Source: Mytilus edulis (taxonomy: Eukaryota). From it: 64,000 nt of DNA. Under the pieces are notes generated by a model that was given only the letters and a program-made list of their open reading frames with translations, ran no database searches and had not been told where the DNA came from. Numbering within the stretch: position 1 is the first letter of the stretch; every line of letters begins with the position of its first letter. The DNA is taken from positions 79,236,001 through 79,300,000 of the forward strand of contig NC_092349.1 in the NCBI RefSeq assembly GCF_963676685.1, given 5' to 3'. The position numbers were made by a program, and so were the translations under genes. Positions 1-64,000 of the stretch are shown here, one piece after another.

Positions 1-254
1 TTAGAGAATAGCAATAATACATAAATGTACAGTTTCTTAACAAAATAGCAACATAATTACAAGATTAAATCACCACATTGTCACAAGATTATATAATCTG
101 CACCAAATTGACAGTTTGTCGTGAGTTATCATCATAACTAATCACTATAGCAAATGAACACTTTATCATAATATGTACATATAACCTAGTATCATGATTT
201 CAATCCGACCCCACTTACGGACGCGTTGAACATATAATGCATGCCACTCATTAA

Positions 255-422
255 TAGCCAATCAGACGTTAAAAAGACCTTCATTTCCCAAAAAATCATT
301 CCGGAAACATCCGCGAAGCAGTATTTATAACCAATGAAATAACAGAAATATCGTTAACAGATTTACCCGAACCTGACGTTTAGCCTCTGACTAATCAGAC
401 CGTATGACCATGGTCATACGGT
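255..422 (+). promoter_or_regulatory. Probable CENPV proximal promoter
   Basis: CCAAT boxes (agccaatcag ~258, aaccaatg ~329), CCGGAA ETS-like site at 301, TGACGT at ~374, local CpG enrichment, and a perfect 24-bp palindrome at 399-422, all 100-270 bp upstream of the ATG. Confidence 0.45.
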
Positions 423-523
423 AACTATATTTTTAAAACTACACAAAGAAAGATAACTCTTTATTTAATCTGTTCTAATTTTTGAACTTTGTAAAACTCA
501 AACTGTTACTTCGATGATCTTCG

Positions 524-3500
524 ATGGCAGATGATTTAGTTACGCACTCTGGAAGCTGTCATTGCGGTGCTGTTAAGTTTGAAGTAGTGGCCGAAAAAGT
601 TCTTCATGTCTACGATTGCAAGTAAGTAGTTTATTTTAGGCATTCGGTTATATTGTAATATATATGTATACCTGACTTTAAATAAATATGTATATATGCT
701 ATGTAGACTTTGCTTTTACTTAGCGTGGTCATTGCAGTGTGAAATTCTGTATATTCTTCATTTGCTCGTTGAACAATATCAAAGGTTGGTAATTTGATAA
801 AACCGGTTCCCAACAGGTACACATTTTTAAATCTTGACCTCGTTATTAACTTAGACAAAGCTTTATTAAGAGTCGGTATAAGCAGTACACTTACAAACAT
901 AAGCTCAGAAGAGCTTTATAACCGACAGAACACAAGCACAACGAATGGAACATTATGTCATACATATGAAGTGATGAACACATACACTATTTATAGAAAG
1001 CAACAGTTAATTTGACTCAGTCTAATGCGCATACATGCAACACAAAAGTCCTAAATTTATTAAGTACATGTATCTTAAACATGTTAAACATACACAAACT
1101 GAAACATGCACTTATGAGGTACAAACACAATATCATTTAGGAAGGTAAAATAGTCTTAGAAATACCAAATGGCCTGTTATAGGACAATCAATCGCATTAT
1201 AGTCGAAAACAAATCTCTAATTTCTTCTATTTTCTTCGAAATTAACATACCGCATTAGACTCTTCTCCGGGATTGTTTTCATCAATTGTTTAGGATACAA
1301 TTCAGAAAAGATTTTTTTTAGGATTTTACACCTTCTGCAGGAACAAAAAAAAAAAAGACCATCAAAATCCAAAACATATTTTATTTTTCTGAAACATAAA
1401 ATGCAATGACATTTGAACTTGATATACATCTAATAGATGCCATGCCTTAAACTTTTAAAACTTCACAGGTTAGTAGTTTTCTCGTTGGAATTGTTTTACA
1501 TTGTCATATCGGGGCCTTTTATAGCTGACTATGCGGTATGGGCTTTGCTCATTGTTGAAGGCAGCACGACTACGGTGACCTATAATTGTTAATTTCTGTG
1601 TCATTTTGGTCTCTTGTGGACAGTTGTCTCATTGGCAATCATACCACATCTTCTTTTTTTATATTAGAGTAGAGGTATACATACAGCCATTGTTGTCCGT
1701 TTGTTATGATGAACCTTAATAATTTTCTTAATTGTCTAAACGAATTTGATTAATTATTTGTTGGCTGAATTACGTCCAGTAGCAAATATTCCATGCATGT
1801 TCAGAACGATTTTCAACTGTGTAACTCTTTGATGTGATATTTTTTTTTTAGTTGCAGTATTTGTAAGAAGAAACAGAATAAACATTTTGTTGTACCGAAA
1901 TCCAGATTTAAGCTGTTACAGGTATTTTAATAATGGGCAGTTAGTAATAGTTGACCTTTAGATATACTGCTACGATAATACTCCAAGAAAATTAGTTATT
2001 GTGACGTGACCAACTGGTAAACATATGTTGATAGAAAAGACAACACTCTCTTGTCGTGAGGCTATGGAAAATTTCTTTAAATCTCTGATCGTAAGGAATA
2101 TATAAGGCTATGATACGTTTCTTTAGAGCTCAATAGGAATGAGCCGTGTTGCACCTTCTTTTTTAAACATCATTTAATATAGGACGAAGCATTTTAGGCT
2201 AAGCACTATTAGGCTAGAAATCCTTTCTCTCGTTTTCTTCATGTTTCTGATAGAATCACTATAGAATCAACTAGGATTTTAAATCATTGCTGTGTTATGG
2301 AACTGTTTTGTGTTTTATCTTCTGGAAGAACAAAGTCCAACAACTTCATATAAGAATAAAAAGATGTCAGGTGCTGTTCCTGCGGGGTTCAGCCATGCCA
2401 TTTTGCATCAAAAAAAGGTCCTCTTATTCTTTATTTTGCGTAGTGCTCCCTCCTCTTACATCTTATCGTGAATCTGCGTCTGGAGGTGGCATGACTGCCA
2501 ACGAGACAATTATCAATAAAAGAACGAATGATGTAAAAATATCAACTATAGATTACCATACGGCATTCTATAAGCAATAGCAATACCATACAGTAAAGCT
2601 ATACAAGACCAAATATAAAACAGTTCACTCGAGAAAAGTAACGGTCTGATATATATGTACAAAACAATGAAAGAAAAGCAAGTAAGATATACATCAACAA
2701 ACGCCAACCACTGCAGAAAAGTCTCCCGACTTTGGAAAGGCACATACAGAATGTGACGTGGTTAATATGTCGGTGGATGTCCCCGCTTTCTCTAACCTGT
2801 GACAATACACGCAATTTTGAATACTTGCATATCATTTAAATTTATTGCAAAACATGTCAGAAAAGTTAAGTTATACAATCCATTCTAACTGCGTTTTAAC
2901 GTATCGCAGTTGAATGTTTCTGCTAGCATTGTTAAAAAGAAATTAAACACAATAATTGTGATATACATACGCCATTAGTTGCTCAATGTATTCTGCACTA
3001 TTTGATATTTTCCAGGGTGCTGACAATATAACTACATACACCTTCAACTCACACAAGGCTCAGCATACATTCTGTAAGACATGTGGTGTTCAAAGTTTTT
3101 ATACACCAAGATCTAATCCAGATGGCTATGGTAGGTCCAATCAAATGTTTTATACTTGTTTTTATCAAAGCTTTGAAAATATATTAACGTGACAATTTAT
3201 AAGTCTGCAATCCCAGAAACAAAATGTGTTATGCAACAGATAATATAGGAACAATGCGGCATCTAAAAAAAGAGTCGGAAGATACATTGTACCAAGGGGA
3301 CATTTAATACTCATAACATAGATCTTGCCCCACATGCGACACCCGGCGGTATACGCCTATAAAATGTTAAAGATTCGTGTTTCATGTTGATGACAATTTC
3401 TGTTTATACATGTTTTACTATAATAATTATATATCGCTCGCTGAAACCAAAGGATTTTTTTTTATTGCTGTACCATTTATTGTATACAGGTATAGCACCA

Positions 3501-3611
3501 CACTGTATTGAATCGAACACAATAGAAAGGATAGAGGAAGAAAAATTTGATGGACAGAACTGGGACCAACACATTGAGAAGTCTGGCATAAGACAGAGAT
3601 CTAAGGAATGA
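524..3611 (+). CDS. CENPV: Centromere protein V-like (GFA/Mss4-like Zn-binding family), 4 exons, 134 aa
   Basis: Exons 524-621, 1852-1921, 3016-3130, 3490-3611 have GT-AG borders and compatible phases (405 nt). Protein: MADDLVTHSGSCHCGAVKFEVVAEKVLHVYDCNCSICKKKQNKHFVVPKSRFKLLQGADNITTYTFNSHKAQHTFCKTCGVQSFYTPRSNPDGYGIAPHCIES...RQRSKE. The CHCGAV, CNCSIC and FCxxCG motifs match vertebrate CENP-V as I recall it. AATAAA near 3788 and 3803. Confidence 0.95.
1468..1663 (+). mobile_element. SINE-like interspersed repeat, family 1 (ends ...gtctcattggcaatcataccacatcttctttt)
   Basis: The same sequence recurs at about 2484-2805(-), 6245-6393(+), 11515-11693(+), 27912-28325(-), 36520-36845(+), 53200-53525(+) and 54855-55150(-), plus fragments. 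Confidence 0.8.
2484..2805 (-). mobile_element. SINE-like repeat family 1, diverged copy
   Basis: Reverse-complement similarity to 1468-1663 and direct similarity to 27912-28325. Confidence 0.6.
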
Positions 3612-3932
3612 ATAATATTACCCATATAGTTACATTGTGACGTATTTGTTTGAAGCTGGTTATACATGTGTCAGATGGTCGATTTAGATTAATATGATCA
3701 ATTGTATGGAAACTCATTTAAGACTTTGTAATATACCAAAAGATAGTATACAACTGTAAATACATAATAGTTTTGTAAATAGATATAAATAAAAAAGGTG
3801 CAAATAAATATATTTCAGGTGTTCGAATTGTGAATGATATCAGTTGTGGTTTGGTAAAAACAAAAATGTATTTAAATACTAAAAATACAAATACAGTGTC
3901 AAATTATACAAATGTAGTTTATATATATAAAC

Positions 3933-4072
3933 TCAGTGGCGGATCCTGAAATTGTCATTGAGGGGGCGGGCGCAGAATGCCAAAAGAGAGGGCCATACAT
4001 CAGTGATTCCAAATAAACAACCAAATGTTTCCGAAAAATGAGGGACCGGGATCCCTCCCCTAAATCCGTCTG
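3933..4072. mobile_element. Short MITE-like element (cagtggcggatcc ... aaatccgtctgt)
   Basis: Imperfect terminal inverted repeats around a GC-rich core. Related heads at ~22528 and ~32625. Confidence 0.45.
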
Positions 4073-4635
4073 TAACTCACTGTACAGTCTAATAATAAAA
4101 TGGTGGATACTAAATGTAATCATGACATTTGTGTTAGTTATTCATTTGACTAGGAATTTAAGATCAGAAAGCATACATTTGTATGTTGGACATATACAAT
4201 AATTGTTTACACAATGACTGATTTGATTGTTGCTTACTAACGTCCAGTGGCACATATTCCTAAAAATATGTTTTTGATTGTTAAACAATATTAACGTCAG
4301 CACACTGGATACTTATCCGATTGTAAACATGTCCTGTGTATATCCCTCTCTTACAAGTTCATCTCTTCCACTGCACTTTTAAACGGTCTCCCACGCTTGA
4401 AATATAATAACCTACGCCAAGCTCATTCATCAGGTTCATTGACAGCGAGTTGGCGTAAATTAAAGAACGAAACTTCAAAATGAACTAAAAACAGGTTCAT
4501 GCAAATAAAACAGCAACCGAATGTTACAAATGACCGACATATAATAAGACATCTAGAGGTTACCCAGTTTTTAAATTAAATTGGTCAGATCGTTTTATGA
4601 CTAGAACAGACATGAAATCGCTTCTAAAATTAACT

Positions 4636-5193
4636 TTACTTTTCTTTAAACCGTCTTAAATACCGACAGTCTTCAATTTCCTCCAGTCTTTCTTCCAAGG
4701 TAGGATTGTGCATGAATATATCGGGTTCAATATCATAGTCACGTGATTTGATGACGGTTGGTTTAATTTTGTAAATAGGAGGTAGCTGTGGCGGAGGTAG
4801 TTTTAACGGTCTCTGTTTATTAAATTCACTTCGAATACTGCTCGGTCGAATGTCTGTTTTTAGAGGACTTGGTGTTGGCGGTTTCTGGACCTTTCTGTCG
4901 ACCAAAAATAACTTTCCAATCTCCTGATCCTGCGCAACAAACGATGCTGTGAAAGCCTTCACTTCGTTAGCCTTCTCAAAACGTCGAAGCTTCTCGTTGT
5001 TCACATAATCATTTTTAATTCTGAACTGCAGAATTCGGTTTTTAATTTTCTTCTTTAGTTTATCAGGTGAAATGTATATAGGTTTTGAATCATAAGTTAA
5101 CGTATTTTCATCATTAATAACTGGAATTTTGTCTTTTGAACTATCCTCCTTTGGTGGGATACACGGCAGACTATAACTCCTTACGATATCCAT
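4636..5193 (-). CDS. Uncharacterised basic/proline-rich protein (~185 aa) ending LEEIEDCRYLRRFKEK
   Basis: 194-codon open frame in AT-rich DNA. A splice acceptor (ttttaag) opens the exon at 5205, with an in-frame ATG at 5193. A candidate upstream exon ends CAG|gtaag at 7840 but has no in-frame ATG, so it is probably 5' UTR. Confidence 0.7.
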   Translation of the reverse strand: MDIVRSYSLPCIPPKEDSSKDKIPVINDENTLTYDSKPIYISPDKLKKKIKNRILQFRIKNDYVNNEKLRRFEKANEVKAFTASFVAQDQEIGKLFLVDRKVQKPPTPSPLKTDIRPSSIRSEFNKQRPLKLPPPQLPPIYKIKPTVIKSRDYDIEPDIFMHNPTLEERLEEIEDCRYLRRFKEK

Positions 5194-6423
5194 AAATGTT
5201 GTTACCTTAAAAAGAAACACAAAAAGTTATTAAGAGTTATCTCCACTTTAACATTAAACAATCAATTAATAGTATGCGAGTGATTTACATTGTTTACATG
5301 TAACATGTTTTAATTCCAAAATAACTTTCCGAAGTTTTTCCTTTAGAAATAAAATGTATAAATTAATAGTCTTGAAAATTGACAACAACATAACAGCACA
5401 ACTTATTTTAACGTACACGTATGTAGTATACTTTTAAAATCTATAAAATATCTATATGCTAGTGCGATTTAAACCTGTAGATATGGTAAATATATAGAGA
5501 TTTTATCGTTTGATGTCGTTCTTATACCTCTATATATTTTCTGTTGTTAGGCAATATTGTCCCTGATTCATGTATATTAAGTATAGTATCATAGATTGCA
5601 GTGCCCTATTCACTTTCTTTAGAAGCCTTGGTGGTTCAAATGTTAACTACAAATTCAAAAGGACGAGATGTTTAAAGCCCCAAGAAGAGCAATATCATTG
5701 GCAACATCAAACTTCAAATTCAAATATTCATGCGATATAATGGTCTGCAAATTAAAACAACGACGGGTAAATGTTGAAGATTTAACAAATATAACAGACA
5801 TTGCACCTTACGAAGAAAAATAGTAATATAACTCCATCAACGCTTGTGATAGTGGTAATTATCTGTCGTTAGTTGGACTATTTAAAATATATACCATACA
5901 ATTCAAATCAAGTATCAAGACCTTATCAAGTAGAAAAAAAGTCAATATAATGTTACTTTTGAAAGAGCTTTTTAAAAGAAAGTTTTTTACCAATTAAAAA
6001 CCATAAGAATTGTAATTTATCAAGTAAGTCAACAATAAAGAGCTCCGAAGTTGGGTGGTAATACTATCTTGCATATTTTCAACCATTCATCTATAAGTTA
6101 AAATTAAAGAAAGTAGCAATTGATATTATAAAAAAGATTAATACCTACTATAATATATTAATATAAAGTATATCAATCTTAGATAGAATCAGATGATTAT
6201 CCCAATACCTTGAATGAGCTGTTATAATTACTGTGACAGTCTATTTTTTGTGACCCTTTATATCTTGCTGCCCGGTGTGATCCAAAACTCCGTGTTGACC
6301 GAAGACCGTACTTTGACCTGTAATAGTTTTACTTTTACAAATTGAGACTTGGAAGGAGGTTGTCTCATTAGAACTCATACCACACCTTCTTATAGCTATG
6401 ATTGCATGTTTGAGCAAATTCAA

Positions 6424-6515
6424 ATAAACAAATAATTGTAAAAATGCAAATTAAAAAAACAAATAATTGTAAAAATGCAAATTAAAAAAAACAAATAATT
6501 GTAAAAATGCAAATA
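6424..6515. repeat. Tandem repeat, ~30-bp unit x3 (aaacaaataattgtaaaaatgcaaatt)
   Basis: Read directly from the sequence. Confidence 0.85.
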
Positions 6516-7081
6516 AGATAATTATTTTTAACATCAAGTGCCAGTAATAAATGCATATCCAGGACGAAAATGGGTTCATAGGATATAAATAAGTCACTTG
6601 CTTTGTACCAGACTGTCGACACGCTGACCCGGATAGTTAGACATCGGACATATTGTTCTGATTCCACTCCGACCAGTTTCAGTCGCATGGCAAGCGAAGT
6701 AGCAGAAATTACAAACTTCAAGCTGTTTATACTTTGACTCGGCGTTTAGTTCATTTATATGTTTTAGAGTTTTTATTGTCAAGGGTCCAGATGAGGCCGC
6801 CACACGGCAAATGCCGCGTTGAAGACCCATTGGTGGCCATTGGCTGTTTTGTACTCTTTGGTCGCGGGTTGTTGTATCTTTGACACACTGTCTGCTTCCT
6901 ATCTACATTATATTTTGACAATTTTGTCTGTCCCTTTTATACTCTTTGATTTGTATGCATTTAAATGTTAAATATTGGAAATTTTGAACTTATCAGATGA
7001 AGTTCAACTTAAAAACAAATGACGTGGTTTTTTGTTTAGTTTTATCTGTCTGTCTGTGTGTGTGTGTTATATGTATATGTA

Positions 7082-7245
7082 GAATTTTAAAGACTAGTCA
7101 CACAGAAAATGCTAAGAATTTTTAAGACTAGTCACACAGAAAGTGCTATGAATTTTTAAGACTAGTCACACAGAAAGTGCTATGAATTTTTAAGACTAGT
7201 CACACAGAAAGTGCTATGATTTTTTAAAACTAGTCACACAGAAAT
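7082..7245. repeat. Minisatellite, 34-bp unit x ~4.7 (agactagtcacacagaaagtgctatgaattttta)
   Basis: Unit starts at 7091, 7125, 7159, 7193, 7227. Confidence 0.95.
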
Positions 7246-7317
7246 AGCATAGAAATATTCGGTAATCGTAGTCATCAGCTATACTACCAAATGCAGAAGA
7301 GACCAGTGGTGAAATGT

Positions 7318-7572
7318 GTGCCTGTCTCAAGTCAGGAGCCTCTGGCCTGTGCTAGTATTGTAAGATTTTTAATTTTAGTTCATTTATATATATATTCAGA
7401 GTTTAATTAAAGTATTACATCCATTATCACTGAGCAAGTACACATTTCTGTTTAAGGGCCAGATGAAGCACGCCTCATGGTGCGGGATTTTCTCGCTGTA
7501 TTGAAGACTTTTTCTGCTCTTTGGTCGGGTTGTTGTATCTTTGACACATTCCCCATTTCCATTCTCAATTTT
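7318..7572 (+). mobile_element. SINE-like interspersed repeat, family 2 (ends tctttgacacattccccatttccattctcaatttt)
   Basis: Partial copies at ~6745-6915(+) and ~42400-42520(-). It shares a cctg..caagtcagga motif with other repeats at ~26650, ~51170, ~52765 and ~57355. Confidence 0.7.
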
Positions 7573-8753
7573 ACTGACATTCATTCTTTAAAAGTTTTAA
7601 AAAAATCTATTTAAATACTAAGTATTCTTTTAAACATTTTTAAACTTTAAAAAGAAATATTAATTCAGACTGCCATTTTTTTCTAAAACAGTATAATAAA
7701 AAATGAATGAAGTCGACCAAAAAAAGTACGAGCCACTGTGAGCTAGGCCAGAAATAAGAAAGGATACACATTTATCAATCAGGAATTAAAGTAATAAGTA
7801 GAGAGAGAAAACATAATAAAAAAGAATAATATATCTTACCTGTTCCCCAGTTATTTCCACAGAACTGTCTGTACCACGTGTTTGTACAGATGAACATAAA
7901 ACAGGACTTAGCTTCTCATTGCTTCGTAAAATTAATTGTCACATTTTAACGTCGCCATAATAGTAAATGAAGAATATTGTACAAATTCGAACAAATATAG
8001 CACTTGAGTTCCCTAGTGTTGACATGTACAAATACCATAAATTATCAAACCTTCTTAGGATAATATAAGTAGTTGACAATTGTCATAATATAAAACTATT
8101 TTGATCCGTATTGTTCTCTACTTCACGACTGTAATTCAATGTTTTTATCAAACTTTTCTTTTAAATGTTAACCTTAGGTCTTTATTAAAGTTTAATAACT
8201 TGCTCAAGAGCTAAAATACAAATATTATTGATAACTATACTGTTTTCAACTTTTATTGACAAGTTAAGCGATATTACTAATCAGCTTTTCTATCAAATCT
8301 TTAAAGTTTATGATATATAGTTGAAATGAAATTGAAATACTTATTTCTCTTTTTATGAACTTGGCCTAAATATATGAGTCATTACGCGAGTAATTAAAAT
8401 TTGGAAATATGAAAATAATGTTTTTATTATACCTTACCTCACCTGTAAAGACAAATTATAAATATTTTAAATCCCTTCGATTGTATTTCATATTGTCCAA
8501 CGTCAAGCATCAGATGTCTTTATATAAATGTTACGCAGGTCGCAATTTTTTTTTAATAATAAACAATAATAACTTATTATTTTAAACTTAATTTTTAAAT
8601 TTGAAGTTTCGGTGTGGACCGTTATTCATGACGTATTGTATATTTTCATAATGATTCGGTTGGTATGTTTTGAAATTCTCAAAACTGCAATCGATCTCAG
8701 ATAACTTGGGGTATATAACCTAAGTCAGATTTGAAATATCTAAATATATGTAC

Positions 8754-9399
8754 AGTAGCATTGGCGCAATTAAGTTGCGGCGCAAATGAGGTTTTTTTTT
8801 GGCGGAAAAAAGATATCGTCCTTGTCGAATTAGACAATACAAGATTATGATAAAATGCGCACGTACTTTCCAATAATGTCTGTTACGATAAAAGGATTTG
8901 TGTTTTATTAGTTTATGGTTATTAATGACGAGAACAATTCAAATTTCTACAAAGCAGAACCAGCAGGATGGAGGGTGGGGTATTTTAAATGTTAAATGTT
9001 AAAGGAAACTGCACCCATCTCAACCATAAAATCAAGCTGAATTTCACAAAACTCTTGATAATATTGGTATTGTAAAGATGATGACTTTGTTTTGTGTTCA
9101 AATTATTAAAAATAAATAATTGATAAAATTGTCGCAATAAGATTTTTTTATTCGCAGAAGTAGCATTGGCGCAATTAAGTTGTGGCGCAAATGAGTTTTT
9201 TTTTTGGCGGAAAAAAGATATCGTCCTTGTCGAATTAGACAATACAAGATTATGATAAAATGCGCACGTACTTTCCAATAATGTCTGTTACGATAAAAGG
9301 ATTTGTGTTTTATTAGTTTATGGTTATTAATGACGAGAACAATTCAAATTTCTACAAAGCAGAACCAGCAGGATGGAGGGTGGGGTATTTTAAATGTTA
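8754..9399. repeat. 241-bp near-perfect direct duplication (8754-8994 and 9159-9399)
   Basis: Offset 405 bp; the two copies differ at only a couple of positions. Confidence 0.95.
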
Positions 9400-9539
9400 T
9401 TGATAAAGACGAAACTATTTTGACATTTACATATTATTACACAACTAATCACATTAGATTATACTATAAAAGATAAAAGAAGTCTAAAATCAAAAAGGAA
9501 TTAACTTTGTTTACAGTTTTTATGAATTTTAATAGGCAT

Positions 9540-12500
9540 TGTGGCACCGTTAAAGTCCACAATTCCTCAAAAGTCCACAACACCGCTAAAGTCCACAACA
9601 ATTTTCCGCTAAAGTCCACAACGCCGTTAAATACCACAAAATTTCCGCTAAAGTCCACAAAATGACCTCCGCTAAAGTCCACAAGAAAACTCAAGAAAAC
9701 GCCGTTAAAGTCCACAATAACAAGTTCCGCCAAAGTCCACAAAAAAGCACCGTTAAAGTCCAAACAATTTTTTTTTATTATCAAAAGATCTATTTTCTTT
9801 TTACACCCGATATTATAGATCTAATCAAAAGCATGGACTTTTATTCTTAGAAAGTATACCTTGTCAGCATAAATTATATTTTTGATGAATGAAAAAATTA
9901 TAGTATTTGCTTTATCACCATAAATGTGATCTTTGTGTTGCGATTTTCTATCAATCAAACCGACAACCTTTCTGAAAAATTATCTAGCTATTATACTCTT
10001 TTTATTCTTTAGTAAACATTTGTTCATCCACAGAAAACTCCAACATAGCGTTCCCTTTATGTATATGCTAGATATAATTTGGAGCCTATATTTGACATTT
10101 AAATTTCCTTTGCAAATATCTATAAAACATAAGTAAGATTTCCATTCAATGTTTGTTAGGCACCACAGGAGCCAAAACGGTATGTAAATCTCAAAATCAG
10201 ACTTAGAACCATCATGTTCTTGTTTGAAATCAAAATAATGATAAAGAATACCACACATTCATGCATTTGTGGTACTCAGCAGATTTCCATCACTCATTGG
10301 TATGCATGTTTGTTTTGTTTTCAAAAAGGAAATTGAATTTGTTTCAAAATGAAAGATGAATTGAATAAATTAAACGCGGTTGTGGTTCTGTATTGTGTAT
10401 TATCCATGATGTGTACAAGTATAAAGAAAATATTTTCCAGACAATATGAGTATTTAAACCGTATGCGTATACCTGAACGTATGCTCGTACCGTATGAGTA
10501 TACTCGTACGGTTTAGTACGAGCTCGGCCATACATGTCAAATTTATCAAGAGTCAGAAAATGAAATAAAAACTTTAACCAAATTCAAAAGTGACGATACA
10601 TTTTTTAGCATGAAATTGAGTTCAAATGCTCAAATTGCAATTGAAGTTATTGGAAGTACATACATGTAAATTTTGGAAGATAAGTTTTTAGAAAATTTAG
10701 GAACGTTACTTCAAAAACCGTCAAGCCAGTAAAGTATAATGGTCAGAAGTATTTGTCACCTACAATTATTTGTTATATATATCATGAAAATCTACGTATT
10801 TTCATAACAAATATTTAAGGAATATTTCATGTAGGATTTTAATCAAAATTAGTACCAATAGAAGCAAAACTCTCATAGGTTAATTTGTTTATTTGGTTAC
10901 ATATCTATTTTGAAGCGTTAATTATCAATTTCTGATGATATAACACAAAGATTATATTTTATCAAAAAAATTGAGAAAAAAAAGATTTGCAACAAAACTA
11001 ACCGAAGAAAATCCAACTGTAAATGCCGTCAAATGTATTTTCTTTTTTTGCATTCACTTGCCGATGTATTTGTGTGTTGAGAAATCCAGAACTAATAAAA
11101 TGTGTCTATGAGCATTTGAGGGTGTGGATATAGAAAGGCGATAGGAACGTTTATATTGCATTGAGCTCGAACACCAACAATTGTTGAACTATCATTGATA
11201 AAATGTAAGTCACATCAAAGCTCACGGTATGTCGCTTTCCGATTTTCTTTCTTTTTTCTCTTTTAAAGATACTTTTTTAGTATTTTGAAAAGGCTAAATG
11301 GAAGACTAGTATGAAGTTTTAAGCTGAAACTTTTACGAATGATATAACATCAAAGAATGTTTCTGTTCTTTTCAATACAATTTTATTGGTTGCTGTAGAA
11401 CAGATTTAGAGTTTTTATACATATTAATCTTGTGAGTAATTTTACATGTGATTAAAACACTTTACCAAGATAAACAACTAGTGTATGTATATGTTTAAGC
11501 CCCATTTATAGGCATTGGTTCTCTTGTTTGAATGGTTTTACACTTGTAATTTTTGGGGAACGTTATAGCTTGCTGCTCGGTGTGAGCCAAGGTTCCGTGT
11601 TGAAGGCCGTACCTTGACCTATAATTGTTTACTTTTATAAATTTTAACTTGAATGGAGAGTCTCATTGGCACTCATACCACATCTTCCTATATCGATCAA
11701 ATCAGGTTTTATTGTGACATCTTGGTAGAAACTCATTTAACGCATCGATATCCTATACTAATCGATTAAATTATTATTTAAAGCATAGAATATTTTATCT
11801 TGTATTTAGAATTTATAATAATGGCTTCATTTTCCGTTCTGAAAATCATAACACATTAATTTTCGTTGTTTTCTATAACGAACACCGAAATTAATAACGT
11901 AAAACATTGGTTAAAAGTTTTGCGACAGGAGACCTTTGGGAATTCATAAACTTAGTAGATTTTTTGTTTAATGATTTAATTCAGATTGTTGCCGGAATGA
12001 ATGCCGTGCAAATGTTATAGATTAGGAGGCACCTGTGCTTTGTACATTAATTGTGTCAAAAAGTAATTGATAATATGCAAAGAATAAGAGAAAAAAAGTA
12101 CTTGAAGAATACAGTAATCATACCTAACGAATTTACAAACTTTTTAAAAATGATGTCCAAAATGGCCATCATCATCATCATCATAATACAAAGATTAAAA
12201 TTAATGGAACAAAATCATATACAGATACTGTACTTCTTTCATGGATCAAATTGATAAAAAAAAATACTACCGAGAAGAAAGTCCATACTTTGTATTGTAC
12301 TAACGGGATAAAAATAACGAATAATATGTTTAACAATATAAAAAAAATGGTGTGGACTTTAACGGTGCTTTTTTGTGGACTTTAGCGGAACATGCTATTG
12401 TGGACTTTAACGGCGTTTTCTTGGGGATTTTAGCGGAGGTCATTTTGTGGACTTTAGCGGAAAGTTTGTGGACTTTAGCGGCGTTGCGGACTTTAGCGAA

Positions 12501-12565
12501 AATTTGTTGTGGACTTTAGCGGTGTTGTGGACTTTAGAGGAATTGTGGACTTTAACGGTGCCACA
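9540..12565. mobile_element. Non-autonomous foldback-type DNA transposon with TGT...ACA ends, ~220-bp TIRs built of ccgYtaaagtccaca subrepeats, and a 6-bp TSD
   Basis: Left end tgtggcaccgttaaagtccac at 9540 and right end gtggactttaacggtgccaca at 12565. aggcat is duplicated at 9534-9539 and 12566-12571. No transposase ORF inside. Contains a family-1 repeat at ~11515-11693. Confidence 0.9.
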
Positions 12566-13544
12566 AGGCATGTCGTCGGATTTTTTTTTTATGTATTTCT
12601 TTAAATTAAAATTGTAAATGTCCCTTCAAGATCATAAACTTTGCATTGAGTCTTAAAGTAAGACGAAACTGGAGACGGATGACAAGGGACCGGTATTTTA
12701 ACAAGTTTATTACTGACTGTATAGGAACTCAACAAACAATGTTTATTTACGAATTTTAAAATAGATAAAGATAATTGTTGAAATAAACCTTTTTGCAAGG
12801 ACTCGGACACCATGAATTTTTTTTATCAATATGTTTTTAACAGCAGGTTACATACAGACTTTTGTTTTGCTTTCAGAAAGAGCTAGTGTGCTACAAAATG
12901 GTATATATATATATAATTATTGTTATGTTTTTACGTATCGTGGTTTTTTTTATCATTTGCTTCCTATTATTATATAGCTATGACGATACTTTATTATGAT
13001 ACAGTAAATGTTTGTTTTTCGCTGATCTGAAGGGAACTGGAACAGGCTGATAAATAATTTGTACTCGTTGACAACTGGACCTTGTGGCCTGAACTGGAAC
13101 AGGCTCATACAGATTTGACATGCTGAAATGAAACGTGTGGCATTATATGAAATATCATAGATATTACATTGTAAAATTAATTGACCCAACAACCGGGAAG
13201 GAAATAGTTTATTTGTCTTGTGATATAATTGGAAAGTCGTATGCGTATCTTTTCCTGTCATTTGACGAATGGTGTTATTATATAAACATATAAGACACAT
13301 ACGGTTTTCCGCCACCCCCTCCCACTAATTCAATTTTCACATTCGTTCATACATTTCATCTGAATTTGTCTACGGCTGGAAAATTTACAGTCTTTAATAA
13401 TAGACAGATATTACTTACTTGTTATTACATTTCTTTCTCTAAAAAATGTGCGTAACTTTATACATTGTCGCTGATTTGGACATAGATATAAATCGTACTT
13501 TGTTAAAAAAACAGTTTTTCCTTTCAAAATTCCTTGAAATCGCA

Positions 13545-14290
13545 TTATCAAGCAAGATGCTTAATTTCTTGATTGACAACATATTTGTGTAAGTTCGGAG
13601 GATGTGTTTTTCAACAAACAATCATCATTCCCATGAGAACCAGTTATGTTCCTCTTCTTACCGACTTGTTCCTACCTTCATACTAGACTGATTTCAAACA
13701 GAAACCTCTGAGGAGGAATGAACAGAAGATACGTTATCCTTTTAATTCACGTCCGTTTATATATACATGCTGTCCTATCACTTAACAATATATTGATTGG
13801 TGTCTATGTTGAGCACATCTATCATTTTAAAGTGAAATGAAGGATACACCAGATACAGGTAAGGCTGCCCCATATCTTGACTTTTATCTCGACCAATTAA
13901 GTCAGTTGAGAACAAAACTTTACTACAAAATAAAAGATTTCAGCTTCCCAATCGTGAACGTTTTATTTTTATGAACAATTAACATCAGGGGTGTTGATAA
14001 TAAAAACCTTTGAACCAAGAGTTCCACCATCATGACCATGTGAAGTTGAAATTATTCATCAAAAATCATAATGACGTCATCATGAATGGTTTGACCGTTC
14101 CAATTCTAATCATGTCTTCCTTTCTCGAATGTGAGATACCGAATTAGACTGATCACCACGGGTTTGTACTTACAAAAGCAACATGACGGGGTGGGGGGAT
14201 TAAATATGGAGAATGGTCTGCTTACTTTCGGAAAACTAGAGGTCACCCTCGATTTTTATTGGGTTCGCGTTGCTCATTCTTTCATTTATT
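13545..14290 (+). pseudogene. Decayed Penelope-like element reverse transcriptase and 3' region
   Basis: Frame-shifted translation gives MLNFLIDNIFV-FGGCVFQQTIIIPMRTSYVPLLTDLFL.SY*TDF ... VLSLNN ... KDTPDTGKAAPYLDFYL ... LRTKLYYK..DFSFPIVN. This matches the PLE RT core I recall (FQQxxGIPMGTNCAPLLADLFLYSYE...YIDDVLSLNN...YLDL...KLYDKRDDF.FPIVNFP). Confidence 0.85.
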
Positions 14291-15418
14291 TAAGTTGAGC
14301 TTTATTTACCCACGTGATTGTGGTATATATAGAGAAATATGGTCATAATTGCTTTTCCTGTGATTGGCAGTAAAACCCTAGGAAAAGTTAGGCGTCAGAT
14401 TGGCTGTTTTGGATGTACAAGTTCGCAGTCTCATTCAGAATTTAGAACGTGTTAATTTATGGCATGTTGCAAGGCAAACATTATGTAACTATCCAATAAA
14501 TCCGTGTTTTCCTGTGGCAGTCTTAATTTCCCGGACCTTCATCTTGGACGGTCTCTATTACAGGATCTTCCTATAGTATTTATTATTCACTTCTTCTCGT
14601 GTTAAACATACAGGATCAAAAAGACGATAAATAACCAACAATAAATCAATCGATCTGTATGTTCTGTTACGTATCTGTTTGTCATTATTTGCATTTCACA
14701 ACACCTAGATACATGTACATCCCCTGATTTTAATGGGGTTCTTTATTCTAAATGTATAGTTTTTGGTGTCAATTTTTCCCAATTACGAAAGCAAATTTAC
14801 AGATCTAACATTGTTGGGTAAACATCAACCCAACAATGTTAGATCTGTAAATTTGCTTTCGCTAAGTTTTTGTTCATCCCTCGCCGGGATTCGAACCCAT
14901 GCTACTGAGGTATCGTGACACCAAATCGCCTGCACTGTAGCCGTCCCGCTAGACCACACGACCACCTGGGCTTCACACTGACTAAGACGTACTTATATAT
15001 ATATATAATATACAATTCATGAATTCAGACGTACTTATGAATATAATTATTTTCTGTGACTGTATATTACATTAATTTGTAGGATCCTTTACTATAGATA
15101 ATTTAGCTGATCTGTAACAATAACATCTTCATGCCTTATATATCATGTACTGTAGTACGCCGCTAGATTAAAACTGACGTGGAAAGGTAACACATGCCCA
15201 CCGAAAGCTCTTTTTTTGAGAGCCCAGGTGGTCGTGTGGTCTAGCGGGACGGCTGCAGTGCAGGCGATTTGGTGTCACGATATCACAGTAGCATGGGTTC
15301 GAATCCCGGCGAGGGAAGAACCAAAAATTTGCGAAAGCAAATTTACAGATCTAACATTGTTGGGTTGATGTTGAGACGAGTTGTATATATATATATATAT
15401 ATATATATATACTAGATT

Positions 15419-15463
15419 AAAACTGACGAGGAAAGGTAACACACGGCCAGCGAAAGCTCTTTT
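15419..15463 (+). ncRNA. Minimal type I hammerhead ribozyme motif (array copy 2)
   Basis: aaaa-CTGACGA-g gaaa ggt..gcc ag c-GAAA-gc-TC-tttt: conserved core and palindromic AGCT helix III that would need dimerisation. Predicted cleavage after 15459. Confidence 0.6.
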
Positions 15464-15470
15464 TTTGAGA

Positions 15471-15565
15471 GCCCAGGTGGTCGTGTTGTCTAGCGGGACG
15501 GCTGCAGTTCAGGCGATTTGGTGTCACGATATCACAGTAGCATGGGTTCGAATCCCGGCGAGGGA
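15471..15565 (+). other. tRNA-derived (Leu/Ser-like, long variable arm) Pol III head, not a functional tRNA
   Basis: A-box TGGTCGTGT(G/T)G and B-box GGTTCGAATCC, T-arm GGG/CCC, variable-arm hairpin ggtgtc-ac-gatatc. Acceptor and anticodon arms are defective. Other copies at 15222-15316(+), 15921-16015(+) and 14877-14971(-). Confidence 0.8.
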
Positions 15566-15869
15566 AGAACCAAAAATTTGCGAAAGCAAATTTACAGATC
15601 TAACATTGTTGGGTTGATGTTTAGACGAGTTGTATATACATTATGTACACAGCCATGTATCACCATCATTGATGGCGATCCGATGGATACATCTGTTGTA
15701 GAGTTGTCACTGACTCAGACGTATATATACGTACTTATAAATATAATTATTTTCTGTGACTGTATATTACATTAATTTGTAAGATCCTTTACTATGGATA
15801 ATTTAGCTGATCTGTAACAATAACATCTTCATGCCTTATATATCATGTACTGTAGTACGCCGCTAGATT

Positions 15870-15914
15870 AAAACTGACGAGGAAAGGTAACACACGACCA
15901 GCGAAAGCTCTTTT
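15870..15914 (+). ncRNA. Minimal type I hammerhead ribozyme motif (array copy 3)
   Basis: aaaaCTGACGAggaaaggtaacacacgaccagcGAAAgcTCtttt, with ggt/acc pairing in stem II. Predicted cleavage after 15910. Copy 1 (15170-15214) has the core mutated to CTGACGT. Confidence 0.6.
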
Positions 15915-16134
15915 TTGAGAGCCCAGGTGGTCGTGTGGTCTAGCGGGACGGCTGCAGTGCAGGCGATTTGGTGTCATGATATCACAGTAGCATGGGTTCG
16001 AATCCCGGCGAGGGAAGAACCAAAAATTTGCGAAAGCAAATTTACAGATTTAACATTGTTGGGTTGATGCTTAGACGAGTTGTATATATATATTTACATA
16101 AGGAAGCTATCATTTGATTTTTATGGGTTTATAT

Positions 16135-16177
16135 TGGGGGGGGGGGGGGGGGGCTGGGGGGGGGGGGCGAGGGGGGA
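16135..16177 (+). repeat. Poly-G tract (G-quadruplex-prone)
   Basis: Interrupted G runs of 18, 12 and 6 nt. Confidence 0.8.
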
Positions 16178-16981
16178 TGTTGATACATTTTGTCCCCGTT
16201 TTTTGTTTAGTTGAATTCTCTGTCCTCCATTTTTTAAATTTATTTTCGGTCCTGCCTATTTAAATGATCTTTTTAGAACTTATTTTACATAAATTGGCAT
16301 CCTGTCCTGCCTTTTTCAAATTTTAAAATGAAATGGTAGCTCCCTAAAAGATGTGTTAGGAGTGCCAATACGACAATAGAGCTATAATAAACATGTGAAA
16401 ACCCTCTGTTAGGCGAACAACCCGTATTATACTTTTAAGATATAAGGGCATGCATGTATAAATTATTGATTCAACAACCCAACAACCAAAATAACCAACA
16501 AAGACCCAAATAAAGTCTACACCAATAAAAATCAACTTCATCAAGGTCGTTATTTATTTATTACGTAAATATGTGTAATAATATCAAATGTGTCATACAC
16601 ACAAGATGGTTGTAGTCATCTTGCCAAACTCATGAGTTCTTAGCTACATTTTTTCCTACTATATAATTACTTGTGCATCCTGTTTGATGCACAGTACATA
16701 AAGTAAAGACCGAGAAGATATTCAACGATGAACGGATGAATTTGATATATCAAGTATGAATTCAAATCTTTATCTGTTGATGTTTTTCCTCTCATTATGT
16801 GAAAAACACGTAAACACAATTCTGATAGGAGATAATCTTTGCGGCAAAAAGTACCGGTAAGTTTTAATGAATTCATTAATGTCTGTATTTTCTTATTTGT
16901 TGTTGAAGTTCTAATAAGAAGGTAATAAATTCGACATTTCAACTTAGGCACCTAAAGCTGAAGTAAACACGTCAGCTTTAA

Positions 16982-19500
16982 CTGGGCACTAGCTATCAAA
17001 ATCAGGTTAAGCGATTTGACTCAAATTCTCATATTAGATTTTAACCATGTAAAACATTTATCCAAAAAAAAAGTTTGATATAAACAATTTACAGAGCATA
17101 TGAACGGATAATACGTAGCTTTGTTTCGTGTGTATTTTAGTCTTGAAGCCTTCTAATTGACTATCGAGTTGAAATCCGAAGACCTCCGATTGGTCATATA
17201 CGCGATATAAACATAACTAATAGTGTTGTCAACGGTTAACCGTTCGAACGACCGAATACCGAATACCAAAAACGCTAACCGGTTAACTGGACTTTTTTTC
17301 AATTTTAAAAGATTTGATATAAATTTGTATTGACATTATTAAATAGTTGTGTTTTCTTTAAAAATTGTCGTCGGGGTAATTAATTTGACGGATCAATTGT
17401 CCAGTATATTGATTGGTATTGTTAATCCAAAAATATAAAATTGATTAGAACTTGTCTCTCAGCTCGGGGCAAGATCTTAAGGAAACATAATTAGTTTCAA
17501 ATTTTTTTAACAGTAATTTTTAATCAGCAATACGATTAAATTTTACGATTTACTTCATTATTTCATTTTTGATCTTATATTATGTAGACCTACATCTGAA
17601 TGTGCAATTTCCGTCGTGCAAGTGTTTGTCATACTTTAAACTAAATGCTAACTCAAAAACTATAAAAAGCAAACCAACGGGAATGTAATCAATGTATACT
17701 TGATGTTACACCCCAGTTCTATTGTTATACTACATAGTTTCTATTTTTGAAACACGTGTAAATTGAATAGATCTATTGTTACGAATAACAATGGATTTTT
17801 ACAATTGTCTGTAACAAGCGGGGTTTCTGGAAACCCCTGCTTCTACATCCCGCAAACAAAGGCCATTGTTATTCATAACAATAGAAATTGATTATTCTTT
17901 AAATAGCATGAGCATAAGAAATTACTAATATTGTTCACTACAAATTATTTCAAGATATTAAAAAAAAAAAAAAAAAACATTTTCGGAAATTCCAATACCG
18001 CAAAAAAAGAATTAAGCATCTATTTTCAATACAAAAAAATCCTTTAATTACTCCTTTACTGAAAGTAATATTTTTTTTATCCTAGTCATATGTTTCTATT
18101 TAGAAAAAAGGGGGATTCTAACTCTCGGAGGAGAGGGGCTTTTTTTCTATCAATTCGTAAGATAAAAAAAAAATTAGTTATGATTACCTTTATAAAACTG
18201 GTACAGGTAAGTAATTTGGGTTATAATATTGCCTTTATCTTTAGTCTCTTCTACCAAATCCAACCCTTGCCAAAAAATATCGTCCGTCTCATACCCTTCC
18301 ATATTGACAACTGTTTACAAGGAGCATGACGTTTTTTTTTGTTTGTAATGTGAATACACGATACAGTCAACCTTGACCTGCTGATCCATATTAACCCAAG
18401 AATTTAATTGGAATATGCAAAACAACCTTGACATTGGAAAAAATATACTCACTTGTAAAAGTTTGAACGAAGATAACCAAAAAGGTTACTATTGAGGTTT
18501 CATGTAATAAAGCAAAAATCTTATAAATCATGGTTTGATATTGTCAATAAAATATATGCTATCGGTTTTTTTTTTATTTAATAATCAATGTTAACAAAAT
18601 AGAGCTTAGAATGGAGTGTAACTTAGTTATACACCTCGGGATACGGCCCAGCCTCCAGCTGACGGGGTTTCTTATCAAGACACACCTTTCCCTCGGTGTA
18701 TAACTAATACGTACGAATATCAGAATTAATCAATTTTAGTTGATACACCTCACATTATTTTTGGAGACAACAAGACAAAATGGATGAATCATCGATTTCA
18801 TACATATTCAATTCTACGAGCTCAAGATTTTTTTTTCATTTTTCAATTTGAAGTTAGTACAAACGCCATAGTTAAAACCGTGTATTTGATTATCAACAGT
18901 CAAACTCACCCAAGAATCTTCACAAACAAGCCTTATAAAACCAAAGGCCAAACTTTAAAAAAAAAAAACAAACGTAAATGTATGACTTGCATGGAATGTA
19001 GTCACATTGACACTTATACCACATCGTCTTATATCTATGTGTAGTGTCTAACTATTGATAAGGCCTTCAAACATTAACTTTAAGTACCGGTTAACCGGTT
19101 AGTCGGTCGAACGATTATACGAGTAACCGGTTAGACAAAAGTGTACGATTTGACAACACTAATAACTATGGATATAAATAGAAACGGATCGCGTGCAATT
19201 GGATTTTTTTAGGACTGTTTAGTTTCATATTACAGATTAAAAATATAAATGTTAATCGTCGCTTTTACCTGTATTAGAATATGTTTTTGTTAATGGTCGA
19301 ATCAGTAAATCAAATGGTTTACATTTGTTTCACTTTCAATGTTGACATTCGTTTTCTTAAAATAACCACACACGCATGAAGTTATCGATATCTAATTAAG
19401 GGGTTAAATTGAACATCACATGAATACGATGTCAATGAGGTAGAATTATTCACTTGCAGATAAACAATTCACCATCAATGTTTCTTAGCTCAATTTGACA
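16982..19500 (+). mobile_element. Kolobok-like TTAA MITE, copy 1, 3'-truncated and split by a hAT-like insertion
   Basis: 16982-17212 plus 19170-19500 align with the intact copies at 20299-20999 and 49205-49888. Confidence 0.75.
17221..19161. mobile_element. hAT-like non-autonomous DNA transposon
   Basis: 12-bp TIR tagtgttgtcaa/ttgacaacacta, 8-bp TSD ataactaa/ataactat, and subterminal ggttaaccg/aaccggtt repeats at both ends. Small hairpin elements nested at 17772-17885 and 18623-18707. Confidence 0.8.
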
Positions 19501-20298
19501 ATGGGTTTTTTCTTAGTCAGAACTTTTGTTCGCATCAAGCGCGAACAAATTCATTCAGTTTACGACGCAATTAATCAGATTATTTTTTTCAAAATTAAAC
19601 TCTTTAAGGTATGGGGGAATTTACACTCAGAATATTATTTTTTGACACCTGCTTGACCAGAATATATTTTTCATCAAATTGGGGATCAGAATATTTTTTT
19701 TCAGAAAAAAAACCTCCTGGAAGTTAAATGGTTAACATACAGCAACAAATTGTATAAAAAAGAAATGTTTCCAAAAAATATTTACACAAAAGAGGAGTAC
19801 ACTTTTGTATAAAAGTTATTCCAAATTGTTTTGAAAAAATCCGCACGTATTTTTTGAAACAAGGAAGATGGAGATGTCTATCTAAACGATAGAGATGTCT
19901 ACAAAAACGAAATTTTAGGTAAATGTATAAAATATCGACCCATTTTTTTCCCTCTATTTTAGCACATTATTTAAAGGGATTATTTTATTACATAATATTT
20001 GTTATGACCTGATCACAAATAACTTGTATACAAATATTCGAAGAAAAAAATCATCTCGGGATTGAAGTTGTATCGTATGCTTTTAACTTACAATAAGGTG
20101 CATCTTACAGTGTACATTTTTATAGTTTTATTTATTTACACTTATCTTTCTATTCTATGGAAATTTGATTTTTAGGATTCTTGTAGCCTTATAAATTTAA
20201 AGCGTTCGCGATAAAATGGCTGTGATAACATTTCCAAAACATCTTATGGACAGTTTTATGTGTATTCTTCAGACTGAAAGCCTTTTACTACTGTTTAA

Positions 20299-20999
20299 AG
20301 GGGCACTAGCTGTCAAATTCCTGTTCACCGATTTGACTCAAATTCTCATATTTTATTCATAACAATGTAAAACATTTTTCCAAGCTATAAAAAGTATAAA
20401 ATAAACAATTTACAGGACATGGTCTCAATAAGATGTAGCTACGTTTCGAGTGAATTTTAGCCAAGACGCCATCTAATTAACTATCGAGTTGACCTTCTAT
20501 GACCATATAAGCGATGTAAACATAAACATAGATATGAATTATAAGTTTAATTATAGATTAAGCAACTCGTGCAATTGTATTTTTATAGGTACGTTGAATT
20601 TTGTATTGTAGATTAAACATTTATGTTTATCGTCGTTTTTACCTTTATAAGAATGATTTTGTGTGGATCGAATCAGTAAATCAAACTATTTACCTTGTTT
20701 TACTTTCAGTGTTGACATTCTTTTCATTTAAATACACGTACACGGACAATGCATGCGTTATTCTATCTCTTTCTACGGGGTTAAATTGGAGTTCACATGA
20801 ATACGGATTTAATGAGGTCCAGTTATTCACTTGCAAGTGAATAAGTCATTATCAATGTTTATAAGCCTAATTTGACAAAATTGAACCATTTTAGCTGATA
20901 AAAGCAAATTAGTATTTCACTATTTCACTTCCATTAATGATTGAACCAAAAAAATCATACATTTTGATTTTTTTTATATATCTCGTAGTTAGTGCCCCT
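20299..20999. mobile_element. Kolobok-like MITE (TIR aggggcactagct, TTAA target)
   Basis: ttaa|aggggcactagc ... gttagtgcccct|tcaa. Homologous over its length to 49205-49888. Confidence 0.85.
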
Positions 21000-22966
21000 T
21001 CAAACAGAACATTTTAATCCGTATAATCAGGTTTATAAAATTCACATGTTTAGCAGGCTGGAAGAAAATATATCATATAGTCTGAAACGTAATACATCAC
21101 TTAGAATTTAAAGGTCTTTACTGTTACTTTTGAAAAATGCACCGGAACACAGTCGCATAATATGAAGATTCAGATGTTGACTCAGTCAAGAATAAAACAT
21201 ACGATCCCCTCCGATAGAGGAGAGAACATTGTCAAGAGAAATTGATGATGCTCAAATGAAATCAGTATTTTAAAAATAACCCATTTAAACTACGTTTAAA
21301 AAAAAATGCGACTTAGAGTTATATTGCGGATGATGATAAAGTATCAATAAAAACAGATATTGAGGCTAGTGTCAATGAGACATTAACCCAACGTTGCAAA
21401 TACCAAATAACATCTAGATATCAAAATGCATACGCAATATATTGATTGACTTTCAGAAATGTGAAATGATTTTAAAAATTATCTACAAATGCATTCAGCA
21501 ATCTATACATGCTATACCTATGCTTCTATTTTTGCTAGCTTTTTACTGACAAATGGAATTAGTTCTATATAGGACAGGTAAGAGGTTAATGTAAATCAGT
21601 CTAAAAGCGAATAAACAAAGACCGGTTGTACAACTGTATTGAGAAATTATGTTTTATAAATAAGTCTTGATATCCTTTCTCATTGTTTCCTGTTCATTAT
21701 AATGACAAACTTTGTTTTTCATTCTATTGTGTGGAGAGCATAATTTGTGCTTCAATCAGAAATGAAAGAGAAATAGTTATATAATAATTCGCGCTAATCA
21801 GATAGTTTGATACATTTTTTTTTCAAAATAAGATAAGAAAGATCGTTTATGATTTTCTTACTTGCAAGTGAATAATTCGACCTCGTTTTATCCGTATTAA
21901 TGTTACCTGCAATTAATCCCATTATGTAGATATTGGTTTATGCGGGTATAAGTCGTGTTCAGTCATTAAAAGAAATTAGCACATACTTACAACTTTTCGT
22001 CCAATTAAATTGCTTGATTTTGCCTTCTAATTTTCATAGTACATACCTTTTCCGTGTACTAAGTAACTACGCATGAATGACCACAAGGGTAAGATTTCAT
22101 TGTATCGTAATCAAGAAATCAAAAAATTGCTACTGGCTGTTTTGAAATAAATTCTGTGTTCCAAATTTAACTAAATAATTTGTAATTAGTTTTCAAATTT
22201 TAGATTTTTAACATCCTACTAATCAATCTTTTGATCTAAATTTTTGTTTTGACAATCAAAAGTTTCTTTCATTAAAATACAGAGTAACAATTATGATTCT
22301 TTATACATTGATTAAAGTACAACTCCATCTAAAATTTGTAATCCTTTATCTTCCATGCAATTACTTTGTACAAAAAAAGAGTCAACCATGAATCTTTTGA
22401 AGGGAAACTATCAATAAAGCAATTTGATATATTTCGTCATATATTGGTCGATTATTGGTTGCCTAATGTCCAGTGACAAATATGTCATGCATGTAAACTA
22501 TCTACTAGACTTCCTATGGGTACATACCAGGAGCAGATCCAGCCATTTTTAAAAGGTGTTTCAACCAAAGATATGGGAGGGGGATCCAACTGTTTGTATT
22601 CATTCAAAAGCATTTTCAATATAGTTTTAGTTTTTATGTGAAATTGAAAAATGTTTTCCAGAATGTAAAGCTTCCACTGCAATTTAAGTATTGTCTGCTT
22701 TTGGTCAATTTATTTTGTCATCTTACCATGTAAATAAGTACACGTACATGTATAGTAAAACACCGCTTTATATCAATAAACATACTTACACCAGCAGCTA
22801 CCATCTTTTCATTCTAAAGTCAACGGCCTTTTGAAATCCCGTTTTTACAATGATATTAGTGAGTAGATTTACAAAAACTACGTAAATGAGCTACATCTAG
22901 TCAACCAAAACATGTCGATAGACTAATTACAGGATTACTCAAGTTGTAAATATGTGCTAAATTGGA

Positions 22967-23045
22967 TAGTGTATAGAAAGGTATATACTATGAAACTATG
23001 AGCCCCTCGCTCTAAGTTTCATAGTATATACATTTCTATACACTA
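22967..23045. repeat. Near-perfect palindromic mini-element (31-bp arms)
   Basis: tagtgtatagaaaggtatatactatgaaact ... agtttcatagtatatacatttctatacacta. Confidence 0.85.
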
Positions 23046-24516
23046 ACCGGCACAACTGTCAACTTTAAAAGAGAAACAAAGGTGAACAATTTAGTGAACT
23101 GATATAGATTCGATCCACAAAAAATCAGTCTTGTATAAAAAAAAAAAGATGATAACCAGTACTTTTTTTTTTATACCTGTGTCATGAACTCAGACAGACC
23201 TAGAAAACTCCAATTGCTCGAGATCGCTATATTTTAATAGCTATGTTTATGTTTTATACACTTGTAAATTTGGAAATTGTTCCGAGGTTTTTATCATTGC
23301 GAATAATGCGACAGAGTTGTAAACGCAATAATTTAAACTCGCATTTCGAAATATTTTATATGAATCAAACATATTTTTTTCTAAAAATCGTCAAAATTAA
23401 AATCGCATTTAAGTCTAAAAGAAAATAAATCGCAATTATAAATTATTTATTATCTGCCAAATGCATTATTGATTGTTTAATATAGATCTCTTGTAATTTG
23501 GTTATACATTTTAGTAAGTTATAAAGCAAATTTTAGAATTTGAGTCAAATTGTTTAACAAGAATTCCACAGCTTATGCCATTTTAAGGATGGCCCCCTTT
23601 TATTTAAGAATTTTTGACAAATATTGAGAATCCTCTGGTTGTATCCATGTAATACAATTAACAGTTTTGCTCGCTTATCCCAACCTTTCTTTTTATACAT
23701 GTAACTTTATAACATACACAGTGAAGTCTGAAAAATCTTTGTTATCGTTTCATAGTTTTTGAAAGAGAGGAGGTGCCAATGTTCAAATTGAAAAATGTAG
23801 AGAGCATCATTTCAAGCAAATATCTTAAACGGCTTATATTTTGAAAACAAACGCAGATCCGTCACTGTTTCTGCTTTTTAGTTCCTTTATTTATACAGTA
23901 TCAATTCATAAAAGTTTTTATTAAGCTTGTTGTTATGAAACCGATTAGCGAACATCTTTGAATGTGCTTATCACCGTTAACTAAATTTTATAAAGCATAT
24001 TGTGACAACCGGTGTCTGGGGTCGTCTTATAGTTTTCAAATTTCAGACGGTCGAGATCAGGACCTTTGGACATATTAAATGAGTTGATCCTTGATTCGGT
24101 GTCAAAACCTTAAAGTTTTCGCACTTTGTCTTAAGTAATTACCAAATGCCAATATGAAACTTTATTGATTGTGTTAAACACTGTAAACAGATATGAGATT
24201 TCATATTTTGATTACACAAGATACATATATTTGGTAAAAAAAAAATTGTTCACATTTTGATTTGAAATAGATTAATAGTTTTGTAAAATGTTTCATTCAC
24301 AGGAAAAACAAGTTTTTATCGCCGTTTAAACTTATTAAAACAATACACATAAGTAAAACAATGACAACCCATCCGAATACATCCGGACTTGTTGTTTTGG
24401 AAAAATCAATTATCTTTGAAACGGAAATAAGTCCTTTTCATTAAGATTTAATATCTAGATACGGAAATCATTTCTTCATTGATTCTAATACTGACAAGAA
24501 TTGTAGTGAATTCGTT

Positions 24517-27500
24517 ATGGTTAAAGATCTTTGTTCGTTTATATTGTTACTTTCACTGATTGTCAGTAGTTTTACCGATGGATTAAGTACGACAGAACAA
24601 AATGCATGTCCTCGGTACATCAGGTCAGTAGACTTAAATCGTATCAAGATCGCACAATATGAAGATTCGTCGTTAATTAAATCATTTTAACCCATTTTAG
24701 GTCGAGCTTTTTTTAATGCTGAATTTTTGGCTCTGCTTTTACGTAGTGTTTTCGTCAATTCTTTACACTTCTCAGGAATTATTATTTCCCTCGGAGTTCA
24801 GTATTTTTGTTATTTTACACTTTTCTATGTCATTAAGTCAGGTCGGACATTTGTCTCATTGGCAATCATACCACATCTTATTCATGTGTATATTTTTGCT
24901 TTTAGTTCACTTGCATAATAAAATATATATCTTGATAATAAAGGACCGATTTAAATAAAGTTCACATTGTTGTGTACGTATTAAACATTTTATAAACACA
25001 TTTTCGTTTTACAATTTTTGTTAGTTTGCAGAATTGTAGAATGGGGAACATTTGAATGTTATTTTTATAAATGGAGTATGAACTCGTTAAAATTTGAATT
25101 CACGTAAAATTCAAGTCAATGAATATTTCTAACAAATCCATCAAACAAGCACGTGAAAAATGATACGTAGTAAATGTAAGACAAATATTTTGGATACATT
25201 CCATGAAAAAAAACGTGTATTAAAAAAGTAGGCGTACATGTACATTTTGGCTATCCGGAAATTACTTTTTCTATTCATTATTGTGTTTTAGAAAGAAAAG
25301 AAAGTGTACGGCAAAACCAATAAATCGTGCAGAGTTTCATGTTAACATGAACATTTGCTTTATAATTTTTAACTATATTTTTTTTCAGATTTTGTTCGGA
25401 TTACTTTTATTTAAATTCTCTGTGGGTATTGGTACTTTCATCTTTTTAAAATGTTTCATTTCAATCGTGGTTAAAATAAACATGTACATGTAGAATACCC
25501 GATCTTAATCAATATCATGATACAAGATGACATGCGCGTGTGTGTGATTTTTGTGGTACATATTAACATAGATTTGTAATTGCATGATATCTGAGCACAC
25601 TTCTGGTTTTAGTGCCGTATATTGTTAAATTGTTAGTTATGTGTAAGGCGTTTGTACATTGTTGTTTATCCGTTCAGTTTTTTTCGTTTGGTTATGATTT
25701 TTTCATCTGTCATTTTTTAGGTAATCTTTTAAATTATTATCTTCTACTTTAAAAAAAAAGAATATGTATATATTTTCATCAATTGATTCAGTCTCATCAT
25801 GATCTAGATGATAGTATTTTGATATTGCCCTGTAACATTATTTCATGCTTAAAAACGATATACTTTAATCTCTTCGTACGTAAATCCTAGGGAAATGTGA
25901 ATATTTTATTGTTGGGAATTTTCAACATTGATTTAGAATATTTCCAAATCTTGTTAATAGAAATGCTCTTATTATTTTTACATGTTTAGCCTTTGGAAAA
26001 TGTCAGTCATAAGTTTAGTCTTGAAAAGAACAGATTTTGAAATTTAGAATTTGTACGTTTACCCCTGTAAAATAATTTCTACTTGAGAAGAATTCGGATC
26101 CACAAATGACAAAATCCATGACACAGGCTAATTTTTAAAAGATACACATCAAACTAACGTTTTTCTCTATCGTTATATTTCACTATCAGTTTTATAATAA
26201 TTGGTGATATTAGAATGATTTTTTCATAATGTTTTAATTATATCTAAATATGTACAACGTAAGCACATGCTAAAATTACATAGTTTTATTATAAAACACA
26301 TTTTTTTCATTGCACATAGTCATTGATTTAAATTTCAAATGAAAACAACCAACCATTAGTTTAAATGAAACTGATCCCAGTAACATAGAAGGAAAAACAC
26401 CTTACAAATCTAAGCATATTGAAATGATGTTGCAATGGATAGAATGATGTATTACCTAGTCAGTAGTGTAGTCATTAAGTTTATACATACATTTAAATAT
26501 TTGAAGGCTACGCTTATGTGTTTCTCATATAAAAAGTAAAATAACAAAACTACCATCCTCCGAGGAAAATTCAAAACGGAAAGTCCATTTATCAAATGGC
26601 AAAATGAAATGATAAAACACATCAAACGAATGCACAACAATAGTCATATATCTGACTTGGTACAGGCATTCTCAAATGTAGAAAATAGTGAACATGGTTT
26701 TATAGCGTACAGTATAAATCTATTTTTTGTGTACCAAGAACTTCGAGTTCTAGAGCAGAAATGACTTATATTGATTTTGTTATTTTGTTCTGTTTAGACG
26801 AATGAAGCCAGATGGACAGTACCATAGAGTTTTGGAAATGACATGTTGTCCGGATTATATGGAAGTGGACAATAAGTGTATAGGTAATTAATGACCTTCT
26901 AGATAAAAAGAAGAATAGTCAATGCTTGCTTATAGACTCTATAGACCTTTTGAATACAGTTTGAAATATTGATATGTTGACATGTTGATTTGTTTTTATG
27001 TGTTATCCACTATGCCGTAATTTACGTACTGTAAACTTGCTTTTCTGTATCTATTTATATGATAGACGTGTACGTACGTTTCGTTTGTACAACTGCTTGA
27101 GATTAAAACGTAAAGGATTGAGATCTTAAAAGAAAAATGTAATCCCTTTACATATTGATGTGACTTTTCAAAGTTCTCAAATATTGTTAACTTCATATTA
27201 AAATGTGTTGTGTTTTTTTTATTTGGAGAAATTGAGAATACGATGAAATGATTCTAAATTAAATTCAAATTTTATCAATGTGATTTCTATCTTAATTGTA
27301 TGGAATGTTCATTACTACAAAAAAAAAATATGTAAACTGTTGCTCCAATTTGAAAACTAAATGAATTTCGTTATCAAAAAATAATATTCTTTTCAGCGTG
27401 CCCTGCGGGCCATTTTGGACAGAACTGTAGTGTACCATGTCTTGACGGTAAATATGGACAACAATGTAAATTGACATGTAATTGTACACGTGACCTATGC

Positions 27501-30500
27501 GACCCAAAGACTGGTTGTAAATGTAAAGCAGGTTATACTGGAGCACACTGTGATAAAGGTATGACAGGTTTTAATATAACCTTGATGTAACTACCCCTTT
27601 ACAATAATTGCAGTTGTTAGGACTTAGTACAATGTTGTGTCTGTTGTCTATGTCACGAACCATTTATGCAATGCATTCCGACCATTTCGAAAGATAGCGA
27701 AATATTTCCTTCATAATTGTATATTTAATTGAAAAAACAAAAATAAACAGCGTGTAATGATCTATATAAAAATTCAGGATCACTCCAACAGATTTAAATG
27801 ATTAAAACGTAAAATGCGTTGACCAGAAATGACTTTTTAAAGCCTACTTTAGCTCAACCTTTCTTATATTTAACTTATCAATTGTAAAAATATAAGTCTA
27901 CTTTGTCTCAATATAAAAAAAGAAGATGTGGTATGATTGCCAATGAGACAATTCTTTAACAAGAGACCAAATGACACAGAAATCATAGGTAACCGTACGA
28001 CCTTTAACAATGAGCAAAACCCATACCGCATAGTCAGCTATAAAATGCCCTGAAATGACAAAGGTAAAACAATTCAAACGAGAAAACGAACGGCCTAATT
28101 TACGAACAAAAAATGAACGAAAAACAAATATGTAACACATCAACAAACGTGAACCATTAGATTAAAGGCTCCTGGCTTTGGACAGACACATACATACAGA
28201 ATGTAGCGGGGTTTAACATGTTAGCAGGATCCCAACCCTATCCTAACCTGGGACAGTGGTGTAACAGTACAACCTCAGAACGAACCATACAAATCAGGTT
28301 AAAAAGGCATAACTCATCAGATGGATACATATGCCTCCCTTTCCTATATTTAACTTATCAATTGTAAAAACGTAAGTTATGTTGACTAAAGGACAACTCT
28401 ATTATAACTCTACTTATGGTCCAAAAGACGGACAACCAAACAAACTTTAATGTTAGTTCATAAAAACGCTGCATATATCTCTTACAGGAAAGCAGGAATA
28501 AAATTAATGAATCTGGAAGAATTCGGTCGTTTAGAATTTTAATCCATTCAAAATAATTATTCATATTCATTTATCTTGTACTTTGTTTGAAAAGGTAGAT
28601 AACTTAAATATACGATTTCCATAAGAATCTTAATTATTGAACTTCTTTTACTTATAGAGTGTCCAGATGGATATTACGGCATGGATTGTCAATCGGTTTG
28701 TAAATGTTCAGAACACTCTGACTGTGATCATGAGACTGGCCATTGTAGTTGTCACATAGGTTATGAAGGCAGATTTTGTCATGACAGTAAGTCCAGAGAA
28801 CATTCGATTTTATCCTTTTGTTGTTTGAAAAATATGACATTATTTTCTAGAAATCAAATGATATTTTAGTGTATATTTCGTGGAGAAACATAAATGACGT
28901 CACTGATACTTACCAATTTTTCTGTATTTTAGCTCAGATTGATTTCTCAGACTACTTATTTAATTTATTAACTCACAGATCGTTATACACAAATAAAGGT
29001 AAAATAAAATGACAAATTTCAATATCAGATAGAAAAATTGGCACAAAATCTAAACGTTTGTATAATATGCATTCTTGTAACAAGGTTTAATCTTCATACA
29101 CAAATAAAGGAAACATTTTAAGAGAAGTTTCAATATCGAATACAAAAATGGCACTTTATCTCTTGTGTTTGTATAATATGCAGTCGTAACTTTAATTTAG
29201 ATACATGGATTAATATACGGATATTAAAATCGTTTTAAAATCAATTTGAAATACCAAATAAACATTTGGCACTACATAGCCTGTCTCTGTATATAAGCAT
29301 GTTGTTCATTTCAGTTTGCCGAGATCAGTTTTACGGACAGGAGTGCTCCCGTAATTGTAGTTGTCCAAATCAGGTACCTTGTCATCACGTGACCGGTCAT
29401 TGCTTGTGTCCAAAGGGGTTCAAGGGAAACAACTGTGATGAAAGTAAGTGAACAAATTATAAGAGATGCGTCTATGAAGTGTATTGTTTGACCAATTGAG
29501 GTACCCTTGATGAATGATTTGTACTGAGACCAAAGGTATCATTAACTTAGTAGCAAGGTTGTATGTGCTTTTTACGCTTTAAATACTTGATGGGTAAATC
29601 TGTAAAATTATAGGGTAAATCTGTAATAGTATACAGACACTGTAAAGAAGTTTTCAAACGGAAACCAATACAAGTATGTAATTCTGCGCATATATTTTTG
29701 GGTCTGATTCATATACGTCAACGATTCAAGTAATACTGAAAATTCAAGGTTATTTTTATCATCAAAGATAAGTGGGATAAAATAGATTATATACGAAATA
29801 TGTTTGTACGATTGGATATCGGATTATTGAGAGAACAATACATTTTTGTCCGAGTTTTATTTTACAATTGATTTGTGTGTGATCAATTGAAAGGAAATGT
29901 TATCCGGGCATTTGTGTTATTTTTGTATTTCCTTGTTCAAATGATATTTATAAATAGAAACCGGGGTAACGCGACCACATTTTTGTATTTCATTTCACGA
30001 GGTTTAAAATGTTATTCCTTAAAATGCTCATTTGTTAACACACAGGGAAGTCTGTAGATAGTCCAATTTATGTCGATAAAACTCACGTCTGTGTTTTATA
30101 TTACTCAACATGATTCACCTATTGTCAATAACGAAGGTACGCCAATTATGGAAAGTTGATACAAAGCATTTGGAACAAGCATCTGGTATTTACCAACATC
30201 CACATTTATCTACATTACAATTAGATTTTAAAAATGAAATTAGTAGATGTTGTTGATAACAGACATAACATGCTCCTTTTATTTATTGACCACTCATATA
30301 TATTATGATGCTAAAAACAATACATTTTACTTAAATGAATGTACAAGAACATAATTATGTTTAATTAAATCTATGTACCAAAAAAACTTGTTTTTTAGGA
30401 TGTCCGGTTGGTACATTTGGCGGAGACTGTCTTGGTACATGTAATTGTATAGAAGGAACATGTGATCCAAAGGACGGACAATGCACGTGTAACCCGGGTT

Positions 30501-33500
30501 ATTCTGGTAGATTATGCAACGAAAGTAAGTCGGTCGTATTTAAAGCCATGCACCCAAACTCGTTTGCACATATTAACATGAATATTATGAATAACTACAG
30601 ACTAATATATATTTTACTCCTCAATGTTAAATTAATTTTGAGTTTCCCTAAAGAGACATTAATTGTCTAAATGCTGATCTGATGCATTAAAATTGGTACT
30701 GTTACTGTCATTAACACACTTATTTGATGTTGAATAATGTCATCCTTATACATCATAGGCAAATATGTTGACCGTTGTTCAGATCTCATGAATCCTTTTT
30801 ATTAAAAGTCATAAAAGAAAGTCCAGTTAGAATCGAATTACGCATAAATGAGATAACTCGACTTGAAAAGGAAAGCTTCTCCTGCTATGCATTATCACCC
30901 GCCATGTCCGTATAATAAGATCATGCAACACACTTGGTAAAAAAATGGCAGACAAGTCAAATAAAAATCAAGAGATATGATATGATTGCCAATGGGACAA
31001 CAATTAACAATAATGTTAGGTAATGAGAGTATTATTTAGATCCAGTTCTTCAAAGTGTAAGTAATATAAAAAGCTGGAAATCCAAAGGACAAAATCTGAT
31101 ATATGGAAAAAAAAACAAAAACAGCGATAAGGTGTTTAACAGTTTATTAAGCAGCTAATGCATAACATCATTACTCGTTCCAAAGGAATACGTGATTTAC
31201 GTAACTGAAACAAATACTATGATAAGTAAATAATAAAGTGTTTTCCCGGTATACAATATTTTAATAATTTTTACAGATTGTCCAGAAAATTCGTTTGGGA
31301 GTGGATGTAATTCCACCTGTACTTGTGATACTCACTCAAGATGTCATCCAGTTACTGGAGAATGTCTGTGTCAGCCTGGCTTCCACGGAAAGGATTGCAG
31401 CAAAAGTAATTCAATTTTAATCAAATATAACTTGCATATCGTCCATAATTGAACGGTGTATAAGGAGTTTCACTTAATGGAGGTTTCTCAACATCTTACG
31501 AACGAACGAAAAAAAAAGAGGGAGCATTCATTTATTCAATACTTTTGGACTATCGGTTGTTATCTTCTAACGTTTGCAATTTCGTTTACATAGAAAATAT
31601 ATACATTTTGGAATTTGTAAGACCATTTAGAGTCGTAGACATATTATATTGTCTTGATATCTATAATATATGATATACAATTTACGGTTTAATCTAAACA
31701 TTTGAAAATCTAATTGGTCAATAAATCATGGCGAAGAATATAAAATATTTAGAGCCAGGACAGTAATCGTACAAAATATTTTGATTAACATGACAACATC
31801 ATTTTGAAAATATATATATGAAAAAGGGTAAATATAGAATTTTGGGATGGTAGGGAATGGGAATCTTTTTGAATCTTATCAAGGATCAGATCAGTGGAAG
31901 AAGTCTTTCGCAAACATGAGGTAAACTAATCTAAGCGTGAACGCTTTTAGCTTTTAATTTGAAAAAAAACATTCCTCGGATCCAGGGTAACTTCGTTGCC
32001 CCAACTCTTAAATCCAAATGATCACTTCTTGACCTTAAATGATTATATCTGATTTATATTCTAGCTAAACTGATAAAGTCAAGAAGATGACTAAAGGGAA
32101 ACATTGAAATAAATATTAAAAAAAAAGAAAAAAGCAGTTAACACTTTAAAAATATGTTCTGTAATGTATTTAATTTTGTTTTGCTTTGTTTTGTTTTCAT
32201 GCGATTCTTATTTTCTTTTTTAGTATATAATTATATATTATTTTTTTTCATGGAGCTTTTATGGAATGCTGTATATGTTTTCTTCGTTTTTTGTTTTTTC
32301 TAATGTTTTTCTTTTTTACTTTGGGAATGGAATTTAAAGAAAATGGACCTTTTAAAAACTATCTAACTATCATTTTTGTTGGTGCTGTAGCACTCATATT
32401 TTCAACAAGAATACACAAAACTCTATAACTTTACGATTGATCGAGTGCACCTTTATATTTCTGTAGCTTATTCCCAAAAATAATTTTAGAGCAAGTTGGA
32501 CCGATTTGACCTAATGCACATCGAGACTTTTCTGTTGGGTGCTTTATTCTAGGAGATAGAATTTACCCAAACTCACCCTCCTTTATTCGTTCCATATTTA
32601 TAACGAATGTTTGGATAATAATATAGTGGCGTATCCAGAACTTTTCATAAGGGGTGGGGGGGGGGGGGGGGGTTGCTGACTGACAGAAGAGGGGGTCCTC
32701 TCTAGATTGCGAGTTTAATCTCCCCAAATAACACACGGCTAAAAATGATCTTAACTTAAATACAAATATCTTCCTTATTTTTGGCCCTGTCGTCAGAATT
32801 TCGTATGGTCATATTTTTCTAAAAAGCCGGTTTAATGACTAGTAGTATGTTGGACTATTAGTCCCCGAGGGTATCACCAGCCCAGTAGCCAGTACTTCGG
32901 TACTGGCATGAACATACGGATTTTTTGTGTTATTAAAATTTGCTGTTACAAAATATTAGAAATTATTATAAATTAAGGAATGTATCTCCCTCATGCAAAG
33001 CTCTGATTCCTTTCACGGATTTGGCTATACTTTTTGGACCTTTTGGATTATAGCTCTTCATCTTTTATATAAGCTTTGGATTTCAAATATTTTGGCCACG
33101 AGCATCACTGAAGAGACATGTATTGTCGAAATGCGCATCTGGTGCAAGAAAATTGGTACCGTTAATTTTATTACTACCACTGGGTCGATGCCTCTGCTGG
33201 TGGACTATTAGTCCCCGAGGGTATCACCAGCCCAGTAGCCAGTACTTCGGTACTGGCATGAACATACGGATTTTTTGTGTTATTAAAATTTGCTGTTACA
33301 AAATATTAGAAATTATTATAAATTAAGGAATGTATCTCCCTCATGCAAAGCTCTGATTCCTTTCACGGATTTGGCTATACTTTTTGGACCTTTTGGATTA
33401 TAGCTCTTCATCTTTTATATAAGCTTTGGATTTCAAATATTTTGGCCACGAGCATCACTGAAGAGACATGTATTGTCGAAATGCGCATCTGGTGCAAGAA

Positions 33501-36500
33501 AATTGGTACCGTTAATTTTATTGGAGAGTTTCAACCCCCCTATTTCAAAATGAAAAGGAGTAGGTCCGGTAAGGGCCGATTTTGGCCTCAAATTTCCAGT
33601 TCATCTGACGAAAGATTTTAGACACTTTTTAAACACCTAAGTGTCTTTTTCAGCTGATTCAATTAGTTTATGTGAAAGATTTAAACTGATTTACTCATTT
33701 AAAACGCTCCGATTCTAGCTTAAATATGAAAAATCTATCAAATATGCCAAAAAATGTCACTTTCAGATGTTTTTTGTCAAAAATGAAAGTGGCCGCATCC
33801 GTGTTCATCCTTAACCTTTATATATGTTATGTATTTTCATCAAATACAACTTACATTTCAATATAAAGAATGAACACAAATGCGGCCACTTTCATTTAAG
33901 ACGGAAACCGTCTAAAATTTAACTAAAATGCTAAAACTGTGAAGATTTCAGTAATTTAGCATGATTTAATGATGCTAGTACCCGATACATGTACATTGTT
34001 TTGTAAAAAACTGCCCATATTTATGTAGCAGAAGCATTCTAGTTTCAAATAAATAACTCAAAGTTTACATTTTAACAATTTTGTAAAACTGCTATATTTT
34101 GGGGCCAAAACGTGGTTTTAGTGAACCTTCTCCTTTGTGTATGTTTGCTTACCTTTAATTGAAATGTTTTTTTCTGAAGCTATTTTCATATGTCAAAATA
34201 TTATATTCAGTACTTTAATTTCTTCTAACTTATAAAATTTGCTAAGTTTTGGCTGTTTAAAATTGAGGTAATTTTAATTGCAAATTCAGACACAAACTTA
34301 TTATAATAATAAATTTAGTTTCTTCTTCATAGTAGAAATTAAAATTATCCCATAATATTTTAAGCATATAGTATTTCGTAAAACTAGTTACTGATAAAAG
34401 TTTCGGAACCTAAATATGAAAAAAGTCTTAAGAAATAAACGGAAAAAGAAAAGAGTTAACAACTTCAATTTCAATACGGAACTTTATCACTTTCCTTCCA
34501 TCACATTTTGTGTATTAGTCAATAATTAGCTCTCAACTGATATATGAAATTACTTCCTTTTTCACTATTATATATAATTTTTTTTCGAATAAAGTGCACT
34601 AATATATGGCCCATACTTTGTTTGTATATGTTTATATTATTCTATGTTTTTTGTTATAAAACATCAAATATACTTTGTTAGAAAAGTCTCATTGTAAAAA
34701 TCAAAACAATTGACGGATTGTTTCAGTGAATATTCCGTGATGTGTACGATATGGTCAAGTCCGTTGAAACTTGCTACTTCAAGTCCAAAGAAAAGACAAA
34801 AGTCGTTAAATTTTATGCAGTACTTAATATGCCAAAAAAACATCACCGACTGAAAGTTTGAATCAATATACCAGTATAGGGAAGTCAACCTTGTTCTGCA
34901 TTGTATCTGCAATGAATAAAAGATTGGATGAGGTGAACATAAAGGTGTTTCATGCGATAGCTGTAAATTTGAAGAACTGCTGGCAGTTTACCATCGTCCA
35001 TACTTCAAAAGTTACACTAGTAAACAAAATTGTTCCCCCTTTGAGAGCGAGGATGCTTCTAACCTGAAATTTAATGACGACAGACAATTATCGGACTGTT
35101 CAGTGTCCCTCAGTTTCGGGTGTTTGTACGCGTTATAGAATGCAGTCGTTCAACTGAAGCGCTTGATATTTTGTTGCAACAAAACATTTTAGAAAGATCG
35201 AAAACAACGCAAGTTTGAATCAGATAAGTGTATTAAGAATGTTTTATCCGTGGCAGAAAGCAATGGCGATGATTTTAAAGTTGAAACAGTTTCTCGTCCA
35301 TCTTTTAAACTTCAAGCACTCTATCATTCTGGTTGCATTACAAACTATTTGCTTAAAACGAAACAAACAAAATTCCAAACCCGTGGAAGCAGAAATCTCA
35401 GATCACGATACTGCTTTTACTTATTTTATTTTGGCTTTTGACAACGATTAAATGGTGAAGAAAAGCATTCCTTATGACTACATTACTTGATAAATATAGA
35501 TGTCGTCTTCCTACTGATTCTAATTTAAAATATTCTACTTGTAAAATGCCGTTTAAACTCATTGATAACTATAGAAACTCAGTTGTAATACAACTTCAAC
35601 AAGTTCAAGGCAAATCTAACATAATATTCAGTAGCAACATAACTATTGAAGATGTCAAATCAGCTGCTAGTCAATTGCAAACTCACCTCAAAATCTCAAT
35701 GTCAACAGTAATAGACACAAATAACGCACAGATATAAAGTATACTTAGAAAAGACATCGAAACTTAACTAATTTCCACAGAAGAATACCCAACTTCGGAT
35801 TAATTGCCTCTTTTTCTTCGATTCAGGCAATGCCTTCGTATTTATTGCAATTCATTTTATGGTTACTCGATGATACTGTATACAGCCAAGTCTATTCTCA
35901 TGAAATGGCACCAGAGAAATTGCGTAAATGCTTGGCAATTAATGAGTCAATCGTTTATGTGGCCGAAAAAAGTTTTACTCCTTTTCATTTAGGTTTGGCT
36001 TCACAAATGTACCATGAGTTTGGTTCAAAATACCTTGTTGAAACATTGAATGCCAATGGATTTTATTCTTCGTAAAGTGGAGTGCGACTCTATCTAATAA
36101 CCATGATCTGAAATTGAGCGAATTCAAGATATTGTGTACATCTCGTATAATGTTTCCCCAGCATCTTTGCAGACAAGCATATGGATGTCATCACACCTTC
36201 TTAAACAACCTATTAGATCACCTATTAGATTCGGTTAAATCTTAGATGGATTGATAGGATGGTTTGAAGCCGGTATTTTTTGTGCGACAAATGTCTTCGG
36301 ACTGCCTACAGTACTTGTATGTACTTTTAAAGGCAAATCTGTGTGCTCAAAAGAACGTGTTTGCTTTGAGCAGAACCTTTCATGTACAGACCTGTGTCAA
36401 TGAGTGAAATGTGTAGAAATATTATAAAAACGTTTATTGTGACGGTTGATGAAAATGACGATAAAGAGGTAGCGTTTGATTTTATATATAGCTTGTTGCA

Positions 36501-39500
36501 CTAATATACACTGTCTAAAGTTAGGAGAGGGTTGGTGCGCTTTTAAAAAAGTTAAACCCGCCACATTCTGTATGTGTCTGTCTTAGTCATGAGACTGTAA
36601 TGCAGTGGTTGTCGTTTGTTTCTATATACTATATTAGTTATTTTCTTATTTATTTTGTACATTAATCACGCCGTTAGATTTTTCGTTTGTATTACATTTT
36701 TCATTTTGGGAATTGAAGACTATGCGATATAGAGTTTACTCATTGTTGAAGTCCAACGGGACCTATAATTGTTAATTAATGTGTCAGTTGGTCTCTGTTG
36801 GAGAGTAGTCTCATTGACAATCATATTACATCTTCTTTGTTTATATGGAATACTTTTGAAGTTTGTGGTACGTTGCAAGGAAAAAAGGGGGGTACAGGTA
36901 CAAAATCGATCATGTAGTAGACATTAACCAGAGTAAGATACACAACAACAGATAAAACTATGGAAGAAGCAATAATTGTGAAAAAAAAAACGAAAGCAAC
37001 GAATAGTCTATAAAAAAAACCAGAAGTATCCGCAAATTCAATTTGAGGTCATATTTGACTCTACTGTTCTATTGCTTTGGTTCGATACCTCACCCAAAGT
37101 GATAGTTTAAAAAATAATTTTAAAGTATTATCCTTCATGACACCTGATTTTATACCTGAAATTGAAATTATTTATAAGGTTAAGGTGCTCTTAACATTTT
37201 ATGGGTTAAAAACAGAATTTTTGGAATTTTGTTTGTATAAAGGCGTTTTAGGATTTGTTTTGATAAAAAAATCTTTAATGATTAAGGTTTATGTATAATA
37301 ACAAACATTACTAAAGCCAAAAACAGTATCGTTTGTATTTAGGTAGAGTTTAGAAATAGAAAAAAAAAGAGTTAAAATTGAAACCCTTAAAAATTTTCAC
37401 AGATTTGTACAGATGACCTCTATTTAAAAAAAAATGTGACCATATCAAGTCCTGACGACAGGCATATTGTTATAGTACAAGGTTTTCTCTTTCCAAAGAT
37501 ATATTATATAGGTGTGTGTTCGGTGGGGAGATTAAATTCGAAAAAATATGCCTTCAGTCACCGCACTATTACAAACTGACAATGATCTTTTTAAATGGAT
37601 AAGGGAGATAAATCGAACGCGTATATTCGAAGTGTACACAAACGAAACTCAACGTAGTAATACGTAACATTCAACAACAGAAAATAAATTGGAACACCGA
37701 TTTTTAACCACAAAAATAAAATGCAAGGTTGCAAAAATATTATGCAATTGTTAACTGTTTTCTTTAAACACACTGCAATAACGGTAGACATTTATCTTGG
37801 ATTTTATTATAATAAAATTACTGCTCCTTAATGATACGTTCGAAGAGTTTTGTCCGTTCGCAAACCTCTATTATGTATTAATGATTACACTCATATTTCA
37901 GATTTAAAGTCACATTTATAAAACTACGCATTCAATCCAGCTTGTATGCAAATCTCTTTTCGAGTAAACAGTTCTTATTAAACATTGTTAAACCATTTAA
38001 AAGAATTAAAATATTATGTAAGAAAAAAACTGAATCCAAATTAATTTTGGCATCAATGATAATTTTAACTTATTTTCAGCATGCAATGTAGGATCATATG
38101 GGCCTGGCTGTATATACACATGTAAATGTTCCAGAACGTCAGTATGCAACACACAGACTGGTGAATGCGCGTGTGATAGAGGATGGACCGGGTTAAGTTG
38201 TGACCATAGTAAGCTATTATCATGAAGTCCCGAAACAAACTTATTGTTAGAGTAGTTCTCCCTTTTGGCAACGGTTTTGCTACACAATGGTGTTTTTGTA
38301 GTTTCTTGACCTTTTTTTGAATACATCGACTAAGTTACGGAATTTGTTTTGTTATTCAAAATTATTACATGTAGATTACCAATAAAGTAATTTGAAATAA
38401 GATTTAATAAAAAAACCTAATCAGCCTCATATAGTTATTATTTTGTCATTAGACTTTTCAAACTAGGATTTATACAGACGATATGACTGCAACAATACTA
38501 TTTTGCTCAGTAGTTTCACATTTGCTATGTATCGCAGGATGTTGAACTGTTAAGCTTCCAAAGGAATGATTAACATTATGTAATATAAGTGGATAATTTA
38601 GTTGTAGTATAACTTTTATTTAGAATGCTCCTCTGGTTACTATGGTGCTGGGTGTCTTCAACGCTGTGGCTGTTTAGAAAATCAACATTGTCAGCACGTG
38701 ACTGGTGACTGTCAATGTGAGGCAGGGAAACATGGCTTGCACTGTAATGAAAGTGAGTTTTGTTTTTATAATTATTTGAACGGACATTTGCAATTAACAA
38801 TTACTTATTGTTTTAATAACTTTACGGAAATTTTAAGTGCCTACAAACAAAGTTTAATTTTATATTTTCCTGTTTGTTAAATTGTTGTTGGCGACACATT
38901 GGGGTTGTTTTGATTTTCTCACAAAGGTTGACCGAATATTCATCAATATATATATATATATATATATATCAAAGTCAAATAATTTGTATTGATAACATGT
39001 AAATTCAAAAGACCATAGAAAGAACTTCATCAACGAATCAATAAAATAAAAAAAAATCTAACATAAAATGAAATGTGTGTTTATGCTTTCTTCACTTCAC
39101 TTTTATTCCTATTTTAGCTTGTGGTGCTGGTACTTATGGAATTGACTGTGCTCAAAGATGTAGCTGTCAACATTGCAGTTCAGTTGACAGAGTTTGTCAA
39201 CAAATGCATGCCAGTAATGATGGTATATTTCTAATTATATTATTAATAATAAAAGAATATGTGTGGTAAAATGCACTATCTATTAAAAGTCGTAACAAAA
39301 ATGCAGAGACCAAGTTAAATAATTGATAACATACACAATATTTTTAAGGTAATTTTATTACTTTGCAATATCATGTTCGGTACGATATATCAGTATAATG
39401 ACTTTATGATATGAAATAAAACGAAGAGAGTTAAATGTTGAACAAACAGATCTTTGACATTGCAAATGAGACAAATCTTCACAAAAGACCAAAATGACAC

Positions 39501-41101
39501 AAAAAAAAAACCGTTGTTGGGACTTGTTTTGTATAATTTTGTCAAATATTCACACGTTGTCACAAGTCAAAAACATCCTCAGTGTTTCCCAAAAGTTAAT
39601 CATATGTTTGTGTTATATAGAAACTCCTTGATATATACATTTTACGCATAACAATACAATGTCATATGTCCCATTTTTACGTACTTCTTCAACATCCGAT
39701 CTTTAAAACCTTTTGTACTCTGTGACTGCAAAAGAATGTGACAAAAATAACATTTGCAGGTGTGAGTGTCTTTGTATATAATAGATTTCTTGGAAATTAC
39801 ACGCCTCTGTTGCCATTGAGGGAAAGCTCATCGTGTTGACCGATGGACATCATCAATGTGCAATAATCAATCGATAAACCAATGGCCATGTCGCATTATC
39901 CCTTTTAATGCTTAATAATCCATCAAAATTAACGCATTTTTCGTATCACTTTAACGTATTACACTCATAATAGTGTAATGACAGAAATTTCTATTCGTGC
40001 AAGCAAAAAGACAAAAGGTTACAACCATAAGAACATTTCTTTTTAAACCGTCTTGTTGGAGGACTATCATAAGCATGACAAACTCGTGCAAGCAAAAAGA
40101 CAAAAGGTTACATCCATAGGAGATTTCCTTTTTAAAACCGTCTTGTTGGAGGACTAACATAAGCATGGAAAATTGCAAGAGCAAAACTTTTTTTTTAATT
40201 TTTGGCAACAGAAGTTTTATTACACAGTAAAATGTAGTTTTGTTAGTATTTGGTCTTTATACTTTTAATTTTCTTACTTTTAGATAAATCAACAGTAGGA
40301 ATATCTGTCGGTATAGTGGTGGGAATTCTGGTTTTGGTCGGATGCCTTTTACTTATTGTCGTTTTGAAACGCCGTAAACGTATGTCAGCTATACAGGACC
40401 TGCAGAAGATGAAGAGGGACGATTTTAGCAGTAATCATTACGAGGACATTGATACCTACGCTGAAATACCAGATTCAAAATTACTACCAAATTATCCTTA
40501 CAGCTATGCCGATTCAACTGATGTTAAACCGCCAATCAAAGAGAGACAACCGACAACAAAACGAACACGGAATATTTACCTGTCTGTCACTGATGCACAG
40601 AGATTCAGTAAACTCTCAGTTTCAAGTGGAGACATAAAGAGTAATGGTGATAGTTCGGACTATTTGAATCCATATACAGGATTAATAAGGGATGTCAAAT
40701 GTGCTAGTTATCAAGAAATCAACAAAATGACAAAAGAACGGAAATCTAGCAATGAGTCTGACTCTGGATATATAAAACCTGCATCAGGAACTGCAAAGAC
40801 AAACGATGGGAGTAACAGACAATGCAATGACTACATAGATGCAAAATCTTCTATAAGACTTAACAATGGCAGCGACCTCGACATGATCACCAAAAAAGAC
40901 AGAAACGAGAGCGAAAGCAGCATCCAGTCTGGATACTTAAAAATGAACTCGAGTCTGAAGAAGAAATCAGAAACTGATGCTGATTACAGCACAATGGACA
41001 TCGATGAAAATGGTAGTCTTAACAGTGTATTTCTTCCAAAGATTACAATAAGCAGTCAAAATGGTTCAACAGAGACCCTGAATATAAGAACCAATGAATG
41101 A
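24517..41101 (+). CDS. Receptor A: MEGF10/Draper/SCARF-like multiple-EGF type I membrane protein, 11 coding exons, 682 aa
   Basis: Exons: 24517-24623 (signal peptide MVKDLCSFILLLSLIVSSFTDG), 26798-26883 (EMI-like CCPDY), then EGF exons 27397-27558, 28658-28786, 29315-29443, 30399-30524, 31277-31405, 38080-38208, 38624-38752, 39118-39222 (all phase 1-1, CPxGxYGxxC type), and 40284-41101 (TM ISVGIVVGILVLVGCLLLIVVL, KRRKR, Tyr-rich tail). All borders are GT-AG and the joined frame is open (2049 nt). AATAAA at ~41175. Confidence 0.9.
27912..28325 (-). mobile_element. SINE-like repeat family 1, long copy in receptor A intron 3
   Basis: Reverse complement of 1468-1663 extended further 5'. Flanked by a ~40-bp direct repeat. 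Confidence 0.8.
33102..33145 (+). ncRNA. Type I hammerhead ribozyme
   Basis: Stem I gcatca/tggtgc; core CTGAAGA; stem II gaca-tgtat-tgtc; GAAA; palindromic stem III atgcgcat; AUC cleavage triplet (cut after 33139). Confidence 0.9.
33452..33495 (+). ncRNA. Type I hammerhead ribozyme (second copy)
   Basis: Identical to 33102-33145; cut after 33489. Confidence 0.9.
33556..34134. mobile_element. MITE nested in the Academ-like element
   Basis: Imperfect TIR aggagtaggtcc...ttttggcctcaaa versus tttggggccaaaa...gaaccttctcct. Internal inverted pair aaatgaaagtggccgcat / atgcggccactttcattt. Confidence 0.7.
36520..36845 (+). mobile_element. SINE-like repeat family 1, nested in the Academ-like element
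   Basis: Similarity to 1468-1663 and to the reverse complement of 27912-28325. Confidence 0.7.
39995..40168. repeat. ~89-bp tandem duplication just upstream of the receptor A TM exon
   Basis: tcgtgcaagcaaaaagacaaaaggttaca...ccgtcttgttggaggacta..cataagcatg occurs twice. Confidence 0.85.
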
Positions 41102-42546
41102 ACACATTTTCAAACATTTGATTACAAATATGTATAGAAATACAAGTCTCACTGCCGTTTTATGTACATTCTGAAATAAACACATTATAATTATGTTAAT
41201 TCTATTAAAATGATCTTGACGTTCTCAGGCATAATTAAACTTATTTTATATTATCGAAGTTTTCAATCAGATGTCAAAAGGGACAACACCATGTGTTTGT
41301 AATCTTTCTCCATTTGTTGGTAGTTTGCTGTTCTGTTTCTGCTGGTCATATTGGTGGCGTTTATCAAACCGTGAGTTCAAAACTTTTCTCAAGAAAGGAC
41401 ACAAATATCATCCTCCATCTATGATACTTTAGAGAACAGCCCGGATTTCCCCTGATATTCAACATTGAAACCATGTAATTGATTGTTTATACAAGCAATT
41501 AAATGATTAGGTTAAGTGCTTCTAGCACAGTTGGTGTCCACTGATGTCATCAAATGAACACAAATGGCTAACTGGTCAAGATTATTTAATTTCCATATCC
41601 TCTGCACTAAATACATTTTATATTCTTGTCTACAAAATATTCTTATGGTCAAGGTTTTTTTTTAATGAAAAAATGTTTTCATCAAAAAATCATTTGAATA
41701 ATATTTCTTTAGAATTTCAGCAGCTAATTTAGAAATGCTCTGATAAATATTTTAGATTTAGCAAATTTGATATGTTTTAATATCATATTATTTTAATCGT
41801 GTCAAGGACCAATCAGTCTATCTTATTATATAGTCCTTCATAAATAATTCCATTTTTCATGTGCATATATTTGAAGCTGGTATATACATATTTCTTGTTA
41901 AAATAGTTTTTACGGAATACATTTTTTGGCATTTATTTTGATATTTTTTTCAAATTCTCACTTGCAAGCTTGTAGTATATTTATTATGTGCGTATATTAA
42001 GAATAAAAATCAAAATCTGGTCTGTGTTTCTAATACTAAAGGAGGTGTTTCGGTTACGGTCGTGTAGACCTAGACCTATCCTCATCAGGTATCCCTAACC
42101 TATATTTTTCCTTTCTTGAAACTCGAACTTTAAATGGTTCGAATTTGGTTTCACTTATAGGTATACTCATATAACTATATTGAAATCAATCGGGTCCAGG
42201 ACCAATCCATATATTCTTCATTTCAAGGTTAAAATATTATCCAATTCTATTCACGTGCAAAAGTGGAGCCGACACACACCCCTTATTATTTCCACTGAAT
42301 AGAGGGGCAATATGTATATAAACCACGTTTACTGTTATATAGTATAGCTTTGAATGAGTGAAATCAAACGCTTAAAATAAGAGAAAATAAGTTGGAATAT
42401 GAAATAAAATTGAGAATGGAAATGGGGAATGTGACAGAGGCAACAACCCGAGAAAAGAGCAGAAAACAGATGAAGGCCACCAATGGGTCTTCAACACAGG
42501 GCACAAATCCAGCACTTGGAGATGTTTTAAACTGAAAATTAAACAC

Positions 42547-42865
42547 AACAAGAATGTGTCCTCAGTACCGGTATGCCCCACTCGCACTATCATTTTCTAT
42601 GTTCAGTGGACCGTGAAAATGGGGTAAAAATTCTAATTTGGCATTAACATTAAAAAGATCATATCATATGGAACATGTGTACTAAGTTTCAAGTTGATCG
42701 GACTCCAACTTCATCAACAAACTACCTTGAGCAAAAACTTTAACCTGAAGCGGGACAGACAAAAGGACGGACGGACAAACAAACGAACGGACGAACGAAC
42801 GAACAAACCGACACTACAACCAGAAAACATAAAGCCTCTCTACTATTTTATGTGGGACATAAAAT
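42547..42865 (+). mobile_element. Helentron/DINE-like non-autonomous element with GACR/GAAC microsatellite
   Basis: aacaagaatgtgtcc head, atgccccac / gtgggacat short inverted pair, (ggac/gaac)n tract near the 3' end, A-rich flank. The class is an inference. Confidence 0.5.
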
Positions 42866-45169
42866 AATAAACAGCTACGCCATTAGCTAGAGCACATGAT
42901 ACGCCTTACGGTTTTCATTTTAACAGTTCAATAACTTCTCAATGTCATATCAGAAATTTATGAAAAAAGGGGGGTTATCTTAATAGATTTAAATCAGTCA
43001 ACAAAGTTAAATGAAAAATAGTCAAAACACTTTAAGGTTAGATTGTTTGCAAACTGGATAATCACCTTTTTATGAATAAATCCCATAACTCGGAAATGTG
43101 AAACATGATTTATAAAATTTATAAAAAGTGAAAGGGAGCTTAAAAAAATAGATATATAAACAATTCGCAAAAGTTTCAAAAGGACTGCTGAAAGCATTTT
43201 TGAGTTTTTCTCCAAATACTAGAAAATGTAAATGTGTGACAAAAGTCACATGTTAAAGACGGACAGATATAGTTATACCATAAGACTTCCTTTAATCAGG
43301 CGCATAAAAAGGGAGAGGAGTGTTCTTATCCTAAATTGTCTTTACTTCATGAATATTTTATAAAAAAAATATGTTTAAATATTAAGGAGATTTTGTTTTA
43401 TCATTAAATCAAATCAATCATAAAAATGTGAAAATAACAAATCAGTAATATTCATTTCTTATCAAAATTAATCTTCAAGATGACAACAATTATCAATCAT
43501 TTAAAAATTAAAAAAAAATGAAAATTGATAAAAATATTCATAACTTTATTTTATATTACTTCGTAAAATTTACGGAGGGATGAGTTCAACTTCACCATTT
43601 GAAACTCTTGGTTTAATAGCTTCCTTATACATGTTATAATAGATTGGAAACAGTGTCGGCATGTCAATAAAGACACTCTGCGCTGTCTGCTTACTGTAAA
43701 AATTGGTGTAAACATTATAAAATCTGATAAAAAATCTGTAGACAGTTATTCGAATATATTATGAATACTGTTGATATTCATATATTTCATTTTGAAAACA
43801 ATTCTGAAATTAACTATAGAGTCCATGAAACACCCATTTCTAAAATAATAATAATAATAATAAACTAGTAATCGCAAAACGGTTTGTGTTCGTATCGGCA
43901 GACAACACAGCCAATAATGTAGTGGTAGTGTGATGAAAGGAATGTATCAAAAATAAAATAATCCCTTCCTTTACATTCAAGTCCGTACGCTTTAAAGAGA
44001 GAGAGAGTTAATTGTAAACAAGCAAATTACTGCCTCTGCTCAAGCTTAAACCCTCTTCCAAACATTTGAAACATCTTCTACATCCCTTACATAAATGTAC
44101 GTCTATCAAAAAACAAAACATGCAAAAACAATATAAATATTTTCACAACCAAACGGCGCATCGAGATGTATGTTGAATAATTTGGCAGAAAATAATTTAT
44201 TACTGGACAAATAGATCCGGTATACTATATGAGATTGAATATACTCACATTCTGTTAACAGATAGCCAACATTATAAGAAAAGATAAAAAGGGAAAGGTT
44301 CAGCATTTTTTCGATTATAGTGAAAACAGCTAGGTATACTGAAAATCTTTCTGTGTAAAATTAATCAAAATGCTGAGATCTACCTTCTGTTTACATAAGG
44401 ACCGTTAAAATAGCTTAACCGAAATTATCAGTCGCGTCTCTGTACTTGTATTTAAGTTATGATCCTTTCATGAGGATTTTTTTTAAATTTTTGTTACAAT
44501 GTGTGCCTGTTACATATATTATTTTCATATCCAAAGTAAAAAGATAAAAACTATCATAGAAAGGTAAAACTATTGAAACTGAAGAAGAATTTTTTTTTTT
44601 TTTTTTTTATGTTGAGTTATCTCAGACGTTTGATTTTGTAACTTTTAATTGACATCGCCAAGTTTTGTGTTTTGTTTCTGTTGGTGCTTTTATACTGAAC
44701 GACTTTAGAAACGCAACACTCATTTTGTTGATTTTTTTTAACTAAATCTTGTTTGATTTTCTTACAACTACTTTCTATGCTTATCATACTTCTTTCTCCG
44801 TACAAAAAAATCAAAATCTGACTAACCTGTGGTTATTGAACATACCGAATTTTTTAAGTCGCACGAATTTCTTAAAGCGAAATTTTGGACCCATGAAAGA
44901 TTGTTTCGGTTGTTTTGCTTTGTGAAACAGTTTTTTCAATCCTTTGCCCCACTTAGACCAGTTTAAAAATGTTGCATCTCCATTTGACCAAGACTGAGAA
45001 ACAAAAAACTGACTTTCCCCTTAAGAATACTGCAAACATTAAAACATTAACGTGCTGCAACCATACTGTATGACTTCAGAAACTCGTCTTACTGTCCTTC
45101 CGACAACGATGCAAGTAGACAAGATTTGTTGCTGGCCATCAATGAACAGATAAACGTTTAGAGACAATG

Positions 45170-45300
45170 AAACGTCAACAGAATTTGATTACGCAACGTC
45201 ATTTGCCAGACAGGTTTACGGCCGCAACGTTAACTGCTAATCAAATTGCCGAGAGCCATTGAGTACAGATTCATGCCATAAATGTTTCCCATCAACTGAA
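45170..45300 (+). pseudogene. Tc1/mariner transposase HTH relic
   Basis: Translates RQQNLITQRHLPDRFTAATLTANQIAESH*VQIHAINVSHQL, resembling the Tc1 segment RQDRxIxxxHLRDRFxTATxTAxxI...ISAQTVRNRL. Confidence 0.55.
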
Positions 45301-46666
45301 TTGCCAAAGAATCGACTGAAAGAAAACCTTAAAAGCCCTCAAGTTCCGACCACATAATTGCCAAAACCAATTAATGGGTTGAACAAATGCAAAACCAGAA
45401 GGTGCAAAAAAAAACATCAAAACATATCAGACAGACTTTGTTGACCTTTGTGACAATTATTTTGGCGTTTGTAACATGCAGTCATCGCTTTTGACGGGGA
45501 CACATTCATTCAAAAATAACACAAAAATAATCTAGTGTTGCGTTTCTAAAGCCGGTCAGTATATTAAGGGTGAGGAATATATAAAAAAAATTTGTGAACT
45601 CGCAAATTATTAATTTGGTAACGCTCTATGATTCTGCACGAGATATTTGCTACAGAAACTACTATTGAAGAACACAGAGTTTGAATAATCGTAAAATAAT
45701 ATTTAGCATACATTGTATTTTATAAATATAAAATCGTTAACCCTTATTACATCAAATATTAGAATTAATGTAGTCTAGAAAAATTCGCTCTTCAAATGAT
45801 CAATTATTAAAAAAAAAAACGAATTTAAATTCGTATATATAGCACAGGGCTACATCCACCAACCTATGCAGTGATCCACCTAGATTATTCAAGAAGAGAA
45901 AAAAATCAACAGCCCTCAAGCTATAAATGTATCGCAAATATATTTGAATAAATATAAATATCATAAACCAATTGAGATTGAAAAAAACATTGTTCCGTTT
46001 TGACAGTATTTTATAATGCTATATAATGACCAATACTTCCTTTTAGTATTTTTTTTTAAAGTAAAAGGTGTAATTCGAGTTCTAAAAAAACATGTATCAA
46101 GCGATCCGAGAGGAATTTTAAAGCAAGAATATGAACTCAAAGTTTTATCTATCGATGATTCTCATCTCAATGTGTGAAAAATACGTGAAAACTACTGTAA
46201 CAGGAAATCATACGTGTGGCAATTATAAATTGTAAGTTAAATATTTTAGTATTTTTCTATATTATTGTTCTGTCCATGCTGAATGATTATCGTTTTTGTG
46301 AAATCGTTATAAAGATATTGTCGAAAAAAGTTTTTTTTTTAATCTGAGGGACGATAGTGTTTTTTCTTAATCATGTTAAGCTCTTATATTCGTCCTAACG
46401 GTAATGCATATTTGGAAGTATGATCTTCGTACTTAACATACATGTAATTTGTCAGACGTTTTTCTGATATAGTTCCTTTTTTGAAAAAGAGATTATGCTT
46501 GTTAATATTTCATCCGTAAAACAAACTGTATTTTGTAAAGTTGTTCATACGGATTTTCTTAATATTGTGTTTCATTTTCTAAATAAATATAAATATAATA
46601 AGTTTAAAACTTTTTTACAAATTTATTAAATTCTTCCATTACTTCAGAAAAATGAAGATTATATAA

Positions 46667-46816
46667 AAGAGGGACGAAAGATACCAAAGAGACAGTCAAA
46701 CTCATAAATCTAAAATAAACTTACAACGCCATGGCTAAAAATGAAAAAGACAAACAGACAACAATAGTACACATGACACAACATAGAAAACTAAAGAATA
46801 AACAACACGAACCCCA
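46667..46816 (-). mobile_element. Fragment of a repeat related to the 3' end of the Penelope-like relic
   Basis: Ends aacacgaacccca, the reverse complement of the tgggttcgcgttg motif at ~14260. Similar diverged pieces at ~25595 and ~51790. Confidence 0.5.
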
Positions 46817-48204
46817 GTTATCCTTCATTAATTAGATGGCAATTTTAGTGCGATTATGTTGCACTTTGTAAATACAGCTGTTTCACAAACCATACCTCTT
46901 TTGGGGAGATATAGAATATTCATAGATAATTTCTTTTTTACATACTGGTTCCAAGTTAGAATCTCTAAGTTCAATCTCATAGATACATGATTTGGGGATA
47001 TTACCAGTAAATATACATATGCATAATGTTATACTGAAATCTGTGTTAATCCTAAAGTTAGGGTAGGGGTAAGAAATTCAGTGTGAGTTTAAACTCTTAG
47101 ATGTTCGGGGCATATAAACGTTGAAAATATGCCGCACAACCCTGTAGTTTGACCTTTGAAAAATATAGTAGTGCATGTGAACTTGCCATTATAGGATGAG
47201 ATTTTTTGTCAAAACTTTATAGTAAAAGGGGTACAATTCCTCTGGGAAAATGCATTGTCAATATTTATAGGAATGCAACCCTTTGATATTCTGTCATTTA
47301 TTGATACATTTCATATATTTGTTAGATTGTTAAAGCTAATAGACCACGTTGACCGATCAAAAACTCGTCAATTATATGCGCTTTTACGACGTCTTTTACC
47401 AGATAAAGGGGATCGCCTGTATCCCTGCACTGTCAACGTTCATCACGCGTCTTAATGATCGTCATTGTGCAGGTTTAACTAGAAATTACGTTTGTGCCGT
47501 AGGTACTTATTAAAAATTCCCTAATGAAAGCAGTGCTGACTGTTAATTATGAGAATTCAATCTGACGAATAATTTGTGCAATATAGCATCATAGTTTTCC
47601 AACCACTCGCTCAACATTAAAACAGAAGTGACTATGCCCATAAACGCATGAATGATGTTCACTAAAACCAAAGTGTTTGACGGAAAATGTATCGAACTCG
47701 AAAGTTGTCTATGAGTATACCTGTCTTTAACGTTAACCAAATAAGGAGTCCATGACTGTGATATTGAAATTGATCTTTAGTGAATGATAAATATATAAAA
47801 TCGTTCATACTTTTAATGCATATTCAAATGCAATTTGTATGTAACAATTCTTTTCATTGGCTAGAAGTTGCCGTCAAATCCACAGTTGACCATGCATAAC
47901 TAAGGAGGGACAATCATTTTGAAATTATTGAATCAACAAATGTTCGATTACTACTATATAATCGAAAATAAAACAACACCTACCTCGAATTCGCCATTTT
48001 AATGTGATTTTATCCGAATTTGAAGCGTACAGGTAACGTAATAACCTCCAGTTTGTAAGTTTTCATTTGTATGACGTCACGTTTACCCATGACGTTTTTG
48101 CGCCAAAATCGTTCATGACGTTACGCGGATTTTTTTTTATTTGTCAAATTAAGACATTTTCCCAAGCTTTATCGTATTATTTCTTTTTGGTATGCATTAG
48201 AATC

Positions 48205-48354
48205 GGAATAACAGTACTGTAGTTGAAGAGTTGCCACCGTCAATTTTGATTTGACGGTCGCAAATCTCCGTTTTACTGTCTCCGCTACGCGTCGCCAGTA
48301 AAACTGCATTTGCGACCGTCAAATCTACAATAAGTACTACAGTACTGTTATTCC
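48205..48354. mobile_element. Hairpin MITE
   Basis: ggaataacagtactgtagt / actacagtactgttattcc outer arms and ttgacggtcgcaaat / atttgcgaccgtcaa inner arms. Confidence 0.8.
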
Positions 48355-48651
48355 TTAAATATATTGCTTGCAAAATGTTTTCTGGGTATTTGAAGATGAC
48401 ATTTGTATACAATTTGGTAAATCTTTAATTCACAAGAAAAAACAATTCAATACTATTAATCGTGGTTATATCTATGAACTGTACAAAAGAAAAATATTGA
48501 CATGATATTAGAACTTGAGGATTTTGAAAAACCATTGTTTATAAAAACGGAAATGTGTACTTTAACTTAAATTGATACGCATACATCTATTATGTCTATG
48601 TTATCATTTCATTTTATTTCATGCTGATACAAAAATAAATGTGAAAACATT

Positions 48652-48758
48652 ATGGTTAAAGATATTTGTTCGTTTTTATTGTTACTGTTCATATTTGGTA
48701 ACGATGTGACCATTGGACTTAGTGCAGAAGACAATTATACCTGTCCTAGGTATAAAAG
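48652..48758 (+). CDS. Alternative or orphan signal-peptide exon paralogous to the first coding exons of receptors A and B
   Basis: MVKDICSFLLLLFIFGNDVTIGLSAEDNYTCPRYK, 107 nt, phase-2 donor AG|gtcagt. Same length and donor as 24517-24623 and 50420-50526. Confidence 0.75.
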
Positions 48759-49204
48759 GTCAGTAGATACAATACATACGTGAAAATGAGGATTTTACTG
48801 CAAGTAGAACATTTGTAGAAAGTATGCTTTAATATTCTTAAAATTGATTATGTACTATGCCAAACTTCATTAGCTAACCAATTATTATCATTAACATACA
48901 CTTTGCTCAGTTGTATGCCGTTTATATATCTCAGTTAAAATTTTAAAGCTATACGGATTTCATCAACAGGGTTGTTGTCCTTACTAAAAACACTGCTCCA
49001 AACGTCAAAGAACAACACAAATATATTCAGATGGATACTGCAATAATTTTACAATCATCTGACTCTATCTTGTTCCTTTTTAATTGCACGTTATTCTTTA
49101 AGTTTCTCTTTTCAATCGATTTATAAAATTTGAACACCGATAAACTACTGTCCCCTAAATGATTTTGCATCTTGAGTGTTTACATCTCTGTTCTCGAAAT
49201 TTAA

Positions 49205-49888
49205 AGGGGCACTAGCTGTCAAATTTATGCTCACCGATTTGACTCAAATTCTCATATTTGATTTATAACAATGTAAAATATTTATTCAAACTATCAAAAG
49301 TCTAAAATAAACAGTTTACAGAGCATGGGGTAGATAATATATAGGTTCGTTTCGTGTGTATTTTAGTCCAGACGTCATCTAATTTACTATCGATTTGACC
49401 TCAGATGACCATATAAGCGATGTAAACATAAATAAAGATATGAATAGATTAAACCAACACGTGCAATTGGATTCTTATAGGTATGTTTGATTTTATTTTA
49501 TAGATTAAAAATAGATGTTCTCATTGTTTTTAACCGTATAAGAATGATTTTATGTGCATCGAATTAGTAATCAAATGATTTACCGTAGTTTTACTTTCAT
49601 TGTTGACATTCTTTTTCTTTAAATAACTTGTACACGTACAATGCGTGCGTTGTCAATCTCTATCTAGGGGTTAAATTGAAGTTCACATGAATACGTATTT
49701 AAAGAGGTTGACTCATTCATTTACTTGCAAGTGAATGACTAATTATCAATGTTTCTTAGCGTAATTTGACAAAATTGAAACTTTTGGCTGCAAAAAGCGA
49801 ATTGTTATTTCACTATTTCACTTTTATTATTGATTGAACAGAAAAAAAAACCTTTAGAATTTTTATATATCTCGTAGCTAGTGCCCCT
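49205..49888. mobile_element. Kolobok-like MITE, intact, TTAA TSD
   Basis: ttaa|aggggcactagct ... agctagtgcccct|ttaa. Confidence 0.9.
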
Positions 49889-50419
49889 TTAAAAAGATCA
49901 AGGTTCATCTTGAACTTACAATTAATATCGATAAATCCTTGGCGAAGCATCACAATACATAGTAACAATTCCTCTTTATATATGTCAAAAAGAAGAGCAT
50001 GCAACGATTTATATAGTACTATCATTTACTTGTGTGAGAGGGAAAAAAGTAAGGGGTTCCTGACTTTAATAAGCAAATGCCATACAACATGTACAACAAA
50101 ATCTAATGTAGTTTGATTAAAAATTGATTAATTCATTTCAGTGCACAAAACATTCATAACCAAATTTTGAAGTAACAACTCATATAAATGAGTGTTTGTA
50201 ATTTTATCACAACAATTAAAACTTGATCTGCTTTCAAACAGATTACAACAATGAACTATACATTGGCGATTTAGTGCCATACTATCCGGACTTCAAGCAG
50301 TTTAAACCAATCATTTTTTAAACGGAAATTATACTTTTTTCTATTAAAAAATGATACCTAGACGCGGAAATTAGTAATTCATTGTATCTAATACGGAGAA
50401 GAATTGTGGTAAATTCGTT

Positions 50420-53400
50420 ATGGTTAAACATCGTTGTTCATTCAGTTTGTTACTTTTATTAATTGTTAGCGATTTGACATCTGGACTAAGTATTACAGAT
50501 GACCATACATGCTCTAAATATATACGGTCAGTACTTACATCAGTAAATGCTACTTAGATCTCATATTAATAATGACATTTGTTCTCTATTGCATATATAT
50601 TGACCAATTTTAGACAGCTTTTTATTGTTTATTGATGAATGTATGATACGTTTCATGTTTTCGAACGAAGCATCTACAGTTGCCTTTGAATTTGCATTCA
50701 CCGTTTTACGTTCATGATATAGATAAGCATATGTACTGACGGAATTAAAAAGAGGAACTCTAAATCAGCCCGCCTACATACAATTTAACTATTCATTTCT
50801 TGGAGTAACGTAATTATTCATCTTTTCCATTTCATGACCATGAAACTGTTGTTATGTGCACAGTATGATAGATTTGTAAAGAACATTTAAATCTTAATTG
50901 AGAAATCCTAACATTTGGTTGTTAATAAAAAGAATAAGGTAGCCTTTTTGTGCTTCTTTGTTCCATTTTTTTTAATAGTAATTGAGATGATAACATGATG
51001 TTGGCTGCAGTATTCTTTTATTTACTTATTGTGTCTGGTTTGTTCTTGTGTTCACATATCTTTGTCAATATAATGGACTTTGATGCGACTGAATTGTCAT
51101 ACAAGCTAGATGTTTAGCTAGTTATCAAACCAGGTTCAATCTACTATTTTCTACATAAGAAAATGCGTGAACCAAGTCAGGCAGTTCAGTAAATTTATTG
51201 TTTTACGTTATATAAAAAAACAAATTATTGAAAAATCATTAGTTCTTTTAGCACCTTACATATTTGAAGTTTGTAGAATAAATGTTGAAAAGCAGCTAAA
51301 CTAATTTGTTCATTTTTTGAACCGACAATTTAAAGCAATCATTGGTTACAATTGTTTGTTTGTATAAAACAAATATATTTTAACACCCCAGTTAAAACCT
51401 CTATTCAACATAACTTAGCCTAACGTTGTAAGACACATTCTCTAGTACGAACTCTGGGTTTATATACATTTCCTTTACTTACTCTATGGTCAAGGATATT
51501 TCTGCTAGTGTGTGTCAAAGATTGTTATAGGCTATGATTGTTCTTCTGGTATCTTTCGCTCCTATTCTATAGACAATGTCTTTGTATCATAACTACTTAA
51601 AAAAAAATATTTGTATTGCTTCGTGTACGGTAGATACATTTTATATATTGTGCCCCTTTCCCTTTTTGTTTTGTTATAAAGGAGTAGTAAGGGCGTATCA
51701 TATTTTTGTCGTGCTCATCACATATAAATTCTAATCATAATCTTGAGTAATAGTTTGTGTCTTCGAAAATATATTAGCGTATGGGCGTTGCATCTGAGTC
51801 TTATCCCGTGTTTTAATTGAGTTTATGTTGCCCAATATTTAGTTCAGTATGAGGCTTCTGTTGACTGTTGTTTGTCTGATTAACTCATCATTTATACCAG
51901 GATTGTAATTTGGTATTGCACCAGACACTCGTTTCATCTACAAAAACTCATCAGTGTCGTTTGAATATAAAAAAAAAGTTTAATAGGGAAAACAATTAAT
52001 TAAAAAAAGCATTGAAGACCACTAATTCCTAAACGTTGATGTTTTTGTTTTATTTTCTATTTGTATTTGCATCCTAGGTTTCTTTTATGAATTAAAGTAT
52101 ATATTTCATTTTCATGGATTAGTTGCTTTAGTCTTACTACTGAATTGTCATATAGCTCATCAACGGTTTCGGTACTTATACATCCTCGGATTTCAAATGT
52201 TTGGCTTTGAGTGTTCCTGATGAAGGTAAATCCAGAAAAGCGCTACGAACGCATTGATATAATTAAACGTTTTGTTTTCAATTTTTTACCGATAACAATC
52301 TATTTCGCCAATACATTTATACCATTATATAAATATTTAATTAGTTCTTCTCAAGTAATTTGGAGTGAATATAATTTAATAATTTTATCCTTCATACCTA
52401 TGATTTAGGGAAATAAGACATATAAAAAGAGGAGTTACCAAATTGGTGTAAAATATTTCATTTATTTATTCAAAATGTTGCAAATGTTTTTTTCTATTGA
52501 TATGATTTGCCTTCGATAAATGCTATTGACTCTGTAAGTCTTTGAATGTGAAAAAAGGATGAACGTCGCTATGAAGGGATCAAATTAAATAAAGGCAACA
52601 GTAGTATACCGCTGTTAGAAATTCATCAATCGATTGAGAAAAACACAAATCCGGGTTTCAAACTAGAACTGATGGAAACACATCAAATATAAGAGACACA
52701 ACAGAAACACAACATTAAAATTTAACACACACAGAAACGAACTAAAATATAACAATGGCCTTTTTCCTGACTTGGTACAGGATATTTTAATGACAAAAAT
52801 GGTGTGGGCATACCAAACCTTCCGCTTTTATGGCAATGTTAAATATAACATTAAATGACATCATTATATGATAGGACTACAATACGAATGAATGGGAGAA
52901 CATATAGGACAGAGAAGCACACGAATCATAGTAAACAAAAGCTAACAGGTTTAAAATTTTATACGCCAAACTCGCGCTTCGTCCACTCAAGACCAACAAG
53001 GCCAGTGAGACTCCGATGTTAAAGTTTGAATGCCAAAATTACCGATTTTAATAAAAATTTTGAGCTGAAAAAAAATTAACAAAAGAGCATTATTCAAAAC
53101 AGTTCATTTAGGGAGATTTGTTGTTTTGTTTTATGAACCTATAGATTTAATAAAACATTTTATTATGTTGTTTAACATTAATAAAACACTTAGTTTCAGA
53201 TAAGGGTGAGGGTTGTTAACATAAAAACGTTTAAACCTGCTGCAATTGTTTGCAACTGTCATAAGCCTGGAATCTGATGTTCAGAACTTGTCGTTTGATT
53301 ATGTGGTTCTCGTTTTTTGTTTCTTTTATAAAGATTAGATCGTTGATTTTCCCGTTTGAATGATTTTACACTAGATATTTTTGAGCCCTTTCTAGCTTGT

Positions 53401-56400
53401 TGTTCGGTGTGAGCCAAGGCTCTGTGTTGGAGGCTGTATTTTGACAATTAATGGTATAATTTAATAAAGTGTGGCTTCAACGGAGAAAAGTCTTATTAGC
53501 ACTCATACAACATCTGCTTATATCTATCTATATCTGATATTGAAATATTCGGTAATGTATGAACTAAATCTAATTGTGTGCTAAAAGTACACATTAAGTT
53601 ATCTTTTCGTAACCAAAAGCTACGGGTTTAAATTTCAAATAAAAAAATCTGAACAAAAATCTTTGACCGCAAAAAAACACATGCAATAAAAAGGAATAGC
53701 CATTAGCAAAGCCACGTATGTAAGAATAAAGATGCAACTAGAGAAGAAATAAAAAAGTGTCATATGTTTTAGTAATTCAGAAGACATGGTGTAATGCATA
53801 TTATTATATGACTAAAACTTATCTGTTTTCTCATTGGCAAAAGGCATAGGAAATCCTCATGATCAAACGTATTTTACGCGCAAGAAATTCGAGAGGTCAA
53901 AATAAGAGTTTGAACAGCGTCCGTGTACCTAAATATATATATATCAGAGCAGTCAATGAAGTATGTTCAGGACGTCCAGTAAAGTCCCGTTATTTTTCTT
54001 TTTCTACCTGTTTTTGATGTATATTATCGCTTTCCTTCTTTTTTTGTGTATTTGTTTTTAGTTTACTTTATTTAATACATTAACTTAGCTACTGAAATAT
54101 GCTATAGTTAATTTAAAAATAGGGTGCAGTTTTAGAAGTATATTAAGCACATACTGGAAAATTGGATAAAGATCAAAAGTCATTCAATAAAATCAATAAA
54201 AGTAATTGTTAACTTTCGATTTCAGTTGATACAATGATTTATCAACGCCAGAGATATGACATTCACACTCGGTCGTTGGCCTCGGTGAATACATCATATA
54301 CCAGGTGTTGATAAATCATTGTATCAGCCTCATAAAAGTCAATAATTGTATATAAATATACGCTTATATTATTTGAGACTGTGCTTATTCATTTATCATT
54401 TTCAAAATTTTTACTTATTTGGATTTCAAATTGTAAAGAAAACAAATATATTTATATAAGTTTCTTAATTGTGTTCTCTTTAGCCGAAAGAAGCCAGATG
54501 GACAGTACTATAAACATATTGAAACGACATGTTGTCCTGATTTCATGGAAGTTGACAATCGGTGTTTAGGTAATTACTGGCCATTATTTAAATCATATAA
54601 GTTAGTGCTTACTTCGGAAACGTATTAGCACCACACATTTGTTTTTTTAGATATTTTGTCTTCTGGTGCGTTATTACATTTGAAGAAGAACCTTTTATAT
54701 AAAGTTCAATTTACAGAGTTTTTTATTTGTTGTCTACGTTACCATCATCTCAGTCTTGTAAGCATGTATCTACATAAGCTATTTAATTTATGTGGTATGT
54801 GTTTATTCATGATATTTGTTAGAGAATCTGATTGAGGTTTAAAAGAAAAATAGAAAATAAGAAGATGTGATATGATAGCCAATGAAACAACTCTCCACGA
54901 AAGACCAAAATGACACAGAAATTAACAAATATAATTCACCGAACGGTCTTCAACAATTAGCAAAACCCATACCGCTTAGTCAGCTATCAAAGGCCCGAAA
55001 TGACAATGTAAAACATTATAAACGGAAAAACTAACGGCCTTATTTATGTACAAAAAATAAACGAAAAACAAATATGTAACATATCAACAAACGATAACCA
55101 CTAAATTAGAGGTTCCTGACTTCGGACAGGCACATACATACATATGGCAGAAAAAAACGCGTTTTGTATTGAAAAAAGGAGTATGGTTGTATTTTATAAT
55201 TCTGAAAGAACATATCAAGAATACCAGAATATACATTGTAAAAGTTTATAAAAATGTCACTTTTGATGCTCGCTACCAAATTCTATATAAAATAAAATTC
55301 AGTAACAGTTCAAATACACATACAATACATGTCAGACATAAGAACCAGGAAATGAATATGTTATCACTGTGATTTCTGTCTTTATGTCACGAAATATTGA
55401 GAAAAAATGTTGTACAAAAAACGATTACTTCATAATAACAGCCATTTTGTTTTTTAAGTATTTGACCCAGTTTATAACAAAGTCGATTCTATTTTCAATT
55501 CAAGATATTCGTTTTCAGAGTGTCCTGCAGGCTACTATGGTCAGAATTGTAGTCATCCATGCCTTGACAATACATATGGGCAACTATGTAAATTGACGTG
55601 TAATTGTACAGTTGAAGAATTATGCAACCCTAAGGCTGGTTGTAAATGTAAAGCAGGTTTTACTGGACCGAAATGTGATAAGGGTAAGACAGGTATTATG
55701 GTATTAAGGAGTCTCCCATAAAAAAAGGAGAAAACAAATGAATAATGATTTGAAATTTGAATATATGTACTGAAATTTATTGCAATGTGTATACTAGTAC
55801 GGTAAATAAAAAAAAACACGTAAAATACAGATCCAACCTGCTATTGTGACATCCACTCAATTGTTGGTGAACATGAAACTAAAACTACTTTTATTTGTTT
55901 CAGGATAATGGATAGTCTATGTATAATGGAGCCTTATTTTACACTATATAAGTCAATTTGTAAACATATCTTCGTATGAGAAAGTTAATGCATAATATAT
56001 GTACATACTGGTGTAATCAAACATCCCTATAAGATAGGGATATAATGAATAACTGTAACATTCAGTACATTTTGTAACATAATATTAAAATTGTTTGGAA
56101 ATTTGTCACTATGCATAAAGAATTTCATCAAAAACTTCTAAAAAATGAATGGATATATAAGAAGCAATTACATTTGTTTTAAACGTAAGAAAATTAAATT
56201 TAGATACGACGTCAAATTTTTTTCAATCATTTCTAGAATGCAGTGCAGGATTCTATGGGCCTAGTTGTATATACGACTGTGAATGTTCAAAGACGTCCGT
56301 ATGCAACAAAAAAACTGGGGAGTGCACATGTGATAGAGGATGGATAGGAAATCATTGTGACAACAGTAAGTTACTAATATTCTATGTTTATAAAACAAAC

Positions 56401-59400
56401 TTATTATGAAATCAATTCGTAATGGAAGAAAACAGGAAACAGTAGAATAAGGCAACACTAGTAAAGAAAGGTTCAAATCGTACAATGTAATAACGAGGGA
56501 AACGAAATGTCGTACATAAAATCTAATGAATCGCATTAACTTCCGATACTGAACTATGTTTTCTAATTTAATGATGTATTAAGTCAATTATTCGGTAAAA
56601 CAAATAATTTGTACAAGCAAATTTAAGTCATATACAATATAAAACTGAAATAAATTAGCTTCAACATTACTTATCCTGAATACCTATGACATCAGCTTTA
56701 CTTGTGAAAAACAAAACGACCCCGGTGGTAATCTGAAAGCAATTTGAAATATAGATCAACATGTAGTTTGATTTTAATAAAAATCCAAATCAACAAACTT
56801 GATATTGAACAATTATTCTAAGATTTGAAGGTCATTTGTTGGTAATGTCTTTAACAATTTCCGACATTTGTCAGAGCGTTTCAATTTTTAGAATTAACTT
56901 TTACTATTTCCGGAATCAAACTTAAATCCTTACAAAAATATTAAGAAATGTAAACTTTGAAAAATAATGTCATCATGATGAACCGTATAGTAAAGATTTA
57001 AAAAAGTAGAGCAGATTACTAATTTCCATATGAATTTGGGCCGTTCGTATCAAATTTTAAACGAGACCAATTGCATGTTTTTGATATGAAAACAGCCAAC
57101 GCAAAAAAAAAAAGAACAAACAGTATTCAAATGTTTGAAGAATATACTGAAATGTCAATGTTGATGTTATTATTCAAGATGGATTTAATAGAGACTTTTA
57201 ATATACATGTAATGCGATGATATGTTTTGGTACTTAGTTTATATTTGAATGCATAATTACATGCGAATCTGATGCGACTGTCATGCAAGTGAGGTATTGA
57301 GAGCTATAAAACAAGGTGTTATCCACCATTTTCTACATTTTGAAAATGGCTTCACCAAGTCAGGAATATGATAGTTGTTGCCAATTAGGTAAATGCGTTT
57401 TATCATTTGAATTTGCCATTGATTACGGACGTTCCGTATTGAACTTTCCTCGGAGTTCAGTATTTTTGTTATTTTTCTTTTTTCTAATATTAAAAAGAAT
57501 ATTATAGTTCGAGTAGAAGAAAAATAAGCACAAAATGTTAAAGCATATTTTCGTATAGGATGCAGCATTTCAGGGAGGTCATTTTAGTGTCCAAAGTAGA
57601 GTCCTATACTAGACATCGCTTGTGAGATACGAAATCTAGAAGCGGATGAATAAAATATCTAAGTTGATTGAAGTTTGCAGTTGGTAGCATAATATTAATG
57701 AACCACTTTTGTTTATAGAATGTGCCTCTGGCTACTATGGTATTGAGTGTGCTAACCGATGCAGTTGTTCGGCCAATCATCAATGTCATCACATGACAGG
57801 AGATTGTCATTGTGAAACAGGGAAACAAGGATCGCACTGCAATGAAAGTGAGCATTGTTATTTATTATTTCAAAGTACATTGTCAATTGACCATTAGTCA
57901 GTGTGTCTAATTGTCACGGAAGTAATTGGTGCCTGGTACTAAAAATTAATTCTATATATAATGTTTGTTAAATTGTTGTTGGCAATTGAGAGAAATAATA
58001 ATTCAGATTTTTTTTTCTCACAGATATGAACTAATTATATAATGACGTAATGCAAAATAAAATACGAGCAGGAAGGAAGTAAGATTATTCTTCCCTTACG
58101 TACAGAACTATCTCAAATTAACCTCAACCTTTGAAAACTGTAGATATCATGTAACATTAAAATTTATGATAGCATTTGTTCCTGTTGTAGCATGTGACGC
58201 TGGTAAATATGGATTAAACTGCCTACAGTTATGTAGCTGTCAAGATTGCAATCCAGTAGACGGTGTCTGTCAACAAGTTGACAATGATGGTATTTTGTTT
58301 AAATTGTATACAATTTGTTTTTTAAGTAAATGTTGAATATTAAACAAAAAATTGAGAAAAGCATGTTACAGTACACATTGCAATAAGAACATGAAAACAT
58401 AAAAAATAACTGACGTCACTATCCCAAATGGAAAACCAGAAACGTGCTAATAAATATAAAAACAGGAAATAAGTGTATGAGGTATCAGTAAAGAACCAGG
58501 GTTAGCATTAAAATAGTTCTTTTGTTTTGTGCATATTATTATTTTTTTAAATATTAAGATCAAACTTCAAGGTTAATTAAAAAAAGAAAAAGTCCATAAA
58601 ACCTTATAACATCAAATGCTCGACAATATTAACCATCGGCATGAATATAAAGCTACCGTAAAATTCCAGACTGGGTACAGGCAATTTTCCCAAAATGAAA
58701 TGATGATGTTAACCTAGTTTTATTGGTAGACAATTATTTATAGTTCTGTGAGAATATAACACGCAGATGATTAAATCTAAACAACAATATGATCAACATC
58801 ATTGACTGATCAACAACCTTTGCACTGGTTATTGTCATCTTTACAGCTTATTTTACTCAATTAGTGGACTTTGGTCATGAATGTCACTGCGAACACTAAC
58901 TTCAGAATTCAATCATATTTTTGTCTTTCTTGTTGAACGGTTTTTGAAATTTCAAAATCAAATGTTCAGAAAAGTAGTATTGTATCATTTTAGGCATATC
59001 AGTAGGGATAATAGTTGGCACAGTGGTTGGAATTTTGGTTTTGGTAGTCAGTCTTATTATTATTATCATGTTGAAATGCCGAACAAATAGTAGTGACAGG
59101 CATCAACTTCAACAGAAGAAGAGGGGAGATTGTAGCAGTAACTACTATGAAGACATTGATGACTACGCTGAAATACCTGATTCAAAGCTACATCCGAATT
59201 ATCCTTACAGCTATGCCGATTCCAATGATGTTAAACCGCCAATCAAAGAGAGAATACCGACGACAAAGAGAAAAACCAATCAGTACTTGTCTCTTACTGA
59301 AGCACAGAGATTAAGTAAACTCTCAGCTACAAGTGGGGAACTAAAGAGTCATGGAGGTAGTACAGACTATTTGAATCCGTACACAGGATTACTCAAAGAT

Positions 59401-59817
59401 GCCAAATGTGCTAGCTACCAAGATATCAACAAAGAAAAACAAGAACGGAAATCAAGCAGTGAGAGCATTCAATCTCAATCTGGATATGTGAAAATTGCAT
59501 CAGGAACAACAGAGACAAAGGATGACAATAAAAGACAATGTAATGACTACACGGATGCACCACCTTCTACCAGATACAGCAATGGTAGTGATCTTGACAG
59601 ACTTACCACGGAATCAAGAATCGAAAAGGGAATCAGTATCCAGTCTGGTTTATACTTGAAAATGAATTCGACTCTAAAAAGGGAAGCTCAAACTGAAGCA
59701 GACAAGCGTACATTGAACATAGATGTCAAAGGCAGTCAGACGAATGGTTTTCTTCCAAAGATTACAGTAATCAGTCAAAGTGGTTCTACGGAGACTTTAA
59801 ACATCAAAAACCAATGA
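50420..59817 (+). CDS. Receptor B: tandem paralog of receptor A, 7 coding exons, 512 aa
   Basis: Exons: 50420-50526 (signal peptide MVKHRCSFSLLLLLIVSDLTSG), 54484-54569 (EMI-like CCPDF), EGF exons 55519-55683, 56237-56365, 57719-57847, 58191-58289, and 58994-59817 (TM and tail). GT-AG borders, open frame (1539 nt). The tail is clearly homologous to the receptor A tail. Confidence 0.9.
51918..51960 (-). ncRNA. Degenerate type I hammerhead (retrozyme relic)
   Basis: Minus strand reads acgaca-CTGATGA-gtttttgtagat-GAAA-cgagt-GTC-tggtgc. The core is intact but the stems are eroded. Confidence 0.6.
52211..52252 (+). ncRNA. Type I hammerhead with a mutated cleavage triplet
   Basis: gtgttc-CTGATGA-aggtaaatcca-GAAA-agcgct-AC-gaacgc. 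Position 16.1 is A rather than U. The upstream ggatttcaaat.tttggc is shared with the 350-nt retrozyme. Confidence 0.65.
52588..53040 (-). mobile_element. Probable retrozyme-family relic with a broken hammerhead at ~52963-53012
   Basis: Minus strand reads gtctca-CTGG..gtcttgagtggac-GAAG-cgcgagtttggcgtat, with the same architecture as the other HHR relics. The element boundaries are approximate. Confidence 0.45.
54227..54326. mobile_element. Hairpin MITE
   Basis: 20-bp perfect arms tgatacaatgatttatcaac / gttgataaatcattgtatca. Confidence 0.75.
54855..55150 (-). mobile_element. SINE-like repeat family 1 in receptor B intron 2
   Basis: Colinear with 27912-28200. Confidence 0.8.
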
Positions 59818-60489
59818 CAGAACTCAATTGCAATGAAATTGATTACAATTAATTTTCAGCTAATCAATGAGTTTTGCGACCGTTTTTTTGTAATTTTTTG
59901 TAAAATAAATGTATCATAATAATGTAAAAAAAAAATAAAGAACTCTTGACTATTAGAAATTGTAAATAAAACTGAAGTCTTGAATTTCTCACATAAAGTC
60001 TTTATTTTTATTTCTATTAACTGGAATAATAAGAGAGTTAAAATATAATACAAAGGTACAACACAGATATAAAAAGGAAGTCACACGATTGTTATATGTT
60101 CTGCGGAGAATCATAGTTGCCTGCTGTTGGTTACTGTTTAATCTTTTCGTTTTGCTATTTGATAACGGATTTTTCGTATTAATTTTCTATGATATTTTTG
60201 TATACAGATACAACCTATCAAAATCCTTAAGTTTCTTACTTGATCTGAATTTACACATGACCTTAAATCTTGCTATTAAATGGTCCTGCTTATTCAAAAA
60301 AATATTAAAGGAGAGAAACCACAAAAAAAAAGTTAAATAAAAACTCCAAACATGTCTAAATATGATTATCACAATAAAAAATGTTTGTTCGTGTTGTTCA
60401 ATCTTTAGTTTTGGGTAAAACATTTGTTTTTATTCTGATTTCGTTTATTCATGTTGATGTTGTTTATCCCAGGGACTTGAATAGTTGTG

Positions 60490-60855
60490 TACAATAGTTA
60501 TCAAAGGTACCAGGATTATAATTTTATACACTAGACACGCGTTTCGTCTACATAAATCATCTCAGTGACGCTCGGATCTAAAAAGTTATAAAGCCAAATA
60601 AGTACAAAGTTGAAGAGCATTGAAAGACCAACAATTTCAATAATGTTGTGCCAAATACGGCTAAGGTAATCTATTCCTGGGATAAGAAAATTCTTAGTTT
60701 TTGTGACAATCAAATATATGTCTTGATAGTTATCATAGGTACCAAGACTATGATTTAATTCACCATTGTACATATGACTCATCAGTGACTCTGAGATCAA
60801 ATTAGTTAAAGCAAAACAAATACAAAGTTGAAAAGTATTGAGGACCCAAAATATT
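60490..60855 (-). mobile_element. Degenerate ~232-bp tandem retrozyme-like repeat with hammerhead relics
   Basis: atagttatca.aggtacca occurs at 60494 and 60726. Minus-strand gcgtca-CTGAGATGA..gtagac-GAAA-cgcgt-GTC-tagtgt at 60527-60572, and a truncated CTGATGAGTC at ~60776-60785. Confidence 0.65.
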
Positions 60856-62495
60856 CCTAGTAGACGAACATCGACAAGAATAGAGGCAAATTAAACTAGT
60901 TGTTCGAGCAGTTCACCTCCCTTGTATTGAAACTGACAAGGACAAATCAAAGCAAATACTAATAATAGCTACAAGCATTTTATACCACCGAACTTTTTTT
61001 CTGCAGCTTTGTGTTCCAGCTCCAAATTGGTCTGTAATTCATTGTTTGCGGTTCGTTTCGGCCTGTTCTCGTTTATATCAATCTATTATTGCGTTAGTAT
61101 GAAGCAGTCCTTTTTTTTTACCCTTTAAAGTTAAATGACATAGGTGTTCCTCATTGTCGATAGCTTAACATGTACGACGACTTGTTATTTTGAACCGTCT
61201 TGACTGTATGCCTTTGATTGATAGTGGCCGGACTGTCTATTCTATCAGATCCTTATAAATTTTCTTCTTTTAATGGTTTCTTTGTAGGCACGTAAGTATG
61301 TTTTATACCACCTGTTAAGGTGGTGCCAAACACTTGAACAACACAAATTTGGGTCTTTTAACTTTCCTAAAATTTTGACAAAATATTTAATTGACCGTTT
61401 CACAAAAACTAAAAAAAAAATCATAAATTGAACCATGCCCTTAATATAAAAAGAATTGGATGTATAGAAATTCGATATACACTAATTTTCCTCATTCAGG
61501 ATCTTGATGTTTCCTAGAATGTGATTAAACGTTCAGCTGAAGTTTACTGAGTTATCACCCTGTATTTGTTCTGTACTAACTAAGCTATTGCCTTGAAGGC
61601 GAAACACAGCAAAACTTACTTCATAGAAACATACTTATGTGAATAAAAAGAAATGGGGTATTCGATCAAATTGAACAACATAAGTTACAAAAAGACATCT
61701 ACAATTTACAAATTCATTTAAACAGGTACACGTTTTCGATGAAAGTTTGTTGAAAAATCTGTTTTATCAGTTTCACTTTTGGCTTTTATCTTTCCCAATC
61801 GCATGACAAAGAACAACTTTTCCAGTTAGTTAAAGTAAAACGTGTCGCACAATATTTCGTAGTTCTTTAACTCAACGGCTCAATAGAGTTGACGTAAGAC
61901 AGACATTCACAACATTTTCCCTCAATTATTACGGTACCAAGGAATCAGCATTAAACCCCCTTAAAAGATGACATTCATTCGTTATATCAACCAATCAATC
62001 ATAGATATACGATAAAAGGCGGACAACCTGGTATGCATGGCATACTAAAAGGACAGTTTTGTCGTATCTTATCGTAAAACGTATTGAAGCTACTAGTATG
62101 CCCTTAGAATGTTTGAATGCAAATCAAGTTGTGATATATGTACCCTACTCATTGTTATGATTTAGGATGAAACACCGTGAATTTTCCTTGGAGAGAATAG
62201 TAATAGAAGGATTATGCTAGGCTTGAATGATCGATAATTTGACAGGAAAGTGTCCATCTAAAAAAGAGAAAAAACAATCAACGCAACTGTCCGATTCTAA
62301 ATTATGTGGATAAGAAACAATAAAATATCCAGATCTGTTTTCATTGGTACAACTACATGTAGAAGGACCATACAACAGAAATTTATTTTACGATTCCCCA
62401 CATATCGACACTGTATTGATACAATACATATACATAGACAAAGACAAATTAACATTAGTATAAACAATATTTAATTAATGGACTTTAACTTCATA

Positions 62496-62704
62496 CTGTG
62501 GATACATATATTTTCGTGGGTATCAATTTTCGTGGATGGCTGAAAACTTGCATATTCGTGGATATTCGATTTCGTGAGTTTGCCAATCTCTGTTTACAAA
62601 TTCTGTTTAAAATATGTTATTCGTTGAACATTTCATTTCGTGGTTCACCTGTAACCACGAAAACCACGAACATTGGTATCCAACGAATAATAATGAATCC
62701 ACAG
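62496..62704. mobile_element. Tc1/mariner-type MITE with TA TSD
   Basis: ta|ctgtggat ... atccacag|ta, with internal ttcgtgg / ccacgaa subrepeats. Confidence 0.75.
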
Positions 62705-64000
62705 TAAATTACAAAATTTCCCATCGATTCAGGAAATACAGAAGTGTACATATTTATTGTAGTCGTGTTGTCTGTCCCCACATCAAATATTTAATATGTT
62801 TGTTTTAATTGTCGCCATACAACTTTCATGATGTGAAAATTCGACCACGACATATTTTTCAAGTACCTTAAAGTTTCTTTTTCCGACGTAGTCGGTATAT
62901 TTCGGTTAATTTGTGCACTTTGAACTTAAGGACGCTTAACTATGGCAACATAATACGCATGCTCGAACATCCTTTCTAATGATTGGACAAAATGCTGTCA
63001 TGGTGGTCGATTTGGTTGTGTTTAAAAAAACGTCTCGTTAATTATATCGTGATGGAAAGCAAGTGAAAAACTATAAATATTTGAACTAGATCTTACAAAG
63101 ATTTATATTTTTATTAAAATAATTGTTTTTCCAATAGCTCTTTGCGTCCGTGACAGCTGTTTATTCGGGACAATTATATGATTTTTAATGTTAACTTTGT
63201 TGTACGAACGTACATGAAATTTAGAACGCACCTACGCATGTGAGATTTCCGCGGGGTTTTGGTGAATGTAAACAGAAAGATACGAGGACCGAGAATACTG
63301 AACACAAACAGAGATTAAATGGTATCTTTGTGCTTCTGAAGGTTATCGAAATGATTGTTTTAAACATATACTCAAATTTTCATACGTCGGATATATTATT
63401 TAAAGATAGTTCTTGTTTGTAATTGTTTGAAATAAGATTCAGTTTTTTTTTATACTTGTGATAATGAAAATGTAAATCACATTTTTTATAAATATTTATA
63501 TAAAATTTTTGAGGATTTCGTTTTAATGGTCCGTTAGGGTAATGACCTTATCAATTGGAGTTCTATTCTTATTTTCCTGCTACCAACATAAATGATTTTA
63601 AGACATTTAAAATATCTTTGAATAATAGGATACACGATTTTAATTAACCCTCTAAAATGAAATAATAAAAAAAACTAAAAAAAATCTTAAATGAATACTA
63701 ATATTGTTATTTTTTAATGTTTATGGAACAGACACACTACACTCATCGTCATTTTAAAAGACACATATATAAGTCACTGTTTTATTTTGCTCTTTCAAAG
63801 TCAATATCAAACATAACCTCTGAATATTCTAACCAATTATTTGGCCTTCCTTCAAAGTACAAAGTGATGTTGTCAATTTACATTCAGACATTCAAATTCA
63901 ATTCATTACAAATGAGACATATAACATTAATAACAATGTGTACTTGAGAAAACGGAAACAATTGAATTAAATTGTCCAATATTCAATTGATACACTTAAA

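What the first reader, a model, noticed from the sequence alone, without database searches (positions are those of the whole stretch)
14786..16092. Candidate new element: tandem units coupling a minimal hammerhead ribozyme to a tRNA-derived Pol III promoter
Seen in sequence: each 451-bp unit has aaaa-CTGACGA-stemII-GAAA-gc-TC, then T6-7, then within 5 nt a tRNA-like head with A and B boxes, a GAAA-tetraloop hairpin (aaatttgc-gaaa-gcaaattt) and further hairpins. Stem II varies between copies while retaining pairing (ggt/gcc, ggt/acc). Known: minimal HHRs with a short palindromic helix III occur in Penelope-like elements and act as dimers, and the schistosome Sm-alpha repeat is a precedent for a tRNA-related repeat carrying an HHR. 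Inference: this is a self-transcribing SINE/retrozyme hybrid. Pol III would start at one head and end at the T-run that also forms the 3' strand of stem I, or read through, with cleavage after 15459 and 15910 releasing a 451-nt monomer able to circularise. I do not know of this arrangement being described in bivalves. Caveats: stem I is only 4 A-U pairs, copy 1 has a core mutation, and an internal T4 could stop Pol III early.
Basis: partly seen in the sequence, partly recalled or inferred. Interest (0 to 1): 0.85.

Follow-up and report, generated by a model that had tools for sequence, protein, structure and literature searches.

The report
tRNA-headed tandem retroposon, hammerhead look-alike
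The repeats are real copies of a very abundant, transcribed mobile element of a mussel-type genome that carries a tRNA-type promoter and inserts into (TA)n repeats, but its "hammerhead ribozyme" is a chance look-alike, not a conserved part.

Summary
The repeat, the T-run and the A/B-box head are real. The window does not hold a clean 451-bp tandem. It holds an inverted copy plus two adjacent 5'-truncated arrays of a 441-nt family with about 2,000 array ends and over 4,000 units genome-wide.

The hammerhead reading fails:
- 64% of units, and 81-93% of RNA reads at the core position, carry CTGACGT rather than CTGANGA.
- A homologous sister family lacks the core boxes.
- Stem II does not adjoin the core, and the proposed fold is +1.8 kcal/mol against -43.5 for a competing hairpin.
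- Rfam finds nothing here, yet finds canonical hammerheads elsewhere in this genome.
- RNA reads cross the predicted cut site with no pile-up of ends.

The element is a tRNA-derived SINE module of about 170 nt ending in GTTGTA(TA)n, plus a conserved ~260-nt extension ending in a T-run. Its RNA folds into a rod. Copies have a fixed 3' end, scattered 5' truncations, (TA)n flanks and head-to-head inversions. This fits target-primed reverse transcription of longer-than-unit RNA, probably by Penelope-like element enzymes (inferred).

This scan reached much the same reading on three other pieces of this genome. I found no published description.

The parts
14783..14861 (.). Snap-back palindrome. A short + strand piece (consensus 119-155) folds back on the tail part of the inverted copy.
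   Evidence: (I4: 34-nt arms, 100% complementary)
14819..14972 (-). Inverted SINE module (consensus 11-164). Its 5' end lies at the expected Pol III start and sits head-to-head with array 1. A and B boxes lie at 14887-14956.
14975..15024 (+). Junction filler: a partial duplicate of consensus ~247-268 plus TA-rich sequence.
   Evidence: read directly
15025..15210 (+). Array 1, 5'-truncated unit (consensus 256-441). The hammerhead-like string at 15174-15210 has CTGACGT.
15211..15383 (+). Array 1: T7 plus the terminal SINE module (consensus 1-179). A box starts at 15237, B box ends at 15306. It ends in GTTGTATATA.
15384..15411 (.). (TA)14. It is the tail of array 1 and the insertion target of array 2.
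15412..15459 (+). Array 2, 5'-truncated start (consensus 394-441). The hammerhead-like string at 15423-15459 has CTGACGA.
15460..15910 (+). The one complete unit (451 nt; consensus is 441). T7 at 15460-15466. Head from 15470, with A box 15486-15497 mutated to TTGTCT... and B box 15545-15555. SINE tail at 15630-15638. Conserved extension at 15639-15910. Hammerhead-like string at 15874-15910.
15911..16093 (+). Array 2: T6 plus the terminal SINE module and (TA)n tail. Unique flank begins at ~16094.
15860..15946 (+). Long imperfect hairpin across the T-run. Consensus 391-441 pairs with the head's 5' half (consensus 8-37). The hammerhead-like core lies in its 20-nt bulge.
   Evidence: -43.5 kcal/mol; the same architecture is found in sister family B

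Best explanation
The region is a cluster of insertions of a young, high-copy, non-autonomous retroelement of a Mytilus-type genome.

Anatomy (shown). The unit is 441 nt and has two parts.
(a) A tRNA-derived SINE module of about 170 nt. It has A and B boxes, two hairpins and a 3' end GTTGTA(TA)n.
(b) A conserved ~260-nt extension that ends in a T-run just before the next head.
The unit RNA folds into a rod. In that rod the end of the extension pairs with the 5' half of the head.

Propagation (inferred). An endonuclease nicks a (TA)n microsatellite. The freed TA 3' end pairs with the internal UAUAUA at consensus 174-179 of a sense RNA that is longer than one unit (multimeric read-through or circular). 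Reverse transcription then runs 5'-ward for anything from ~90 nt to more than 7 units. This gives a fixed 3' end, scattered 5' truncations and tandem arrays. Priming from both sides of the palindromic target gives the head-to-head and tail-to-tail inversions.

Enzymes (inferred from circumstantial evidence). They are most likely those of Penelope-like elements.

Promoter and terminator (inferred). The A/B-box head is a plausible Pol III promoter. Some copies start at consensus 6-11, where Pol III would start. However, the T-run is read through both in RNA and in the copies, so it does not set the unit.

The hammerhead-like string is a chance resemblance. A derived T-to-A change in a minority subfamily completes it, inside a bulge of the long stem.
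For: Family size and ends:
- At least 706 candidate loci, with copies 94-96% identical.
- The 3'-end string plus (TA)4 occurs 983+972 times; the control gives 0.
- Arrays end at consensus ~179 plus (TA)n. Their 5' ends scatter between 6 and ~440. Array lengths run from 88 nt to more than 3.4 kb. Flanks are often (TA)n.
- 5 of ~52 5' ends fall at consensus 6-11 (about 0.7 expected).

Promoter boxes: 3 hits against 0.00 expected.

Sister family B:
- A 175-nt SINE, 99% identical copies, at least 741 candidates.
- It has the same (TA)n ends and also forms 475-bp tandem units.
- It is homologous to family A over the whole unit.

Rod fold: MFE -142 kcal/mol, z = -6.5 for A and z = -4.2 for B. The head/3'-arm stem is kept in B through changes on both strands.

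RNA: 10-100-fold strand bias, with coverage of the whole unit including across the T-run.

Penelope-like link:
- 4 of 11 GIY-YIG hits on C1:0-53 Mb lie within 2.2 kb of listed array ends (0.09 expected).
- A 5'-truncated GIY-YIG element copy is fused head-to-head to a 5'-truncated SINE module, with tails outward (L055).
- Penelope-like copies here also end in (TA)n (L067 and L055).
- Published (TA)n bias and tandem/inverted insertions of Penelope-like elements in bivalves (PMC8557442).

Against the hammerhead.
Against: - No autonomous element with a shared 3' domain was found. Only TTGTA(TA)n is shared with one Penelope-like copy. A LINE that targets (TA)n is therefore not excluded.
- The nature of the template (multimer or circle) is not resolved, because tandem DNA makes head-to-tail reads uninformative.
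- The strand of the RNA rests on the usual library convention and was not calibrated.
- Pol III use is unproven. No pile-up of RNA 5' ends was seen at consensus 6-11, and the T7 is read through.
- An unexplained pile-up of RNA ends at consensus 414 is not accounted for.
Confidence: 0.75

Rival explanations
1. This is a functional minimal (dimer-forming) type I hammerhead coupled to a Pol III promoter. It cleaves after GCUC to release 441-451-nt monomers that circularise, making the element a SINE/retrozyme hybrid.
For: - CTGACGA...GAAA-GC-TC followed by T-runs is present in 2 of 3 window copies.
- AGCU is a palindrome, as in dimeric Penelope-type minimal hammerheads (from memory).
- The same genome holds true hammerhead retrozymes.
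- The unit RNA is rod-like and is made as head-to-tail RNA.
Against: - 2586 units carry CTGACGT and 1455 carry CTGACGA, and both variants form long arrays.
- T is ancestral, because sister family B has CGTG there.
- RNA reads carry the A at only 7-19%.
- Family B has CTTCCGT / TGAAG / TTAT in place of the three boxes.
- Five unpaired nucleotides separate the core from the proposed stem II. Stem I is 4 A-U pairs, and stem III is 0 bp in a monomer.
- The proposed fold is +1.8 kcal/mol against -9.9 for the local MFE and -43.5 for the competing hairpin.
- No Rfam hammerhead hit at E<=10 in 1.7 kb, whereas canonical copies in this genome score 33-42 bits.
- No RNA ends at the predicted sites, where depth is ~450-800 across 2825|2826.
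- Genomic copies end at consensus 179, not at the cleavage site.
Confidence: 0.05
2. The element is the same, but it is mobilised by a LINE (non-LTR) partner with a (TA)n tail, like ordinary bivalve SINEs, rather than by Penelope-like elements.
For: - The SINE module has the classical head/body/simple-repeat tail layout, and solitary full-length copies exist.
- 5' truncation is typical of LINE-type reverse transcription.
Against: - No LINE with this tail was seen.
- The element associates with GIY-YIG copies and is physically fused to one.
- Two-sided inverted structures with both tails outward, and insertion into (TA)n, match published Penelope-like behaviour.
Confidence: 0.15
3. It is a Helenus-type TRIM, meaning a small LTR retrotransposon with a tRNA-like sequence in its LTRs, or a plain satellite expanded by unequal crossing-over.
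For: - Helenus elements with tRNA-like LTRs and tandem arrays are reported in pteriomorph bivalves (PMC10886601).
- The units are tandem.
Against: - Array 5' ends are scattered, not at an LTR start. There are no TG..CA termini, no primer-binding site or polypurine tract next to a repeat end, and no 4-bp duplications. The flanks are (TA)n.
- About 2,000 dispersed array ends, mostly shorter than one unit, argue against a satellite.
Confidence: 0.03

Closest known systems
Non-LTR retrozymes of Mytilus galloprovincialis (Cervera & de la Pena 2020, PMC7229834)
   Same: Short tandem units, AT-rich and highly self-paired RNA, abundant head-to-tail RNA, the same host, and probable dependence on Penelope-like elements.
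   Different: - Those units (350-390 bp) carry a canonical type I hammerhead that Rfam detects in this genome.
- There is no sequence similarity to this unit.
- This unit has no conserved hammerhead but has a tRNA-type head.
- A real (decayed) member of that family sits elsewhere in the window (32851-33522).
Penelope-like elements of bivalves (Naiad and Neptune types; Craig et al. 2021, PMC8557442)
   Same: (TA)n insertion bias, 5' truncation, partial tandem and inverted insertion structures, (TA)n 3' ends of local copies, and physical association.
   Different: This element has no ORF and a tRNA-type promoter head. No shared 3' UTR was demonstrated.
tRNA-derived SINEs of bivalves, including tandem-like and palindromic SINE structures (PMC11481361; PMC4758252)
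   Same: A/B-box head, short body, simple-repeat tail, solitary full-length copies, and occasional tandem and palindromic arrangements.
   Different: - The repeating unit here is SINE plus a conserved 260-300-nt extension ending in a T-run.
- The reverse-transcription start site is internal to the unit.
- None of the described conserved central domains was recognised (not tested against Dfam or Repbase).
Schistosome Sm-alpha SINE-like repeat with an active hammerhead (from memory, not checked here)
   Same: A Pol III-type repeat in which a hammerhead motif was proposed.
   Different: Sm-alpha's hammerhead is canonical and active. Here the motif fails conservation, structure and RNA-end tests.
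Helenus / TRIMp3 (Kojima 2024, PMC10886601)
   Same: A non-autonomous retroelement with a tRNA-like Pol III-type promoter that forms arrays and is present in pteriomorph bivalves.
   Different: Helenus has LTR-PBS-PPT-LTR structure with 4-bp duplications. None of these features is present here.

Membership tests
Hammerhead ribozyme (type I / minimal Penelope type) | Conserved core CUGANGA ... GAAA ... UH | tested here: not met
   The full core is present in only 36% of exact-match genomic units and 7-19% of RNA reads. It is replaced in sister family B. The bare motif is at chance frequency in the window.
Hammerhead ribozyme (type I / minimal Penelope type) | Helix II starting directly after the core, with helices I and III able to form | tested here: not met
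   Only one G-C pair adjoins the core; the other three proposed stem II pairs come after a 4-nt by 2-nt internal loop. Stem I is 4 A-U pairs. Stem III is absent in a monomer. The fold is +1.8 kcal/mol against -43.5 for the competing hairpin.
Hammerhead ribozyme (type I / minimal Penelope type) | Recognition by covariance models | tested here: not met
   No hammerhead family hit at the gathering score or at E<=10. Canonical copies in the same genome score 33-42 bits.
Hammerhead ribozyme (type I / minimal Penelope type) | Self-cleavage at the predicted site | tested here: inconclusive
   No pile-up of RNA ends at the three predicted sites, and full depth across 2825|2826. Re-ligated circles or rare cleavage would not be seen. 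No bench test was possible.
Non-LTR retrozyme | Tandem units that each carry a type I hammerhead | tested here: not met
   Tandem units are present, but the hammerhead is not (see the rows above).
Non-LTR retrozyme | Unit-length circular RNA | not testable with these tools
   Head-to-tail reads are abundant, but the DNA is tandem, so they do not show circles.
tRNA-derived SINE | Internal Pol III promoter (A and B boxes at tRNA-like spacing) | tested here: met
   Both boxes are perfect, with a 47-nt gap. There are 3 hits against 0.00 expected. The boxes are conserved between families A and B.
tRNA-derived SINE | Head recognisable as a tRNA | tested here: not met
   ARAGORN finds none. The Rfam tRNA model gives no hit even on 109-126 nt.
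tRNA-derived SINE | Solitary short copies with a defined 5' end and a simple-repeat 3' tail; dispersed, with 5'-truncated copies | tested here: met
Penelope-like-element-dependent non-autonomous element | Insertion signature of Penelope-like elements: (TA)n targets and tandem plus inverted structures | tested here: met
   compared with PMC8557442.
Penelope-like-element-dependent non-autonomous element | 3' end shared with an autonomous partner | tested here: inconclusive
   Only TTGTA(TA)n is shared with one local copy, and BLAST of two local 3' UTRs was negative. No more genome sequence could be fetched.
Helenus / TRIM | LTR-PBS-PPT-LTR with 4-bp target duplications | tested here: not met
   Scattered 5' ends, an internal fixed 3' end and (TA)n flanks.

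The most novel reading that the evidence does not exclude
This is a ribozyme-free counterpart of animal retrozymes. A tRNA-headed, Penelope-like-element-dependent element would have a rod-shaped unit RNA that is processed at a conserved bulge motif (CGUG-R-M-AAGGUAACAC). A sharp RNA end lies in that motif at consensus 414. The processing agent would be a host nuclease or an undescribed self-cleaving fold. The RNA would then be copied round and round, either as a circle or as a panhandle-closed linear RNA, to give the tandem arrays.
Probability: 0.12. Interest if true: 0.8.

Novelty: new variant of a known kind. Interest (0 to 1): 0.5.

Why it matters
The finding removes a false ribozyme call. 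It also defines an abundant, currently transcribed element family whose class does not seem to be described. The family has SINE-type Pol III heads attached to a conserved extension. It forms rod-like RNA and tandem arrays, and it carries the insertion signature of Penelope-like elements.

If the partner is confirmed, this would be a clear SINE-like parasite of Penelope-like elements. It would also be a natural comparison for hammerhead retrozymes in the same genome, because it shows that tandem-array formation does not need a ribozyme.

The family also matters for mussel genome annotation. Thousands of tRNA-like promoter boxes and (TA)n-linked arrays could be mis-called as tRNA pseudogenes, satellites or ribozymes.

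Tried and rejected
- Rfam at the gathering score and at E<=10 gave no hammerhead, other ribozyme or tRNA. Only spurious miRNA-type hits fell on the palindrome.
- ARAGORN found nothing.
- The known mussel retrozyme family has no similarity to this unit.
- I tested whether the extension is an inverted copy of the SINE module. The local alignment score is not above shuffles (11 against 12.6 +/- 2), so the complementarity is structural, not a recognisable duplication.
- The apparent cluster of array starts near consensus 256-274 is probably joining at a TA-rich internal stretch, not a defined end.
- I tested concatenation of Pol III transcripts by end-to-end template jumps. It is disfavoured, because the junctions keep a full T7 (mode 7) plus a templated GAG.
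- I looked for within-family compensation between the 3' arm and the head. There is none.
- BLAST of two local Penelope-like 3' UTRs against units A and B gave nothing significant.
End statistics therefore rest on about 50 arrays.
- The strand of the RNA libraries could not be calibrated.

Full report
WHAT IS IN THE WINDOW. They do not form a regular 451-bp tandem. Repeat finding and BLAST against a family consensus give the following layout:
- A snap-back palindrome at 14786-14861.
- An inverted copy of the tRNA-like module at 14819-14972 (minus strand, consensus 11-164).
- A short junction.
- Array 1 at 15025-15383 (consensus 256-441 plus 1-179), ending in (TA)14 at 15384-15411.
- Array 2 at 15412-16093 (consensus 394-441, one full 451-nt unit, then 2-179 plus a TA tail).

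The 249-bp and 450-bp spacings therefore come from two separate, 5'-truncated insertions. The second insertion went into the TA tail of the first.

THE FAMILY.
- The window lies on contig C6 of a 1.37-Gb assembly with 14 large contigs.
- Canonical hammerheads found in it match the published Mytilus galloprovincialis retrozyme sequence, so this is a Mytilus-type genome.
- The unit has at least 706 candidate loci, and the best copies are 94-96% identical.
- A consensus of 64 units is 441 nt.
- The 3'-end string followed by (TA)4 occurs 983+972 times, against 0 for the reversed control.
- The bulge string occurs 2586 times with CGT and 1455 times with CGA.
- Public runs of five organism labels hold the sequence.

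THE HAMMERHEAD READING FAILS ON FIVE INDEPENDENT TESTS.

1. Conservation within the family.
- Position 9 of the core is U, not A, in 64% of exact-match units genome-wide and in 51 of 74 instances in fetched loci.
- Both variants form long arrays, so the A is not needed for spread.
- In RNA reads the A is seen at 14-19% at one unit and 7-8% at the next.
- About three quarters of the reads come from the subfamily that always carries U.

2. Conservation between families.
- A sister family B is a 175-nt SINE in 475-bp tandem units. It is homologous to family A along the whole unit.
- At the three core boxes B reads CTTCCGT, TGAAG and TTAT.
- The neighbouring CGTG..AAGGTAACAC is conserved between the families.
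- This also shows that U is ancestral and the A derived.

3. Structure.
- After the first G-C pair, a 4-nt by 2-nt internal loop precedes the proposed stem II.
- Stem I is four A-U pairs. Stem III does not exist in a monomer.
- The proposed fold evaluates at +1.8 kcal/mol. The local MFE is -9.9 kcal/mol, and a hairpin across the T-run that uses the same nucleotides is -43.5 kcal/mol.

4. Models and chance.
- No hammerhead family matches, even at E<=10 on 1.7 kb.
- The same model finds 26 canonical copies above its cut-off elsewhere in this genome.
- The bare CTGANGA-N8-38-GAAA motif occurs 10 times in the window against 4.6 +/- 2.1 expected by chance.

5. RNA ends.
- Four 2026 RNA runs were laid on a 2.4-unit array.
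- Depth runs straight across the predicted cleavage site. It is about 450-800 in the bin spanning 2825|2826, equal to the neighbouring bins.
- No pile-up of molecule ends is reported at any of the three predicted sites.

WHAT THE ELEMENT IS.

The first ~170 nt of the unit after the T-run form a SINE module.
- It has a perfect A box and B box 47 nt apart. The combined pattern matches 3 times in the window against 0.00 expected.
- It has two hairpins and a 3' end GTTGTA(TA)n.
- It is not a foldable tRNA.
- Solitary copies of this module exist for both families. They start at the first head nucleotide and are flanked by TA repeats.

The remaining ~260 nt are not a random flank. They are conserved between families A and B.

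The unit RNA folds into a rod.
- MFE is -142 kcal/mol with z = -6.5 for A, and z = -4.2 for B.
- In the rod, consensus 391-400 and 421-432 pair with the head's 5' half.
- The stem is kept in B through changes on both strands, for example C-G to A-U and U-A to A-U.
- The hammerhead-like core sits in the 20-nt bulge of this stem.
I tested it here.

HOW IT SPREADS (INFERRED FROM COPY ANATOMY).

About 50 arrays were examined. Thirty came from similarity hits and 20 from unbiased 3'-end hits.
- The 3' end is always at consensus ~179 followed by (TA)n.
- The 5' end is scattered over the unit.
- Lengths run from 88 nt to more than 7 units, with a median near 260 nt in the unbiased set.
- (TA)n often flanks both sides.

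This is the signature of target-primed reverse transcription with 5' truncation. It starts at an internal UAUAUA of a sense RNA that must be longer than one unit, because copies run back through the head, the GAG and the full T-run (mode T7) into the preceding unit. That rules out two ideas: units bounded by two ribozyme cuts, and units bounded by a Pol III start and stop.

Five of ~52 5' ends lie at consensus 6-11, which is 16-21 nt upstream of the A box, against about 0.7 expected. So some templates probably start at a Pol III-type start site.

Head-to-head pairs with both tails pointing outward are common. Examples are the window itself, L004, L016, L018, L056 and L060. They fit priming on both strands of the palindromic target.

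THE LIKELY ENZYME SOURCE.
- Penelope-like elements dominate bivalve genomes, prefer (TA)n and make tandem and inverted insertions (PMC8557442).
- In this genome, 4 of 11 GIY-YIG endonuclease hits on C1:0-53 Mb lie within 2.2 kb of a listed array end, against 0.09 expected.
- Two local 5'-truncated GIY-YIG copies end in (TA)n.
- In L055, one is fused head-to-head to a 5'-truncated SINE module with both tails outward. That is what two-sided priming on two different RNAs by one machinery would give.
- I could not show a shared 3' domain, so a LINE partner remains possible.

RNA.
- Reads are 10-100-fold strand-biased in three stranded libraries and cover the whole unit. Transcription is therefore driven from within the element.
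- By the usual convention the RNA is the sense strand, but I could not calibrate the libraries.
- 22-26% of molecules reaching consensus 414 (GUGGA|AAGG, in the conserved bulge) have their first-mate start exactly there. Adapter read-through confirms real fragment ends, and no matching downstream fragment start is seen.
- On the sense reading this is an RNA 3' end in the exposed bulge. On the opposite reading it would be an antisense start 28-34 nt downstream of the A7 (TATA-like in family B). This is unexplained.

COMPARISON AND NOVELTY.
- The element works like a SINE in promoter, tail and copy anatomy. It also works like a non-LTR retrozyme or Penelope-like satellite in its tandem units, rod RNA and TA targets.
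- It fails the defining test of a retrozyme, which is the ribozyme. It fails the tests of a Helenus TRIM, which is an LTR structure.
- My literature searches found no description of a tRNA-headed, TA-targeting tandem element in mussels. Dfam and Repbase could not be consulted.
- This scan had already met the family on three other pieces of the genome and reached similar readings.
- I rate it a new variant of a known kind, of moderate interest.

Noticed in passing
window 32851-33522: A 350-bp tandem with 1.9 copies at 100% identity. Its unit matches the published Mytilus retrozyme Mg353 (shared ...GAGGGTATCACCAGCCCAGTAG...). Its hammerhead is degenerate (CTGAAGAG...TCGAAATGCGCATC at 33108 and 33458) and Rfam does not detect it.
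   Followed up: partly
window 51932-51954 (minus strand): A solitary decayed copy of the canonical mussel retrozyme hammerhead (CTGATGAG-tttttgtagat-GAAAcgagtgTC), below Rfam thresholds.
   Followed up: no
L007:2355 (consensus 414 of the unit; equivalent to window ~15432 and ~15883): A sharp pile-up of RNA fragment ends (221-298 molecules, 22-26% of depth, in three runs) inside the conserved bulge motif CGTG..AAGGTAACAC. No matching downstream fragment start is seen. The cause and the strand are unresolved.
   Followed up: partly
L064, L066, L067, L068 (e.g. L067:550-1675): Sister SINE family B. It has a 175-nt module in copies ~99% identical (at least 741 candidates), (TA)n on both sides, and 475-bp tandem units built like the 441-nt unit. 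It looks very recently active.
   Followed up: partly
L055:2190-2806: A 5'-truncated GIY-YIG (Penelope-like) copy on the minus strand is fused head-to-head to a 5'-truncated SINE module on the plus strand. Both have (TA)n tails pointing outward.
   Followed up: partly
window 16136-16176: A 41-nt near-pure G tract about 40 nt downstream of the array end.
   Followed up: no
window 12351-12558: A minisatellite with an 18/23/41-bp period (TTGTGGACTTTAGCGGAG-type unit).
   Followed up: no

Follow-up and report, generated by a model that had tools for sequence, protein, structure and literature searches.

What put a tandem of repeats with predicted self-cleavage into an intron of a receptor gene, and does that gene have any part in the matter? 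Within the 64,000-nucleotide stretch of DNA analysed here (the window), positions 32851-33522 of the + strand are occupied by 1.92 identical units of a retrozyme. Comparison of 32851-33172 with 33201-33522 gives zero differences, and the period is exactly 350 bp. A sequence-only reading had described this as an intact 350-nt dimer. The exact period and the sense orientation are borne out, but there are not two full units; the insertion comprises a 5′-truncated unit (from unit position 62), one full unit and a 33-nt tail (33490-33522). The tail stops at the fixed 3′ end of the retrozyme family, 4 nt short of the point where the CCAC of a motif described below would come next. The unit has a GC fraction of 0.38 and no coding capacity, with only chance stop-to-stop frames of <100 aa.

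The insertion is flanked by a 5-bp duplication of TTGGA on the + strand (32850-32854 and 33521-33525), of which 4 nt of the left copy are common to the 5′ end of the element and TT of the right copy to its 3′ end. It is nested within an older DNA-transposon-like element (32701-37568, + strand) with a TAG terminus, and the site is empty in all nine other copies of that host element. The left end of the host has been replaced, and its right inverted terminus lies at 37552-37568. A Pfam search with four frames of the host gave no match; from its TAG terminus it may be Academ-like. The same host contains a second, independent insertion of ~580 bp with inverted ends (33557-34134, strand unassigned). 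A tRNA scan of the 64-kb window found none. Run X1 spans neighbouring locus-specific joints without difference but has zero depth at 32828-32839, and is thus uninformative on polymorphism of the insertion. Runs X3, X5 and X6 are without depth at 32684-32695, where a hole in the contig proves nothing on polymorphism, and a control run of the same haplotype is also without coverage of the insertion junction.

Each unit has a type I hammerhead. The two lie at 33102-33145 and 33452-33495 (+ strand), and their CTGAAGA...GAAA cores begin at 33108 and 33458. Helix I is GCAUCA/UGGUGC and helix II GACA/UGUC, while stem III, AUGCGCAU (33131-33138 in the first), is palindromic and has two pairs. Comparison with a sister family shows 4 of 12 helix pairs changed on both sides, although with two families this represents few events. 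The description of these as two identical hammerheads 350 nt apart stands. This hammerhead finds no match in Rfam, either at the gathering score or at E<=5, while hammerheads of the sister family score up to 33 bits, so that the word canonical stands for the core only. From the sequence, cleavage is predicted after 33139 and 33489, and would release a monomer of exactly 350 nt (33140-33489, + strand, GC 38%), as had been proposed. The suggestion that the palindromic stems III pair as a double hammerhead is likewise favoured by an energy model that takes no account of tertiary contacts; the probability of cross-unit stem III is 0.55-0.72 at 37 °C, and the fold cost is 6.9 kcal/mol for the double hammerhead and 17.8 kcal/mol for two single folds. 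All of the hairpins named earlier are present, including that of cUUCGg (33238-33257, + strand), which is followed by GCATGAAC, aligned with the start codon of Naiad elements (see below). The unit is strongly structured at positions 36-123 (z -4.3) but not at 124-301 (z +1.5), the z-score of the whole monomer being -2.3.

The genome has 2,901 instances of the exact hammerhead sequence, two of them in this copy, and the family is dispersed, multi-copy and without LTRs. Its features are those by which metazoan non-LTR retrozymes are recognized, i.e. non-coding units of 170-400 bp with GC <50%, a hammerhead in each and target duplications of >4 bp. When 60 loci were taken in genome order, the 3′ end proved to be fixed, falling at unit +32 to +41 in 58 and at +32 to +35 in 53, while the 5′ ends are scattered; 21 loci have two or more hammerheads. 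Duplications of at least 5 bp flank 18 of 55 loci, compared with 4.0 (maximum 9) across 200 re-paired controls. In best-match loci the 5′ ends had appeared enriched at the ribozyme cut; this disappeared in the 60 loci taken in genome order and was an artefact of ranking. A Pol III-type terminator behind the fixed end was also considered and discarded, as there are longer T runs inside the unit and the end in one sister family lacks four T.

We find the earlier classification to be correct: this is a young copy of a known kind of mussel retrozyme, in sense orientation. Like the non-LTR retrozymes of Mytilus galloprovincialis (Cervera and de la Pena 2020, PMC7229834) it has a tandem unit of 350 bp with GC <50%, occurs in thousands of copies with abundant RNA, and the stem III of its type I hammerhead has two pairs, the likeness to the published clones (MN642551-76) being one of features. 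That study describes two hammerhead families where there are four unit families here, and the parts of it that concern these repeats name no helper, fixed 3′ end or common motif. According to a 2020 review (PMC7761336, in its treatment of animal retrozymes), the repeats show no conserved motif that would indicate a helper. Hammerhead-bearing Penelope elements had been assumed to be the candidates.

Such a motif is found beside the fixed end. Unit positions 32-100 (69 bases; 33171-33239, + strand) are common to the 5′ end of Naiad elements and are predicted to fold into a stem-loop, with an outer stem (33179-33185 with 33230-33236), inner stems and an invariant CTGCTGGTGGA...TCCCCGAGG. All four retrozyme unit families have it. 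Against the start of a young, intact Naiad without a hammerhead, 60 of the 69 bases are identical in an ungapped alignment, with compensatory changes in the stems. Outside the motif the unit has no resemblance to Naiad (score 36, compared with 39.7±5.5); its architecture is a Naiad-like 5′ segment, an unrelated AT-rich spacer and the hammerhead. In nine sequences drawn from four retrozyme and two Naiad families 98.6% of cells are paired and 7 of the 23 pairs have changed on both sides; the covariation was equalled by none of 500 shuffles, bearing in mind that the sequences are related and that the structure was taken from one of them. A pseudoknot (GCUGGUG/CACCAGC) was rejected because by eye its pairing is lost in the Naiad versions. 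No RNA family or ribozyme in Rfam matched over the motif.

The register of the ends is also the same. Naiad ends 2-6 nt before the CCAC of the motif in 28 of 30 loci (mode 3), the remaining two being internal tandem joints, and the retrozyme ends 2-5 nt before it in 53 of 60 (again mode 3). In a second Naiad family all 30 ends fall at -2 to +5 of the aligned point, in a set of ranked matches biased against earlier ends. The best-matching Naiad family has intact ORFs of 1000 aa, seven copies that are 97.4-99.9% alike and 7,872 exact 33-mers of its 3′ end. It is 56% identical to a family of 1053 aa, the start of which matches by eye those of Naiad_Mgal and Naiad_Mcor (Craig et al. 2021, PMC8557442). 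Three Naiad families have the motif, and thus the helper family is not fixed. The supplement of PMC8557442 has the motif at the start of 11 named Naiad consensus sequences; the 1000-aa family is not among the supplement matches listed. Naiads described there have the same 5′-terminal motif, end register, 5′ truncation and partial tandems, differing from the retrozyme in that they code for protein and are without a hammerhead, while the retrozyme has a hammerhead but no ORF. The passages on Naiads in that paper do not describe the motif.

Two candidate-helper Naiad loci (L150 and L253) have an upstream CxnCxxC, an N-terminal GIY-YIG domain, CxC, GxKF/Y and DKA motifs and a C-terminal RT, and the canonical hammerhead sequence CTGANGA is absent from the units of both. 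Hammerhead-bearing RT plus GIY-YIG loci, among the 42 GIY-YIG loci examined, score against the motif at the level of shuffles (22-27.5), and one other RT plus GIY-YIG family scores 39, inside its ORF, where the shuffle maximum is 41.2. This bears on the proposal, made in PMC7229834 and for Xenopus in a preprint (bioRxiv 10.64898/2026.07.22.740005), that retrozymes are derived from and moved by hammerhead-bearing Penelope/Neptune elements. Elements with intact ORFs and hammerheads are present in this genome, but in the loci examined their hammerheads and flanks have only the core in common with the retrozyme, with no match of motif or 3′ end, so for the mussel family we consider such a source highly improbable. 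The Xenopus retrozymes are similarly non-autonomous, Penelope-dependent tandem hammerhead repeats that are often intronic, but according to the preprint they resemble hammerhead-bearing pLTRs, whereas what those of mussel have in common with Naiads, a clade without hammerheads, is the 5′ signal only. The mussel hammerhead is of different origin from the Naiad 5′ signal.

Taken together as features of sequence, the common motif and the same insertion end likely identify the copying enzyme as that of Naiad. We therefore propose that this young, 5′-truncated retrozyme was written in by the RT and endonuclease of a hammerhead-free Naiad, which would bind the common 69-base motif and start just before it; we would put the probability of this at roughly 0.72. 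Tandem RNA is predicted to cut itself, probably best as the double hammerhead, and a host ligase would seal the 350-nt monomer; both self-cutting and closure by host ligase have been shown for a mussel clone (PMC7229834). The Naiad protein would bind the stem-loop and nick AT-rich DNA, and the nicked target may then anneal to ...UUUAUU in the RNA through 1-3 bases of microhomology. Reverse transcription would begin 2-5 nt 5′ of the motif, by analogy with the internal start used by the anole Penelope protein (PMC11167929), and the enzyme would travel around the circular template and halt at random. Rolling round a circle with a random stop should generate 3′ ends that are fixed and 5′ ends that vary, arrays of identical units in non-integer number and duplications of 5-9 bp, and all of these are seen. 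The anole Poseidon element PAc (Frangieh et al. 2024, PMC11167929) has a comparable fixed internal start near the pLTR-ORF junction and AT-rich (ATT) targets. It differs in clade and domain order, has two start sites and a tail, and is autonomous, the likeness being one of behaviour.

The identity of the units might instead have arisen after insertion. If a single copy had inserted and then been multiplied in place through slippage or unequal exchange (the satellite route, preferred for long arrays in the Xenopus preprint), the dimer would say nothing about circles; identical units are expected here too, since later local expansion would also homogenize arrays. In an unbiased sample the units are identical within five of eight multi-unit arrays, with at least 4.5 differences from any other array, while three have unlike units (3.5-10 differences). 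Most of eight further arrays, chosen because they resemble this unit, also have unlike units (1.1-9 differences). Under an origin from a single circle, the unlike units in both sets can be explained only by age or mixed templates. The satellite route would however require an initial insertion longer than one unit, and insertion lengths across the family form a single continuous series of 5′ truncations (75-3,190 bp) with one fixed end. We judge it the least probable of the alternatives.

RNA of the family is abundant. Depth is ~520x in run X24, with 79% of first mates on one strand, a value for the family and not the locus. Heterogeneous flanks follow 33522 in 180 RNA reads; two other runs show the same in 71 and 91 contigs. 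The +33/+34 joint between units is crossed by 220 RNA reads, and is common to circles and tandem transcripts. No pile-up of RNA ends is listed at the predicted cut in these reads. That the family RNA cuts itself and circularizes is predicted from the sequence. These data touch on an alternative in which the common segment would be a 5′ UTR captured from Naiad, with an internal promoter and the start of the transcript; a linear RNA of unit length would be copied from its 3′ end, template jumping would make the arrays, and Naiad would still be the helper, but copying would not start internally on a circle. The retrozyme-Naiad match (80.6% over 98 nt) continues as far as the start codon of Naiad, as expected of an inherited 5′ UTR, and Penelope-like elements such as Chlamys-3 keep promoters near this junction (PMC8557442). 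Yet the 220 reads cross the joint with no pile-up of beginnings or ends listed (the joint being at the edge of the stretch examined), the stems covary at the level of RNA, fast-cutting hammerheads would cleave such a linear RNA, and identical units with array-private variants fit one molecule copied repeatedly. We consider this reading unlikely.

More generally, and with a confidence below that for the Naiad-written insertion, we favour the view that the retrozymes of mussels are chimeras that parasitize the hammerhead-free Naiad clade, in which a stem-loop conserved at Naiad starts from bivalves to hemichordates fixes the start of a telomerase-related RT and the ribozyme-made circle replaces the long transcript of the helper. 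The covarying stem-loop beside an identical insertion end points to a candidate helper, to where it would bind and to where copying would begin, and bears on template choice by Penelope-like reverse transcriptases. No link between retrozymes and a Naiad helper was found in the literature searched. If the view of chimeric parasites is true, an animal retrozyme would for the first time have its helper enzyme and its recognition signal named, and a 70-nt tag would turn any small RNA circle into a substrate for insertion into the genome. What is notable is thus the helper of the family; the locus itself is ordinary.

There remains the receptor gene, which we infer from the frames of its exons and from their splice sites, with EGF repeats, a TM segment and an ITAM-like motif. 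The retrozyme lies in sense within the intron between EGF exons 7 (31277-31405) and 8 (38080-38208), as first described; two further EGF exons begin at 38624 and 39118, and the TM and cytoplasmic exon (40284-41101) has an ITAM-like YxxL-x8-YxxI, all on the + strand. The sequence-only reading saw here a possible switch, either coupling circles to receptor expression or truncating the receptor. Orientation, two intact cores and the favoured double fold speak for it, and the next exon is 4.6 kb away; at 0.1/min, a rate from PMC7229834 that may pertain to another mussel family, between one third and two thirds of the transcripts could be cut in 2-5 min (a sketch with assumed transit times). Intronic ribozymes that lower mRNA have precedent (PMC10919898; PMC11856399, with an engineered ribozyme). 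However, according to PMC11856399 most natural ribozymes are too slow to be used in vivo. The sense, self-cleaving intronic ribozyme of CPEB3 could similarly compete with splicing (PMC10919898) but is single and conserved across mammals (PMC8233481), whereas the mussel copy is one young insertion of a mobile, multi-copy family and shows no sign of being conserved.

The supposed effects on the receptor fare poorly. Cleavage would not part the ectodomain from the TM and ITAM exons, as three EGF exons lie between. The paralogous gene has no such insertion. A tie of circle output to receptor expression is not supported; family RNA is deep in a run where receptor exons 8-11 have zero reads, from another animal that may lack the insertion allele. 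This copy sits in transposon debris and is one of ~2,000 loci, several hundred of which have two or more hammerheads (a scaled estimate), and in Xenopus 42-44% of the retrozyme copies lie within introns (preprint 2026.07.22.740005), a common position. A functional switch is thus very unlikely and host coupling is unsupported; the intronic position is probably incidental and, as one among many such insertions, of minor weight. Transcription of the receptor may cut some nascent RNA, at most reducing the output of this allele, and the cut RNA, lacking poly(A), would be degraded and give no secreted isoform; a modest allele-specific loss of receptor pre-mRNA is possible. Divergent RT-PCR would be uninformative on circles from this copy because the circle junction is the genomic tandem junction, common to thousands of copies. 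Splicing of exon 7 to exon 8 over the insertion was not seen in the stretches examined, none of which includes both exons; run X19 has exons 8-11 as spliced pieces, but from a different haplotype.

The retrozyme insertion (32851-33522, + strand) comprises 1.92 copies of a 350-bp unit; 32851-33172 recurs 350 bp downstream with no differences, ending at 33522. A type I hammerhead core is present in each unit: helix I is GCAUCA/UGGUGC, helix II has four pairs, and stem III is palindromic with two pairs. Cuts are predicted after 33139 and after 33489; they would bound a monomer, 33140-33489, from which the unit is numbered. This bears out the sequence-only reading of two identical type I hammerheads 350 nt apart. 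They had been called canonical; this holds for the core alone, and Rfam gave no match to the variant at either the gathering score or E≤5. Hammerheads of a sister family reach 33 bits in Rfam against a cut-off of 34, and comparison with 10 sister-family copies shows 4 of 12 hammerhead pairs altered on both sides with the stem III palindrome preserved. The proposed pairing through the palindromic stems III is favoured in an energy model that leaves out tertiary contacts; a double hammerhead costs 6.9 kcal/mol compared with 17.8 for two single folds, and the predicted probability of cross-unit pairing rises from 0.55-0.72 at 37 °C to 0.91-0.99 at 15 °C. The unit had also been described as strongly structured, which holds for positions 36-123 (z -4.3; none of 200 shuffles as low) but not for 124-301 (z +1.5). 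A further repeat family has a near-identical hammerhead core with a different tail and palindromic stem III (AUCCGGAU or AUCUAGAU; genomic loci L141:188-238, L144:6263-6337 and L145:2100-2151).

As modelled from exon frames and splice sites, the surrounding receptor gene (+ strand) opens with a signal-peptide exon (ATG near 24517) and probably a second exon; eight EGF exons follow, then a TM exon with YxxL-x8-YxxI in its cytoplasmic tail. Spliced pieces of exons 8-11 are found in RNA contigs of run X19, and derive from another haplotype. The retrozyme lies in the intron 31406-38079, 1.7 kb past exon 7 and 4.6 kb ahead of exon 8, with three EGF exons remaining downstream. It breaks into an older repeated element (32701-37568) whose left flank joins its right flank directly in all nine other copies; this uninterrupted joint identifies a target-site duplication TTGGA, with microhomology at both retrozyme ends. 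A second element is inserted in the same host element 34 bp beyond. At 32625-32700 a GC-rich fragment with a G run, covered to very high depth in the DNA runs, takes the place of the left terminus of this host DNA transposon. In the intron that follows exon 6, 30640-30713 (+) matches hammerhead plus tail at 78%, with its core destroyed; it may be an old relic. The receptor (24517-41101) forms a tandem pair with a second EGF-repeat receptor with an ITAM-like tail (about 50420-59817, +) that lacks the four EGF exons 28658-31405 of the first. No such retrozyme insertion is present in this paralogue (about 50.4-59.8 kb). Four decayed sister-family fragments occur at 51879-52038 (-), 52149-52286 (+), 52928-52993 (-) and 60483-60859 (-); the paralogue's first intron contains three of them, one in sense orientation with a core base broken.

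The exact 43-nt hammerhead occurs 2,901 times in the 1.37 Gb genome, evenly split between the strands, with no occurrence of the reversed control. The first 100 listed fell into 68 loci, and the first 60 in genome order were analysed. Their 3′ end is fixed, at unit +32 to +41 in 58 loci (+32 to +35 in 53), the other two being rearranged; 5′ ends are scattered, lengths are 75-3,190 bp, and 21 loci have two or more hammerhead cores. Scaling from this sample gives about 2,000 loci genome-wide, several hundred able to yield a monomer. With the two rearranged loci and three segmental duplicates removed, duplications of ≥5 bp were found in 18 of 55 loci, compared with 4.0 (maximum 9) in controls. 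Five of eight multi-unit arrays in the genome-order sample have identical or nearly identical units with array-private variants in common; unlike units were found in the other three, and in most of eight arrays chosen as best matches.

In the 6% of RNA run X24 that was read, unit depth is about 520 and 79% of first mates come from one strand. The joint between units is spanned by 220 reads, and 180 continue past 33522 into many different flanks. No pile-up of RNA ends at the predicted cut was seen among the X24 reads listed. The retrozyme itself is of a known kind, as had been supposed. In size, number and RNA abundance the family fits the mussel retrozymes of PMC7229834, for which a length of 350-390 bp, some 5,000 hammerheads and abundant circles are reported.

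A genome search for GIY-YIG domains, in which 150 of 858 candidates were scored, yielded several young Penelope-like families, and 42 loci were compared with the unit. A family with a 1053-aa ORF matches unit 55-87 at its start, scoring 54.2 against 20.7±3.1 in 1,000 shuffles (maximum 41.2). Among the 42 loci the hammerhead-bearing families score only 22-27.5, and one other family scores 39 with the match inside its ORF. The 1053-aa family shows all the Naiad marks defined in section 6 of PMC8557442: GIY-YIG at the N terminus, a lengthened zinc-finger motif, CxC, GxKF and DKA, with the hammerhead core absent. At its start it equals, by eye, Naiad_Mgal and Naiad_Mcor in the supplement of that paper. 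A protein search gave two additional Naiad families; among 15 of its loci, all seven with a 1000-aa ORF score 98-102, four with a 1007-aa ORF score 65.6-69.6, and four have no match. The 1000-aa family is identical to unit 32-100 (33171-33239) at 60 of 69 bases, ungapped, and the likeness continues to the start codon (80.6% over 98 nt); in sequence comparison the remainder of the unit shows no relation to it. Its ORFs are 97.4-99.9% alike, and a 33-mer from its 3′ end has 7,872 exact copies. Any of the three families might be the one that helps the retrozyme. Truncated pieces of the 1000-aa family, 94-96% identical, lie at 46663-46816 (-), stopping at the family's fixed end, and 43562-43626 (-), with pieces of the other two at 26530-26707, 52586-52994 and 57265-57486.

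The stems of the shared motif (unit 32-100) are 98.6% paired over nine sequences, with 7 of 23 pairs altered on both sides; with the 1053-aa family covariation is less marked, at 3 of 11 pairs, a level that 13 of 500 shuffles reached. Genome-wide there are 8,679 occurrences of the core pattern, against none of the control; at least four retrozyme families carry it, one having a different hammerhead. Beyond mussels, the motif is present in Naiad elements from what we take to be oysters, an ark clam and hemichordates. In the accessible supplement of PMC8557442 it accounts for 11 of 12 matches of the core word, at the start of the consensus sequences CGi, Sglo, Olur, Tgra, Mcor, Mgal (these two being mussels), Bpla, Skow-1, Pfla-1, Pfla-2 and Cmel, where by eye the stems differ yet stay complementary. 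The 1053-aa Naiad at locus L150:4402-4506 (-) has an extra 10-bp hairpin in the motif internal loop, and the insertion in Naiad-1_Skow in that supplement is alike.

All motif-bearing copies with ends in view stop just ahead of the core pattern. Naiad ends fall 2-6 nt ahead of the motif's CCAC in 28 of 30 loci in genome order (mode 3; the other two are internal tandem joints), and retrozyme ends 2-5 nt ahead in 53 of 60 (mode 3). Thus the motif would be in the template yet just outside the part first copied, as internal initiation predicts; such initiation has been demonstrated for an anole Penelope-like element (PMC11167929, accessible text). We suggest that Naiad protein may bind the motif in retrozyme RNA, with reverse transcription starting just before it. 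On a linear monomer this would copy 33 nt only, so a long array would require circular RNA or a multimer that stays uncut, and rolling-circle copying may be involved; a mussel retrozyme is known to be cleaved and ligated (PMC7229834). We found no report of the retrozyme-Naiad link in the literature searched, which covered few subscription papers and few Repbase entries. The review PMC7761336 states that no conserved motif indicates the retrozyme helper, and PMC8557442 goes no further than suggesting a possible exploitation of Penelope-like elements by retrozymes.

Nothing singles out the present copy. Cut RNA ends have no poly(A), and any circles made here would be swamped by those of hundreds of other loci, so that an adaptive switch or a secreted receptor isoform is unlikely. 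The suggested coupling of circle output to receptor expression is not supported, since hundreds of other loci could give circles and exons 8-11 have zero reads in X24; nor is separation of ectodomain from TM exons with a truncated secreted product, given the three downstream EGF exons and the lack of poly(A). Any effect on the receptor would at most be a modest allele-specific leak of transcripts, to which we give roughly one chance in three. As a rough calculation, at the 0.1/min reported in PMC7229834 for a cloned mussel repeat, which may belong to another family, and with an assumed 2-5 min until exon 8 is made, 33-63% of transcripts could be cut; a rate five times lower gives 8-18%. According to the available text, intronic ribozymes are capable of lowering mRNA (PMC10919898), and in PMC11856399 this required an engineered fast ribozyme. 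The observation is confirmed and its host-regulation reading unsupported; the family mechanism is of real but specialist interest.

Elsewhere in the window, a 249-bp unit containing tRNA-like A/B-box words is present three times beside a TA run (15163-15638 and about 15855-16060); neither ARAGORN nor Rfam at gathering gave a match there. Minisatellite arrays with 34- and 18/23/41-bp units lie at 7082-7244, 9545-9762 and 12351-12558, the latter two oppositely oriented.
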